64,000 nucleotides of DNA from contig NW_003314275.1 of assembly GCF_000143415.4 (NCBI RefSeq), positions 1,493,955 through 1,557,954 of the forward strand, read 5' to 3'. Position 1 is the first letter of the stretch. Each line of letters starts with the position of its first letter. A program made the translations under genes and the position numbers. The notes beneath the pieces were generated by a model. That model was not told the DNA's origin. It did no database searches and saw only the letters and a program-made list of their open reading frames with translations. Of this stretch, positions 1-64,000 are shown piece after piece. This stretch comes from Selaginella moellendorffii (Eukaryota; Plantae; Lycopodiophyta).

Positions 1-2508
1 TTGCGCTTGCAGGGGTTAAATTTCCGATGCTGCTGCGGTTATCGCCATCGCCACTGCATCTCCATCGCTTTGCTGTTCTCCTGCTGCTATGGACATCCAT
101 CCACGAATGCCCAGCCCAGCAAGCCTACATCGAATCCGACCAAGAGGGCTATAGCCTATAGGAGCTGTGTGCGTACCAAGCTTTACAGGGTGACACTCTC
201 CAGTGGGTCAGCCTCCACTTTAAATTGAGCGTGGAGTAGCTCACTAAGGCCTCGCAAATTGCCCAGTCCGCAACATTTGAATTGTAATTTTTGCCCTAAA
301 ATGGAAATTAGGATTCCAGTGATTTCAGATATTTGATTCTAGCAATTCTAGTGATTCTGGCACAATTGAGCAATGGCGCTTAATTGGGCATGGTCCCATG
401 TTACCAAGCTCACTCCTTATGCTTCTGGCAAAGGAGTTGGGTGTTAGAAATGTAATTATTGTGGAAAAATGTATGGCAATCTATCGAAATGAATTAAAGT
501 GCATCTTGCTAAAATTTCTGGGCATGATATTGAAACATGATTTCAAACATTCTTCTTCTTGTTCAGAACCAAGCTTGCTAAATGTTTATGGAACAAATTG
601 CAAATGCCCCTTTCTCTTTACCTTTTACAAAGAAAATGAGTAATAGTTGGTTTAATTTGGTCTAATGCTTTAGTTTGGTTTAATGCTTTAGTTTTTCTAC
701 TTTTATTAGTGTGGTTTTACTAAAAATGTTTTTTTTATCAAATTTTTTTTTGTGAACCATTTGTCCATTTAGCATTTTCACAGCTGGTCAATAACCACGG
801 TCAGCTGGTTGACCAGTTCGCATTCAGTATTTGGAATGGTTGGGACCAACTTTGATACCAGCTGCGAGAACAGGGCACTAATGCATTAGGATGCAAGATT
901 CGCTCGTCGAGGGAAAGATTCATTCCCCCTATGATAAACCCTGGGCTTGGTTCGATTTTGATCACTTAATTACTTTGGTTTAATTGCTTTATTTGCCTTT
1001 GTTTTTTTTTTTTCCTTTTCTTGTTCTCTTTCTTTAATTTATGAATTTCTTTTCAGAAATTCTCCATCTCTATATTTTGAGTAATGTGTTGTGGAAGAGC
1101 ATTTAGCCTAAAATCTTCCTCTTTTGACTCAATTTTAGCTTTTTTTATAACATTTTTAGTAAGAGTTTCATCCTCTTGATTTGCTCACCTAGAGGTTTTA
1201 ACATTATCAACACGGTTTTTATTTGCTATCTCACTAATTGCATGCATATCTTTATCAATAAACAAACATGCATAAAACATTCTTATTGAATGGTGCAATT
1301 TAGTTAATCTTATATAAGTCAATTTAGATCTTCTAGCAAAGTCTTTACATGTACAATTAGAATTAGAAATTCTGATAAAAGTTGGATAAGAATCACTAAG
1401 ATAATTCCTTTGATACCAAATGTAATACATCTTAATTTGGAGTTGAACTCCAAACTTGTTTGCTATGAAATAAAAGTCTAATATACACTCAAATCCCCTA
1501 TGAGCACCAACTCCTCATATCTAACTTTTACATGCAAAACAGTGTCTTGGCATGATTTTAGTATATCAGTGGTTTAATGCGAGGAGGTGGGTACCTCACC
1601 AATTAGAGCAATATGGAACTTAAACTTAAACCCAAGTTAAATGCAAAACAAAGTAACTTTCCATTCTTTTGACCACTATCTCTATTATATATTTAGAGTT
1701 TCCCATATATGTGTAGTGCATATGAATTTGGAGCTAAACTCCAAGCCCGTTGCACTACGAAATGAGGGTCCAATACAATCCCACGAGCACCAACTCCCCA
1801 TATCCAGCACCTACAATGCAAAATGATGTCAGATAGAGTCTGGCACAATTTTGGCATACCAGTGGCCTAATGCAAGGAGAAGGGCACCCCATCAACTAGA
1901 GCAACGTGGAGCTTGGGCTTAGACCCAAGGCAGCCACAGAACAAGGAGCGACATAGCCAAACGAAAGCTAAACTAATGTTTCAGGTGGTCGAATATACAT
2001 TCCAACCACTATCTCTACTATATATTTGGAACCCCCTATACCCCCCCCTCCTTGAGGAACACACGCTTTGGGCTTTCACTCTAAGCCACTCTTAGTACCA
2101 GGAGTTAGTCTCTAGGACAAACTCGAAACTTACTAAATATGGAATGTCCTTAGATTACAAATTTAGACACGGGATGAACACCATTGTGTTCAAGCCAATC
2201 TCTACATTTCGTAGATATGCCAAATGAGCAAATCTAGACACTTTCCATAAATAGTATTTGGGATTAAAATAAGACTAACACAAAGGGTATGATAGCGAGG
2301 GTATTTAGTAGACACAGTAAGCTATCATCTAGTGATATTGAGGGACTAGTCTCAATACGCGAGGGTTTTTGTCACTAACCAGTGTAAGACATAAGGAAAC
2401 GGGAACTCCTTACTGGGCTAAGTATGCTTAGCTAATAGCACGTAAGAATTCCGTCCTTATGCTCGTCCGGTCTAAGTACACTAAAAATGCCCAATTAACT
2501 CCACTAGC

Positions 2509-3504
2509 TGTCACAAATGTGACTTCGGGTATCAAAAGTTACTTGTCAGCCAGTCCTTACGGACACTCTTTCCTTACTATCACGATGGCAGGAGGTCGGT
2601 ATTGCTAGTTCCCTTTATTAGCCCCTCTTGTTCAAGTGTTAGTAAACTGAACTTTGCATCTGTACTTGCCCAGACGAGCATAAGGAAGGAATTCTTAACT
2701 GTCTATTTAGCCAAGCATGGCTTGTTAGTTCTTTTTTGCTCTGTTTTGCACTGGCTTGACAAGAACCCTCATGTATTAAGATTGGTCCCTCAATATCGTT
2801 GGATGATAGCTTACCGTGTCTACCAAACACCTTTGCTATCATGCCCTTTCTGTTAATCTCATTTCGGTCCCAAATACTATTTATGGAAAGTGTCTAGATT
2901 CGCTCATTTGGCACATCTACGGAATGTTGAACACAATGGTGTTTGTCCCATGTCCAAATTCACAATTTAGCATTTAGGGGGGGGGGGGGCTGTAGTGGGT
3001 AGGTTGGGCATGGCCGACCAACTTGAGGCAGAGGGTAACTCCCACTTATGTGCTTGTCCTTGTTCTGCGTCTGGCTTGGGTCTAAGCCCAAGTTCCATTT
3101 CATGCTAGCTGGTGGAGTACCCATATCCTCACGTTAGGCCACTAGTATGCTGAAATAGCGCCAAACTTCGTTTGGCTCTGTTTTGCATGCTAGTCCTAGC
3201 ATTAGGATGTTGGATGCTCTAGGAATGTTCCAAGTCATTCCGTGCTTCTATTCCTTCGCTCCTTGGGCTATATGCTCGGGAGTTGTTTTGTGCCCCAATG
3301 CCATCGCCTCTTAGCTCCATGCTTGGGAGTTTGGCACTGTTTCTTTGTTCAGTGGCCTAAGGCCCTGAAACTCGGGTTCCACACCACGTTCCTTTGGACA
3401 CATGGCATCTGTCACGTGGCACAAAGAGGGTTTAGGTTCCGCTTCGTGGTGTTATTCTATGGTAAATTACCATAGGATAAAGGGTAAAAACCACGTGTGC
3501 TACA
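2509..3504 (+). repeat. 5' LTR of element C
   Basis: tgtcacaaat...gtgctaca. Direct repeat of 15668-16794 apart from an internal deletion near 2970. Confidence 0.88.
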
Positions 3505-6500
3505 TTTGGTATCAGAGGGTGAGGCTTGGTGAGTACTATCCAATGAGATTGGGCAATTAGTCTCATTGCATACGCAGAGATGAAAACGATGATCCGAGTG
3601 GGTACACGTTTGGGTGCAAAGACTTCGCAATTGTTCCTTAGACTCATAGGATGGTTTGAGATGTTCTGTTTGCACAAGTTTGTGCTTGGGCTCATGAGTG
3701 AGGCGCATTAGCAACTCAAGGTTACACTTTGAGTTGGCAGGATTAATGTTAGCCTATTGGTGGTTCCATGAGTTGTTCCAGTGGATCTGTGAGTTGTTCC
3801 ATGTACCATGGGTGAAAGTAAACCTTCCCTGGGTTTGCTATGAGTGGCAAATAGGCTGGTCCGTAGTTGTTTAGCATGGCACTAGTGGATCCTTCCTAGG
3901 CATGATTACAAGTGGATCAATCAAGACTATAGGGATGAGTCTATTGATTCAAGTAATCATTGCCGTGCTCTCTTATAAACTTTTCTTGGATTGAACTGAA
4001 GGCAGTGCGAACGCAAGCTTGAGGTTTAGTCAAAGATGAGACCAAAAAGAGAGTAATCGGGGACAAAGGATCAAACACGTAAATCATCTTTTCTTCATGG
4101 AGAAATGATTTGCAACGAGGTGTTGACTCATTGCTCGTGTTCACATTATGCAATCAAAAGTCCTTACCTTGATGCATGTTGAAAATGATAGTCTTACAAA
4201 TGGTGAATCATGGGATGGATAGTAGTGAAATGCTATACCATTTTGTCTAGACTTGCTATTGGAAGACTGGAGTTGCAATGCTCAATTCTTTTCCGAGGAA
4301 TCTTGTTATTGCTCCTTGAATAGCTTGGTGTTGGATTAATGTTGAGTTTAGTCGGAAAGAGAGTGGCATAAACTTGACCGTGTTGTGAACAAAAGTTAGT
4401 GGTGTTCGGTGTTGTAAGTCTCTATAGTTGGAGTGTGGCATTTATGTTGCATTTTGTCGAATCGAATTGACACTTGATACTCACATAAACTTTTGAAGTA
4501 ATGACATTGGCATTGCTCGTGGTGTTGCTTAATTGATGATCAAGTCATTGTGATTTCTATATCATATCCATGTGATAATGAGCAAAGTGTTTATGAAGTT
4601 GCTTAGTTAAATGATGATCAACCCCAAAATAGTTGATGGTGAAGTTAGTTTACTTGCACGTAGTAGCATTGTAGTAGCTTTAACTAGATTTTCGATAGTG
4701 ATCCATTATGCTAAGCTTAAGTCGGTTCCTTAGTTCTTTGAGTTTGCCCATAAGGTGTTGGAAAAGGTTATAGCATTCATTTGCTATAACTCATTGGTTG
4801 ATCTGTTAGCATTTAGAGTAGATTGTTGGATGGAGAAAATGTGTAGTTGAGGCATTAACATCACTAGCATTAGTTGAGTCTTGAAAGTTTGTACTCCTAG
4901 ACTGAGAGTCATTCTTTCTCTATGATGGAAAATTTTCCACAAATTTTCTTAAGTTTTTCCAATGGTTGATTTGTTGATCACTTTGCTCGAAAACCATTCT
5001 ATTTTCATAAGCCAATACAAACTAATGAAAGGGTTGGAGTTGACTTCAGTTAGCTTAGATTTTAGTAAGTAGTTTGTATGATGTGGCCCGAAAGGGATAT
5101 TGACTTTTGGAGCTAAAGCAATTGAGTTCGATAGAGTCTGGAGTTGGTGTAGAAAAGTGGCTATTACGCTTTTCTAGAAAGGTGACCCTTGTGCCTTTTT
5201 TCTGTAGCGTTATGTTTGGTGGCAAGTTGCACCTTGCATTTCGTTAAACTCTATAAGAGTAATGAACTCTCATTGATCTTGATTTGGTCTTGGTAGTCCT
5301 GTGCCTTGGCTGAGGATGGTGATGTTCAATTTAGTTATTGAGTTTAAGATGTTGGAACCCATACTATAGCTTTGTCTATGAGGAGGTTGTGTACCAATAT
5401 GAGTCCATCTCATGGTTTTCACTTTAGTTTTGACTAAGTGTTGATCATGCATAGCTAGCCTCTTCAAGGCATACTCAGAGTTGTTGGCTAAACGCATTAG
5501 TGAGCTTATTGTGGTTGAGTTGGATTCGAATGGTCATTTAGTTCATACTTGTCCATGAACCTTTATCTTATATTTGAGGTATTATGTTCATGTTGGACAA
5601 GTATATGACTCGATGATATGAGTTTAGTGATGGGTCTTATGAAGGCAAGTTGAAGGGTGATTATTCGTTGCTTTGCGACTAGTGATTACTTGTAGACTTT
5701 GCTAAGGACTGTTGGCATTTGCTTCACTCGATGATGATTTAGTAGTGATGGGTTTGCTTTACCAGATGGTGTTGCGGAGGATCATGTCGTTAGAATTACA
5801 CAGGTTTCCATGTTGGTATATTGACTCTACCTTTGTTGATATCATTTGGTTGCGTTTAATTCATGGTGTTGGATTTCATTGAGTCTTGGATATGGTGAAT
5901 CACTCCTGTGTTATCTATACCTAAGTATTATTGAAGGATTGGTCTCGGATACTAAGTATAGTATCTTTGACTTTGGTTAATCTGGTAGTTAGAGAGTTTT
6001 GAGTGGTGATTGACTTTTGCTTTCTTTTAGCTTTGTTCTAGTGTTAATGGCATTGAAGTGATGCCTTGTCATTGATATTGTTGTTGTTGAGATTCGAGTG
6101 AGATGAGATGTCTATCCTTAGGATTGATATTGAGTTTCATTAGTCTTGATAAAATCGTGTTGATGATTTGGTTGTAGCTTTGTGTTGTTAACATTCATGC
6201 ATTTGCTAGTTAGCAACTGTGTTGATGTTCAAACGAGCTAAATAACAAGTTTGAGTTAGTGGTGTTCTAGACGAGATTGTTTAGTAGAGGTTGAGCTTTG
6301 GCTTTTCCTTGATAAGTGATTCAGTTATGGACTATGCTAGCTTTACAAGATAAAGAGTTAGTGATCGATATTAGAATATTTGAGTCCTTGCTGGATTTGA
6401 GTTGGGATATATTGATCATTAATGATTTTTTTTGTGTTTGTTATGAAGTGAGTTACGTCTTGCTATAGCTGGATTCATGGAGGATTTGTTTAGTGATCAC

Positions 6501-7627
6501 TTGTTGGGCATAGCTCCATTGTGCTTAGCTTTTGGATTGATGCAGATATGCTCTTCATTAACTTTGGCATTATGAAGTTTGGTTTATGGATGTGTTGAGG
6601 AAGATGTTGTGGGTTGTACCATGATTTCTTCTTTAGTATTGAAATTAATTCATGCGAAACTTGTGATCATTATTAGGCAAGACTTGGCTATAAGCTTCTT
6701 CAAGCTTTTGGTTCTCTGAGTTTTTATGCTCATTGTTCCATTTGTTAGAAGTTGTTGGGGAAGGCATTTTGGTTTGTTAACTTCGATGTTGAAGTTAGTA
6801 TTTGCATTTAGTAATCATTGGTGATGATTGATTATCATCTAAGATAGTTAATTGTCCTTATCAAAAGGTTTTGCTTGATTATTGTTGGTATAAAATGATT
6901 TGCCATTCTTCAGGATGGTAGATTCTTTTTTCGATAATGATTATGCATCTTTTCATTGATGGGATGATTAATGTTCTTTCATGATAGTTAGTTGTTCTCT
7001 TTGATGGCTTTTGGCTTTTTGCAATACTACATGTTCTTTGTGGTTTGCTCTGGATTGGTTCCTTGGTTTGAAACATCAATAGGATATTGCTGACACTTGC
7101 TTAAGTAACTTGAGTTCCTTTGTATTGTGACTGGGATTTATTCAAATTGGCTAGTGCAATAATTAGTATAACGCTATGTTTGTTGGTCTTGCCGTATTCA
7201 TTCTATTCTGTTGATTATTGCTGGAGTTAGTTCTGATAGGTTGGGATGTTATTTCCTTCGGGTGATACATTCGCGAGCATTATACTTGTCAGTCAATGAT
7301 ACTTTGTGTTCTTTGAGTTATCTTTAGTAAGTTGTTTGGCATACTATATACCATCTTCAGTAGTTAAGTTTTATCATTAAGTTTCCTTGATGATATCTTT
7401 ACTATTGAATTTTGTTGGATAGTGATTCCTATGTTTACCAATAATGATGATCTTGGTGGTTCATATACTTTACTACTGGTTTATCGGATGATAACTTGTT
7501 TTGGAATACTTTTGTGTTTTAAGCTACGATTTCATCACTAACAATTAAGTCTCTAAGATATCATTGTCTATAACTTTGAAGGTGATGTGACCAATTGATA
7601 GTAACTACCCCATGACTAGAGATTTCA

Positions 7628-8775
7628 TGTAAGCCACAAATTTTTCCTTTCCAATTTGCCAGCTTACCTCGTCTATCCGTCCAACACTGCCTTGGCTTTT
7701 GCTAAGTTCCCTTGCCAAGGTTCTCGCCTATGGTACCAGCTCCTACTTGGTTTCAGCTACTCACTGCACGAGCAACGGAGAGTTAGCCATCCTTCCACGG
7801 ATTCCCAAATCACTCCCAATCCCCCTCCCCGGGTTAGACTGGACTTAAGGTTCGGCTACACTCCCCGCAAGCGCAAGCAGCCAAGCACACCAAGCTTCCA
7901 GATTCCTAACATCCCTTGGTACCACAAGACTTGATCATGGGACCCTCTAAATCCCAAGTCTTGAGTGCAACACTTGCTTCGGGACGCCGGGGCGAAACAC
8001 CGTGGCCTAACGGCCCGGTATGGGTACCCCTCGCCCCCCACATCCATCCCGAAGGAAGGCCCAAGCCCCTAGGAAGGGCGAGGACCAATGAGCCGCATGG
8101 TACTCAAGTGGGGCACCACTCCACATGAGCCGGGAGCACCGCAATCGGTTTCCCTTTCGGGAGTGGGAGCTGCTCTTGAGCACTTCCTTGGATGGCCCCT
8201 CCGGCACCAGCCAAGTCCATGCTCACTCCCACCCAAGGCCCCTTGGTCCCAGTCCCAACCTCAAGTCGGTTTGGAAGCCCAACTGGAGAGTCCCTTCAAA
8301 ACTAGTTCCTGGACCTCACTATCCCTACTATACTTTTGGAACCCCCCGCAGCCCCCCCCCCCTGGGGGACGCACGCTTTGGGCTTTCACCCCTTGACCCG
8401 TATTAGTATTTGGACTTAGTCTCTGGCTCGATCTCGGATCCGATTTCGGATCCGACTTCGGATTCGGTCTCGGACTCGATCGCGGACTCGATCTCGGACC
8501 CGATCTCAGGCCCGACCTCGGACTCGACTTCGGACTCGGTCTCGGACCCAATTTCGGATCTCGGACTCCGTCTTGAACTCGGTCTCGAACTCGGACTCGA
8601 ACTCGGTCCCCGAGTCGGTCTTGGACTCGATTCCGGACTCTATCTCGAACTCGGTCCTAGAGTCGGTCTTGGACTCGATCTTTGACTTGGTCCCATCCGA
8701 TGAACTCTTTGTCATTTTGGTCATGCTTTCGGGGTTCCCTTAGCCTACGACACCTCGGCGAGTTGGTTCCTTACA
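7628..8775 (-). repeat. 3' LTR of element A
   Basis: Repeat of 14012-15159 at offset 6384; the translated ORF tracks of the two copies are identical. Confidence 0.97.
8410..8682. repeat. CG-rich degenerate 6/12-mer tandem array in U3 of the A LTR (second copy 14794-15066)
   Basis: Repeated tcggac / ctcgaa / tcggtc units. Confidence 0.85.
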
Positions 8776-8787
8776 ACTCCACCACCC
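8776..8787 (-). other. Polypurine-tract position (GGGTGGTGGAGT) of element A
   Basis: Abuts the 3' LTR; an identical 12-mer abuts the B 3' LTR at 20161-20172. Confidence 0.8.
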
Positions 8788-8789
8788 AT

Positions 8790-9095
8790 AGAAGAAGTTC
8801 GATGCCCACATCGAACGTCTCTTTTTTATCCTACGACTTGTTGACCATGTCTCCGGGGGCATCCCCCCACTTAGCGGTGTGCCTAAGTTAGCCTCCCCGG
8901 CCAAGAGCTCATGACAACGGAATATAGGTGTCCCTATACTCCACCCCTCACCACGCCCTAGTATGGGGTCGGGACTTGAACCCAGCCTTGCTTTACTAGG
9001 GGGTTGGGACTCAAACCCAACCTCCGTAGAATACGTCTACGGATTCGACATCCCCGCAGGGAGTCGGGCGTAGCTCCCTACGCCTGGTCGACCTA
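8790..9095 (-). other. Conserved multi-hairpin cis-element in the 3' non-coding region of element A
   Basis: About nine consecutive stems, with a homologue showing compensatory changes in element B (21355-21785 and 20181-20202). Confidence 0.7.
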
Positions 9096-9179
9096 GCTAA
9101 CCCATGCTAATTAGCTCACCTTTGGCGCGCCTTCGGGTCCCAACATATGCCACTTGCTCAACTTTGCAAATTGATATTT

Positions 9180-12100
9180 TTAATTGAACTTTGCATAAGT
9201 ACATAGAGTTCTGCCTTGCAGAAATTCCTCCACTAGATCTCGCGCGTTCGCTAGGTTCTCCTCCGGTTCCCATGTTGCTTCGCAGTGTGGAAATCCTTTC
9301 CACTTCACATGGAACTCTCTCACCTCGCGTCCTTGTCGCTTGCTCTTGCGCGCATTGAGGATGGCCTCGACTTCGTATTCCTCTTCCCCTTGGATAACCT
9401 CAGGTAAAGGTCTTACTTGGTCTTTGCGAAGCGGATCCTCAAAGTACGGCTTGAGTAAGTTCACATGGAACACTGGGTGCATCTTCCCCATCTCTCGAGG
9501 AAGTCGGAGTCGGTAAGCCACTTTACCGATTCGTGCCTCAATCTCGTAAGGCCCCGCGAACCTGCTTAAGGAACTCAAGATCAATTCATTTACAGGAATA
9601 CATGCATTTTTACCTTTGGGTCAACTTTCGGCTGATCCCACTTGGTAGCCTAAGGTTCTTGGTGTTCAGCCACACCTTCTCCCCAGCTTGGAACTCTACG
9701 TCCCGGCGCTTTAGGTTCGCGTACTTGGTTTGCCTTTGTTGAGCCCGTTCCAAGGAATCCCTCACTAGATTCCAAATGTTGAGTCTTTCCGCCGTGAATG
9801 CCTCCACTGCGGGTAACTCTCCATGATACTCGGCCACGCCGAGTTCCACAGGACCTTCAATAGCTCGCCCATTGATGACTTCCCATGGACTCACCCCGAT
9901 GCTCGAATGTGGTGAGTTGTTATAACACATTTCCGCAAGTCCCAAATGACTTACCCAGTCGGTCTGGTCTCCCGAGACATAGCATCGCAAATAATCCTCC
10001 AGCTGCCTATTCACCCTTTCCGTTTGTCCGTCTGTCAAGAAGTGTTAGTGCCATCAATCTTGACTCAATACCCATTACCTGTCTGTGGGTGATAGGCCGT
10101 GCTGAATTTCAACTTGGTGCGATACTGTTCTAGGAGTGTCCTCCAGAACCTACTGGTGAAGATCTTATCTCGATCTGAGATAATCTCTTCCGGCCTTCCC
10201 CGCACTCGAACCACTTGTTCGAAGAACAGCTTCGCCACACCTTCCGCATCCACATCCGTTGTGGTGGGTATGAAATGTGCCATCTTTGAAAATCGGTCCA
10301 CCACCACGAATATCGCATCGAACCCCTCGCTTGGGGGTAGTCCCGTGATGAAGTCCATCGTGAGACATTTCCACGGACGATCTGGAATGGGGATGCTTTG
10401 CAACAAGCCCCCACTAGCCTTCGTCACGGCTTTAACCTGCTGACATGTTGGACATGTCTTTACATAGTCTTGGACGTCCTTAGCCATATCTGGCCAGTGA
10501 TACTTCCTTTTGAGTAAGCCCATCGTCTTGGGCACTCCGCCGTGTCCCGCGAGAGGTCCGTCATGACACTCTTCCAAGGCTACCTTCCTTAGTTCCCCTT
10601 CTGGAACATACACCCTCGTTTGCTTGTAATATATGAGTCCGTTGCGTTCCGCATAGCCCGTTTTCTCTTCCGTTGGCAGCTCACCTCTCTGGTGAGCTTC
10701 CCGCGCCTCCAGATTCCTCAGCAACACTTCTTGTGCTAGACCATCACTCTCGTATGCGGTCCGCACATCGTCCCAAAAGGTTGCTGTCGCGCTAGATATC
10801 GCCAACTTCAAACTCGCTTTTCGACTGAGCGCATCTGCCACGATGTTGCTCTTCCCAGGCTTGTACAGGATCTCGCAATCAAACTCGGCCAAAGCATTGG
10901 CCCACCGACCTTGTTTTCCCCTTAGGTCGGGCTGTGACAAGAAGTGTTTCGTTGCCACATTGTCCGTGTAAACCTTGAAGTGTCTCCCAAGGTAGTGTCG
11001 CCACTCCTTGAGCGCCTTGACCACCGCAAACAATTCCTTCTCGTGGGCAGGCCACTTCCGTTGAGCCTTGTCCAGCTTCTTCGAGAAGAACGCTATTGGA
11101 TGGTTGTCTTGCTTCAAAACTGCGCCCAACGCAAAGTCCGAAGCATCCGTGTCTACCTCAAAGTCTTTACCAAAGTCTGGTAAGGCCAACACCGGAGCCT
11201 TCCTCAACTTCCCTTTGAGGTGGACGAATGCTGCCTCGCATTCCGCTGTCCATACCATCTTCCCTTTTCCTGTTTGGTCCGTTAAGGGCAGGGCTACTCT
11301 CGAATAGTGTCTGATAAACTTTCGATAGTAGTTGCATAGCCCCAGGAACGCCCTCAACTCATGTACATTCGATGGTCGTTCCCATTCCTGGATCGCTTGG
11401 ACCTTCTCCGGGTCCACCTTGAGCCCGTCTTGGCCCACCACATGCCCGAGAAACTTTACCTCTTGTCGAGCAAAGTCACATTTGCTCTCTTTAGCATACA
11501 GTTTGTGTTCCCTTAGTTTCTCAAACACCTTCGCCAAGTGTTCGGCATGCTCCTCTAGCGTCTCGCTATAGATCAGGATGTCGTCAATATAGACGACCAC
11601 GAAGCGATCCAGATAGGGTACAAAGATGTGGTTCATCAACGCCGAAAACGTTGCCGGCGCATTGCACAGCCCAAAGGGCATCACCAAAAACTCAAAGCTC
11701 CCATACCTCGTTCGACAGGTTGTCTTCTCGACATCTTCCTCAGCTACCCTGATCTGGTAGTATCCTGACCTTAGGTCAATCCTCGAGAAGTATTTTGCTT
11801 TTCCCAACCTATCGAACAGGTCCTCGATCCTTGGCAAAGGGTACTTGTTCTTCTTGGTATACTTGTTGAGCAACCGGTAGTCTATGCACATGCGCATAGA
11901 TCCATCTTTCTTTTTCACAAATAGCACCGGCGCCCCATACGGCGACTTGCTCAACCTAACATACCCTTTGTCCACCAACTCCTCTAGTTGGCTCTTGAGC
12001 TCCTTGAGTTCTTTTTCGTTCAATCGATAGGGTGGACGAACCACCGCCTCAGCACCCTCGACCAGCTCAATCTTATGTTCTATCGGTCGTGCGGGGGGCA

Positions 12101-13952
12101 ACCCCGCCGGTAGCTCCTCCGGCATGGTATCCTGGAATTGGTCCAACACTCGCTGGATCACTAAAGGCACTTCTTCCGTTCTTGTCTTTTTGTCACTCTT
12201 CACCGAGAGTAAGCACAAAAAGGCTGCCTTAGTTCCTTTAGTGAGTTGTCCTCTCGTGGACACCAGGTTCAAGCATGACTCTTTGGCCTTGCTTTGCCCT
12301 ACCTTTAGATCCTGGGCCTCCACCCTAGATCTTCTTCCTTGGGCATTCGCCAATACCACAAGGTTCCTACCTTGTCCATGCAGGGCTACCACGAACCGAT
12401 TAAACCAATCCATTCCAAAGATCACGTCAAATCCCGCCATATCCAAGACGGTGAAATCCATGTCCACTTTCCATGTCCCCACTTCGACTCTCGCTTGTCG
12501 AAGTACCTCATCGGTGCTTTGGCTACCCTGAACAAACTCTATAGTCCTTGGTTCGCCTAGCCGCTGCACCGTTAGTCCGGCTTGCCGGACTATGTCTGCA
12601 GCCACAAAATTATCCGAAGCACCCGTGTCAATAAGGATCTTAACAAAGCTACCTCCGAGCTTCCCTCGGAGGGCTAGTAGATGTCGCGAACGACTCTCTA
12701 CCAAAGTTGCTCGTGTAATGAGTAACTTTGAGTTAGGGACTGGATCACATACCTCAGTTTGGACTTCACCCGACTTGATGGCCATATTGGCTCTGGCCTT
12801 CTTCGGGTAGGGACATTCCCTCGAGAAGTGTCCCGCTTCGCCGCAGTTGTAGCATACGTTGTTTCCCACGCTGCTATACGACTTGACCTTCTTATCCGTG
12901 GGTTTGTCCTTTTTCGCTTGACTCCCCCACGTACTCGCTCGCTGGCCACCGGATTTGCCTTTCCGGAACCCCGAGGACTCATTCTTAGAGAAACTCCTTT
13001 TGAATTTCCCCTTGCTATACGTTCCCCTTGGTTTGGCCCCTTTGCTAAATGTGGATCCCGACCCCGTCGTGTTCCCCTTTCGCAGGTTATCGTTGAAATG
13101 CACCTTGATGGCCGCATCCAACGCTTCCTTGTAGTTGGTCGGGTTCCACCTCATCACCTCGCCGCGAGCCCAGGTTTGCAAACCTGATATGAAGGCATGG
13201 AACGCATCCATATCCCCCATGTCCGTGACAAGTATCCTCTTTGCCATGAACCCATTCACATATTCCTGGATGGTTCCTGTCTGTTTCAGCCTACTCAGTT
13301 CATCCCTCAGATGCAGAGTGGCATTCGGAGGAACATATGTTGCGCGGATCCTCGCCTTCATCATGTCCCAAGTGACCACCGGTCCTTCGTTGGCCTCCGT
13401 TGTTCTCCACCAAGACTTGGCATTATCTGCCAAGTATGGTTTTGCACATGGGACCTTCTCCGAGCTTGGTAACCGCAACGCTCGGAAGTAGTCCTCCATA
13501 TCGTAAAACCAATCCTCCACCACCTTATAGTCATTCACTCCCTTGAAGACCGGTGGGGGCTTTGGTTTGTACTTGGGAACTGCCTGAGGGACTGATTCCA
13601 CTTCGGTCTGTTCGACCTTGTCTGGTTTTGCCTCAGTCCCGACCGAAAGATCCGCACCTTCTGCGCTGCCAGCATCCGCAGTCTTTTTCTTTTTCTTCCG
13701 CCTCTCGTCACGCTTTAGCTTGCGTACGAGAGTTTCCAGCAGGGCATTGGTCTGTGCCAACTGTCCTTCTAGCACGTCCAATCGAGCCTTGGACGACCGA
13801 ACCTCGCCACCGGACTCCTGTTTGGAAGTTTCCTCACTGGAGTCCTCCTCATGCAAGGATTCCTCATCCATAGCCTCTTGTTCAACCGGAGGCTCCAGCT
13901 CCGGCGGAGGTTCCGTCTCCGCCTGGGTTCGCTTACGCCCTGCCCTTGCCAT
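9180..13952 (-). CDS. gag-pol: Gag-Pol polyprotein (Gag, CCHC knuckle, protease, RT, RNase H, integrase, chromodomain); 3 exons 13952-10079, 10031-9614, 9561-9180 giving 1557 aa
   Basis: [14 protein letters not shown]; LIDTGA; YIDD; TDASD..GAVL; HHCC and D,D-35-E (MDFI, SDRD, QTER); GPY/F motif; YEVEAIL...VKWKGF...TWEPEENL. The three ORF pieces join in frame by removing two GT-AG segments. Confidence 0.92.
9562..9613 (-). other. Predicted spliceosomal intron 2 (52 bp) before the GPY/F motif
   Basis: caaag|GTAAAA...taagcAG|gttc, 17/52 G+C. Removal restores KLTQRFAGPY; contains an in-frame TAA. Confidence 0.85.
10032..10078 (-). other. Predicted spliceosomal intron 1 (47 bp) in the integrase core
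   Basis: cagacag|GTAATG...CACTAAC...ttgacAG|acgga. Removal restores the conserved HPQTDGQTER; contains an in-frame TGA. Confidence 0.85.
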
Positions 13953-13996
13953 CTCCCAGCAATCCGCCTCTATCCTTCGCTAGAACTGAGATAAAG

Positions 13997-14008
13997 GCTC
14001 CGATACCA
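13997..14008 (-). other. Primer-binding site (tRNA-iMet type, TGGTATCGGAGC) of element A
   Basis: 3 nt from the LTR; one A>G difference from canonical TGGTATCAGAGC. Confidence 0.9.
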
Positions 14009-14011
14009 AAT

Positions 14012-15159
14012 TGTAAGCCACAAATTTTTCCTTTCCAATTTGCCAGCTTACCTCGTCTATCCGTCCAACACTGCCTTGGCTTTTGCTAAGTTCCCTTGCC
14101 AAGGTTCTCGCCTATGGTACCAGCTCCTACTTGGTTTCAGCTACTCACTGCACGAGCAACGGAGAGTTAGCCATCCTTCCACGGATTCCCAAATCACTCC
14201 CAATCCCCCTCCCCGGGTTAGACTGGACTTAAGGTTCGGCTACACTCCCCGCAAGCGCAAGCAGCCAAGCACACCAAGCTTCCAGATTCCTAACATCCCT
14301 TGGTACCACAAGACTTGATCATGGGACCCTCTAAATCCCAAGTCTTGAGTGCAACACTTGCTTCGGGACGCCGGGGCGAAACACCGTGGCCTAACGGCCC
14401 GGTATGGGTACCCCTCGCCCCCCACATCCATCCCGAAGGAAGGCCCAAGCCCCTAGGAAGGGCGAGGACCAATGAGCCGCATGGTACTCAAGTGGGGCAC
14501 CACTCCACATGAGCCGGGAGCACCGCAATCGGTTTCCCTTTCGGGAGTGGGAGCTGCTCTTGAGCACTTCCTTGGATGGCCCCTCCGGCACCAGCCAAGT
14601 CCATGCTCACTCCCACCCAAGGCCCCTTGGTCCCAGTCCCAACCTCAAGTCGGTTTGGAAGCCCAACTGGAGAGTCCCTTCAAAACTAGTTCCTGGACCT
14701 CACTATCCCTACTATACTTTTGGAACCCCCCGCAGCCCCCCCCCCCTGGGGGACGCACGCTTTGGGCTTTCACCCCTTGACCCGTATTAGTATTTGGACT
14801 TAGTCTCTGGCTCGATCTCGGATCCGATTTCGGATCCGACTTCGGATTCGGTCTCGGACTCGATCGCGGACTCGATCTCGGACCCGATCTCAGGCCCGAC
14901 CTCGGACTCGACTTCGGACTCGGTCTCGGACCCAATTTCGGATCTCGGACTCCGTCTTGAACTCGGTCTCGAACTCGGACTCGAACTCGGTCCCCGAGTC
15001 GGTCTTGGACTCGATTCCGGACTCTATCTCGAACTCGGTCCTAGAGTCGGTCTTGGACTCGATCTTTGACTTGGTCCCATCCGATGAACTCTTTGTCATT
15101 TTGGTCATGCTTTCGGGGTTCCCTTAGCCTACGACACCTCGGCGAGTTGGTTCCTTACA
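14012..15159 (-). repeat. 5' LTR of element A
   Basis: Repeat of 7628-8775, adjacent to the PBS. Confidence 0.97.
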
Positions 15160-15667
15160 TTTCACCATGCACACGAAGTGCTAAAGCCAATCTGCCTATA
15201 CTGGCCCAAACTCAAAAATCAATAGATGGACAATAGTCTCTCTGTCGATGTTCCTTATTCCGTTAAAGGGGTGTGACCGTGTAAACAACTTTAACTACCT
15301 GTTTACAGTAGTCTATCTAAACCTTACCGACGGGTTTGGTTTCTTTGCTCAGGAGGGTTGGGGCCTCTGGCTTCTCTCTCTATGTCCTTGTGGGCAGGGC
15401 ATATCACACTTTTGTAAGCTGGGTGACACCCAGAGCAGCAAGGGTGGCTCACTCTATTGGTCATTTCCTTGTCGGCGACGGTCGGAAGGTGTCTAAGCTG
15501 GTAGCGCATCCACGTTAGATAAAGAGGTTGCCTCCCAACTCATTTAAGTTGGTGCATTTCTCACATAGTGTGAATACCGTGAACTTTTTCTGGAGTTGTT
15601 TCCTTGGCAGTATTCTAGACTCGAGTATGCATCGACGAGGACATTGATCTTCTCTAGGGGGGGAGAG

Positions 15668-16794
15668 TGTCACAAATGTGACTTCGGGTATCGAAAGTTA
15701 CCTATCGGCCAGTCCTTACAGACACTCTTTCCTTACTGCCACGATGGCAGGAGGTCGGTATTGCCGGTTCCCTTTATCAGCCCCTTTTGTTCAAGTGTTA
15801 GTAAACTGGACTTTGCATTTGTACTTGCCTGGACGAGCATAAGGAAGGAATTCCTAACTGTTTATTTAGCCAAGCATACTTGGCCCAGCTTGTTAGTTCT
15901 CTTTTGCTCTATCTTGCACTGGCTTGATAAGAACCCTCATGTATTAAGATTGATCCCTCAATATTGCTGGATGATAGCTTACCGTGTTTACCAAACACCT
16001 TTGCTATCATGCCCTTTATGTTAATTTCATTTCGGTCCCAAATACTATTTACAAAAAATGTTTAGATTCGCTCATTTAACACATCTACAGAATGTTGAAC
16101 ACAATGGTGTTCATCCCATATCCAAATTCGCAATCTAGCGCCATTCCATATTTAATAAGTTTCAAGCTTGTCCCAAAGACTAACTCCTGATACTAAAGGG
16201 GGCTTGGGGTGAAAGCCCAAAGCATGTATTCCTCAAAGGGGGGCGGGGGGGGGGGGGGCTCCAAATGTATAGTAAGGATAGTGGGTAGGTTGGGCATGGC
16301 TGACCAACCTAAGGCATAGTCTAACTCCTGCTTGTGTGCCTGTCCTTGTTCTGTATCCGGCTTGGGTCTAAGCCCAAGTTTCATTCCATGCTAGCTAGTG
16401 GAGTATCGATATCCTCACGTTAGGCCACTGGTATGCTGAAATAGCACTAAACTCCGTTTAGCTCCGTTTTGTATGCCGGTCCTAGCATTAGGATGTTGGA
16501 TGCTTTAGAACTTTTTCAAGTCATTCCATGCTCATGTTCCTTCGCTCCTTGGGCTATATGCTTAGGAGTCATTTTGTGCCCTAGTGCTATTGCCCCTTGG
16601 CTCCATGCTTGCAAGTTTGGCACTGTTCCTTTGTTCAATGGCCCAAGGTCCTGAAACTCGGGTTGCACACCACATTTCTTTGGACATGCGGCATATGACA
16701 CATGGCATCTACCACGTGGCACAAAGAGGGTTTAGGTTCCGCTTTGTGGTGTTAAATCACCATAGGATAAAGGGTAAAAACCACATGTGCTAGA
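15668..16794 (+). repeat. 3' LTR of element C
   Basis: tgtcacaaat...gtgctaga, preceded by the PPT and followed by TSD ctagc. Confidence 0.88.
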
Positions 16795-17530
16795 CTAGCA
16801 CAATAAGGGCTACCAAAGGGATCCAACTGTACCAACCTCCTACTGTCATGGCAGTAAGGAAAGAGTGTCTATAAAGACTGGCCGACAAATATCTTTCGAT
16901 ACCCAAAATCACATTTGCAACACTTTCCCCCCCTTAGGGAAGATCGACGTCCTCGTTGATGCATACCTGAGTCTAGCAAACCATCAAGGAAACAATTCCG
17001 AAAGTTAACAGAAAGCACACTATGTGGGAAACACACCGACTTAAATGAGTTATAGAACAACTTCTCCTCTACGTCCAAAGACATTAAGACTCAAACACCC
17101 TAGGACCGTCGCCGACAAAGAAATGACTGACGGAGTTAGCCACCCTTGTTGCTCCAAGTACCACTTGGCTTACAAAGGAATGATACATCCTTGCCCGTAG
17201 GGACATAGGGAAAGGGCCAAAGGCCCAACTTCCCCTAAGCAAGAAATCAACCTCGTCAGGAAGATTTAGACAACTATTATAAATTGGCAAATTAAGTTGT
17301 TTACACAACCACGCCCCTTTTCAAAAATGAGTCATCGAGAGAGAGGTGGGGACTTGTGATCAGTCTATAATAGTTATCCCCATGGTTATGGATTGGACCC
17401 ATGCACCGAAGTGCCGAAGTCAGCCTACCAAAACTGACTCAAGTACTAACGAACGAGAGAAACAACACTTGGATTTATAGAAATATATTACTTTATTAAT
17501 TTGCAAGATTTATTACAAGATTTACAAAAG

Positions 17531-17893
17531 TTAATCTTTATTACAATTCTCATACTCCATGACAAGCTCACAAGCATGTGTAAGATTCCTAAAACGTTCC
17601 CAAGTTGATTCACAAGTCGGGTAACCCTTCCACTTAACTAAATATTCCTTTGCATGAGCCCGTCTTTGAAACAGGGAATCCAAGATAGTTTCAACTTCAT
17701 ATTCTAGTTCACCGTCCATAATGTCTAGTGGCAGATGAATCTCCCCTTGATGTGCAACATCCATAGTGTAAGGAGCCAATAGATTGGCATGAAATACATT
17801 ATAAACATTGGACATCTCAATAGGCAAGTCCAACCGATAGGATATATCACCAATACGTTTTAACACCCGATAGGGTCCAACATATCTTGGCAA
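17531..17893 (-). pseudogene. Integrase C-terminus plus chromodomain remnant of element D
   Basis: PRYVGPY...YRLDLP...VFHANLL...YEVETIL...YLVKWKGYP...STWE; upstream pol is deleted. Confidence 0.88.
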
Positions 17894-17983
17894 GAGCTTC
17901 TAAGACAAAGAACCCTTTATCGACGTGATAAAGATCAGCATCGTCAGGATGTATCCCATCAAGTGGGAGATCAAGTGTGACTA

Positions 17984-18296
17984 TCACCAATTATAATGTT
18001 CAGCACCATAAATTCCTTTTATGTATTTGTTGAAGAAGTCCATACCAAACACTATTTGAAAATCTGAACTTTGAAACTCGTGCAACTGGGGGCGGCTGCA
18101 GAACTTCATCGTCCTCAGAACTTGAAGAGGAGTCCAGTTGCTTAGGCTTAGCTGGTTTAGTTGCTTCAGCTTCTTTCTTCCTCTTCTTGTTCTCCTTCTT
18201 GAATTTGTGAATCTCCCTTTGCAAACTCTTGATCTCAACTTCCTGAGCTGTACACTGCAATGCTGTAGCATTTGGCTCTTCTTCTTCTGACTCGGC
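17984..18296 (-). pseudogene. Gag N-terminus fused by deletion to a protease-end remnant (element D)
   Basis: Basic stretch KKENKKRKKE resembles A Gag. FQIVFGMDFFNKY matches [14 protein letters not shown]. Interrupted by B and continues at 26091-26340. Confidence 0.65.
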
Positions 18297-20160
18297 TGTA
18301 AGCGACTAAATTTTTCATTCTACTTTAGTCACTTAACCACACCTCTGACCACTTGGAGGAGTCTTATTCACAACCTCCATAAGTCCAATCCAGGACTTGG
18401 GACTTGCTAGCCCCGAGAATGGCATCCATGCCACTCAACATTTGCACTTGGTCCAAGTGCTCCACGTGTCCAATCCCATGACCGACACTCAAAGGTACCA
18501 TCGACATAGCAGCCCGTTAAGCTAAGGCCATGCCCAATCACCTTTGCCACACTAGTAGTCCAATACCACTTGCATCACCGTCTTGGCTCTCCAAGACTAG
18601 GCAAACCATCCGTGAGTGGTCATCTCAGATCCACTCCTTAGCATCCTTAAGATGCCCACCGACAAGGGGAATAGCCTTCCCCAATATCCCTCTGTTAGTC
18701 CCCACTAAGTCCCTTTCTGCCTCTGGCCGTGTTTGCCAACACTGCCACTGGATCGAGACCCACAGGCCCGACCACTAAGTCCCACGGTCCTCTGGGACTT
18801 CCTCACCACACGACTGTGTCCTTGGTCACTACCCCAGAGGACTGCTCCTCTTCCTTTCCACAGTCTGGGCCTTTGGGACAACATTTCGGAACACCGTGGC
18901 CTTACGCGAGCCACCTAGGTACTCTCCTCGCCTTCTGCCCTTGGGTGCTCTAGCCATGGGCTTAGAGCGGGTTCCGTTGAGCCACACCAGGTATCCAAGT
19001 AGGTAGTGCCACCCACACTTGGACTGGGAGCATCGGCCAGTCGATCTCCCGGGGGAACTAGAGCCGGCTCTTGAACACTTCACCAAGCTACCCCGCTTGT
19101 CGGTCTGTGTTCACTCTAGTCTTGGACTTCCCAGTGGGCAGCTCATCACCCAACACTGGGTCCGGCCTTCCTGGGCCAAACTGGCCTTTCCTGGCCAAAT
19201 TGGCTCCATTGCAGTCCTCCCCCCACTATACTTTTGGAGCTCACCAAACCCCTCAGGGTCTGGGAGACGAACGCTTTGGGCTTTCACCCTCTCAGGCTCC
19301 GGACTTGGACTTGGACTCGGACTCGGACTCGGACTCGGACTTGGACTCGGACTCGGACTCGGGCTCGGGCTCGGTCTCGGCCTCGGCCTCGGTCTCGGTC
19401 TCGGTCCCGATCTCGGTCTCGGTCTCGGTCTCGGTCTCGATCTCGGTCCCGGTCTCGGTCTCGACTTCGGACTCCATCTCGGACTCCATCTCGGACTCCA
19501 TCTCGGACTCCATCACGGACTCCATCTCGGGTCCATCTCGGGTCCATCTCGGACTCCATCTCGGACTCTATCTCGGGTCCATCTCGGACTCCATTTCGGG
19601 TCCATCTCGGGTCCACCTCAGACTCCATCTCGGACTCCATCTCGGACTCCATCTCGGGTCCATCTCGGACTCCACTTCGGACTCCAACTCGGGTCCATCT
19701 CGGGTCCACCTCGGACTCCATCTTGGACTCCATCTCGGGTCCATCTCGGACTCCACTTCGGACTCCAACTCGGGTCCATCTCGGACTCCACTTCGGACTC
19801 CATTTCGGGTCCACCTCGGACTCCATCTCGGACTCCATCTCGGACTCCATCTCGGGTCCATCTCGGACTCCACTTCGGACTCCATCTCGGGTCCACCTTG
19901 GACTCCACTTCGGGGTCCTTCTCGGACTCTTCCACGTGTCATGTGTTGGTCCTTTTGGGTCCCTTTTTTGGAGCCTCACTTATTGCTCTATTTGTGCTTG
20001 TTCCTCGAGCACTTTGTTGGGAGTTCCACTCCCGCTCTCGACCTTTCAAGGCGAAGCTTTTAGTCCAAACGTGTTACGCTTGTTTGGCTTTTCGCTTCGG
20101 CCACTACCACGTGGCACCCTTCCAGCACCACTTTGGGGCCTAGGGATTTTGTGTCTCACA
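18297..20160 (-). repeat. 3' LTR of element B (1864 bp)
   Basis: tgtaagcgac...gtgtctcaca, repeat of 24245-26090. Confidence 0.93.
19296..19930. repeat. Tandem array in the B LTR: 6-mers (tcggac, tcggtc) then 12-mers (tccatctcggac); second copy 25244-25860
   Basis: Directly visible periodicity; it generates the long low-complexity ORFs. Confidence 0.92.
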
Positions 20161-23100
20161 ACTCCACCACCCATAGACGAAGTTCGATGTCCTCATCGAA
20201 CGGTGAACCATTTTATAAAGTAACACCCGCATGTGTTACCATTTCCATCCTTGGCGCGTAGCCAATATTTGTCAATGGTGTGACCTTGAAGGCTCACCAT
20301 GCCTTCTCCATATTCGTCAATGGTTGGACATTGAAGGCTCACCATGCCTTTTGCATATCCTCTAAGGAGGGTAGTCTCCCCAACTTAGAGACTGATTGGA
20401 CCACATATAGTGGTTCTCTCCTTTTATTGGTTTAGTTCTCGCTAAACCTTTTAGAGACCCTTCTCTAAGTCAATCCCACTACTCCTTCTCGAGTAGTCTC
20501 AATTTCCATCGATATAACCTTTGCACTTTGGAACTTTGAATTTTGACTTTTTGGAGTCAATTTCCTAGGTGTCTCCGACACCTTGCCTTGCACCTTTTGT
20601 GCAACTCCACTTCCCATCCTAGGAAGTTCTCTACTCGAGGGCACCATCATCCTCTCTTCTATTTCGTGCCAAAGTTCCAGTTATCATACTTTGTGCTAGG
20701 GCTGTTCATGGCCCTATCATTTGGCTACCTTACCGCTCCCTCCCTTGGAGCTTCCACTTTCGCCAAATCGGAGCATTTCGGAATCCCTCCTTGGAAACAC
20801 ACTTCCTTTCCCGCAACTTGTTAGCGTCCAACACATTAGTGTTCCTCGCCTAACTTTGTCACTTGGATTCCTTCCAAGGGATTCCACGGCCCTATCTTGG
20901 CCACTCATCTTTTGCTCCTATCCGTTGATTGTTGCACCAAGCACCATCGAATCTCTACCTCCCTCCTTGAGGTATTGTTTCGGTTCCATAGCAAAGACTC
21001 TTCTTTGCCAAGTCCGGAGGATGTTCACCCTTAGTACGTCTCTTTAGCATCTTCTGCTATGGGCTCTATCCACAGCCCAACTTCGTGACCCTCCCATGGG
21101 TCTTTTATAGAAACTACTTTCCTCGGACTCACTATGCCATCGCATGGACATAGTTTATTTTCCTTAGGTGCTCTTCCCACTTGGTCATCACGACCAAGCC
21201 ACACCACCTTAAACAGTTCAATTTCAACATTTTGAACCAGGAATTTCATTCCTTAGCCAACCAAGGACCTTGTCCTTATCTGGCCATAAGATCACCTAGT
21301 GATCTCACCTTGGCACCTTAACAGAGTTGCCAAGAGGTACTTGGTCTTCTAGACCTCCAAGTTGTTGACTATAACCCCGGGGGCATCCCCCACACTTGGC
21401 GGTGCACCCAAGCTAGCCCTTACGGCCAAGGGTTCATAGCAACTGAGATTAGGTGTCCCCATCTCACTCACCACGACCTTGGTGCCACTTGCACCAAAGT
21501 GTTCAAGTTAGATATGCTGAGCTTTCACACTAAGCAATCTAACTGTGCATCACGACTCCGAGGCATCCCTCGCTTGGCGGTGTGCCCAAACCAGTCTCCC
21601 CACTGAGAGTCCATGACCACCGAAATATGAGTGTCCTCATATTCCAAACCATCACCACGCCCTAGTGATTTGGGACTCGAACCCAAGCACTAGAGGGTCG
21701 GGACTCGAACCCAACCTCCGTATATGCATCTACGGACGGCATCACACAAGATGCCTGGCGTGACTCCCCACGCCGGTGCACCAACTTATTTTTAAAGTGC
21801 GCTACAGATCACAGCTTAGGAACCTAGTTCCTCCACACTGCCAAGTCCTCTCACTTGACATGTCTGTGATCATGCATGGACTCCTCCATGCTCGGCCCCA
21901 TGGCCCACCCTTTTTGAAGTTATCACCTTCAACTAGGGTATTTGTTCCCCCGACGTGCCAATCTCGCTTGGCAAGTCCTCCGACCACTGTAACATGGTTC
22001 CTGCATAAGCGTGAAAGTCCTTGACCATCGACTTTCGTTCAAAGCCCTCTCTTTGAACACTCGGGAACTACTTCCCTAACCTTGATAGCCTTGCCTCATG
22101 GCAAGCTTCAAGACCACGCTTCTGCTGCGCCACTCTGATTTCGCGCGTTCCATGAACCATTTACACTTGGCCTTTCTAGGTACTAAGCTACCTAGAATCG
22201 TCTTTGGGAACCTTGAAGGAACTCTGTCCCTTAGCTTGCTAAGGCCTCCCTTTTTGCAAGCTTTCCAATTGCCACATAGTCTAACATGGACAATTCCATA
22301 TTTTAGACTCTCCATGGCATCACGGTTGCTAGCGGCAACACCCTCGAGCCCCCACTTGATTCTCCACTCCCAGCTGGTATAACCAACCTTGGTTATGCCC
22401 TTCGATTTCTATGGTTCAGTTCCATCCCAATACTACTTGCCTTTTGGCCCCATATGTTTCCTTTGGTTATTCTCCTCCAGACCTTTCTATCATGCCTTAG
22501 CAAGTATTCTTAGGGATGTACCTACCCAATAGCCCAGGGAGTGGTTCCTCAATCCGGGTATGCTCACCTTATAATCCCACACACTGGGATTACATTGTTG
22601 CTTATGGGCCTTTCCATGCCCATCACTAGCCTTGCCAAAATTCCATTTTTGGCTTTGTCCAACTCGGGTAGACAGTCCTCTCTTGTCTCCGCAACTTTGG
22701 ACATTTGGATAGCACCTTCTATCCATCATTCGCTAGGGACTTAGTCCCTTGGGCTTTATCTATTGCCCTCGCGACATCAAACACCACCTTCTGGTGTTCT
22801 AGAGTGTTCGGGTGTCCCAATGATGGCTTTCTTGACAATGAGTATTTCCTTTTATGACATTGACTTACTATATTGCAACACAAGCAACTTATCCCCCGTA
22901 AGGGTATATCCAACTTCCCTATGCTATTAAGAAGTCTTGGGTAGCTACCTTCTACCCGTTTAACCAGTTATTTTGCACCTCCTGCTTAGTTGCCTCATAG
23001 TTGTCAAGTCCTACAACTCATTGCTTGGTGCTTTCACACCTCCATCATTATCTGAGTCACCACACTCCAACTGCATGCTCTGCAGCTTAGGCTATGCCAT

Positions 23101-24244
23101 TCCCATTTCCATTGGGATTCCTTTGGCAAGGGGTTCTCATGAACCCACCAACATAGCCTCAAGGTATCACACCTTGGCACATTTGGTGTCTCCACACCAT
23201 CGGCTTCACGAGCTTACCTCTATGACACTTCTTCTTCATGTCTAAGTCTCTGCCAAGACCAATACCGCTCTTTCTCATGCCAACCATTTGTTAGCACCGC
23301 ACCATAGAGGTCACACACAACTTTGGGTAAAAGTTGTTTTCTTTTTGGGAACACCTTTCCCACGACTTTAGCATGGCACATTTTGCCATCGATGAGATAC
23401 CCTCTATTCTCATCCTTGGATCCTATGATCCCCCCCCCCCATCCTTTGTGGGGTACAACACACCTCAGTCCAAATGCTTCCATCAGTCCTTTTAGGACCA
23501 TTCCTTGACTCTACTTGAGTCATCCAACAGTTTTGGACTTGGTTAATCCACAGACCTGTAAGGTCCTCTTTGTGAGGCACTAGCTCACTGGAATACACTT
23601 CTTGCATTCCTGTCCTACTCAAAAGGACTATTTTCACAAGTGTTACTCCGACACTTGATTTTGTTCTCTGGGGGCAACCTTTGCCCCTTATGACTACTTG
23701 TCCATGTGATGAGAATACCAACTCATCCACTTAATACACCCCCAACTCCTTGGGTTGTTCCAGCATTTATTAAAGGTAGCCCCGGCTACCATTTCAAGGA
23801 CTTGAGTCCTCTTCCGTATTTGACCTCCCACGGTCATTGCCTCTGGTCTCACATTCATGAGCACCAACCTCAACTATATGAGGATAATCTTGTGACTCCT
23901 TTATTGTTTTGGAGTCTACATCTTTCCCGTGATCCCAACTATAGTTGTTTATCACAACTACGTTAGCCCGTTTGCTGCGTCAAACGTTCATTTGGATCAC
24001 ATCCTCAGCTCTCTGAGGAGACCTTATACTGTTCCCAAGACCCCAAAGTCGTTCCATTATTAGCCCTTTTCTATCCACCACGTTGTGCCCAAGTTCACGC
24101 ATGAACTTGAGTGGAAAGCCATGTCCTCTCGACATGCTACTCTCCAGGATAGGCCCACTCCTAGGACCTTCCGATGCCAACATCAATGGTGATATACTTG
24201 AGCACCAATAAAAGTCGGACTAAGGAACAGCTCCGATACCAAGT

Positions 24245-26090
24245 TGTAAGCGACTAAATTTTCCATTCTACTTTAGTCACTTAACCACACCTCTGACCAC
24301 TTGGAGGAGTCTTATTCACAACCTCCATAAGTCCAATCCAGGACTTGGGACTTGCTAGCCCCGAGAATGGCATCCATGCCACTCAACATTTGCACTTGGT
24401 CCAAGTGCTCCACGTGTCCAATCCCATGACCGACACTCAAAGGTACCACCGACATAGCAGCCCGTTACGCTAAGGCCATGCCCAATCACCTTTGCCACAC
24501 TGGTAGTCCAATACCACTTGCATCACCGTCTTGGCTCTCCAAGACTAGGCAAACCATCCGTGAGTGGTCATCTCAGATCCACTCCTTAGCATCCTTAGGA
24601 TGCCCACCGACAAGGGGAATAGCCTTCCCCAATATCCCTCTGTCAGTCCCCATTAAGTCCCTTTCTGCCCCTGGCCGTGTTTGCCAACACTGCCACTAGA
24701 TCGAGACCCACAGGCCCGACCACTAAGTCCCACGGTCCTCTGGGACTTCCTCACCACACGACTGTGTCCTTGGTCACTACCCCAGAGGACTGCTCCTCTT
24801 CCTTTCCACAGTCTGGGCCTTTGGGACAACATTTCGGAACACCGTGGCCTTATGCGAGCCACCTGGGTACTCTCCTCGCCTTCTGCCCTTGGGTGCTCTA
24901 GCCATGGGCTTAGAGCGGGTTCCGTTGAGCCACACCAGGTATCCAAGTAGGTAGTGCCACCCACACTTGGACTGGGAGCATCGGCCAGTCGATCTCCCGG
25001 GGGAATTAGAGCCGGCTCTTGAACACTTCACCAAGCTACCCCGCTTGTCGGTCTGTGTTCACTCTAGTCTTGGACTTCCCAGTGGGCAGCTCATCACCCA
25101 ACACTGGGTCTAGCCTTCCTGGGCCAAACTGGCCTTTCCTGGCCAAACTGGCTCCACTGCAGTCCTCCCCCCACTATACTTTTGGAGCTCACCAAACCCC
25201 CCAGGGTCTGGGAGACGAACGCTTTGGGCTTTCACCCTCTCAGGCTCCGGACTCGGACTCGGACTCGGACTCGGACTTGGACTCGGACTCGGACTCAGAC
25301 TCGGATTCGGGCTCGGGCTCGGTCTCGGCCTCGGCCTCGGTCTCGGTCTCGGTCCCGATCCCGGTCTCGGTCTCGGTCTCGGTCTCGGTCCCGGTCTCGG
25401 TCTCGACTTCGGACTCCATCTCGGACTCCATCTCGGACTCCATCCCGGACTCCATCTCGGGTCCATCTCGGGTCCATCTCGGACTCCATCTCGGACTCTA
25501 TCTCGGGTCCATCTCGGACTCCATTTCGGGTCCATCTCGGGTCCACCTCGGACTCCATCTCGGACTCCATCTCGGACTCCATCTCGGGTCCATCTCGGAC
25601 TCCACTTCAGACTCCAACTCGGGTCCATCTCGGGTCCACCTCGGACTCCATCTTGGACTCCATCTCGGGTCCATCTCGGACTCCACTTCGGACTCCAACT
25701 CGGGTCCATCTCGGACTCCACTTCGGACTCCATTTCGGGTCCACCTCGGACTCCATCTCGGACTCCATCTCGGACTCCATCTCAGGTCCATCTCGGACTC
25801 CACTTCGGACTCCATCTCGGGTCCACCTCGGACTCCACTTCGGGGTCCTTCTCGGACTCTTCCACGTGTCATGTGTTGGTCCTTTTGGGTCCCTTTTTTG
25901 GAGCCTCACTTATTGCTCTCTTTGTGCTTGTTCCTCGAGCACTTTGTTGGGAGTTCCACTCCCGCTCTCAACCTTTCAAGGCAGAGCTTTTATTCCAAAC
26001 GTGTTACGCTCGTTTGGCTTTTCGCTTCGGCCACTACCACGTGGCACCCTTCCAGCACCACTTTGGGGCCTAGGGATTTTGTGTCTCACA
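24245..26090 (-). repeat. 5' LTR of element B (1846 bp)
   Basis: Repeat of 18297-20160, 18 bp shorter in the tandem array. Confidence 0.93.
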
Positions 26091-26382
26091 TTGGCCTCAG
26101 CCTTTTCCGTAGCATCTCTAGTAGGAGTTTCCTCCTCTCGATTCACCCATCTAAAGGTTTCAACGTCATCAGCATGGTTCCTTTTCACCATCCCGCTAGC
26201 TGCATGCATGTCTCTATCAGTAACCGAACATGCATCCAACGTTCTTACCGAATGGTTCAATCCCACTAATCCTACACAGGTCACTTCGGATCTATTAGAA
26301 GAGTCTCTACGTATGCAACTTGAGTAAAAAAATCCGACAAAAGTTGGATAGGAATCGCTAAGACAATTCCTCTGATACCAGA

Positions 26383-27285
26383 TGTAACGCACCTGAATTT
26401 GGAGCTGAACTCCAAGTCCATTGCGTTACGAAATGAAGGTCTGGTAGCATTAGCTCCCCGTATCCAACACCTGCACGTAAAATAGTGTCAAACGGAGTTT
26501 GGCACAATTTTGGCATATCAGTGGCCTAACGCAAGAAGGAGGGTACCCCACCGGCTAGAGCAACGTGGAGCTTGGGCTTAGACCCAAGCCAGACACAGAA
26601 CAAGGAACAACACAGCCCAACGGGAGCCAAACTAATGCCTCAAGTGGTCGGACATGCACTATCTCTGCTATACATTTGGGACCCCCCATAACACCCCACC
26701 CCCCCTTGAGGAACACATGCTTCGGGCTTTCACCCCAAGCCGCTCTTAGTACCAGGAGTTAGTCTCTAGGACAAGCTCAAAACTTACTAAATATGGAATG
26801 TCCCTAGATTACAAATTTAGACACGAGACGAACACCATTGTGTTCAAGCCAATCTCTACATTTCGTAGATATGCCAAATGAGCGAATCTAGACACTTTCC
26901 ATAAATAGCATTTAAGATCGAAATAAGACTAACACAAAGGGTATGATAGCGAGGGTATTTAACAAATATAGTAAGCTATCATCTAGCGATATTGAGGGAC
27001 TAGTCTCAATACGCAAGGGTTTTTGTCATTAGTCAGTGTAAAACATAACGAGACGGGAACTCCTTACCAAGCTAAGTATGCTTAGCTAATAACACATAGG
27101 AATTCCGTCCTTATGTTCATCTGGTCTAAGTACACTCAAAATACTCAGTTAACTCCACTAGCACAAAAGGGGCTACCAAAGGGATCCAACTGTATTGACC
27201 TCCTGCCGTTATGGAAGTAAGAAAAGAGTGTCCATAAGGACTGGCCGACAAGTATCTTTCAATACCCGAAGTCACATTCGCGATA
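26383..27285 (-). repeat. 5' LTR of element D
   Basis: tgtaacgcac...gtcacattcgcgata, colinear with 1712-2508 plus 16800-16922. Confidence 0.85.
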
Positions 27286-29183
27286 ATATGAAAGCTTAGT
27301 TTGTGATTTCACCCTAATTAGTCTTTTGGATAAATTTGAAAACTTACTAAATATAGAATTTCATTAGATTGCAAATTAGAATGCAAGAACAATACTATGG
27401 TGTTTAGAACACTCTTTACATTTCATAAACATGCCTCACTAATACATATTATAAATAGCACATATGGGGTATGGTAGCAAGAGTGTTTAGCAAACATAGT
27501 AATCTATCATGTAGTAATATTAGGGGATTATACTCAATATATAAAAATTATTATCACTAGCCAATGCAAGACATAATAAAATAGGAATTTTTTACCAGAC
27601 TAAATATGTTTACTTAATAGTATATAAGAATTCCATCCATATACTAGTTTGGTCTAAATACACTCAAAATGTCTAATTAACTTCATCAGTACAAGAAGGG
27701 CGAACAAAGGGAATCAACTATACTAAACTCCTACTATCATAGTAGTAAAAAGAGAATGTCTGAAAGGACAAGCTAACAAATATATTTTAATACTTTTGAT
27801 ATCAAAGGTGGTATCTTGTTCCTAAAGTTACATTTGTAACAAACGCTCACTTGAGAAGAGTATATTCTTGATGACTATATCGAGAATTTAGTAATTATAA
27901 AGAGTGAGTTAAAAAATTTATATAACATTGCAACCAACTCAAAAACCATGAAGAAAACATAGGGAAAGTGCATGTAATATATTAAAATGATATGATAAAA
28001 CTAAATTAATTGGTGTTTTCTTTGCTTTTAGAGTTTATTTCATAATGCATTTACTACTAATCATTGAAAAAAGATTTAGCTTCTATTCATCCAACCTACA
28101 ACATTATATGGTAATGTGTTAATTTCAAATAGAGTCATCATGGTTAAATCACATATCGAAGCTTTTACAACTATAGAGATAAGTAGCAAGTTTCACATGC
28201 TTAGAAATTTTGTCTACAACAAACTAGAGTCTAGGTTTGTCAAATGTTAGACAAACAAGTAATTCTTATAGTATTTTTGGGGTCTATGCCACAGTAATGA
28301 GCATAGAAAATACACTTTATTGAGCAATTTGTATTTGCTTGATAATTTTTAAACAACAATCAAACAAAAGATTCCAAACATGAAGGCAACTAAAACAAAA
28401 ACTTGATTTATATATATTTAGAATTCTAAATAGGAGAAATCTTAATCACTATGTACAAGAAAATTCAAGTTTTTCTCTCGAAAACATACAATTAGTAAGA
28501 TTTATCTTTTGGATTTCTAGCTCTTAAAGTAGCATAAGTTTATATCTAGGTTTTGCAGGTACTTTTGTCCAAATCCCCATTCATCACCTCAAATAGATAT
28601 TGAAATCGGATGGCCAATCTTAACCCCTAAGGATATAAACTAACTTTAGAGAGTTCTCCTAAAGTGGGAGCATTGCCTGATAATTAAGGACACTGTTTCT
28701 ATTAGAGGGTATTTCATTTATGTATTTTAGCAATTAAAGCTGAAGATGCCATTTTGCAAATGAGCATATTGAGTGGGGAATTCTTGAGCAAGGAGATCTC
28801 AAAAGGACATTGACACATATTATTCACTTTAAAGTTATGGTTTTGTGGTGCTATTCTCAACAAAGAAGAAGATTATGACTGTACAACCATTGTGTTGGGA
28901 TGATTAGCAAGAGTATTTAGTCAAAAAAACTTCGTATGGGTCAGTCACAAGTGGATGATTAGGACAATCTTCTCTAAAGTTTTAAATGTTAATATAAAAC
29001 TGACTTTGTAAAACCACTATATAAAACCAATAAAAATACCCATTATGTGAAACCCATAAAGGAAAACCAAATTCTAAAACCATATATAAAACATAATGAT
29101 GAAGCATATGAAAGCATCTCACCTGTTTGAGCATTCTTATTCCCATTTGACACACACACACACACACATGGCATAATCATGAT

Positions 29184-29780
29184 AATTACAATATCTGAGA
29201 TAAATATTTACCTCCGTCAATGTATACCTCAGATTCAAAAGAAAACTCTTATTTTTCATTGATGGTGAGCTGCTACTGTTGATTCACAACACCTGAAAAA
29301 TAAACAAAAGTTAATTCTTGCACATGCGAAGCAATGGTACACTACTTCTTCCATGTATGCTGCTTTAACCTAGAAGTGAATTCCAAGCCTGTCAAACATA
29401 CCTGCTTGATTGGTTTATGAGGAAGCGTCGGTGTTGAAAGGTCCATGCTAAAGATCTTTGAGCCCGCAAATTGTAATAGCTTGTGTACCTGAAACACAAA
29501 CTCAAAACCCTCAAGGACTTAGTTACCTCTGACTCTAGACTCTCTAGCTCCTTGTATTTCTTCATGATGTATTCCATCAGCATTTTCTTGCTAATGCACA
29601 TTCTAGCTCGCACTGGATATACATGTACACTTAATTGCCGCTCCACTTCCCACGATCACAAAGCAAGCCTGTTGTTGGCGACGTATGTGGCAACTCCTAG
29701 GATCGAACGGAGAACCTCGGATTTGTCATGAAAAGCTGTGACACCATTCACGACCAGTATCATAGGTGTCTTGCCATACT
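29184..29780 (-). pseudogene. Deleted paralogue of the P-loop ATPase gene (another at 38550-39090)
   Basis: Homologous exons (EYIMKKYKELES) with multiple deletions. Confidence 0.75.
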
Positions 29781-30445
29781 TATATAAGGTGGGGTTCAGG
29801 GTTTAGGGTCACTATGTCAACTATCACTGGACGAATTGTGGTGTGCGGCAGACCAGGTCTTGTAGCATCGAGTTCTGTGCACAGTGCTACAGAGGGAAGC
29901 TTGTTAAGACTAGGTTTTATTAAAGATTTAATCTCAGATTGGTTCTTTTTTCAAAGAAACAACCTACGAGCTTTTTGTGGGAGAGCACAAGCCAATGCTA
30001 ACGAGAGAGCTGATAAAAAGACTGGAGAAGTGAAGATGAGCGTGGTGGACTACACCCTTGGACTTCTCTATGTCCTTGCGACAATATCTTTTGAGGGCGC
30101 ATATCACCTTTCACTTGCCACTTTGATCATTACCTTGTATTGGTTTTTTGTTCTTGATAGAGATGCCTTGCAGATTGGTATGGCTGCTACTGCAGCATAT
30201 CAATATATCTGCCATGGGACGTGTGCTAGTGAAGCAAATCAAGGTATCTGCTGCGCACATTGCATTGATTATGACCAAAAAATGAACTTGTTGACTTTTT
30301 TTTAATTCTATTTGAAACATACTTTTTTATATTTTTAATTTATTTTTTCCCAAGAAAGCCGTGAATTGCATCGACCACACCCTACCGATTGTAAGATCCA
30401 ATAGAACATGAAATGCTCCGAGACCAATACGCGGATCTCTCCTTC

Positions 30446-30531
30446 CCTTGTCCAAGATGATCAGTTCTGTTGCTGAAGTGTTGCAAGAGCATCATCCTCT
30501 TCAGCAACAGAACTGATCATCTTGGACAAGG
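30446..30531. repeat. Perfect 33-bp inverted repeat with 20-nt loop (duplicate at 39945-40030)
   Basis: ccttgtccaagatgatcagttctgttgctgaag ... cttcagcaacagaactgatcatcttggacaagg. Confidence 0.93.
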
Positions 30532-30857
30532 AAATGGAATCTTTTTGTTTGGCTCGCCCGGTGCTCAAGATGAATAAGCCCAGCCATGAGCTGCTCGTGG
30601 AGATGGTTGCAAAGCACTCAATGACAAGCTCAATGCTTGGAGCGGCGTCTGTTCGAGTTCGACTTCTCAGAGGGCTGCTTAAGTTATTTACTCATTGTGA
30701 AGCTTACAACTCCCAAGGTCTACTTGTGGGCTACATCGATAGATATTGAATCTTGTTTGATCCGGCATTTTACCGTAAATCAAAACGACTGTGGGAGAGT
30801 TTGGCGTTCACAAATTTAACCACTTTAATGATCGTATCAATGTATGCCAATTGACAG

Positions 30858-31465
30858 TTGTACTAAAGAATATTCACGAAATCTCCATTTTATTTTCTCT
30901 TTTGTGGTGGCTGTGGTCCTTGCTTCACCCTTAGAAACACCGACACTCTCCCTGGATCCTCCTCGCCTCCTCTCCTCCGACAAGGATGATTTGTAAGAAC
31001 TTCTCAATCTGTAACTCTCGCCTCGATCTCGATTGGACGATGGCTTGTTCACCCCACTATCCCTGCTGCTATCTCTCCGCTCCGAATCTCTTTCCTTGTA
31101 ATCGTACTCATCATAAAACCATCTCCAATTGGATGAGGGGCCCCTCCATAAGTTTCAATTCCGTCAGGCATCCATGGCATTTGCTAGCCTGAATAGTCTA
31201 GTTTACCAAGTCAGTAACTGGAGCATCGAAATTGAGGAAAAGTACCTAGGCATCCTTACCTCCATCAAAACAACTTTCTCCCAGGTCTGTGATTGATCCC
31301 TCGCTGCCGATAGAACAGGAGAGGCTGCTTTTGAGGCAACACTGACTCCATATCTGTGAACGATGTATTAGATTACTCATTGCATCACACCATGGAAGGA
31401 GGTCGTCGACAGGCACATGTGTCGCTCCACAAACGCATTTGCATTTAGAAATGATCTCGCCGCTA
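30858..31465 (-). pseudogene. Deletion-riddled copy of the 3' half of the DWNN gene (also 40342-40978 and 34960-35295)
   Basis: Colinear short blocks matching 46100-47605, including intron sequence. Confidence 0.85.
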
Positions 31466-32149
31466 TCCTTTTAAGGGAGTAGCAACATAAGAGAGTGGAT
31501 TATGCATTATCTCAATTCCTCCACAAAATGGCCACCAGGAAGAACAAGAAAAGGCATACCTCCTATGACTGTGATATATGAAGCAAAATGTAACTCTTCT
31601 TTCTTCCTCTTTTTCTTTTAACGCATTCTTTGAACCATGGACCCTGTGGCACAAAAAAAGGCCTGCGATGGAGATAAAAAAAGAGAGAGTGGAAAACTTA
31701 TCAGCCAGATAATGCTGTCATACTCCTTGACAGCCTCCGTGAACTTGGTACACATTTGACACAGCCCCGCATTGAGCAAGTCAAATTGTTAAGCTAATAA
31801 TCGACGGACCGTCGATTTTCTGCTGGGCTCCAATTGGGATTTTCGTGCTCGCCACCGTCGAAGCAGTGAAACTCCTATTCGAAAGCTCCAGACAATGTAA
31901 GCCGTGTTTCCTTAGCTGCTTACTTGCAAGTCTGAGATCAAATGCTGAGGTTTGTATTCCTCTTTATTTACTTCTTTTCTTCTTAAGTTAATGAATCTGT
32001 GATTTTGGTTTTGCACAGGCCACCATTTGGTGGTTTCCTCAACGCCAGCATCTGTCTAGAACCTGGACTTTAGCTGCATAATCTCTGTGTAAACTGCATT
32101 GTCGAAGTCATCTTCCACTTTTCAGATCGTTTTGTACTCAACAATCAAA

Positions 32150-32310
32150 CAGGTGGGAAACACAAAGGTCATAATCTGCATACCACAGCAAGCGGCCGCT
32201 TATTTGCGTGAAGTCGAAGAGCGGGCTAGGACGGGCGCAGTCACTGTTGGTCGCAACCTCTATGGGATCCTTGCAGTGTCAGACCCGCTCAAACGAGAAG
32301 CCGCCATTCG
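32150..32310 (+). pseudogene. Fragment of a P1B copper ATPase (RAN1/HMA-like); duplicate at 41676-41836
   Basis: IPQQAAAYLREVEERARTG...YGILAVSDPLKREAA resembles the N/P-domain junction of RAN1/HMA5. Confidence 0.7.
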
Positions 32311-32707
32311 CCCATGCACAGGAAAGCTCGTGTTAAATCTTTGAGAAACTTATACTCGTCAGTTGCTTGCATCGTGCAAGTGTCTGGCTATAGCAAGAGA
32401 GGGCACTGCTTTGGTTGGCAGTCGTCTGTCTACTTATGAGTGTTCCTATTCCCATTTTGTTTGAAGCCTTCCACAACGACGTTCTTCCTGGTGGCTAATT
32501 CACTTCCACATTATATATCCTTGTACATATGTATATATAGCATCTATAGCCAAAATTGCCTTAATCAGACTTAACACTGTCTTCTCTACTTCTTGTAGTC
32601 ACTATACTGAAAATCACCTCTAACAGTTGGACTTAATACTGTTCTTTTCTACTCAGTTTTTTTCATGTTTGTAGTCACTGCATAGCACCCACGCATAAGC
32701 ATGATAA

Positions 32708-34270
32708 TTACAATATCCGAGATAAATATTTACCTGCATAGTCCTCTGCAAGTATTTCCTCTGCATAGTCCATGTAGACTTCAGATTCGAAACAAAGTTC
32801 CCGCTTTTCATTGATGGAGAAAAGATTGCTACTGTTAATTCGCAACACCTGAAGAACAAACAAAAGTTATTTCTCACAATTCTATGTTTTTCCAGACCTT
32901 GGAAAGCGGCACAATCTTCTGTAGCTTTCTGACGTGCAACCTCCCACCGTTGCCTCGAAGTGCTTCCAGCAACTTGACCACCCATGGGCGATTTTCTTGA
33001 TCGAGCAATCCTGCGCGTGCGAAGCAATGGTACACTACTTCTTCCATGTATGCTACTTTAACCTGCTCAAGGCATAAGTGACTAGAAGTTAATTCCGAGC
33101 CTGTCAAGCATACCTGCTCGATTGGTTTATGAAGAAGCATTCGTGCCCAGAGGTTGATGCTAAGGATCTTTGAGCCTGTCAAGCGTAATAGCTCGTGTAC
33201 CTGAAACACAAACTCAAGAAAAGGAGATAACTCTCAAGAACTTAGTTACCTCCGACTCTCGACTCTCCAGCTCCTTGTATTTCTTCATGATGTACTCCAC
33301 TAGGATTTTCTTGCTAACGCTCTCCACTTGTAACATTCTAGCTCGAGACAAGGCACTCGATATACGAGAGATGTACACTAGCTCACCTGCAATACAGACA
33401 ATAAAGAAAAATCATTAACTGCCACAATTTTGAGCCAAATTGCTATACCTCCGCTTCCCATGATCACAAACGACGCGAGCCTGTTGTCAGCGACGTATTT
33501 GGCAACTCCTAGGATCGAACGAAGGGCCTTGGATTTATCGTCAAAAGTTGTGACACCATCCACTACCAGTATGATAGGTGTCTTGCCATGTAGACAACCA
33601 TATACCCAAGCAACACCCGCGAGAATTCAAGTGAAAAAGTCGACTTTGGATAGGATATTGCTCCAAAGCAGTCCAAAAGGTAGTTGTTGCAAGATTTTGT
33701 TACTTAGCCATTCTCTTGTGTCTCGGACGTTCACCCCTTCGTGCATATGCACATAAATGTAGCTACGTTGTTTCAAGCTGAGAGCCTTTTTTATTAACGT
33801 CGACTTTACCGAGGCATGGCTATTAGAAAATGAACATGAGCGTTGAAATGTTAAAGAAAAGACAGAGCTCACTAGCCTGTGTGCGCTGGTGGCAAGGCAG
33901 GGACTGATCCACCGCGACTGGCATTTCTTTCCAAGAAAGCCCGAGACAGAGCCCAGCAAGAACCACTGACGGCATGCCGCGCTGTACGCCACCAGCTGCT
34001 CTTTCCCACCGCTGGGCCTCTCGTGCCCACATTTGTGCAGCAAGAGCCAGGCTGTTTCACGCGACACCGACGTTCGCCGGATGGACGGCTCGATGGTAAG
34101 CTCCCGCCACGCATGGCATACCGCACTGCACTGCGCGACGTCGCGCAACGGTAGCCGCGAGAGGATGACTACCGTCATGTCACTGGCGATACCATGGCTG
34201 CATTGGGCGGCGGACTCTCTCCTTACCAACCATCGTGACCGTTGAAAAAGGTAGAATATTCTCCATCTTT
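32708..34270 (-). pseudogene. F-box / P-loop ATPase fusion pseudogene
   Basis: A ~1.6-kb deletion joins the F-box 5' part to ATPase intron 1 near 33863. Walker A is changed to ASVKST and there is a premature TGA at 33627. Confidence 0.8.
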
Positions 34271-34595
34271 CTTTGCAAGCGTTTACACCAAAATCATTCA
34301 TATTTGACTTCTCATAACCGGGTTCAGGGTTTAGGGTCACTATGTCAGCTCTCACAGGACAAATTGTGGTGTGCGGACCAAGTCTTGTAGCATCAAGTTC
34401 TGTACACAGTGCTACAAGACTCAATGTTTCTAGGAAGAACATTGGAGCGAAGCTTGTTGCAAGGTAAGACTAGGTCTTATTAAAGATTTGATCTCAGATT
34501 GGTTCTTTTTTCCAAGAAACAACCGACGAGCTTTTTGTGGGAGAGCTCAAGCTAAAGCTAATGACAGAGATGATAAAAAGACCAGAGAAGTGAAG

Positions 34596-34922
34596 ATGAG
34601 CTTTATGAAGATGAGTTTGGTGGACGACACAATTACACTTGTCCGTGTCCTTGCGGTACTATGTTTTGTGGCCTGTTATGAGGGCGGGTATCGCCTTTTG
34701 GTTTTCACTCTGGGCATGACCTTGTTTTGCGGTGGTGGCGCAATTGTCTTGAGTTTGGGTTTTGCGTTGGCGGTGGTGGCTGTGGAGTTCTTAATAGTGA
34801 TGCCTTGCAGATTGGTATGGCTACTACTGCAGCATATCAACATATCTGCCGTGAAACATGTGTTAGTACAGCAAATCAAGGTGTCTGCTGCGGACATTGC
34901 ATTGATTTTGACCAAGCGATAA
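34596..34922 (+). CDS. Putative small hydrophobic protein (108 aa), duplicate of 45715-46041
   Basis: ATG-initiated ORF with hydrophobic segments; more divergent relatives at about 30035-30305 and 39358-39660. Confidence 0.35.
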   Translation: MSFMKMSLVDDTITLVRVLAVLCFVACYEGGYRLLVFTLGMTLFCGGGAIVLSLGFALAVVAVEFLIVMPCRLVWLLLQHINISAVKHVLVQQIKVSAADIALILTKR

Positions 34923-36074
34923 AACGAATTTGTTGACTTTCTTATTAATAAAATCCAAATTTCAAACTCTCTCAAAGAATATTCGTGCATTTTATTTACA
35001 CTGTTTTCCATTTTTTTTACATCTTGGCGCTATCCTAGAAAAGACACTTTTCACGGGTTCATTATCTTTTTCCCGTGAGACAAGGATGATTTGTAAGTAC
35101 TTCTCGATCTGTAACTCTCACCTCGATCTCGATCTTGCTCTCGCTTTCGGTCTCAATCCGACGATGGCTTGTGTCTTTCGCCTGCGCTGCTGTGGCCTTC
35201 ATGGTGGCTCGACCTTCTATCCCTGCTGGTATTCCCTGCGCTTCCTTGAGGAACTGTCCTCCCCGTTTTGATCCCTGCTGTGAACGTTTTTAGCTGCCAC
35301 TGCTGGGCTCCAATTGGGATTTTCTTGCTTGCCACCATCAAAGCAGTGAAGCTCCTATTCCAAAGCTCCAGATGATGTAAGCCGTGTTTCCTTAGCTGCT
35401 CACTTACAAGTCTGAGATCAAATGCTGAGGTTTGTATTCCTCTTTATTTACTTCTTTTCTTCTTAAGTTTATGAATCTCTGATTTTGGTTTTGCACAGGC
35501 CACCATTTGGTTGACGCCAGAATCTCTGTCTAGAACCCAGGACTTTTATATGATCATTTACATTTATTTGTTAAGAATTAATTTTCAATAATTTAGACCT
35601 AGTCTTTCAAAACTTAATAGTCCTATATGCCTCTAAAATTGGGTGGTATAAAACTCATGCAATTGTAAAACTTTATCATCCTCAAAATTTGAAGAAGAGT
35701 TTAATTACTTTGGTTTAATTGCTTTATCTGCCTTTGTTTTTTTCTTCCTTATTTTGTTCTCTTTTTTTAATTTATGAGCTTTCTTTCACAAATTCTTGAT
35801 CTCTATATCTTGAGTCACATGTTACAGAGTAGTCTTAGCCTCTTTTGCAACATTTCTAGTAACAGTTTTCTCCTCTTGATTTGCTTATTTAGAAGTTTTA
35901 ACAATATCAACACGATTCTGATTTGCTATCTCGCATAAAATATTCTTATTGAATGGTGCAATTTAGCTAATCTTATATAGGTCAATTTAGATCTTCTAAC
36001 AAAATTTCTATATATGCAACTAAAGTTAGAAATTCTGACAAAGGAATTGCTAAGACAATTCCTTTGATACCAAA

Positions 36075-36870
36075 TATAATACACCTTAATTTAGAGTTGA
36101 ACTCCAACTCTTACATGCAAAACAGTGTTCTGGCACAATTTTAATATATCAGTGGTTTAATGTAAGGAGGTGGGTACCCCACCAACTAAAGCATCATGGA
36201 ACTTAAACTTATACCCAAGCTAAATGCAAAACAAAGTAGCTTAGTGGAAGACAAATTAATGCCTCAAATGGTCCATTTTTTCGACCACTATCCTTATTAT
36301 ACATTTAGAACTTCCCCCTATATGAAAGCTTAGTTTGTGATTTCACCCTAGTTAGTCTCTGGAACAAGCTTAAAAATTTACTAAATATAGAATTTCACTA
36401 GATTGTGAATTAGAATATATGAATAACAAAGTGTTTAGAGCATTCTTTACATTTCATAAATATGCCTCATTAACATATGCCATAAATAACACATATGAAG
36501 TATGATAGCAAGAGTGTTTGGTAAACGCAATAATCTATCATGTAGCAATATTAAAGGACTAAACTCAATATACAAAGATTATATCACTAGCCAATGCAAG
36601 ACATAATGAGATAGGAATTTTTTACCAGACTAAGTATGTTTACCTAATAGTATATAAGAAGTCTATCGTTATACTATTCCAGTTTAAGTACACTTGAGAT
36701 GTCCAATTAACTCCACTAGCATAAAAAGGGCGAATGAGGGAACTAATTAACTGAACTCCTATTGTCATAGCAGTAAAAATAGAATGTTTGAAAGGACAGA
36801 TTAATAAATATATTTCAATACTTTCGATATCTTCAACAAGTATCTTGTTCTCAAAGTCACATTTGTAATA
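36075..36870 (-). mobile_element. Uninterrupted duplicate of old LTR E
   Basis: Carries a single atatg at about 36320 where copy 1 has the TSD and element D. Confidence 0.75.
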
Positions 36871-39800
36871 TACACTCACTTGAGAAGAATATATTCTTGA
36901 TGACTACATAGAGAATTTGATAATTATAAAGAGTGAATTCAAAAACTTATATAAACATTGCAACCAACTCAAAAACTATAAAAGAAACATGGGGAAAGTG
37001 CATGCAATATATTGTTTTTATCATATCATTTATATTTGTCTATAACTAAATTAATTGGTGTTTTCTTTGCTTTTAGAGTTTATTTCACAAAGATGCATTT
37101 ACTACTAATCAAGGAGTCTAATAGTTTATTGCCTCTAGAATGGTTGAGAAAAAACTAGCTTCTAATTTCATCCAACATGGTAATGTGTTAATTTCAAATC
37201 GAGTCATCATGGTCAAATCATATATCTAAGCTTTTACAACTACAGAAATAAGTAGCAAGCTTCACATGCTTGGAAATTTTGTCTATAACAAACTAGAGTT
37301 TAGGTTTGTCAAATGTCAGACAAACAAGTATTACTTATAGTATTTTTGGGGTTCTGTGCCACAATAATGAGTACAAAAAATACACTTTATTGAGTAATTT
37401 GCATTTTCTTGATAATTTTTAAACAAAATTCAAACAAAAGATTTAAATCATAAAGGCAACTCATTAAAAAAATTAAAATAGAAGAAATCTTAGTCACTAT
37501 GAACAAAAAAATTCAAGTTTTTCTCTTGAAAACATACTATTGGTAAGATTTATCTTTTGAATTTCTAGCTCTTAAAGTAGCACAAGTTTATATCTAGGTT
37601 TTGCAGGTTCTTTTGTCCAAATCCCCATTCATCACCTCAAATAGATACTAAAATCAGATGGCAAATCTTAACCCCTCATCAAATAACATTTGATCACACT
37701 TATATCTTCCAATTAAATACATTTGAGGGAGATATGTGTTCTTCCATAATTGTCACTATAACTAGGCAATGCTCCCAATTTAGAAGAGAACTCTCTAAAT
37801 CTAGTTTATATCCTGGGACACTATTTCCATTAAAGGGCATTTCATTTATGTATTTTAAATTTCATCTAATGATTCAATTAAAGTTAAATATACTGAAGAT
37901 GCCTTTTTGCAAATGAACATATTGAGTGGGGAATTCTTGAGCAAGGAGATCTCAAAAGGACATTGACACTTTTGTCTTATTATACAAGTTTTCAACTAAT
38001 TCTGGAAGATTGTACAATAGATGTCAAGTGGGTGATATTAAGATGCTCAAAGTTATGGTTTTGTGATGCTATTCTCAACAAAGAAGAAGATTATGACTAT
38101 ACAACCATTGTGTTAGGATGATTAACAAGAGTATTTAGTAAAAAAAAACTTCACATGGGTCAGTCACAAGTGGATGAAATACCTAGCTTTAGGACAATCT
38201 TCTCTAAAGATTTAAATGTTAATAAATCATCCCTACAAAACCACTATATAAAACCAATAAAAATACCCCATAAAGGAAAACCAAATTCTAAAACCATATA
38301 AAAAACATATTGCACTGATGAAGCATATGAAACCATCTCACCTGTTTGAGCATTCTTATTCCCATTTGATTGAAGCCTTCCACAATGACGTTCTTCCAGG
38401 TGGCAATGATGTTTGAATAATTCACTTCCATATTATATATCCTCGTGCATACACATAGATATATAGTGTCTGTAGCAGAAATTGCTGTGCTGCAATTGTT
38501 AGTCCTTCTCAGCTTTGTAGTCACTCCAAAGCACCCAGGCATAATCATGATAATTACAATATCTGAGATAAATACTTAGCTCAGTATTTCCTTTGTGTAG
38601 TCAATGTATATCTCAGATTCAAAAGAAAACTCTTGTTTTTCATTGATGGTGAGCTGCTACTGTTGATTCACAACACCTGAAAAACAAACAAAAGTTAATT
38701 CTTGCACATGCGAAGCAATTGTACACTACTTCTTCCATGTATGCTGCTTTAATCTAGAAGTTAATTCCAGCATACCTGCTCGATCGGTTTATGAGGAAGC
38801 ATCGGTGTCAAAAGGTCCATGCTAAAGATCTTTGACCCTGCCAATTGTAATAGCTTGCATACCTGAAACACAAACTCAAACCCCTCAAGGACTTAGTTAC
38901 CTCTGACTCTCGACTCTCTAGCTCCTTGTATTTCTTCATGATGTATTCCATTAGCATTTTCCATTAATTGCCGCTCCACTTCCCACGATCACAAAGCAAG
39001 CCTGTTGTTGGCGACGTGGCAACTCCTAGGATCGAATGGAGAACCTCGGATTTGTCATCAAAAGCTCTGACACCATTGACGACTAGTATCATGAATTCCA
39101 TTTAACCATATAAAGTGGGGTTCAGGGTTTAGGGTCACTATGTCAACTATCACTGGACGAATTGTGGTGTGCAGTCGAGTTCTGTGCACAGTGCCAATGT
39201 ACATTGGAGTGAAGCTTGTCGCAAGGTAAGACTAGGTTTTATTAAAGATTTGATCTCAGATTGGTTCTTTTTTCAACGAAACAACCTACGAGCTTTTCGT
39301 GGGAGAGCACAAGCCAAAGCTAACGAGAGAGCTGATAAAAAAACTGGAGAAGTGAAAATGGGCTTGGTGGACTACACACTTGGACTTCTCTATGTCCTTG
39401 CGACAATATCTTTTGAGGGCGCATATCACCTTTCACTTGCCACTTTGATCATTACCTTGTTGTGCGGTGGTCCCTTATTTATTGGTTATGTATTTGGGCT
39501 TTTTGTTCTTGATAGAGATGCCTTGCAGATTGGTATGGCTGCTACTGCAGCATATCAATATATCTGCCATGGGACGTGTGCTAGTGAAGAAAATCAAGGT
39601 ATCTGCTATGCACATTGCATTGATTATGACCAAAAAATGAACTTGTTGACTTTTTTTTAATTCTATTTGAAACATATTTTTTTATATTTTTAATTTATTT
39701 TTTCCCAAGAAGGAGAAAGTCTAAAACATAAGCACTGTAATCTAGACCTCCTGTAATCTAGGCTTGTGTCAAGACCTCCAGCCCGGTCTCCAACGGGTCC

Positions 39801-42233
39801 TTGTCCATGCACTGGGCAGCGATTTGGAGCCGCGAATTGCGTCGACCACACCCCATCCATTGTAAGATCCATAGCAAAATAGCTGTATTGTATACAATAG
39901 AACATGACATGCTCTGAGACCAAGACGCGGATCTCTCCTTCTTCCCTTGTCCAAGATGATCAGTTCTGTTGCTGAAGTGTTGCAAGAGCATCATCCTCTT
40001 CAGCAACAGAACTGATCATCTTGGACAAGGAAACCAGTGCTCAAGATGAGTAAGCCCAGCCATGAGCTGCTCGTGGAGATGGTTGCAAAGCACTCAATGA
40101 CAAGCTCCATGCTTGGAGCGGCGTGTGTTCGAGTTCGACTTCCCAGAGGGCTGCTTAAGTTATCTACTCATTGTGGAGCTTACAACTCCCAAGGTCTACT
40201 TGTGGGCTACATCAATAGATATTGGATCTTGTTTGATCCGGCATTTTACCGTAAGTCAAGACGACTGTGGAAGAGTTTAGCGTTCACAAATTTAACCACT
40301 TTATATCAATGTATGCCAGGAGGCAATTGACCGTTGTACTTCTCAAAGAATATTCACGAAATCTCCATTTTATTTTCTCTTTTGTGGTGGCTGTGGTGGT
40401 TCTACTGCTCTTGCTCCTCCTGCTTCACCCTTAGAAACACCGACACTCTCCTTGGATCCTCCTCGCCTCCTCTCCTCCGACAAGGATGATTTGTAAGAAC
40501 TTCTCGATCTGTAACTCTCGCCTCGATCTCGATCAGACGATGGCTTGTTCACCCCACTATCCTTGCTGCTATCTCTCCGCTCCGAATCTCTTTCCTTGTA
40601 ATCGTACTCATCATAAAACCATCTCCAATTGGATGAGGGGCCCCTCCATAAGGTTCAATTCCGTCAGGCATCCATGGCATTTGCTAGCCTGAATAGTCTA
40701 GTTTACCAAGTCAGTAACTGGAGCATCGAAATTGAGGAAAAGTACCTAGGCATCCTTACCTCCATCAAAACAACTTTCTCCCAGGTCTGCAATTGATCCC
40801 TCGCTGCCAATAGAACAGGAGAGGCTGCTTTTGAGGCAACACTGACTCCATATCTGTGAACGATGTATTAGATTATTCTTTCTCGACTCATTGCATCACA
40901 CCATGGAAGGAGGTCGTCGACAGGCACATGTGTCGCTCCACAAACGCATTTGCATTTAGAAATGATCTCGCCGCTATCCTTTTAAGGGGGTAGCAACATA
41001 AGAGAGTGGATTATGCATTATCTCAATTCCTCCACAAAATGGCCACCAGGAAGAACAAGAAAAGGCATACCTCCTATGACTGTGATATATGAAGCAAAAT
41101 GTAACTCTTCTTTCTTCCTCTTTTTCTTTTAACGCATTCTTTGAACGTATCGTCGTTTTCCATGGACCCTGTGGCACAAAAAAAGGCCTGCGATGGAGAT
41201 AAAAAAAGAGAGAGTGGAAAACTTATCAGCCAGATAATGCTGTCATACTCCTTGACAGCCTCCGTGAACTTGGTACACATTTGACACAGCACCGCGTTGA
41301 GCAAGTCAAATTGTTAAGCTAATAATCGACGGACCGTCGATTTTCTGCTGGGCTCCAATTGGGATTTTCGTGCTCGCCACCGTCGAAGCAGTGAAACTCC
41401 TATTCGAAAGCTCCAGACGATGTAAGCCGTGTTTCCTTAGCTGCTTACTTGCAAGTCTGAGATCAAATGCTGAGGTTTGTATTCCTCTTTATTTACTTCT
41501 TTTCTTCTTAAGTTAATGAATTTGTGATTTTGGTTTTGCACAGGCCACCATTTGGTGGTTTCCTCGACGCCAGAATCTGTCTAGAACCTGGGACTTTAGC
41601 TGCATAATTTCTGTGTAAACTGCATTGTCAAAGGCTTCTTCCACTTTTCAGATCGTTTTGTACTCAACAATCAAACAGGTGGGAAACACAAAGGTCATAA
41701 TCTGCATACCACAGCAAGCGGCCGCTTATTTGCGTGAAGTCGAAGAGCGGGCTAGGACGGGCGCAGTCACTGTTGGTCACAACCTCTATGGGATCCTCGC
41801 AGTGTCAGACCCGCTCAAACGAGAAGCCGCCATTCGCCCGTGCACAGGAAAGCTCGTGTTAAATCTTTGAGAAACTTTTACTCGTCAGTTGCTTGCGTCG
41901 CGCAAGTGTCTGGCTATAGCAAGAGAGGACACTGCTTTGGTTGGCAGTCGTCTGTCTACTTATGAGTGTTCCTATTCCCATTTTGTTTGAAGCCTTCCAC
42001 AACGATGTTCTTCCTGGTGGCTAATTCACTTCCACATTATATATCCTTGTACATATGTATATATAGCATCTATAGCCAAAATTGCCTCAGTCAGACTTAA
42101 CACCGTCTTCTCTACTTCTTGTAGTCACTATACCGAAAATCACCTCTACCAGTTGGACTTAATACTGTTCTTTTCTACTCAGTTTTTTTCATGTTTGTAG
42201 TCACTGCATAGCACCCACGCATAAGCATGATAA

Positions 42234-43729
42234 TTACAATATCCGAGATAAATATTTACCTGCATAGTCCTCTGCAAGTATTTCCTCTGCATAGTCCATG
42301 TAGACTTCAGATTCGAAACAAAGTTCTCGCTTTTCATTGATGGAGAAAAGATTGCTACTGTTAATTCGCAACACCTGAAGAACAAACAAAAGTTATTTCT
42401 CACAATTCTATGTTTTTCCAGACCTTGGAAAGCGGCACAATCTTCTGTAGCTTTCTGACGTGCAACCTCCCACCGTTGCCTCGAAGTGCTTCCAGCAACT
42501 TGACCACCCACGGGCGATTTTCTTGATCGAGCAGTCCTGCGCGTGCGAAGCAATGGTACACTACTTCTTCCATGTATGCTGCTTTAACCTGCTCAAGGCA
42601 TAAGTGACTAGAAGTTAATTCCGAGCCTGTCAAGCATACCTGCTCGATTGGTTTATGAAGAAGCATTCGTGCCCAGAGGTTGATGCTAAGGATCTTTGAG
42701 CCTGTCAAGCGTAATAGCTCGTGTACCTGAAACACAAGCTCAAAAAAAGGAGATAACTCTCAAGAACTTAGTTACCTCCGACTCTCGACTCTCCAGCTCC
42801 TTGTATTTCTTCATGATGTACTCCACTAGGATTTTCTTGCTAACGCTCTCCACTCGTAACATTCTAGCTCGAGACAAGGCACTCGATATACGAGAGATGT
42901 ACACTAGCTCACCTGCAATACAGACAATAAAGAAAAATCATTAACTGCCACAATTTTGAGCCAAATTGCTATACCTCCGCTTCCCACAATCACAAACGAC
43001 GCGAGCCTGTTGTCGGCGACGTATTTGGCAACTCCTAGGATCGAACGAAGGGCCTCGGATTTATCGTCAAAAGCTGTGACACCATCCACTACCAGCATGA
43101 TAGGTGTCTTGCCATGTAGACAACCATATACCCAAGCAACACCTGGGAGAATTCGAGTGAAAAAGTCGACTTTGGATAGGACATTGCTCCAAAGCAATCC
43201 AAAGGGTAGTTGTTGCAAGATTTTTTCACTTAGCCATTCTCTCGTGTCTCGGACGTTCACCCCTTCGTGCATATGCACATAAATGTAGCCACGTTGTTTC
43301 AAGCTGAGAGCCTTTTTTATTAACGTCGACTTTCCCGAGGCATGGCTATTAGAAAATAAACATAAGCGTTAAAATGTTAAAGAAATAAAACATTACAAAC
43401 CTGCCATAAAGGAAGTAGAAGTACCCAGAATTCATTTCCAGCTCATGTAAAATCTTTTGAGCGTATTCCTTACGATCAATCTCTTCTTTACCTCCACATG
43501 GACCCTTCAGATGGAGAGCACAAAAGGTGACCACTGCAACAACCAATGGTGTTACGCAGGCTGCAAGAATAAACGTTGCCAAAGTTTCCATAACTTTCTT
43601 GAGTTGTGACCAAAGCCAAGTCACGATGATGTGTGATGTAAACCACACTTGAATCGATGAAACAAGCCACGCCAGAATTGATGACAGGATGGATGCAGGC
43701 CATGCTGGAAGCGATGAAAAGATGGCCAT
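42234..43729 (-). CDS. Multi-exon P-loop NTPase with N-terminal hydrophobic segments (archaeal-ATPase / AAA_16-like)
   Basis: Splicing intron 43346-43400 creates Walker A YGSHASGKST; Walker B is PIMLVVD. Four further ~50-60-bp GT-AG introns keep the frame open. The 3' end is uncertain. Confidence 0.75.
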
Positions 43730-43820
43730 TGTGTATCCATTTCCAACTTTGGGTACATCTGGTATTATGAGGCACACACACAAACATGATACATTCTTTA
43801 TTAAACAATGTAAAGGGATA

Positions 43821-43922
43821 CCTCGGGTCAGTAGTGGGGACTGCAGATCTCGTCGCGTCCAGGTGGGAAACGAGCCTCGGGTCAGCGGTGGGGACTGCAG
43901 ATCTCGTCGTGTCCAAGTGGGA
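43821..43922. repeat. Two-copy 54-bp tandem repeat upstream of the ATPase gene
   Basis: cctcgggtcag...gtggga at 43821 and 43875. Confidence 0.85.
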
Positions 43923-44311
43923 CTTCGTGTCCACGCTGCAATCAAATAGCATTAGCTTGAATGAAGAAAGGGAGAGCATTTAATACTTGGGTTAAATGCG
44001 CTGCGGCACTGTATCTCTTGTGGGTAATGGATAGACAAGCTTGCTCCGGTTTTGGCTGTTGTGAAACAAACACCGAGATAAGAGTGTGAGAGCTTAAAAA
44101 ATACCTCTGCAGCTTTGTCCTTGTCGGATCGAGCTATTCCGAGCTGGAAAGCCAAAAATACAGCATCAGTCAATAGAAAGAGTAGCTATACCTCCATGGA
44201 AGCTGGGGCGCCGCAGACCCAAACCGAGATTAGCGCTCCCTTCCATTGATAGAGAATGCAAGTAAACCCTAGGTATGAAAAAGGGGAAAATTGCTTAACA
44301 GGTTTTTGGGT

Positions 44312-45385
44312 TTATATCACTGGCAATTGCAAACGGGATGGGCTTCGGCACTGGACCACGAGGCCCGGGCCCAGCTTCCAGATTGTACTCCAGATTTGCA
44401 GTCCAAAGCTCGCGATCGACTCGCGCAAGACGAGAAGTAGCAATCTTTCTCTAGAAACTAGGAGATTTGAATGAACCTGGGCCGTGAATCGGCGCTGGTT
44501 GGAATCTGTGATCGCGGCGATCTGCCAGGAGACGGAATCCGGGAAGAAACCGTGGATGATCCGCCAAAGATTGTCCTGGATGTCGAATTGAGCGAGGATT
44601 TGAGGCGTGGAGCTCACCCCCCAGATGCAACAGAAACCACTCCCATCCTCGCGTAGCGCCGAGCACAGCAAGCTCAAAAATCCTCGCGTAGTGATCGCAT
44701 CCACGCTCGCCACTGATCTTCTCGCCTTGGATAGTTTGGCATCTGCTAGATCGAAGAGGCAAACACCCCAGTTGGATCCCCACAGAGAAATCGGTCCCGC
44801 CAAGACGATCCCATAGCCACCACCGCTCTTCTTCCACATCGCGAGAGCCTCAATGATAGAAAACCCCTCATCGACCGACAAAATGCGCCGCGCGGTACCG
44901 CGGAGTGACGCGGGCGTCATGGGGTCGAATACCGCCAGCGCGGCGGGCTTTGTAGGCGACGCGCTGTAGACGCAGCTCACTAGCCCGTGTGCGCTGGTGG
45001 CAAGGCAGGGACCGATCCACCGCGACTGGCATTTCTTTCCAAGAAAGCCCGAGACAGAGCCCAGCGAGAACCACTGACGGCATGCCGCGCTGTACGCCAC
45101 CAGCTGCTCTTTCCCACCGCTGGGCCTCTCGTGCCCACGTTTGTGCAGCAAGAGCCAGGCTGTTTCACGCGACGCCGACGTTCGCCGGATGGATGGCTCG
45201 ATGGTAAGCTCCCGCCACGCACGGCATACCGCACTGCACCGCGCGACGTCGCGCAACGGTAGCCGCGAGAGGATGAGTACCGTCACGTCACTGGCGATAC
45301 CGTGGCTGCATTGGGCGGCGGACTCTTCTTTCTTGATCTCCTTACCAACCATCGCGACCGTTGAAAAAGGTCGAATATTCTCCAT
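44312..45385 (-). CDS. F-box protein (may extend to about 43952 via an intron or frameshift)
   Basis: IASDVTVLILSRLPLRDVARCSAVCRAWREL F-box followed by a beta-rich C-terminal region. Confidence 0.85.
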   Translation of the reverse strand: MENIRPFSTVAMVGKEIKKEESAAQCSHGIASDVTVLILSRLPLRDVARCSAVCRAWRELTIEPSIRRTSASRETAWLLLHKRGHERPSGGKEQLVAYSAACRQWFSLGSVSGFLGKKCQSRWIGPCLATSAHGLVSCVYSASPTKPAALAVFDPMTPASLRGTARRILSVDEGFSIIEALAMWKKSGGGYGIVLAGPISLWGSNWGVCLFDLADAKLSKARRSVASVDAITTRGFLSLLCSALREDGSGFCCIWGVSSTPQILAQFDIQDNLWRIIHGFFPDSVSWQIAAITDSNQRRFTAQVHSNLLVSRERLLLLVLRESIASFGLQIWSTIWKLGPGLVVQCRSPSRLQLPVI

Positions 45386-45714
45386 CTTTTTTGGTTCTTT
45401 GCAAGCTTTTACACCAATTTCATAACCATAATAAGGTGGGGTTCAGGGTTTAGGGTCACTATGTCAGCTCTCACCAGACAAATTGTGGTGTGCGGACCAA
45501 GTCTTGTAGCATCAAGTTCTGTACACAGTGCTACAAGACTCAATGTTTCTAGGAAGAACATTGGAGCGAAGCTTGTTGCAAGGTAAGACTAGGTCTTATT
45601 AAAGATTTGATCTCAGATTGGTTCTTTTTTCCAAGAAACAACCGACGAGCTTTTTGTGGGAGAGCTCAAGCTAAAGCTAATGACAGAGATGATAAAAAGA
45701 CCAGAGAAGTGAAG

Positions 45715-46041
45715 ATGAGCTTTATGAAGATGAGTTTGGTGGACGACACAATTACACTTGTCCGTGTCCTTGCGGTACTATGTTTTGTGGCCTGTTATGA
45801 GGGCGGGTATCGCCTTTTGGTTTTCACTCTGGGCATGACCTTGTTTTGCGGTGGTGGCGCAATTGTCTTGAGTTTGGGTTTTGCGTTGGCGGTGGTGGCT
45901 GTGGAGTTCTTAATAGTGATGCCTTGCAGATTGGTATGGCTACTACTGCAGCATGTCAACATATCTGCCGTGAAACATGTGTTAGTGCAGCAAATCAAGG
46001 TGTCTGCTGCGGAAATTGCATTGATTTTGACCAAGCGATAA
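45715..46041 (+). CDS. Putative small hydrophobic protein (108 aa), divergent from the F-box gene
   Basis: ATG ORF conserved in the duplicate, with 2-3 hydrophobic stretches; no recognised family. Confidence 0.4.
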   Translation: MSFMKMSLVDDTITLVRVLAVLCFVACYEGGYRLLVFTLGMTLFCGGGAIVLSLGFALAVVAVEFLIVMPCRLVWLLLQHVNISAVKHVLVQQIKVSAAEIALILTKR

Positions 46042-46145
46042 AACGAATTTGTTGACTTTCTTATTAATAGAATCCAAATTTCAAACTCCAAACACCTCTC
46101 TCAAAGAATATTCGCGCATTTTATTTACACCGTTTTCCATTTTTT

Positions 46146-49094
46146 TTACATCTTGGGAGCTATCCTAGAAAAGACACTTTTCACGGGTTCATTATCTTTT
46201 TCCACCGTGGTGGTGTCAACATGGTGGCGGTGGTGGTGGTGGCGATGGTGGCTTTCATGGCTTCTACTGCGCTCTTGCTCCTCCTGCTTCACCCTTAGAA
46301 ACACCGACACTCTCCTCGACGAAGGCGATGGCTCCTCCTCTCCTCTCCTGCGCTTTGATTCCTCGCGAGACAAGGATGATTTGTAAGTACTTCTCGATCT
46401 GTAACTCTCGCCTCGATCTCGATCTTGCTCTCGCTTTCGATCTCGATCCGACGATGGCTTGTGTCTTTCGCCTGCGCTGCTGTGACCTTCATGGTGGCTC
46501 GACCTTCTATCCCTGCTGGTATCTCTGCGCTCCGAATCTCTTTCCCTGTAATCGTAGTCCTCGCTCCGGCGCTTCCTCGAGGAACTGTCGTCCCCGTTTT
46601 GATCCCTGCTGTGAACGTTTTTAGCCAGTGAAGCCAAACTCTGAATGCTAAGCTTACCTCTTTTGATGCTCGTGCTTTCTCCACGCTTCCGCCTTCTTGG
46701 CCTCGAATTCCTCGCAACTCATCGGAGGATACTTCCCGTATGGCGGATACTCAGCAAAGTCTCTGCAAACAATTTAAAGTGAGTGTGAGAAGCAAAAGAA
46801 CCAAGCCAAGACGATCTACACAAGTACCTTTGAGGAAAAGGTGGCGGAACCATTCCCGCGTAAGCATATGGATCCGGCAGCAAAGGAGGTCCATTAAACG
46901 GGACGTCGAATGGAACTCCATAGCCACCATTGTAAGGCCCTCCGTAAGGCATCATAAAACCATCTCCGATTGGATGAGGGGCCCAGAAAGGAGCTCCATA
47001 AGGTCCAATTCCGTCAGGCATCCACGGCATTTGCTGGCCTGAATAGTTTAGTTTACCAAGTCAGTAAGAAAAAACCGGAGCATCGAAATCGAGGAAAAAG
47101 TACCTAGAGGAGTCTGCTTTGGCGGGCGCACTCGCTTCGGCTTGTTCTTCTTCGCTTGCTGACCCGGATTTCCTTCTTCGTTGGTATTTCCATCCGGAGG
47201 AGCGTCTTTCAAGCTGGCCGACTCCACCTCTGCCTCGTCACCTTGCGCACTAGCTTCCGGAGCCGGAGTTTTATGAGGGGCATCCTTCACCTCCGTCGTA
47301 ACAGCCTTTTCCAAGGTCTGCGATTGATCTTTCACTGAGGCCGATAGAACAGGAGAGGCTGCTTTTGCTAGAGGCAACACTGACTCCATATCTGTGAACA
47401 ATGTATTAGATTTAAATCTTCTCGACTCAAAACACACAACTTACCAGGAAGAATAACCTTGCTGCCATGATTCTCGGTGCTGCTCGTGGCCGCGTTTGAT
47501 TCCAGAAGCCTCTCGATCGCATCACGTAATGTCTTGTTTGGAAGGAGGTCGTCGGCAAGCACATGTGTCGCTCCACAGACGCATTTGCCTTTGGAAATGA
47601 TCTCATTTCGGATGCCTACAAAACCAGGACGTTAAAAAACACTGGCACTGAATTCTTCGCAATTGAAGCTTACATCTGTCACAGTAGCTCTTGAAGCAGC
47701 ATTTACTCGTCAACACGGCGTCCTTAAGAACGTCCTTGCACAAGGGGCAGCGGAGTTCCGGAGGAACCTCGTTGACAACTTTATTTGACGTTAGTGAAAC
47801 CACTTCTTTCTCAAAAAGCTCTCTGCAAAAGGTGCAAAAACATGTGATATACATGTCAGGAAAGTGAAGTGCGCATGTACGTCACGTACTCGTTTGGCCG
47901 CAAAACAGCGATCTCTCCATTCGGCATCGCATAAGAGCCATCGGGGTTCGCTACAAGCATAGTTCTGGGAATGCCAGTAGGAAGCTTGACCCTCTTAATG
48001 TTGTACGAGGGATCCTTGTTTGTAGGACAATGCTGGATGTAATGGCCTGTAACCACGAGAAATAACCGGTAAAGAAAAAACCCTCTGCAAGAGAATGAGC
48101 TTTACCTGGTTCATTGCAGCGATGACAAACATAACCATCCGGAGGAGTTTTTCTCATGAAGCCCGTGCCTAGAAAAGCAGAAGGCGCGTAAAAAAAAAAG
48201 CAACAAAAAGAAAAAAATCGTCCAAACCTCTTCCCATTCCTCGTCCGCCGCCACCACGACCTCTGCCTCCCACAAAAGCTTGCTGTGTTTGCCTGCCACG
48301 CACGAGAGTTAAAATACAAAACAAGCCTTCAACGTCAAGACACACCACGATACCTTTGCCACTCGGAGGCCGACGCGTCGCAAAACGCCTTGATCTTTGC
48401 CTCTTCCTCGGCTTTAGCCGCGGCATCAGCCACAGGAACAGTAGCTTGCGGAACTTGTTGGGCCTTCGAGGTTTGCGGGTCCTCGTATAAGTCGACACCA
48501 AAATCATCGCTCCAATCGGACTGGACAAAAGGCAAAGGATTCTCATGAGAAAAAAAGATTGACAAAAACGAAAGACTCGAAACTTACAGTGGTCGTCTTG
48601 ACAGGATTTTCCACCTTGCTCAAGAGTTCCTCCACAACTTTGGGCCTGCCAAATACTCCAGAGTCATAAAAGCGGTGAAAAAAAAATGCTTACTCTGGCT
48701 TGGGCTCCGTGATGACGGGAACTCGAACTCGAAAAGTCCCTGGAACGCGACGAACCAGCACCGACGTGTTCTTGGGCACGAGAAATCCTTCGTCGGCATA
48801 CTCTGCGAGCACACACATTTTTCCAAAAACCCACAAACACGTAAGCCCGAGATGAAACCCAGATCAGGCGAAGCTCGAAAAGATAGAAGAAACGAAATCG
48901 AAAAAAAGAGTAGAAAAGTTTATCAAACCTTCGTTAGTTTGCGAATTGGAAATCAAGAGATCAAAATCTGGAGGCCTTTCGAGCCTCATCTTGTCAACAA
49001 TCCTCTCCTTGAGCTGGAGAATGGATAGAAAGGGGCCCTCAACAGGAACAGCGCTGTAGTCTTTGGCACTCTTAAACTTGTAATAAACAGCCAT
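46146..49094 (-). CDS. DWNN-domain / zinc-knuckle / RING E3 ligase (RBBP6/MPE1/PQT3 family), multi-exon
   Basis: MAVYYKFKSAKDY; CHRCNEPG-HYIQHC; CPLCKDVLKDAVLTSKCCFKSYCDRC; R/S/D-rich C-terminus; short GT-AG introns. Confidence 0.93.
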
Positions 49095-49534
49095 AGCCTT
49101 TTTTTTTTTCTTTTTTTTTCTTAGAGAATGGAACGAAAAAGAATGAAACACAGCAGAGATCCTGGAGCGATCTAAGGCAACAAAAGAATCTCCTAGAACC
49201 CTAGAACAAAACAATCAGATGGAGATGGAGCGGCGAGCGCCTAGCGCGAATTGGTCCTCCGGATCTTCGCGGAGAGAAAAGAGGGAGCCCTGGCGCCGAC
49301 GAGCCGCTGCGCGTCCTTCACTCTTCCCCTTTGGCGAATGGCCCCAAACCCTAACAAGGGGTGTAATTCAAGCGCGTTTAAAGGGGCAGGGAATATTCGA
49401 CCCTCCTGATCCAGCCGCCGGTTTGATCCACCGGCTGACAAGACACGAAAATGCCACGTGTAGGGAAAGTTAGAATGGAGGTTTGGAGCTAAAGTTTGAG
49501 ATTGATTGATTACCTGATCGAGAAATCGATGGAT

Positions 49535-51492
49535 TTACAATAGCTTATCAAAATGAAAGAGATGGCCACGAACTTGGTAAGTGTAAGTTGTATAGAGCAG
49601 CGCTGCAGCAGTCACGGAACCAAACGATACAAGGACTAGGTATCCAAACTCCTGGAATGAAAGAAACATCATAGAAATAGTTGGAGAAGAAACTAGAGAA
49701 AAAAAAATTTATTGGATTACCTGAGGAGACGCGACGATCATACCCATGACAAAGGAGAGCATTTCTAGAAACGATTGCAAGGAGTTTTGAACGCCACCGA
49801 CAACTCCACGCTCGCTCTCCGGAACGCTAGACTGAATTCAAGGAAGGAAGGACATTAGAACACGAAGCAATAAAAAAAAAAACGAGAAGAATAGCTTACC
49901 TGCATAAGCTGAGTGACTGCCAGATCAAACGACCACAATCCGAAACGAGAGGCGATGATGCCGACGATGAGCAGCGCCGAAGAAAGTGCCGGCGTGTTGA
50001 TGAAGATCGAAGCCACGCAAATCAAAAGGCAAGACCACTGAGACAATGAAAAGAAGCGCTCAAAGTTAGACCCAAAATCGAGAACTAGACTTTAGAAATA
50101 GTTTTGTTACCTGCATCCAGATCGACCAAAGCCCAGTTCGAACGGTTTGGAGATTCGCATGCATTACAGGATAGCAGCAAGTAGCAGCGACTCCCACACA
50201 CGCTGAGACGCCTCGAGCAAGGCCGATCACATACGCCGGTACTTTCTTCCATTGCAAAGCTGCGGTCATCAGCGAACCAAAGCTGGAAAAACAAGAAGAA
50301 ACAAAAAATTAAAGCCACAGAAAAATGGAAAAAGAGAATCGAGGAGCTTGCCTTAAGACTGTGAAGTAAATAAGAGCTAGAGCCACACCAGCAAGCACAG
50401 GCTCTTGCTTGAAATATATCCACCATCCCTGTACCAGAGAAAACTTTTCCTCTGTGCTTTGCTCTACCCGGTGATCGCTAGGTTTTTCGCCGGCTGTTAG
50501 ATTCTCGGTGTCCTCTTGGTTGACAGCGGAAACGCTCTCAATGAGCTCTGGGATGGCTGAAATAGCCGAGACGAGAAGCCAGTACTCCACTCCCAGTGAA
50601 AGCAAGTTCCAGGCGGCAATGAGGACGATGCAAGCTAGAAGCGAGACGCTGCTCATGAGGATTCCAACGAAAACTGGAGCCAGAAGCTTGCAAGCCAAGT
50701 CGATGCGTCTCATTGTCGTGTTCATCTCCACGAGTAAGTCGGGTCTTCTACGTGAAATGCTCACGACCCTGTCACAAAATCGTGAAAGTTCACCCCACTG
50801 CTTGCTTAAACAATGTCAACTTACATACCAGTCTCGTTCCAAGAGGATGTTGCAACCGAGCCCAGCGAGAGAGCCAACAGCACCGAAGATATCGATCACA
50901 CCAACAGTAGCAAAGAACACCGGCAGGGCTTTGATGGGCCGCAAAAGAAGGAGGATCATCAGCAAGGATGCAACAAGAACAGAGCCATTGCGTAGTCCAA
51001 CCGAGACTTGTATCACCTGCATCGAGTGGAAGTCAGATGTGAAGCTTTGATCATCTCTGGCAATCACAAAACTTGAAGAAAAAAAAGACCAAGGATCACT
51101 TACTGTCAAGGGAAACGTTTTATCGATCCATTCTCCAACGTAGACACCCAACACAGCGATGCTAAGAGCTTCCCCGAGACCATACACCGCCGTGAGCACC
51201 AAAGACTTGGGCCAAATGCTTATCATAAAGAGCGACACATAGAAATCCCACATCCTGGGCGAACACAGGAATCAAATCTTAAACCTCTGATCGATCTTGA
51301 GCGAAGAACTCACCCGGCCCCCCATCGCGCAAGAAAATGCGCCGCATAGATGAAGTGGAGCGTCCGCTTGAATCCGAGTCCATCGCTCGCGGAGAAATCG
51401 TCCACATTTCGCGATCGCTCTTCTTCCTGAATCCCGCCATCGGCGACACTGCTGGAATCTGTGAGAAGGCGCAATGTGAGAGAAGGATCCAT
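49535..51492 (-). CDS. FPN: Ferroportin / IREG (SLC40) metal exporter, multi-exon
   Basis: YAAHFLARWGA-MWDF; GEWID; ILLERDW; MNTTMRRIDL; LIYFTVL; SRFGLWSFDLAVTQLMQ; VRGHLFHF. Confidence 0.93.
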
Positions 51493-51794
51493 CGATTGGA
51501 GAAGCACAAACCCTAGAAGCTAGAGAAGAGAAGGCCTTCTGGATGCTACCTTTACCTGGTTGAAACCTCTCGTATGGCTGGATTACACAAAATGAAATGG
51601 TTAGGTGATTAAAAAATAAAACCATGTAAGTCAAACTCACTTTAATAGACTTCTTTAAAGTTTATTTTCGAGCCAATGAAAGAGAGAGAAAAGATGGCGA
51701 ATCTCATTGTAATTCTTTAAGGCTTTTATACCTTTACTAAGATTGTTTAAAGTAAACATTATGTGTTTAGTATTAATAATTATTATTAATACTA

Positions 51795-51868
51795 AGAAGA
51801 GTCAACGGTCGGAACAGTTGGCTTCTAAAGACTTGGTCCGGGTTCGACTCCCGGATAATGCATTTTTT
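51795..51868 (+). pseudogene. Degenerate tRNA (Gly-like) relic followed by a T6 run
   Basis: gtcaacggt...gcttctaa...ccgggttcgactcccgg...gca tttttt follows the plant tRNA-Gly(TCC) layout. T-arm intact; acceptor and anticodon stems degraded. Confidence 0.5.
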
Positions 51869-52292
51869 AAGACCCCATGGCCGCCTTCTCCAGGTTGCGA
51901 ATCCCATACGCCAGGAACTCCTCTTGCGCTTGTTTGCTCTTGGAGCTACTGGAGCTCATCGTGAAGCTCCACTCGATCAAGCAACACCCCTCGCCCAGCG
52001 CCGTGAGCTTCACCGTCGCGGTGTAATCCTCGAGACCCATGTTGCCATCGACGATCTTGTAAGCCAGGGAGTGGCTCCAGTTATCGAGATAGATGAGCTC
52101 TTCCTTGACCGAGATCGACAAACCTCGAGCATCCGGATAGGACCGACAAAACCTCACGTTCCTCTCGATCTCGTAGCACTCTTGGATGCTTGGAACCCAC
52201 CGGTGCAGCGAGAAGAAATCCGAGGCCACGCTCCAGGCCGCCGACAGAGGCGCCTTGATCGTCGCCGAAACTCTTCCTCGCACCATCTTCAT
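51867..52292 (-). CDS. SRPBCC / polyketide cyclase-2 protein (lachrymatory-factor-synthase-like)
   Basis: AWSVASDFFSLHRWVPSI...VKEELI...LAYKIVDGNMGL..Y.AT...GCLIEWSF pattern. Confidence 0.88.
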   Translation of the reverse strand: MKMVRGRVSATIKAPLSAAWSVASDFFSLHRWVPSIQECYEIERNVRFCRSYPDARGLSISVKEELIYLDNWSHSLAYKIVDGNMGLEDYTATVKLTALGEGCCLIEWSFTMSSSSSKSKQAQEEFLAYGIRNLEKAAMGS

Positions 52293-52547
52293 CTTGATCA
52301 CCCGGGTCACGCGAAAGATCACAGAGATCACAGAGATCACAGAGAACTACAAAGACAATCGACCGATTCGTGAGAGACGAGCGAGTTCGATGACCGCAAA
52401 GGAAGAGTGTTTGGCTCGTTTTATACTCGACGAGTGGCTGCTCATAGAAGCTGACTTTTGCAAACCAAAATGGCGGCCGCTCGCTCGCGTCAGAGCTGCT
52501 TTTTTCAACCATAGAGCTACGTTTTTCGATTGAAATCTTCCACAGGT

Positions 52548-52725
52548 AAGCTTTGGTACGACACACTTCGTACAGTTATAGAACCTTGTCCGACTCGTAG
52601 CTCTACACGTCTCTCTCTGCAAAAACCATATAAAAAACGCCAATGCAAGCTTTTGTACGATCGTACAGCTAAAGAACCTTGTCCGACTCGTAGCTCTACG
52701 CGTCTCTCCCCAAAACCCATATTTT
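52548..52725. repeat. Two-copy ~95-bp direct repeat in the divergent SRPBCC/MADS intergenic region
   Basis: agaaccttgtccgactcgtagctctac occurs twice with similar flanks. Confidence 0.8.
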
Positions 52726-52970
52726 TCACGATTGCGAGTTTTATGTTCCCGAGCGTATTCTCTCCATCTTTGCAGCTGCCATGGGCCTTTCTTTTCTTCT
52801 AATGCGTGTTTTTCGCTGTTAGTCAAGCCAGTTTATTTTGACAAATTTCTCTACGTTGGGATTGGAAAATCCAAGTTTGACCAGGAGGAGTGAATCTTTA
52901 ACCCCTTTCTTATCCCCAAGAAAAGCATATTATCAGTGTAAAAATAGGCCTGGCAAACCCTCGAGGGAAA

Positions 52971-53576
52971 ATGGGGAGGAAGCCGACAGACTTGGCGTAC
53001 ATCAGGCAAGAAACCAAGCGGAGGAACACTTTCAGGAAGAGGTGGGAGGGCGCGAGAAAGAAAGCGGAGGAGCTCCACATACTCACGCGAGCTCGGGTGA
53101 GACTCATGGCGAGGTTTGAGGGTGTCTTGTATGTGTATAACAGTAGTGCGGAATCCGATGTAAACAATGGGGTGGCGGACAATGATCATCAACAAGCGCA
53201 AGATGATGTGAATACGAGCAGCGTGGACGACAATGGAGAGGGAGAAGATGGTGGCAGTGAGAATGAAAATGTGTATGAGAACGACGAGAATGAGAATGGT
53301 GACGAAGATGAGGAAGAGGAGAGCGACGGAGATGGTGATGGCGATGGTGATTGGGATGGGAATGGTGAGGCCACTTTCAAGCCCTACCAACTCAACTTCA
53401 GTGACTTTTCCAGCGATTTGAGCTTTGCGAGCAGGGATGCGGTGGTTCCACAGGATTTGGAGTGGTGTTTTGAGAGGAAAACTCTGGAGCAGCAGCAGCA
53501 GACGACTGCTGTGACCAAAGTCAACTACTCGGAGTTGCTTACTGAGGACGAAGTCAACGGCTTCCTCAACTTCTGA
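52971..53576 (+). CDS. Type I MADS-box protein, single exon, acidic middle region
   Basis: MGRKPTDLAYIRQETKRRNTFRKRWEGARKKAEELHILT matches the MADS consensus; no K-box. Confidence 0.85.
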   Translation: MGRKPTDLAYIRQETKRRNTFRKRWEGARKKAEELHILTRARVRLMARFEGVLYVYNSSAESDVNNGVADNDHQQAQDDVNTSSVDDNGEGEDGGSENENVYENDENENGDEDEEEESDGDGDGDGDWDGNGEATFKPYQLNFSDFSSDLSFASRDAVVPQDLEWCFERKTLEQQQQTTAVTKVNYSELLTEDEVNGFLNF

Positions 53577-53763
53577 CCGAGAGAAGTTTCTGTACATACA
53601 AGTATTGTCAGGGCTCTCAGAGTACTCCTTGTCATCGAATGTAAATAAAATCACTAACCTTGAAATCTTTTAGAGGTTCCAATACTTGAATGCTGCCACG
53701 TCAGCGTGCCTCCTCCAAGGCACTGATTCAAAGTTTAGGGCACGGCAAGAGGATTAGAAGGCA

Positions 53764-54675
53764 ATGGACAGCGACGAGAGCGACGAGGACGATGGGTGGA
53801 GCGCCAGCGTACGAATCATCACGCCACTGGACATGGACGCCACCGTCACGTTTAGCGACGTCGACGACGGGCCGAGCCACTGCTGCCACCACCACCACCA
53901 CGATTGCCACAGAGAGATCGCTTCCAGCCGCGACGCGATCGATCTGATCGGCCCGGCGGATCCCGACCCCGAGTATCTCGACGACAATGTGTGCCCAGAT
54001 TGCAAGGACAGCCACATCCTGGAGTGGAGTGGCGGCCCATCGCTGCCAAGAACATACCGCGAGGTTTGCCCCGCAGGCCAGTGCGATCAGTCATCCATCT
54101 CTTTGATCGACTCCTCTCTCCCTCGCCCCTACAATCCCCCAGTCTCCAATCCCCACTCGAGCACTGCCTCCAATACCTCCGCCGAGGATCAAGAGGTCGA
54201 TCGAATCACCATCCGCGCCAGCGAGAGAGACATCGATCACATCACAATCCGGGCGAGGAGCCGATCCCCCGAGCGCGTCACGGTGAGCGTCACGGATCAC
54301 CACTGCTGCCCGGAGCACCCGTGCTCTTCCTCCCAATCGCGCGATCGATCGTCCTCACCCAGCGGCCCGGTGGATCGCATCCGGATCCTGGTGGACAGCG
54401 AGGTGGACCACAAGATGGGGCAGCTGCGCAGCGCGCTGGACGACCGACTGGGAGATCGCATCGAGCGCGCCATCGACTCGGTGGTGGCCAGCAAGCTCAT
54501 GGACATCACGGATTGCACATCGGAGAGAGTGCTCCGCCGGATCAACTGTATGATCGATTGCAAGATGAAAGAAGCGATGGAGATGGCCGACTGCGCCGTG
54601 AATTCACGGCTCCGGGATGCGCTGGAGGCGGTGATGAAGGATCTACAGCGTTGCAAGAATAGATTAAACTCGTAG
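53764..54675 (+). CDS. Unknown 303-aa protein with Cys/His-rich patches and a helical C-terminus
   Basis: Long GC-rich ATG ORF located between genes; no recognised domain. Confidence 0.7.
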   Translation: MDSDESDEDDGWSASVRIITPLDMDATVTFSDVDDGPSHCCHHHHHDCHREIASSRDAIDLIGPADPDPEYLDDNVCPDCKDSHILEWSGGPSLPRTYREVCPAGQCDQSSISLIDSSLPRPYNPPVSNPHSSTASNTSAEDQEVDRITIRASERDIDHITIRARSRSPERVTVSVTDHHCCPEHPCSSSQSRDRSSSPSGPVDRIRILVDSEVDHKMGQLRSALDDRLGDRIERAIDSVVASKLMDITDCTSERVLRRINCMIDCKMKEAMEMADCAVNSRLRDALEAVMKDLQRCKNRLNS

Positions 54676-54765
54676 CCAGGAAGAAGGATAAATTTGAAGA
54701 GCCCTAGATTCCATTTGCCCTAAAACTGACGCGGCAGAGGCTTGTTGGTGACAAGTGGCAAGTTT

Positions 54766-54775
54766 GCCACGTGGC
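54766..54775. promoter_or_regulatory. G-box/ABRE (GCCACGTGGC) upstream of TSPO
   Basis: Perfect palindrome ~150 bp before the ATG with RY-like catgca nearby; plant TSPO is known to be ABA/stress-induced. Confidence 0.6.
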
Positions 54776-54925
54776 TACTCATGAGCATGCAGCGCGACAT
54801 GTGTCACTCTATGCGTTTTCAAGAGCTCCAGCGCATTAGGGCTCTTCAGCTTCTCTCTCCCTAATCTTCTCTCGCAAATCTCCTTCAGGCTCGCGCGGTC
54901 TCTCTCTTTGCTAGATCATACAGCG

Positions 54926-55561
54926 ATGGAGTCAACCGAGGGCCTGAGCAAGAGATCGCTGGACAAGCTCAGCGATCCTGCGCCAGAGGAGGACAAATAC
55001 CACGGCAAGAGCCCCCAGCGGCAGCAGCAGCGCGGCGGCGTTCGATCGCTCGCAATCGCAGTGGCAGCGCCATTCCTCCTGGGCGCCGCGATTGGATTCC
55101 TCTTCGGCCCGGACAAATGGTACGCAAATCTCCAGAAGCCCTCTTGGAATCCACCGGGGTGGCTGTTTGGGACCGTTTGGAGCGCCATCTATCCCCTCAT
55201 GGGGCTGGCTTCGTGGCTTGTCTGGGCCAACGGGGGCTGGCACAAGCAGTCCTACCCTCTCACTCTCTACGTGGTTCAGTTGGGGCTTAACCTCTTGTGG
55301 AGCGCGGCCTTCTTTGGGCTCCATAATCCCCTGTTGGCGCTGGCGGATATAGTGGTGCTGGTGGTGGTGGTGCTTGCGTGCATTGCTGCGTTTAAGCCCG
55401 TCAACCACGTCGCTGCCAATCTCATGCAGGTGTATTTGGCGTGGATCTTGTTTGCGCTTGCGCTGAATGCGAGCATCTGGTACATGAATATGGGTGTCGG
55501 TGGTGCTGGTGTTGATCCTGATCAAGCACAAGTTGCAACTGGTGCTACAAACCAAGAGTAA
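54926..55561 (+). CDS. TSPO: Translocator protein (TspO/MBR family)
   Basis: WYANLQKPSWNPPGWLFGTVW; LMGLASWLVW; QLGLNLLWS..FFG. Confidence 0.95.
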   Translation: MESTEGLSKRSLDKLSDPAPEEDKYHGKSPQRQQQRGGVRSLAIAVAAPFLLGAAIGFLFGPDKWYANLQKPSWNPPGWLFGTVWSAIYPLMGLASWLVWANGGWHKQSYPLTLYVVQLGLNLLWSAAFFGLHNPLLALADIVVLVVVVLACIAAFKPVNHVAANLMQVYLAWILFALALNASIWYMNMGVGGAGVDPDQAQVATGATNQE

Positions 55562-55839
55562 GGATTTGTAATATGATAGTTTACACGTTACTGTCACGTA
55601 AACGTTTGTGTTATATATTATATATTCACTTGTCAACTTGTTCTCTTATCTTGTAGTTATCTAAATCTTGTAAACCATATTCCAGCCAGCATTGTTGATG
55701 AGAATCTAGGCAAACCAATTGAGAGTAAAGATTTGTAGTATTAGTGTACACGTTATTGTCACGTAAACGATTATATATTTCTTTTCTAGTTATATAAGCA
55801 GGAAAACAAAATACCTCGACCAAACCTAGAAAACAGCCT

Positions 55840-57270
55840 TTGTTAGATCAGTCCACCTTGGTGCCACCAGCACCAGCCTTGCAGCTACGATCTGCAAACC
55901 AATCACGGGGAGAATGAAATTAGCGTCCACTCGCGAGGAAAAAAAATAAAAAAGGAGAAACTTACGCTGAGGGAGGGGCTCCCCTGCGAATAAAGCTCAT
56001 TTCCTCAACAATGTTTCTGTAGCACGATCATCTTTTGGAGATCCGCTGGCTTCCAGGGGGCAACACCATCCCCCATCACTACTCTCATAAAAGCGTCTTC
56101 CACTTCGGGAGTGGAAATTCCCGGGTGCCGGCAACTCAAACCACCGGGAGAGGCACAGTCACGTACATAAGATCAAGATTGTGGGATGAAAGCAAGCCTT
56201 ACCTCCGGGGAGACAAACAAGTTCCCCACAAGAGAGTCGCTGTCCGGGTACACAATTGGCTTTTTAAAACGTTTCTCATTGTACGCAATTCTTTTCTTCA
56301 ATTGCGCGTCCAAGCTCTCCACAGGGTAATTCAAGTTTTTCTCCATCAGTTGGAACTCTGGGAAAGAGAATTCACTCGGTGAAATTAATGAAAGACACTT
56401 ACGTGCAAACGAGTCCTTGTCGACTTCATCGTTTCTCATTGCGATGAGTCCTCTCACTTCCAGTTTTCCATATGTCCACATATCCGAGCACAGAACCAAG
56501 TCATAAACCGGAGTTCTGTGCCCCGCGAACAGGTTCCTTGTCATCTCCTGCGACGTCCTTGGAAGAGTCCATGGTTCGCAGCATCGTCATGGAACCATTT
56601 CCTTTCTACTTGGAGAACGAGCTTCTGCGGATCAAACTCTTGAAAGCTCGTTAATGGCTCTTTCGTTCTCGGCGCCTGACCCTCTACATAGAAGCCGAGA
56701 TCGCAGAAACCCCACCCAGTCTCTCCATCACCAAGGTCCGGGCCTCCATTCTCGGATTTCTGAGAGTCTTGAGAACCCTGTAAACCTGGATCATCCTGTT
56801 GAATCAGATCTTCACCTCCCATGAACTCCGCCACGTTGAGACATGGCGGAAACAGCAGGGAGAGAGATCTTCACCCGTTTGGTTCCAGAATGCCGCTGAA
56901 AATCCTCCTGGAGATCTAGCACTCGTGCGATCTTCGTTGCAGTCGTTTGAATGACGTCGCAAAGTCCAAAAAACAAAGAGGCAAGCACCGAATGTCCTTG
57001 CCGGTCGCCTCTGCATCCCTCTCCAAAAAGGCTGTAAAGCATAAAAACGTGTTAAGCTATAGCACATAGATATAGAATTGCTTACTTGACTATTGGAGAA
57101 ACCATTCGCAACTCACAACTGAGCATAGCCTGGAACAAAACCTGTGTCGAACTTGTCGATCGTTTGTTGCTCCCCCTTGTTCTCCGCAGTGATGGAGACG
57201 ATGTTGATGAATGGATTACCTTGCCAAGGAAACAATCAAGATTCAAGAATTGGAGAAGGAAGCAATCAGG
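55840..57270 (-). pseudogene. Probable multi-exon gene or pseudogene of unknown family
   Basis: Several abutting coding-like ORFs in different frames with GT-AG-like junctions; I could not build a clean model. Confidence 0.35.
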
Positions 57271-58629
57271 AAGTGGAAAGGGAAGCACTTGTGAGGAGGC
57301 ACATTGAGTGCGTGTACATCAATACGGGCTCTTTCTTGGAGCCGCGAGCGCGAGGTGATTCCTAGTTTCTCGTCCTCGCGTCCTCGCTTCATTAGCGTGT
57401 TTCTAAGGGCGATCCAGATTCTTCTTGATTCTTCTTGGGTTTTGTTTAAGGAAACTTTGGCTCCTAATAGTGGATCTTATTTGTATTGCAGAGCATCAGC
57501 TTTTGTCCCATGAACATTAAGACTGGGTATGAAAGCCTGCGCATCAAAGAAAGAAGTGAGAAGAATTTTTTTCTCTTAGACCTTCAAGGATTGAGCTGCT
57601 CATACTAGGGCGTAGGAGTGATTATTTGCATAAGAATTAATCTAGTGCAAATTCGTGTGATGATCGTGCTTGTACTCCCAATGTTTCTGTACATGCATCT
57701 TCCCTTCAGCAGCATTATAAAGGGTTCCCAATAGATCTTCTTGAGCTTCTTGTGAAAACATGGGTGAATTATGAATATTTTGCTTTCGCTTTTGGAGTTT
57801 TTTTTTCTAAAAATCAAATATATTTTAGTTATATATTATTAATATTTTGGTTTGATTAAGTAAACCTAGGCTTGAATATTTGTTGTTATTCATTTATATT
57901 AATATTATATTTATAAATAATAAAATTTTTTACACACTTCCTAATCTTGTATTTATAAATTATAAACATGCTTATAATAATAAATTTCTGATTGCTCAAT
58001 TGGATTAACAAATAATACTAAACAGAAATAACACTACTATTAAGAAGAACCATATGTAACAAAAATAAATTATTTATTCAACTGGTACTTTTTTTTATGT
58101 TTTTATAATATAGTAAAAAGAACTAACACTTTCCTTTATTGAAGCACCATTAACAAACTCTGTCATTGTTGCAAAAGCACCTCAATCCCTCCTCACATGC
58201 TCTTGCAAACATATAAAGTATTTTGTTTTATTGCTTAGATTATATATAATATGCAAGACTCACATGAACATTTCATTTTTCTTAATCTTAGGAATGTCAT
58301 TATATTAATTTCTGTATTCATAAAAAGCTATTTTAAAAGTGGTGTGATTTAATATTAAATACACTAGAGGATTCCTACATTATATTAATATGCTATAAAT
58401 TTAATATTTTAATATTTTTAAAAATATTTAAAGATTATTTTAAATTTTAAATTTTAAATACAATATTTTTAAAATTCAATACATGATTTTTAAATTGAAC
58501 TACTAGGTAATTCACATAGCATTATTATGTTTGATTTCCATGTCACCAAATCTACCACCGTATTATTTGGTATATGTATTGCACATCATTAGATAACTAA
58601 ATTTAACAATTAGATCAACTCAGTTGGAC

Positions 58630-59612
58630 NNNNNNNNNNNNNNNNNNNNNNNNNNNNNNNNNNNNNNNNNNNNNNNNNNNNNNNNNNNNNNNNNNNNNNN
58701 NNNNNNNNNNNNNNNNNNNNNNNNNNNNNNNNNNNNNNNNNNNNNNNNNNNNNNNNNNNNNNNNNNNNNNNNNNNNNNNNNNNNNNNNNNNNNNNNNNNN
58801 NNNNNNNNNNNNNNNNNNNNNNNNNNNNNNNNNNNNNNNNNNNNNNNNNNNNNNNNNNNNNNNNNNNNNNNNNNNNNNNNNNNNNNNNNNNNNNNNNNNN
58901 NNNNNNNNNNNNNNNNNNNNNNNNNNNNNNNNNNNNNNNNNNNNNNNNNNNNNNNNNNNNNNNNNNNNNNNNNNNNNNNNNNNNNNNNNNNNNNNNNNNN
59001 NNNNNNNNNNNNNNNNNNNNNNNNNNNNNNNNNNNNNNNNNNNNNNNNNNNNNNNNNNNNNNNNNNNNNNNNNNNNNNNNNNNNNNNNNNNNNNNNNNNN
59101 NNNNNNNNNNNNNNNNNNNNNNNNNNNNNNNNNNNNNNNNNNNNNNNNNNNNNNNNNNNNNNNNNNNNNNNNNNNNNNNNNNNNNNNNNNNNNNNNNNNN
59201 NNNNNNNNNNNNNNNNNNNNNNNNNNNNNNNNNNNNNNNNNNNNNNNNNNNNNNNNNNNNNNNNNNNNNNNNNNNNNNNNNNNNNNNNNNNNNNNNNNNN
59301 NNNNNNNNNNNNNNNNNNNNNNNNNNNNNNNNNNNNNNNNNNNNNNNNNNNNNNNNNNNNNNNNNNNNNNNNNNNNNNNNNNNNNNNNNNNNNNNNNNNN
59401 NNNNNNNNNNNNNNNNNNNNNNNNNNNNNNNNNNNNNNNNNNNNNNNNNNNNNNNNNNNNNNNNNNNNNNNNNNNNNNNNNNNNNNNNNNNNNNNNNNNN
59501 NNNNNNNNNNNNNNNNNNNNNNNNNNNNNNNNNNNNNNNNNNNNNNNNNNNNNNNNNNNNNNNNNNNNNNNNNNNNNNNNNNNNNNNNNNNNNNNNNNNN
59601 NNNNNNNNNNNN
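58630..59612. other. Assembly gap (983 N)
   Basis: Run of N. Confidence 1.
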
Positions 59613-60479
59613 CATTACTAATGAGCTATAACCATTTACAAAGTTTGTGGATCCTTAACAAATTTGGGTTTGGTTGACCCTAGAAACTACAAGAATAATA
59701 GTGAAAACAAAAAAGAGCTGAAAATAGCTTAATAAGGAAAAATAGATAAATTTACTAGAGTGGAGCATGATCTTACTCCATTGGTTTGTATTATCATATT
59801 ATACTTTTTAATTTTTTTTTGTCCTTCATCTTTTACAAACCTTGGAGAGGTCAGTAATGAGTATATTGTTGTTTTGAGCAGTCATTATATTGTTGGTGTC
59901 ATAGAAATTATATCAATATACATAAGAGTGGACATAAAACTTTATCTTGAAAGAAAGATGGATTCATATTTAGCAATGCTTGATTAGGAGTTTAGAGTAG
60001 TTCTTAAATATTTATCCACCATTTGCTTCCACATCAATTGCCATAACTAACTCTATTAAAACTGGGTATGAAATAAAGATGGTGCAAAATTAGAGATGAA
60101 TACAAAGGTCACCTCATATATCTTGAAGTTGGTTGCAAAAGTTTATTAGTGTGGTGTAGACGAAGGTGAAAGAGTCTAAACCATCAAATAAATTTAAACA
60201 AACATAATTCAACATAGTGCATGGATGTTAAATTGTTCTAGCAAGTTTGAGGTTCTTCACTTTCCCCTAGTTACATTTCATTTATTTATCCATGAATATG
60301 TTGAAGAGTACCATCCTCATGAATAAGCTAGGATGTTTGATCACCTGTAAGAACATGAATCAAATCTTCTACCACAACCCAAAAACCAACACAAGTACCC
60401 AGTTAAGGATTGAGAGCTTGGAGAAATAATAGTTTTTTTCTAAAATCTTCTTGGTGGAAGATGAGATTGCTTTGAAAAT

Positions 60480-61050
60480 TCATAAAGTGGAATGCCTTTT
60501 TAAAATTATTCTGCAAGTAGTTTCCCATAACATTGAGCAGTGGCTACTTCATGTCACAAGATAGTTTTATTAAAAAATCAAGGCAATAAGATTTATTTAT
60601 GACTTAGTAGAGTTTCTTATAATAATAGCAAGCATGGCAACACTAATATGACACCATTCTTTGTTATGTATAGATAACAACCTCAAACACTAATTAATGT
60701 TACATTAAGTAGATTCCCTAAATGTAAATGTTAATGCTAAGAATTTGGTAGTAGAATTAGATGATATTTTACATGATTGTCAAAGTAATCTTAGAAAAGC
60801 TCAATATTGCCAATGGTGTTAAATAAGCATCAAAGCTTTTGTCATTATTACACTAGTGATAAAGTATATATTCATGATGGTTTTTCCATTTACTTATCTA
60901 AAGACTTCCATTACTTCCTTATAGAAAGAAAGAGTGATGGGGTATTTGAGATTATTGAGAAAATCAATAATGTGGCATACAAGTTAAAGTTTCTAGTAAG
61001 TGTGCAAATACATTTAGTTTTTCATGTAAGTTTACACTTGTTCACAATGA
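60480..61050 (+). mobile_element. Highly decayed Gypsy integrase remnant
   Basis: GVFEIIEKINNVAYKL...IHLVFHVSL (GPY/F region). Confidence 0.7.
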
Positions 61051-61849
61051 GAATTGAATTGATCTAGAGAAAGTATTATCAAAGTTACTTTGGAGCACAA
61101 CTTTTTCAAGAGATAAGAGATTTCTTTTGAGAAAATTATCTATATTACATTTATATTTTAATTTATTCTACTTTTGAAATAAATTAGTTTCATCTCTTTA
61201 TTTGGATGCTTATATTTGAATTTACTTTTAACTTATTTTGTTTTGGATAGATTTCTATAAATTTTGGTTAAAATGTTCTATTTGCCCATTTATTTAAGGA
61301 TGATTAGCACTACTAAACTTAAACTTCATAGTAGCACTCAAACCATAGGAGAAATCTTTCCAAAATCCACTAGCAAATTTTGTATCACGATTGCTAACAA
61401 TAATTCATAATTTAAATAAACATTACTAAGATATCTCTTTGCTAACTCCTTAGCAATAATAGTACATAAAATTTGCATATTTAGTCAAGTTATCAATTAT
61501 AATATACATTTTCTCTTTGTTTTAGGAAGACGGGTTAAAAAATTCCTAGAAATACTTTCCCACTACTGTTCAAAAATTTTAAGGAAATGCAAATATCCTA
61601 GTGTAATAATATATTCAACCTTTATAACCTAACACAAAAAACAGAACTTACCATAGTGTAAAATTTCTACTTTTATGTTCTTCTAATAAAACTTATATTT
61701 TACCAATTTATAAGCTTTAGTCTCGCTAAAGTAGCCAACATAGACCCATCTCTTTTGCCACTGAATCAAGCTGAATTTGAAAAAAAGAATTAACAACCAT
61801 ATTTTTATTCCCCTCTCTATAATAAATTTCCATATAAAAAATCTCTTCA

Positions 61850-62700
61850 AGGACTAACTTATAATATGTATGTATAGCACAATATTTTATGATCAATAAA
61901 CCATAAAAAGTTTACCATTATAGAGATAAGCCAAAAAATATACACAATAAGAAATAACTCTTACTCATAAGTTAAATACTTTTCTTAGCATTATAAAATG
62001 TATAACTTTCATAAGCAATAACATGCCCATCTTGCATAAACATCCAAGTGCTGCACCATATTCATCAGTATATATATCATATGACCATGTCACACTAAGC
62101 GTTCCAAGCACTAAAGTTCAAGATATATAATCTCTTCTTAGAAGAAACTCAAATTTAGATAATTTTATTGAGCTTGTTATCCCTCAAGAGTTATAGTCAT
62201 GGCCACCTTGAGCTTTGCAAAACTATCTTGCTGAATACTTTCTCATTGAAACACAACATCTTTCTTGAGATTATTAGTAAAAGGAATAACAATTTGTGAA
62301 AAAGCTTGACAGTAATAATATATTAAACCCATAAAATTGTGCAAATCTTGTACATTAAGCACAGCTTGAACCTTAAGGATCTAGCTTAAAGCCTTTCATA
62401 GAGATAATATTTTAAAAAGTCATACATAGACTTCATAGTAAAAAATTTGCTTTCACAAAGCTTTTACAAAACTTGCAAAGATCATCTATATGCTTGTCCA
62501 AAATAGCATGATAGATTAGAATGTCATCCAAAATATTTTATGGATATGTCATCTTACTATTCTGCAAATATTGAATTCAAGAGCATTGAGAGCATTTTAT
62601 GATGTATTCCAATTATATAAGTGAACTAGTATTTGCCAGCAAAAGCTGCATGGTTAGCAAAGGCACATATTAATCATTGTGTTATGCATTTGTTCTTTTT
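61850..62700 (-). mobile_element. Highly decayed Gypsy RT/RNase H remnant
   Basis: Minus strand reads ILDDILIY near 62530 and IYTD..GAALGC / LMQDGHVIAYES near 62010-62075, with frameshifts. Confidence 0.7.
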
Positions 62701-63054
62701 TTCCTCTTGATGAGATTTTTTTTTATTCCACAAAAAGGAAGCTATTCCCAATTGGAGTGAATTATCTCAAGCACCCAAGCAATGCTACATCTATGCCTTC
62801 TTTGCTAAACAGACACAATCCAAGAAAAAAGGAAGAAATCAAACTATGCTTACTCTTTCCTGGAGTGGATGGGATAGGGACTTCCAGCATCACCATTGGC
62901 TCTATTGGGATCTCCTCCTCCTCTGCCAACCTTTGGTGAGACATAGCTTCCCACCACTCCAAGCTCGTCAAATCCGTTCCCTTTCTTCAATTCAGGGCGC
63001 TGGGACATGGCTACTTGCTGATTACCAGGATGAGTGCTAGGGTTTACCAGCGTG

Positions 63055-63079
63055 GCTGCTGCTGCTGCTGCTGCTGCTG
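63055..63079. repeat. (GCT)8 microsatellite
   Basis: Directly visible. Confidence 0.85.
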
Positions 63080-64000
63080 AGTCGCCATAGCTTCTTTCTT
63101 CCTCTCACATTTCTTCTTGCCTAAAAAGCACCACTTCAAATGAAATTGTGCCAAGGGCAAAACTATCGAAGTTCGTCAATCTCTCCTCATTAAGTTTCCT
63201 CTTTGCAGGAGAGGAAAGAAGTGCTGCAGTAGGGACTGGGTGAATCACTGTGCCGGGACTTGAGTGTCATGTTTGGGAAGTGGCCATTTGATCTGGCCAA
63301 GCTGGAGAACCCTTTCAAAAATTGAGAACTCGACAAAATAGATCATCCAGAAAGGATGTCTTGGTGCTAGTGGAGCTTGTTATCAACACTTTGAATGTGA
63401 CACGTGTTGCAATGCCTTCTTCTCTCACCCCACGCAGCTTGGCCGTCTTCCATTGGCTGAGAGCAAACATCAGCACAATTATTCGCTAAGACGTGGTTAA
63501 AGAAATAACCCACCTCGCATTAGACGACTGCGATTTGGCAGCCCAGAAAGTTCCACACTATGATAGATATTTCACTCTAAAAGATAGATTATGCTTAATG
63601 TAGCTGCCAGTGGTGGCATGCCTTTATATCCCAATTCCCATGTGAACTAGTGCAACACATAAAGTTTCTAAGGAAAAATCAGCATTGGCACTTCAAAAAC
63701 TCCTTTGGATCTGCACCTTTAAAGGTGAAATCGAGAGCATGAGCCGTAGGATTGTTTTGTATCCACGGTTGTAGTGAATCCAGAAAATATCTTGGCAGAA
63801 AGTGGCATATGCCCTCGTAGATATGTGAAATCCTTTGGGGCACTCCCATTGGCCCAGGCCACGTGGACAGTGAGCTGGCCACATGGATGATGACAGTAGC
63901 TTGAATCGCCACCGTCGCCGATAATATCTGCGCTTTTTCCACGCAAAAAGCCGTCGAAATATCTTTGTCCGTACAATACTGCCGTACCATCTTGGCAGTG

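Follow-up and report, generated by a model that had tools for sequence, protein, structure and literature searches.

Structured cis elements are already known as a kind amongst LTR retroelements. The MTE of MusD and the RTE of IAP, which act through NXF1, are located between pol and the 3′ LTR. Features of retroviral packaging signals include a GGAG tetraloop, a GUGCAC palindrome and a linker between helices to which one zinc knuckle binds (PMC7599994, in part); known signals of retroviruses and of Ty1 sit near the 5′ end, the packaging and dimerisation signals of Ty1 occupying the 5′ UTR and gag (PMC6844567, in part). In the bromoviruses a T-loop motif on a stem-loop within a non-coding stretch of the plant viral RNA, box B, is needed for replication recruitment, and brome mosaic virus recruits its RNA via this box, which is conserved with the tRNA T-loop (PMC4083346 and PMC5869524, both in part). 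For non-autonomous elements, a 2026 survey recognises LTR, PBS, PPT and coding remnants as modules (PMC13570524, in part), and the short TRIMs Helenus and Cassandra contain tRNA-like A and B boxes inside the LTR that are conserved as promoters (PMC10886601, in part).

Here we analyse a window of 64,000 nt from the Selaginella moellendorffii genome (contig NW_003314275.1; all coordinates are window positions) in which a module of ~250 nt is carried by an autonomous retrotransposon, A, and by a non-coding partner, B. On the genomic-RNA (minus) strand it comprises 13 predicted helical segments in the order palindrome, H1, H2, H3, T1, H5 ending in T2, the linker CGUGGUGA, H6 and a four-way junction (Table 1). 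With the DIS/psi hairpin of HIV-1 and the core encapsidation signal of MoMuLV it has in common a string of short hairpins, a GGAG tetraloop, a GUGCAC-type palindrome, a G-containing inter-helix linker and a Gag with a CCHC knuckle, whereas it lies 3′ rather than 5′, places the palindrome outside a hairpin loop, adds two T-loops and a four-way junction and shares no demonstrated sequence homology; the resemblances are analogies. The MTE and RTE, too, act in cis in LTR retroelements as large structures that may contain tertiary pairing (PMC3362945 and PMC12786077, both in part), but they yield no Rfam or sequence match with the module. We found no description of the module in the literature, nor of tandem T-loops in a retrotransposon 3′ UTR in the literature searched; Repbase, subscription journals and supplements, outside that literature, may annotate the element. 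Within this known kind, the plant module, 3′ in position, with its T-loops in tandem and mapped through an autonomous and a non-autonomous element, appears to be a variant not described before, and the A/B pair narrows the candidate signal to 250 nt with a pair-by-pair model, so that it is directly testable.

The autonomous element, its non-coding partner and the sequence they share

Element A, which lies on the minus strand and is interrupted by two short introns, belongs to the chromovirus-type Ty3/gypsy retrotransposons; its domains follow the order Gag-PR-RT-RH-IN with a C-terminal chromodomain, and it is flanked by a 5-bp target duplication (TTTCA). The unspliced gag-pol frame runs from 13952 to 10065 on the minus strand; since unspliced RNA is translated no farther than 10065, a complete integrase would require splicing. 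Both introns are of the spliceosomal type and absent from intronless relatives, in comparison with which the exon junctions of A join exactly. Chromovirus clades are treated in PMC6317226 (in part), and the available parts of that paper and of PMC2864245 make no mention of integrase introns or 3′ structure. In a phylogeny of gag-pol proteins built with FastTree, A falls (support 0.98) with a seed-plant clade of chromodomain gag-pol proteins ~1540 aa long, as a side branch (support 0.91) together with the P0029 group and with family M, which stands for the best 80 of 519 loci from a protein-led scan (L037-L116). We take the seed-plant clade to be Galadriel; from it A differs in being only 52-56% identical in RT-integrase and in its two integrase introns.

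The preliminary description had put the 5′ leader of A at about 45 nt, with little room for a psi. The distance from the end of the PBS to the ATG is indeed 44 nt, but 764 nt separate the ATG from a TATA-like box upstream, so that the real leader is probably far longer, at ~740 nt. It probably includes ~700 nt of LTR with structured windows, and the argument from want of space is not supported. The stem gttcgatg/catcgaac next to the PPT, which had been counted with the module, is present in A and B with different loops as described, but in B it stands 1.15 kb from the nearest module copy; of 78 family-M loci (best 80 of 519), 72 have downstream of the chromodomain a hairpin with the same GAUG/CAUC core and, mostly, an AGGA loop. 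The gap and this wider occurrence place the PPT hairpin outside the module, as a separate and wider chromovirus feature. A variant precedes the true PPT in family M, and the hairpin is present in family C of the window as well. Many seed-plant relatives end in an ATRTS-like peptide (C-termini of P0036, P0056, P0059 and P0060), which may represent a translation of the AGGA-loop PPT hairpin.

Element B, an LTR element that codes for no protein and is the partner of A, has the attributes of a LARD (LTRs, PBS, PPT, >4 kb, no protein): tblastn of A's proteins against its 4084-nt interior gave no match, and its LTRs are identical at 1811 of 1846 aligned bases (98%). Its PBS at 24230-24241 is A's variant, with G at position 8, and differs from those of two other elements in the window. 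When the 5.2-kb interior of A and the 4.1-kb interior of B are compared by blastn, the module matches (E 3e-25 and 1e-17), and the remaining matches are 42 nt at the PPT, 13 nt of the PBS and one of 24 nt with E 0.22; the module is thus the sole long internal sequence common to both, and within it A and B are ~72% identical. Outside the U3 repeats the LTRs have only short patches in common. In comparison with LARDs, the structure is here traced to the autonomous partner with pair-level compensation.

B contains a second, partial copy of the module (B2), as the preliminary description had noticed. The two B copies match A at 85/115 and 88/114 positions and each other at 70/111. Since each copy resembles A more closely than it does the other, B2 cannot have arisen by recent duplication of B1. 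The two may have been captured separately from partner RNA, or an old duplication may lie behind them.

Several further features of the two elements were observed. An array of ~12-nt tandem repeats occupies the U3 of both LTRs and is longer in B. The whole interior of B (20161-24244, minus strand) is hairpin-rich, with near-continuous stems from 22200 to 21100. It also contains a tRNA-like stretch, absent from A and with no Rfam match, whose sequence we take to be like that at the 5′ end of initiator tRNA-Met in plants. Its first 16 nt equal the start of a wheat small RNA (PMC5411081, in part), and it was possibly captured from packaged primer tRNA.

Table 1. Positions of the elements, of the module parts and of neighbouring features in the window
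Feature	Position	Strand	Description
5′ LTR of A	14012-15159	-	1148 nt; TATA-like box at 14716
Primer-binding site of A	13997-14008	-	Variant with G at position 8
gag-pol of A	9180-13952	-	Gag, one CCHC knuckle, protease, RT, RNase H, integrase, chromodomain; three exons
Intron 1 of A	10032-10078	-	In integrase; 47 nt, GT-AG; exons meet at residues 1272/1274 of P0029
Intron 2 of A	9562-9613	-	In integrase; 52 nt, GT-AG; exons meet at 1412/1416 of P0029
Polypurine tract of A	8776-8787	-	Letters identical in B at 20161-20172
3′ LTR of A	7628-8775	-	1148 nt; 100% identical to 5′ LTR
PPT-adjacent hairpin of A	8797-8816	-	Loop UGGG
PPT-adjacent hairpin of B	20182-20201	-	Loop AGGA
Element B	18297-26090	-	7.8 kb; LTRs 24245-26090 and 18297-20160; 4084-nt internal region
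U3 repeat arrays	8400-8700, 14790-15080 (A); 19280-19930, 25230-25860 (B)
tRNA-like stretch in B	22113-22139	-	27 nt, single copy, 330 nt upstream of module, sense orientation
Module, copy A	8840-9093	-	3′ UTR of A; 87 nt past chromodomain stop, 24 nt before PPT hairpin
Module, full copy B1	21545-21782	-	Inside non-coding element B, ~2.5 kb after PBS
Module, half-copy B2	21364-21475	-	Linker, H6, four-way junction
8-nt palindrome GGUCGACC	9086-9093	-	B: GGUGCACC at 21775-21782; candidate dimer contact
H1	9067-9084	-	7-bp hairpin, invariant GGAG tetraloop; one double change, one G.U; B 21757-21774
H2	9047-9065	-	Hairpin, variable loop; one double change; B 21738-21755
H3	9023-9043	-	Unchanged 6-bp stem; loop holds ACGU (A) or AUGCAU (B); B 21717-21736
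T1	9002-9022	-	7-bp hairpin, tRNA T-loop-like UUUGAGU; B UUCGAGU, 21696-21716
H5 stem	8956-9001	-	Carries T2; B 21660-21695
T2	8969-8985	-	Second T-loop hairpin, UUCAAGU; B UUCGAGU
Linker CGUGGUGA	8948-8955	-	Invariant; B 21652-21659 and 21468-21475
H6	8919-8942	-	10-bp hairpin, invariant GACA loop; two double changes A/B1; B 21622-21645 and 21445-21465
Four-way junction	8840-8918	-	Closing stem P7 (14-bp, interrupted) and arms a, b, c
3′ region of family C	15238-15667 (+), 16920-17345 (-)		Compensatory changes P 0.006, 0.034; AGGA-loop PPT hairpin

Covariation and strand of the RNA module

All 24 stem halves listed in the preliminary description are present where it placed them. One pairing in B, cttgg/ccaag, is exact in B2 (21395/21408), whereas in B1 one of its pairs is U.G on the minus strand. 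The stems had been quoted from the plus strand; they are real, but the element and the fit of the structure belong to the minus strand. There, 16 G.U stand against 1 A.C amongst 196 paired cells, and one-sided changes that still pair number 12 and 10, versus 3 and 6 on the plus strand; this bias and the one-sided changes fit the structure to the genomic RNA.

In a hand register of A against B1, which, being fitted to the structure, exaggerates the effect, 52 of 76 pairs are unchanged, 11 are changed on both sides and paired, 10 are changed on one side and paired, and 3 are broken; 3.0 double changes are expected under the null, and 11 were reached in 0/20000 simulations. An unbiased test uses a plain MAFFT alignment and a fold taken from one sequence only and tested on the other. 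For A and B1 it yields 7 and 9 double changes versus 2.9 and 3.7 expected (P 0.011 and 0.004), which bears out the original observation that pairing is kept while sequence changes; an earlier run with another alignment and trimming gave P 0.066 and 0.0065. For B1 and B2 the test returns P 0.0003 and 0.17, and A against B2 alone is not significant on the sense strand (P 0.30 and 0.51). Amongst six control repeat pairs from the window, just one of which is as diverged as the module copies, double changes reach P<0.05 in 3 of 24 tests and pairs kept in none. Two counts of structure pairs, 10/39 (2/500 shuffles) and 6/52 (5/500 shuffles), lean towards the structure because it was derived from the same alignment.

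The distribution of the changes is also informative. The stem closing the four-way junction covaries over a long range, the palindrome is preserved through sequence change between A and B, and seven of the ten unpaired segments are identical or nearly so; the loops GGAG, GACA and GAUG are invariant, and in the junction arm b has the loop G..CACCG and arm c GAUG. Stems that vary with compensation around near-identical unpaired segments are expected of a recognised RNA shape. We conclude that the module, with its conserved secondary structure on the genomic-RNA strand as in packaging signals, is very probably a selected RNA structure, and the claim that a conserved cis-acting structure is kept by the non-coding partner is upheld. 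Shared descent coupled with template-switch repair of short inverted repeats could mimic such compensation in a neutral relic. The covariation rests on three copies in the window (A, B1, B2), the hand alignment leans to the structure and A/B2 alone is not significant, as such a relic would allow; the 16:1 ratio, the long-range compensation, the invariant loops, the mostly null control pairs and the loss of similarity to A in the rest of the B interior render it most improbable.

Some predicted features carry their own qualifications. The linker can pair over 6 bp with the CACCGC loop of arm b in a possible pseudoknot, whose letters are invariant and so provide no covariation. T1 and T2 seem to derive from an old duplication in tandem. 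The two palindromes have self-duplex energies of -17.5 and -23.3 kcal/mol, but are predicted to be partly paired in context, and such 8-nt palindromes occur about once per 310 nt.

The module folds with z-scores of -6.1 (A) and -7.9 (B). We dropped these values as evidence for it, low scores being pervasive: windows at or below -2.5 account for 24/124 in A and 28/70 in B. Pervasive structure, above all in B with those 28 of 70 windows and its continuous hairpins from 22200 to 21100, would suit an element-wide fold that shields the 3′ UTR or the non-coding RNA from decay or small-RNA production and has no specific partner; families C and M, whose 3′ regions are unrelated, also have structure there. 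Such protection or anti-silencing leaves the invariant loops and linker unexplained, as well as why this segment alone keeps similarity between A and B, and we regard it as distinctly unlikely.

Possible functions of the module

The reading we put first, and hold to be evenly balanced between true and false, is that the module acts as a 3′ Gag-recognition and dimerisation signal for RNA packaging. The ~250-nt RNA would fold into the conserved multi-helix structure in the cell, and Gag would select and dimerise genomic RNA through it, its single zinc knuckle reading exposed guanosines in the GGAG loop and the linker while the palindrome joins two RNAs. The two T-loops might dock on the linker, a host protein or an element protein and so add specificity, and B would owe its mobilisation in trans, by A or a relative, to having kept the module.

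The argument for packaging comes from B. Since B encodes nothing yet has near-identical LTRs, it must carry every cis signal for trans-mobilisation; the PBS, the PPT and the LTR ends have their roles in reverse transcription and integration, which leaves the module as the remaining candidate for RNA selection. The module is present in both elements seen (n=2), and the 3′ domain that B holds twice, each copy nearer to A, fits capture from a co-packaged partner RNA. Packaging is also favoured by family C, in which an apparently non-coding copy and a chromodomain-bearing copy repeat the pattern with unrelated sequence. At ~72% identity within the module, A itself may not be B's helper. Against packaging, the module lies in the 3′ UTR of A and not at the 5′ end, where the probable ~740-nt leader could hold a packaging signal. 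The GGAG loop of HIV-1 can be replaced without loss of packaging (PMC7599994, in part), low folding z-scores are so widespread that stability alone does not single out the module, and T-loops are no feature of packaging signals in the parts of the literature compared, nor is a T-loop domain present in sister family M (best 80 of 519).

The preliminary description had offered packaging, dimerisation or nuclear export, with the CTE, RTE and MTE as analogues. As an export element, the structure would recruit export factors for unspliced, intron-retaining genomic RNA. The position between pol and the 3′ LTR, the recent insertion of A (its LTRs are identical) with both integrase introns retained, and the possible pseudoknot, a feature of the MTE (PMC3362945, in part), agree with export, and a 2025 review states that RNA export of plant LTR elements lacks direct study (PMC12786077, in part). 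The same source states that plants use TREX, not the NXF1 receptor. Moreover, B has no coding introns, no described element model in Rfam matches, and a hairpin-rich 3′ region is found even in intronless family M, so that the argument from introns loses force. Export is therefore displaced as the lead reading and seems to us unlikely.

The T-loops suggest a different comparison, in which they and the GG of the linker, as a stand-in for the D-loop, would imitate the tRNA elbow and recruit tRNA factors or position the primer tRNA; in a variant the module would be the 3′ half of a Ty3-like bipartite primer site that aids reverse transcription. All four exact matches to GGGTTYRAGTCCC in the window fall within the module, a count reached in 0/100 shuffles, and the letters GCGUGGU are common to the linker and the tRNA-like stretch of B. 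Ty3 binds its primer tRNA by 5′ and 3′ segments (PMC5371799, in part), and recruitment through box B in brome mosaic virus is a parallel. Neither ARAGORN nor Rfam, even at E 10, detects a tRNA, however; T1 is without double changes, in one T-loop of A a U replaces the C of tRNA, the T-loops have the same sense as tRNA and cannot base-pair with it, and family M (best 80 of 519) lacks them. We judge a tRNA-mimicking scaffold, in either form, improbable. A tRNA gene within the module was itself excluded by ARAGORN and Rfam, the module having no cloverleaf.

Amongst functional precedents for the T-loops, bromovirus box B is, by analogy, the nearest we found: in both cases the T-loop letters are displayed as a hairpin loop, here by prediction, but box B belongs to a positive-strand RNA virus, works with the 1a protein and occurs as one motif per RNA versus two in tandem here. 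One could go further and propose that the chromovirus lineage of A selects its genome by a 3′ tRNA-mimicking device, in which T-loops and D-loop-like linker form an elbow that is read by Gag or a host tRNA factor and marks unspliced RNA for packaging, the linker switches between the internal pseudoknot and the matching letters of the primer tRNA, and spliced RNA makes integrase. This combined proposal is quite improbable as a whole; if true, it would be a retrotransposon counterpart of box B, a transferable packaging tag captured by non-coding partners.

The T-loop letters also equal the B-box consensus, and LTR elements with tRNA-derived promoters exist, one of them in Selaginella (PMC10886601, in part). 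The module could accordingly be read at the DNA level, as two B-boxes for TFIIIC that serve as a boundary or, as Helenus does, as a Pol III promoter, with stems that are relics of a captured tRNA or SINE. It is internal and outside the LTR, no match to the A-box consensus lies near either copy, and compensation and G.U bias reach helices unrelated to the boxes; we give this reading very little credence. A Pol III promoter was dropped for the lack of that A-box match. The module resembles Helenus and Cassandra in placing tRNA-like letters within a non-autonomous LTR element, but here such letters are internal to a 7.8-kb element, which is no short TRIM, occur also in an autonomous one, lack an A box and are conserved as RNA structure.

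Relatives of the module and structured 3′ regions of other families

Rfam contains no family that matches the module at the gathering score or a meaningful E, and its scan found no ribozyme model there, so that the module does not have the hallmark of a retrozyme. The module is absent from all loci of the protein-led and pattern scans (family M: best 80 of 519). The junction pattern had 0 matches in viral and metagenome contigs and the T1 pattern 0 in prokaryote-genome and viral contigs. A double T-loop pattern occurs at 36 viral loci, which are tRNA arrays (20/36 scanned by Rfam) or a short tandem duplication and score at most 25 bits, mostly from the T-loop part, versus 137-156 for the module. 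In phage non-coding DNA, a tandem T-loop-like word lies among hairpins with no tRNA evident (L002:3001-3041 and ~14 similar viral loci). The protein-led scan had no matches in viral contigs; in prokaryote assemblies it returned 16 loci (L117-L132) with fragments of chromodomain-integrase retrotransposons, which are probably eukaryotic contamination.

Family M has no introns at A's positions (loci among the best 80 of 519) and carries ~750 nt of hairpin-rich sequence ahead of its PPT. Weak CM matches to this family (E 0.09-9), all to copies of one family, fall in 10 of 11 cases on a hairpin with a GACG or GACA loop; the loop is GACG in 27, GACA in 9 and GAUG in 6 of 44 copies (best 80 of 519). 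This hairpin lies 106-113 nt before the PPT hairpin, versus 124 nt for H6 in A, and homology with the module is only suggested. Over the last 224 nt, assessed in 44 of 47 full-length copies (best 80 of 519) after exclusion of three with large indels, covariation is not significant (7/64 pairs, 159/500 shuffles), and upstream it is mixed, with 115 cells versus 66 (0/500) yet 8 pairs versus 7.3. As a separate observation, L044:1481-2283 and 46 similar loci (best 80 of 519) have two PPT-hairpin/purine-tract motifs ~750 nt apart with hairpin-rich non-coding sequence between them, and one family-M pair reads A-U in 28 copies out of 47 (best 80 of 519) and G-C in the other 19, with no intermediates.

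The covarying 3′ region of family C is unrelated in sequence to the module. Structured 3′ regions thus look common in such elements and not tied to introns, and their presence in families M and C suggests a general, overlooked signal class. Between 2509 and 26380 the elements are nested: A lies within one family-C element, the apparently non-coding copy, and B within another, which bears the chromodomain. Farther along, a single-exon TspO gene (54926-55561) has its best named matches, at 49-54%, in a lycophyte, a fern and liverworts, with conifer-type matches at a similar level, as would suit a non-seed land plant; the very short introns would agree with Selaginella. The window also contains a 983-base N gap (58630-59612) and tandemly duplicated blocks with F-box genes (29170-47600).

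Follow-up and report, generated by a model that had tools for sequence, protein, structure and literature searches.

Spliced introns within the integrase coding region of an SM1-Galahad chromovirus copy from Selaginella moellendorffii and a likely leader intron across its primer-binding site

Introduction

The loss of introns is a textbook signature of retrotransposition. According to a review from 2025 plant LTR elements are generally free of introns, the exceptions being Ogre and EVADE (PMC12786077). In Ogre, a legume element of the Ty3/Tat type, an intron is spliced from a subset of the transcripts in order to translate RT-RH-INT (PMC6317226, PMC4408406), and the Ty1/copia elements EVD/COPIA93 and BARE1 employ an alternative intron over the protease, the removal of which leads to a stop and to a Gag-only mRNA (PMC5580714).

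The family SM1-Galahad of Selaginella moellendorffii was described by Novikov et al. 2012 (PMC3350952) as comprising hundreds of copies that are 95% alike, among which no intact copy was found. Its consensus of approximately 7.5 kb carries an ORF of 3885 bp (1295 aa) in addition to two short ORFs (316 and 309 bp), with the chromodomain encoded by the second of these, and the family is further characterised by LTRs of 1076/1146 bp, a poly-G tract of 11-25 G and a 13-bp Met primer-binding site (PBS). The sister family SM2-Galahad, likewise present in hundreds of copies, is reported there to possess a single ORF of 1577 aa. Whereas SM1-Galahad is treated in PMC3350952 as a family with a broken ORF, the breaks in the copy analysed here are spliced introns, its LTRs are identical and its target site duplication (TSD) is perfect. 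We consider it probable that we are dealing with a young SM1-Galahad copy which is likely to be intact, that its integrase inserts are spliced, and that splicing is likely to separate the translated from the copied RNA.

Results and Discussion

Structure and classification of the element

All positions refer to the window, i.e. the whole stretch of 64,000 nt that was analysed. The element occupies positions 7628-15159 on the minus strand (7532 nt) and is flanked on both sides by the TSD TTTCA (7623-7627 and 15160-15164). Its 3' LTR (7628-8775) and its 5' LTR (14012-15159), both on the minus strand, are 100% identical over 1148 nt, so that the initial annotation was right in describing the LTRs as identical and the TSD as perfect. 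The 5' LTR has TG..CA ends, a tract of 11 G and a TATA-like site near position 14716. A PBS of the tRNA-Met type (13 nt, 13996-14008, minus strand), as is also described for SM1-Galahad, and a polypurine tract (PPT; approximate bounds 8776-8789, minus strand) were identified from the sequence. No tRNA genes were found in the 64-kb window. The copy at 7628-15159 is young and likely to be intact.

The coding region is divided into three exons on the minus strand. Exon 1 (10079-13952) encodes Gag with its zinc knuckle, PR, RT, RNase H as well as the N-terminus and most of the core of the integrase, according to Pfam and to a match with the Ty3 integrase. Exon 2 (9614-10031) covers the remainder of the integrase core, with GQTER, and the linker, as judged from the alignment with the Ty3 integrase, and exon 3 (9180-9561, stop codon at 9180-9182) encodes the SH3/GPY-F region and the chromodomain (Pfam PF24626, E 2.7e-16; PF00385, E 1.7e-16). 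The best match of the integrase among solved structures is that of Ty3 (7Q5B), to which exon 1 aligns over residues 1067-1268 (E 7.7e-35) and exon 2 over residues 1264-1389 (E 4.2e-6), the latter resuming at the motif where the former ends. Without splicing, the ORF at 13952-10068 encodes the claimed 1295 aa; exact removal of the two inserts joins exons of 3874, 418 and 382 nt into the single ORF of 1557 codons that had been predicted.

The LTRs with TG..CA ends, the TSD, the PBS, the PPT and the domain order Gag-PR-RT-RH-INT, as derived from the sequence and from Pfam, place the element among the Ty3/Gypsy elements. The chromodomain (PF00385) at the C-terminus of the integrase, which is joined to the core in an X15 contig (see below), identifies it as a chromovirus. 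Furthermore, the tRNA-Met PBS and the 5-bp TSD agree with the traits given for the Galadriel/Galahad clade (tRNA-Met PBS, 5/4-bp TSD) in the clade table of the PMC6317226 supplement, and the placement in this clade follows PMC3350952. Membership in Ogre was rejected, since the element has PR and RT in a single ORF and carries a chromodomain, whereas Ogre belongs to the Tat lineage with an additional RNase H.

With a length of 7532 nt, LTRs of 1148 nt, a run of 11 G and ORFs of 3885, 318 and 309 nt, the copy matches SM1-Galahad, an assignment that is based on host, lengths and features rather than on sequence comparison and in which the second ORF measures 318 instead of 316 nt. The same broken ORF layout is found in the consensus that was published for the hundreds of copies; it is therefore the majority state within the family, and the inserts are not lesions specific to this copy. 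A known family has thus been misread as broken, its introns going unrecognised in PMC3350952; the terms 'intron' and 'splic' do not occur in the text and the supplement of that source.

Sequence properties of the integrase inserts

The two inserts have the positions and sizes proposed in the initial annotation, namely 47 nt at 10032-10078 (intron 1) and 52 nt at 9562-9613 (intron 2), both on the minus strand and both of the form GT..AG. Equally as proposed, both are preceded by an exonic AG and are AT-richer than their flanks, with GC contents of 0.40 (intron 1) and 0.33 (intron 2) versus 0.51-0.52. Intron 1 carries a CTAAC 17 nt before its end, contains the stop codon that terminates the ORF when unspliced and interrupts the HPQT-x-GQTER motif of the integrase core. 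A few codons past this break lies the glutamate that completes the catalytic DDE triad.

Both introns resemble U2-type introns in their GT..AG ends and in their host-like size and composition. Their size had originally been compared with host introns in the window, for example with a piece of 55 nt at 43346-43400; this piece is a candidate intron of the form GT..AG, and the median intron length of 59 bp in S. moellendorffii (PMC3729371, Table 3) provides the better basis for the comparison.

Point frameshifts and ribosomal frameshifting were rejected as explanations of the broken frame, the motifs of the relatives being contiguous and the inserts measuring 47 and 52 nt. Regarding the origin of the introns, direct repeats of 5 nt and 4 nt were detected at the intron ends, and a test for introners revealed no match of either intron longer than 16 nt within the window or in 80 related loci. 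In these sequences, the end repeats of 4-5 nt were the only feature speaking in favour of an origin via local tandem duplication or an introner.

Splicing of the integrase introns

Evidence at the RNA level was obtained from four of the 24 listed runs (X15, X17, X23 and X24), which were aligned over positions 8780-14010. X15 and X17 are sets of contigs whose RNA status is guessed, X23 consists of raw RNA reads, and approximately 12% of each of the runs X23 and X24 was sampled.

One X15 contig of 1083 nt, which probably represents RNA, skips exactly the 47 and the 52 nt (both CT..AC), its joints being flanked by at least 255 nt on each side. Being 97-98% identical to the window, it derives from another copy or allele. 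One of the 11 X23 reads skips the 47 nt as well, with 46 nt on its short side, and the only X24 read shows no joint. Exact removal was therefore detected in two of the four runs for intron 1 (one raw read and one contig) and in one of the four for intron 2, the joint of the latter coming from one contig of a guessed-RNA run. The joints make use of exactly the predicted pairs despite the presence of 12 (site 1) and 16 (site 2) frame-restoring GT..AG pairs of 30-150 nt.

An X17 contig covering 9609-10217 is free of gaps and thus retains intron 1. It shares 11 of the 12 variants listed for X15 in this region, which means that nearly the same set of variants occurs with and without intron 1. Another X17 contig enters the 3' end of intron 2 by 13 nt according to depth arithmetic, by which the X15 depth bins around all four introns (i.e. 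including the two described further below) could also be reproduced.

The split sequences across 10079/10031 and 9614/9561, by which the initial annotation had suggested checking its proposal, are hence present in the X15 contig for both junctions and in the X23 read for the first, and both inserts behave as the spliceosomal introns they had been taken for. Introns 1 and 2 are spliced out of the RNA of the element, and retained forms exist too.

Selection and comparison with related elements

Read in the spliced frames, 11 of the 13 variants listed for exons 2 and 3 are synonymous, against a share of 0.34 that would be expected if transitions were random (p 2.6e-4). The corresponding numbers are eight of ten for exon 2 alone and 33 of 40 for all listed variants, these being the best-supported 40 of 176, a choice which may favour old, selected changes and thereby bias the synonymous share upward. 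Exons 2 and 3 are under selection in their spliced frames.

A protein search revealed no close family member among the best 120 of 5505 matches, whose identity did not exceed 51%; the nearest proteins belong to plant elements that are 49-51% identical and mostly comprise approximately 1400-1650 aa. A search for shorter proteins gave identities of at most 60% among the best 120 of 994 matches, the search with the Gag protein resulted in a single match of 31% identity, and an exact look-up returned no entry for the 1295-aa ORF. HPQT-type motifs run unbroken in the proteins of the relatives.

Site 1 was matched in 79 of 80 related metagenome loci (76 contiguous, two with frameshifts of 1-2 nt, one truncated) and site 2 in 62 of the 80 (54 contiguous, five with alignment gaps of 1-2 residues, three matched only partially and on the opposite strand). 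No intron-sized insert was found at either site across the 80 loci, which makes it most likely that the integrase introns were gained within this lineage. The uninterrupted site 2 of element D, a remnant in the same window, had been put forward for comparison; with an identity to exon 3 of no more than 44%, this remnant represents another family and is uninformative about the copies of the present one.

Gag intron and leader intron

Apart from the integrase introns, the contigs point to two further introns. One X17 contig skips 157 nt at 12596-12752 (minus strand, GTATGT..TGCAG) with 30 nt on its short side. The X15 contigs stop at 12753 and resume at 12597 with no depth in between, and these positions are the exact points at which the spliced and unspliced paths diverge. 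The skip removes the DTG codons of the protease and leaves 400 Gag codons followed by one codon and a stop. From this single contig the 157-nt splice tentatively appears to give a Gag-only frame, copia-like in nature, in a Ty3 element. Among the related loci, 11 have a protease motif, and a strong donor upstream was detected in none of these.

X15 contig 6 aligns only as far as 13987, past which its loose end agrees in register with positions 14054-14083, where 28 of 30 letters are the same as judged by eye. The implied skip of 66 nt at 13986-14051 (minus strand, GAG/GTAAGC..CTCAG) has its joint in exact register and spans the terminal 40 nt of this LTR, i.e. the end of U5 in the 5' LTR, together with the entire PBS. 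This joint is the loose end of one contig at a site that lies past the end (14010) of the aligned stretch, and depth arithmetic gives no X15 depth beyond 13987. It is likely that a leader intron of 66 nt removes the U5 end and the PBS.

The Gag and the leader joint are represented by one contig each from guessed-RNA runs, with exact boundaries and zero raw reads, and the X15 contig with the leader joint is not the one that carries the joints of the integrase introns. Strong donor motifs on the sense strand are only mildly enriched (six versus 2.6 expected; 48 of 1000 shuffles). Five PBS-like sites were identified in the related loci; most are without a comparable donor-acceptor layout, and they may be parts of other elements. 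From the X15 contig a 5' leader of several hundred nt with eight upstream ATGs can be deduced (14629-13953, minus strand).

Neighbouring features of the window

A second LTR element is located at 18297-26090 (minus strand). It has LTRs of approximately 1.85 kb that are 97% alike and a TSD matching in four of five positions, and is devoid of a long internal ORF. Its LTR repeat region is approximately 71% and a part of its 3' internal region approximately 72% alike to the Galahad copy, and it is likely to be a non-autonomous (LARD-like) relative. On the basis of its donor-PBS-acceptor layout, a candidate intron of 71 nt spanning the PBS was predicted at 24220-24290. Element D (17310-18296 and 26091-26390, minus strand) is an internally deleted chromovirus remnant that is split by this second element and retains a Gag-like start, a protease end and an SH3-chromodomain part, the latter being the portion compared with exon 3 above; a YAG is found 12 nt past its PBS core.

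Degenerate tandem arrays of 12 nt are present in the LTRs of the Galahad copy and the second element (8408-8703, 14792-15087, 19278-19975 and 25224-25859). The window furthermore contains a local segmental duplication (approximately 95% over 3.5 kb; 30396-35073 / 39892-46203 and 27286-28628 / 36320-37676) with F-box genes on the duplicated segments (33627-34469 and 44312-45442), an intronless gene for a TspO/MBR translocator (54926-55561, plus strand), whose protein falls into one cluster with a Selaginella moellendorffii record and so identified the host, and an assembly gap of 983 N (58630-59612) inside a very AT-rich stretch.

Proposed separation of translated and copied RNA

The initial annotation had suggested that the unspliced RNA serves as the copied genome and the spliced RNA as the integrase mRNA, a proposal for which the leader intron would supply a concrete mechanism. 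The unspliced full-length RNA would keep U5 and the PBS, allowing tRNA-Met to prime on this template, from which daughter copies would inherit every intron; its ORF ends before the last catalytic residue of the integrase. An RNA that has lost the leader intron and both integrase introns while keeping the Gag intron would encode the 1557-aa Gag-Pol and would be unprimable. If the 157-nt intron is removed in addition, the RNA would encode the 401-aa Gag alone and may supply an excess of Gag, as is the case in copia elements. Since the likely leader intron would delete the PBS, spliced RNAs would be unprimable and only unspliced RNA would be copied, and new copies would consequently keep their introns. 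We infer that these splices are coupled within single molecules, that the unspliced RNA is packaged and that the protein products are made.

We would give an even chance to the broader proposal that an LTR retrotransposon has here turned into a gene with several introns, that an intron spanning the PBS sterilises every fully spliced RNA, that introns are then no longer purged and may accumulate even near the active site of the integrase, and that this constitutes a general licence for intron gain which may be common to other Selaginella chromoviruses.

Among the alternatives, the one that fares best, although we regard it as unlikely, assumes that the introns are real and family-wide but kept in another way: a promoter of its own, its cap state or a nuclear packaging route would determine which RNA is copied, and the splice removing the PBS would be a minor side event. 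Such a scenario resembles BARE, in which an uncapped, non-polyadenylated pool is packaged and capped pools are translated (PMC3735527), and the leader joint was observed in one contig only. However, this joint has a strong donor and a strong acceptor that closely bracket the PBS, the X15 depth ends at 13987, and the related element at 18297-26090 has a candidate layout of the same kind (GAG/GT..PBS..TAG).

It is considerably less probable that SM1-Galahad is partly parasitic, having gained its introns once, rarely making its own integrase and being mobilised by the integrase of SM2-Galahad. The intact, intronless sister family, for which a single ORF is described (PMC3350952), could indeed supply integrase in trans, and the RNA runs of 2026 indicate very low expression. 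On the other hand, the predominance of synonymous changes in exons 2 and 3, when these are read in the spliced frames, and the precise splicing of both integrase introns in one contig argue against this scenario, as do the LTR sizes, which differ between SM1-Galahad (approximately 1146 bp) and SM2-Galahad (919 bp) according to PMC3350952.

Slightly less probable again is a scenario in which intronless master copies do the work and the intron-bearing copies form a side branch, so that the X15 contig might stem from an intronless DNA copy. Reporter introns inserted into LTR elements do not normally survive transposition (PMC12786077), and the RNA nature of X15 is guessed. Nevertheless, the multi-copy consensus itself is broken in its layout and intact copies were not found (PMC3350952), which is indirect evidence against intronless genomic copies, a true RNA read shows the skip of intron 1, and X17 carries nearly the same variants together with this intron. 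Moreover, the PBS is missing from the X15 sequence, although normal priming would be expected to restore it in a new copy. Copy-specific lesions or an assembly artefact, for which one might point to the N run elsewhere in the assembly, are largely refuted and scarcely credible in view of the exact GT..AG joints in independent runs, the retained form in X17 and the same layout in the published consensus.

Significance and comparison with known systems

Two integrase introns are thus maintained in a family of hundreds of copies, which is likely to require the splicing of both. The likely intron spanning the PBS offers a simple candidate answer to two questions, namely how an LTR element apportions its RNA to translation and to copying, and by what means introns may persist in a retroelement. 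A family published as broken and without an intact copy can be re-read as intact and recently active, and pipelines based on ORFs will score such families as dead in genomes with small introns.

In the literature covered, which does not extend to Repbase Reports and most subscription journals, neither introns within the integrase of an LTR element nor an LTR-retrotransposon intron that removes the PBS were found. The available parts of PMC2864245, PMC12130899, PMC9940879 and PMC2923131 contain nothing closer, and the same applies to PMC7175516, where only a cryptic Tf2 intron is described. Spliced transcripts contained in maize LTRs have canonical introns with splice sites within the LTRs, as is likely in the present case, but these introns are long (mean 1303 bp) and belong to non-coding LTR RNAs (preprint PMC13192763); the terms 'PBS', 'primer binding' and 'integrase' do not occur in the text of this preprint. 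Penelope-like elements likewise keep spliceosomal introns after retrotransposition, yet they possess neither LTR nor PBS nor DDE integrase and are copied by a different mechanism (PMC8557442).

While expression based on splicing is known, a Ty3 element with mini-introns in its integrase and a likely PBS-removing intron looks undescribed. The initial interpretation requires one qualification, namely that a need for splicing to produce integrase has precedents in Ogre and the foamy viruses; it is the mini-introns within the integrase coding sequence that look undescribed. In foamy viruses the major donor lies upstream of the PBS. As is proposed here for the SM1-Galahad copy, these viruses translate Pol from a spliced message that differs from their unspliced genomic RNA, but they have one long intron from the leader into gag, a Pol that is not fused to Gag and an intron-free integrase (PMC7828637).

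The alternative protease intron of EVD/COPIA93 and BARE1 resembles the 157-nt intron in generating a Gag-only mRNA; conserved splicing of this type is not reported for Arabidopsis Ty3/Gypsy elements in PMC5580714, whereas the present Ty3 element appears to have it. Copia-type elements and the model proposed here also have in common separate RNA pools for translation and copying (PMC3735527), whereas EVD and BARE1 produce Gag-Pol from unspliced RNA and the integrase of the present element needs further splicing. Ogre, for which the available parts of PMC6317226 and PMC4408406 describe no intron removing the PBS, shares with this element the splicing of a transcript subset for translation of the integrase; its one intron of approximately 274 bp lies between the GAG-PROT and RT ORFs, whereas the SM1-Galahad copy carries two introns of approximately 50 nt inside the integrase itself.
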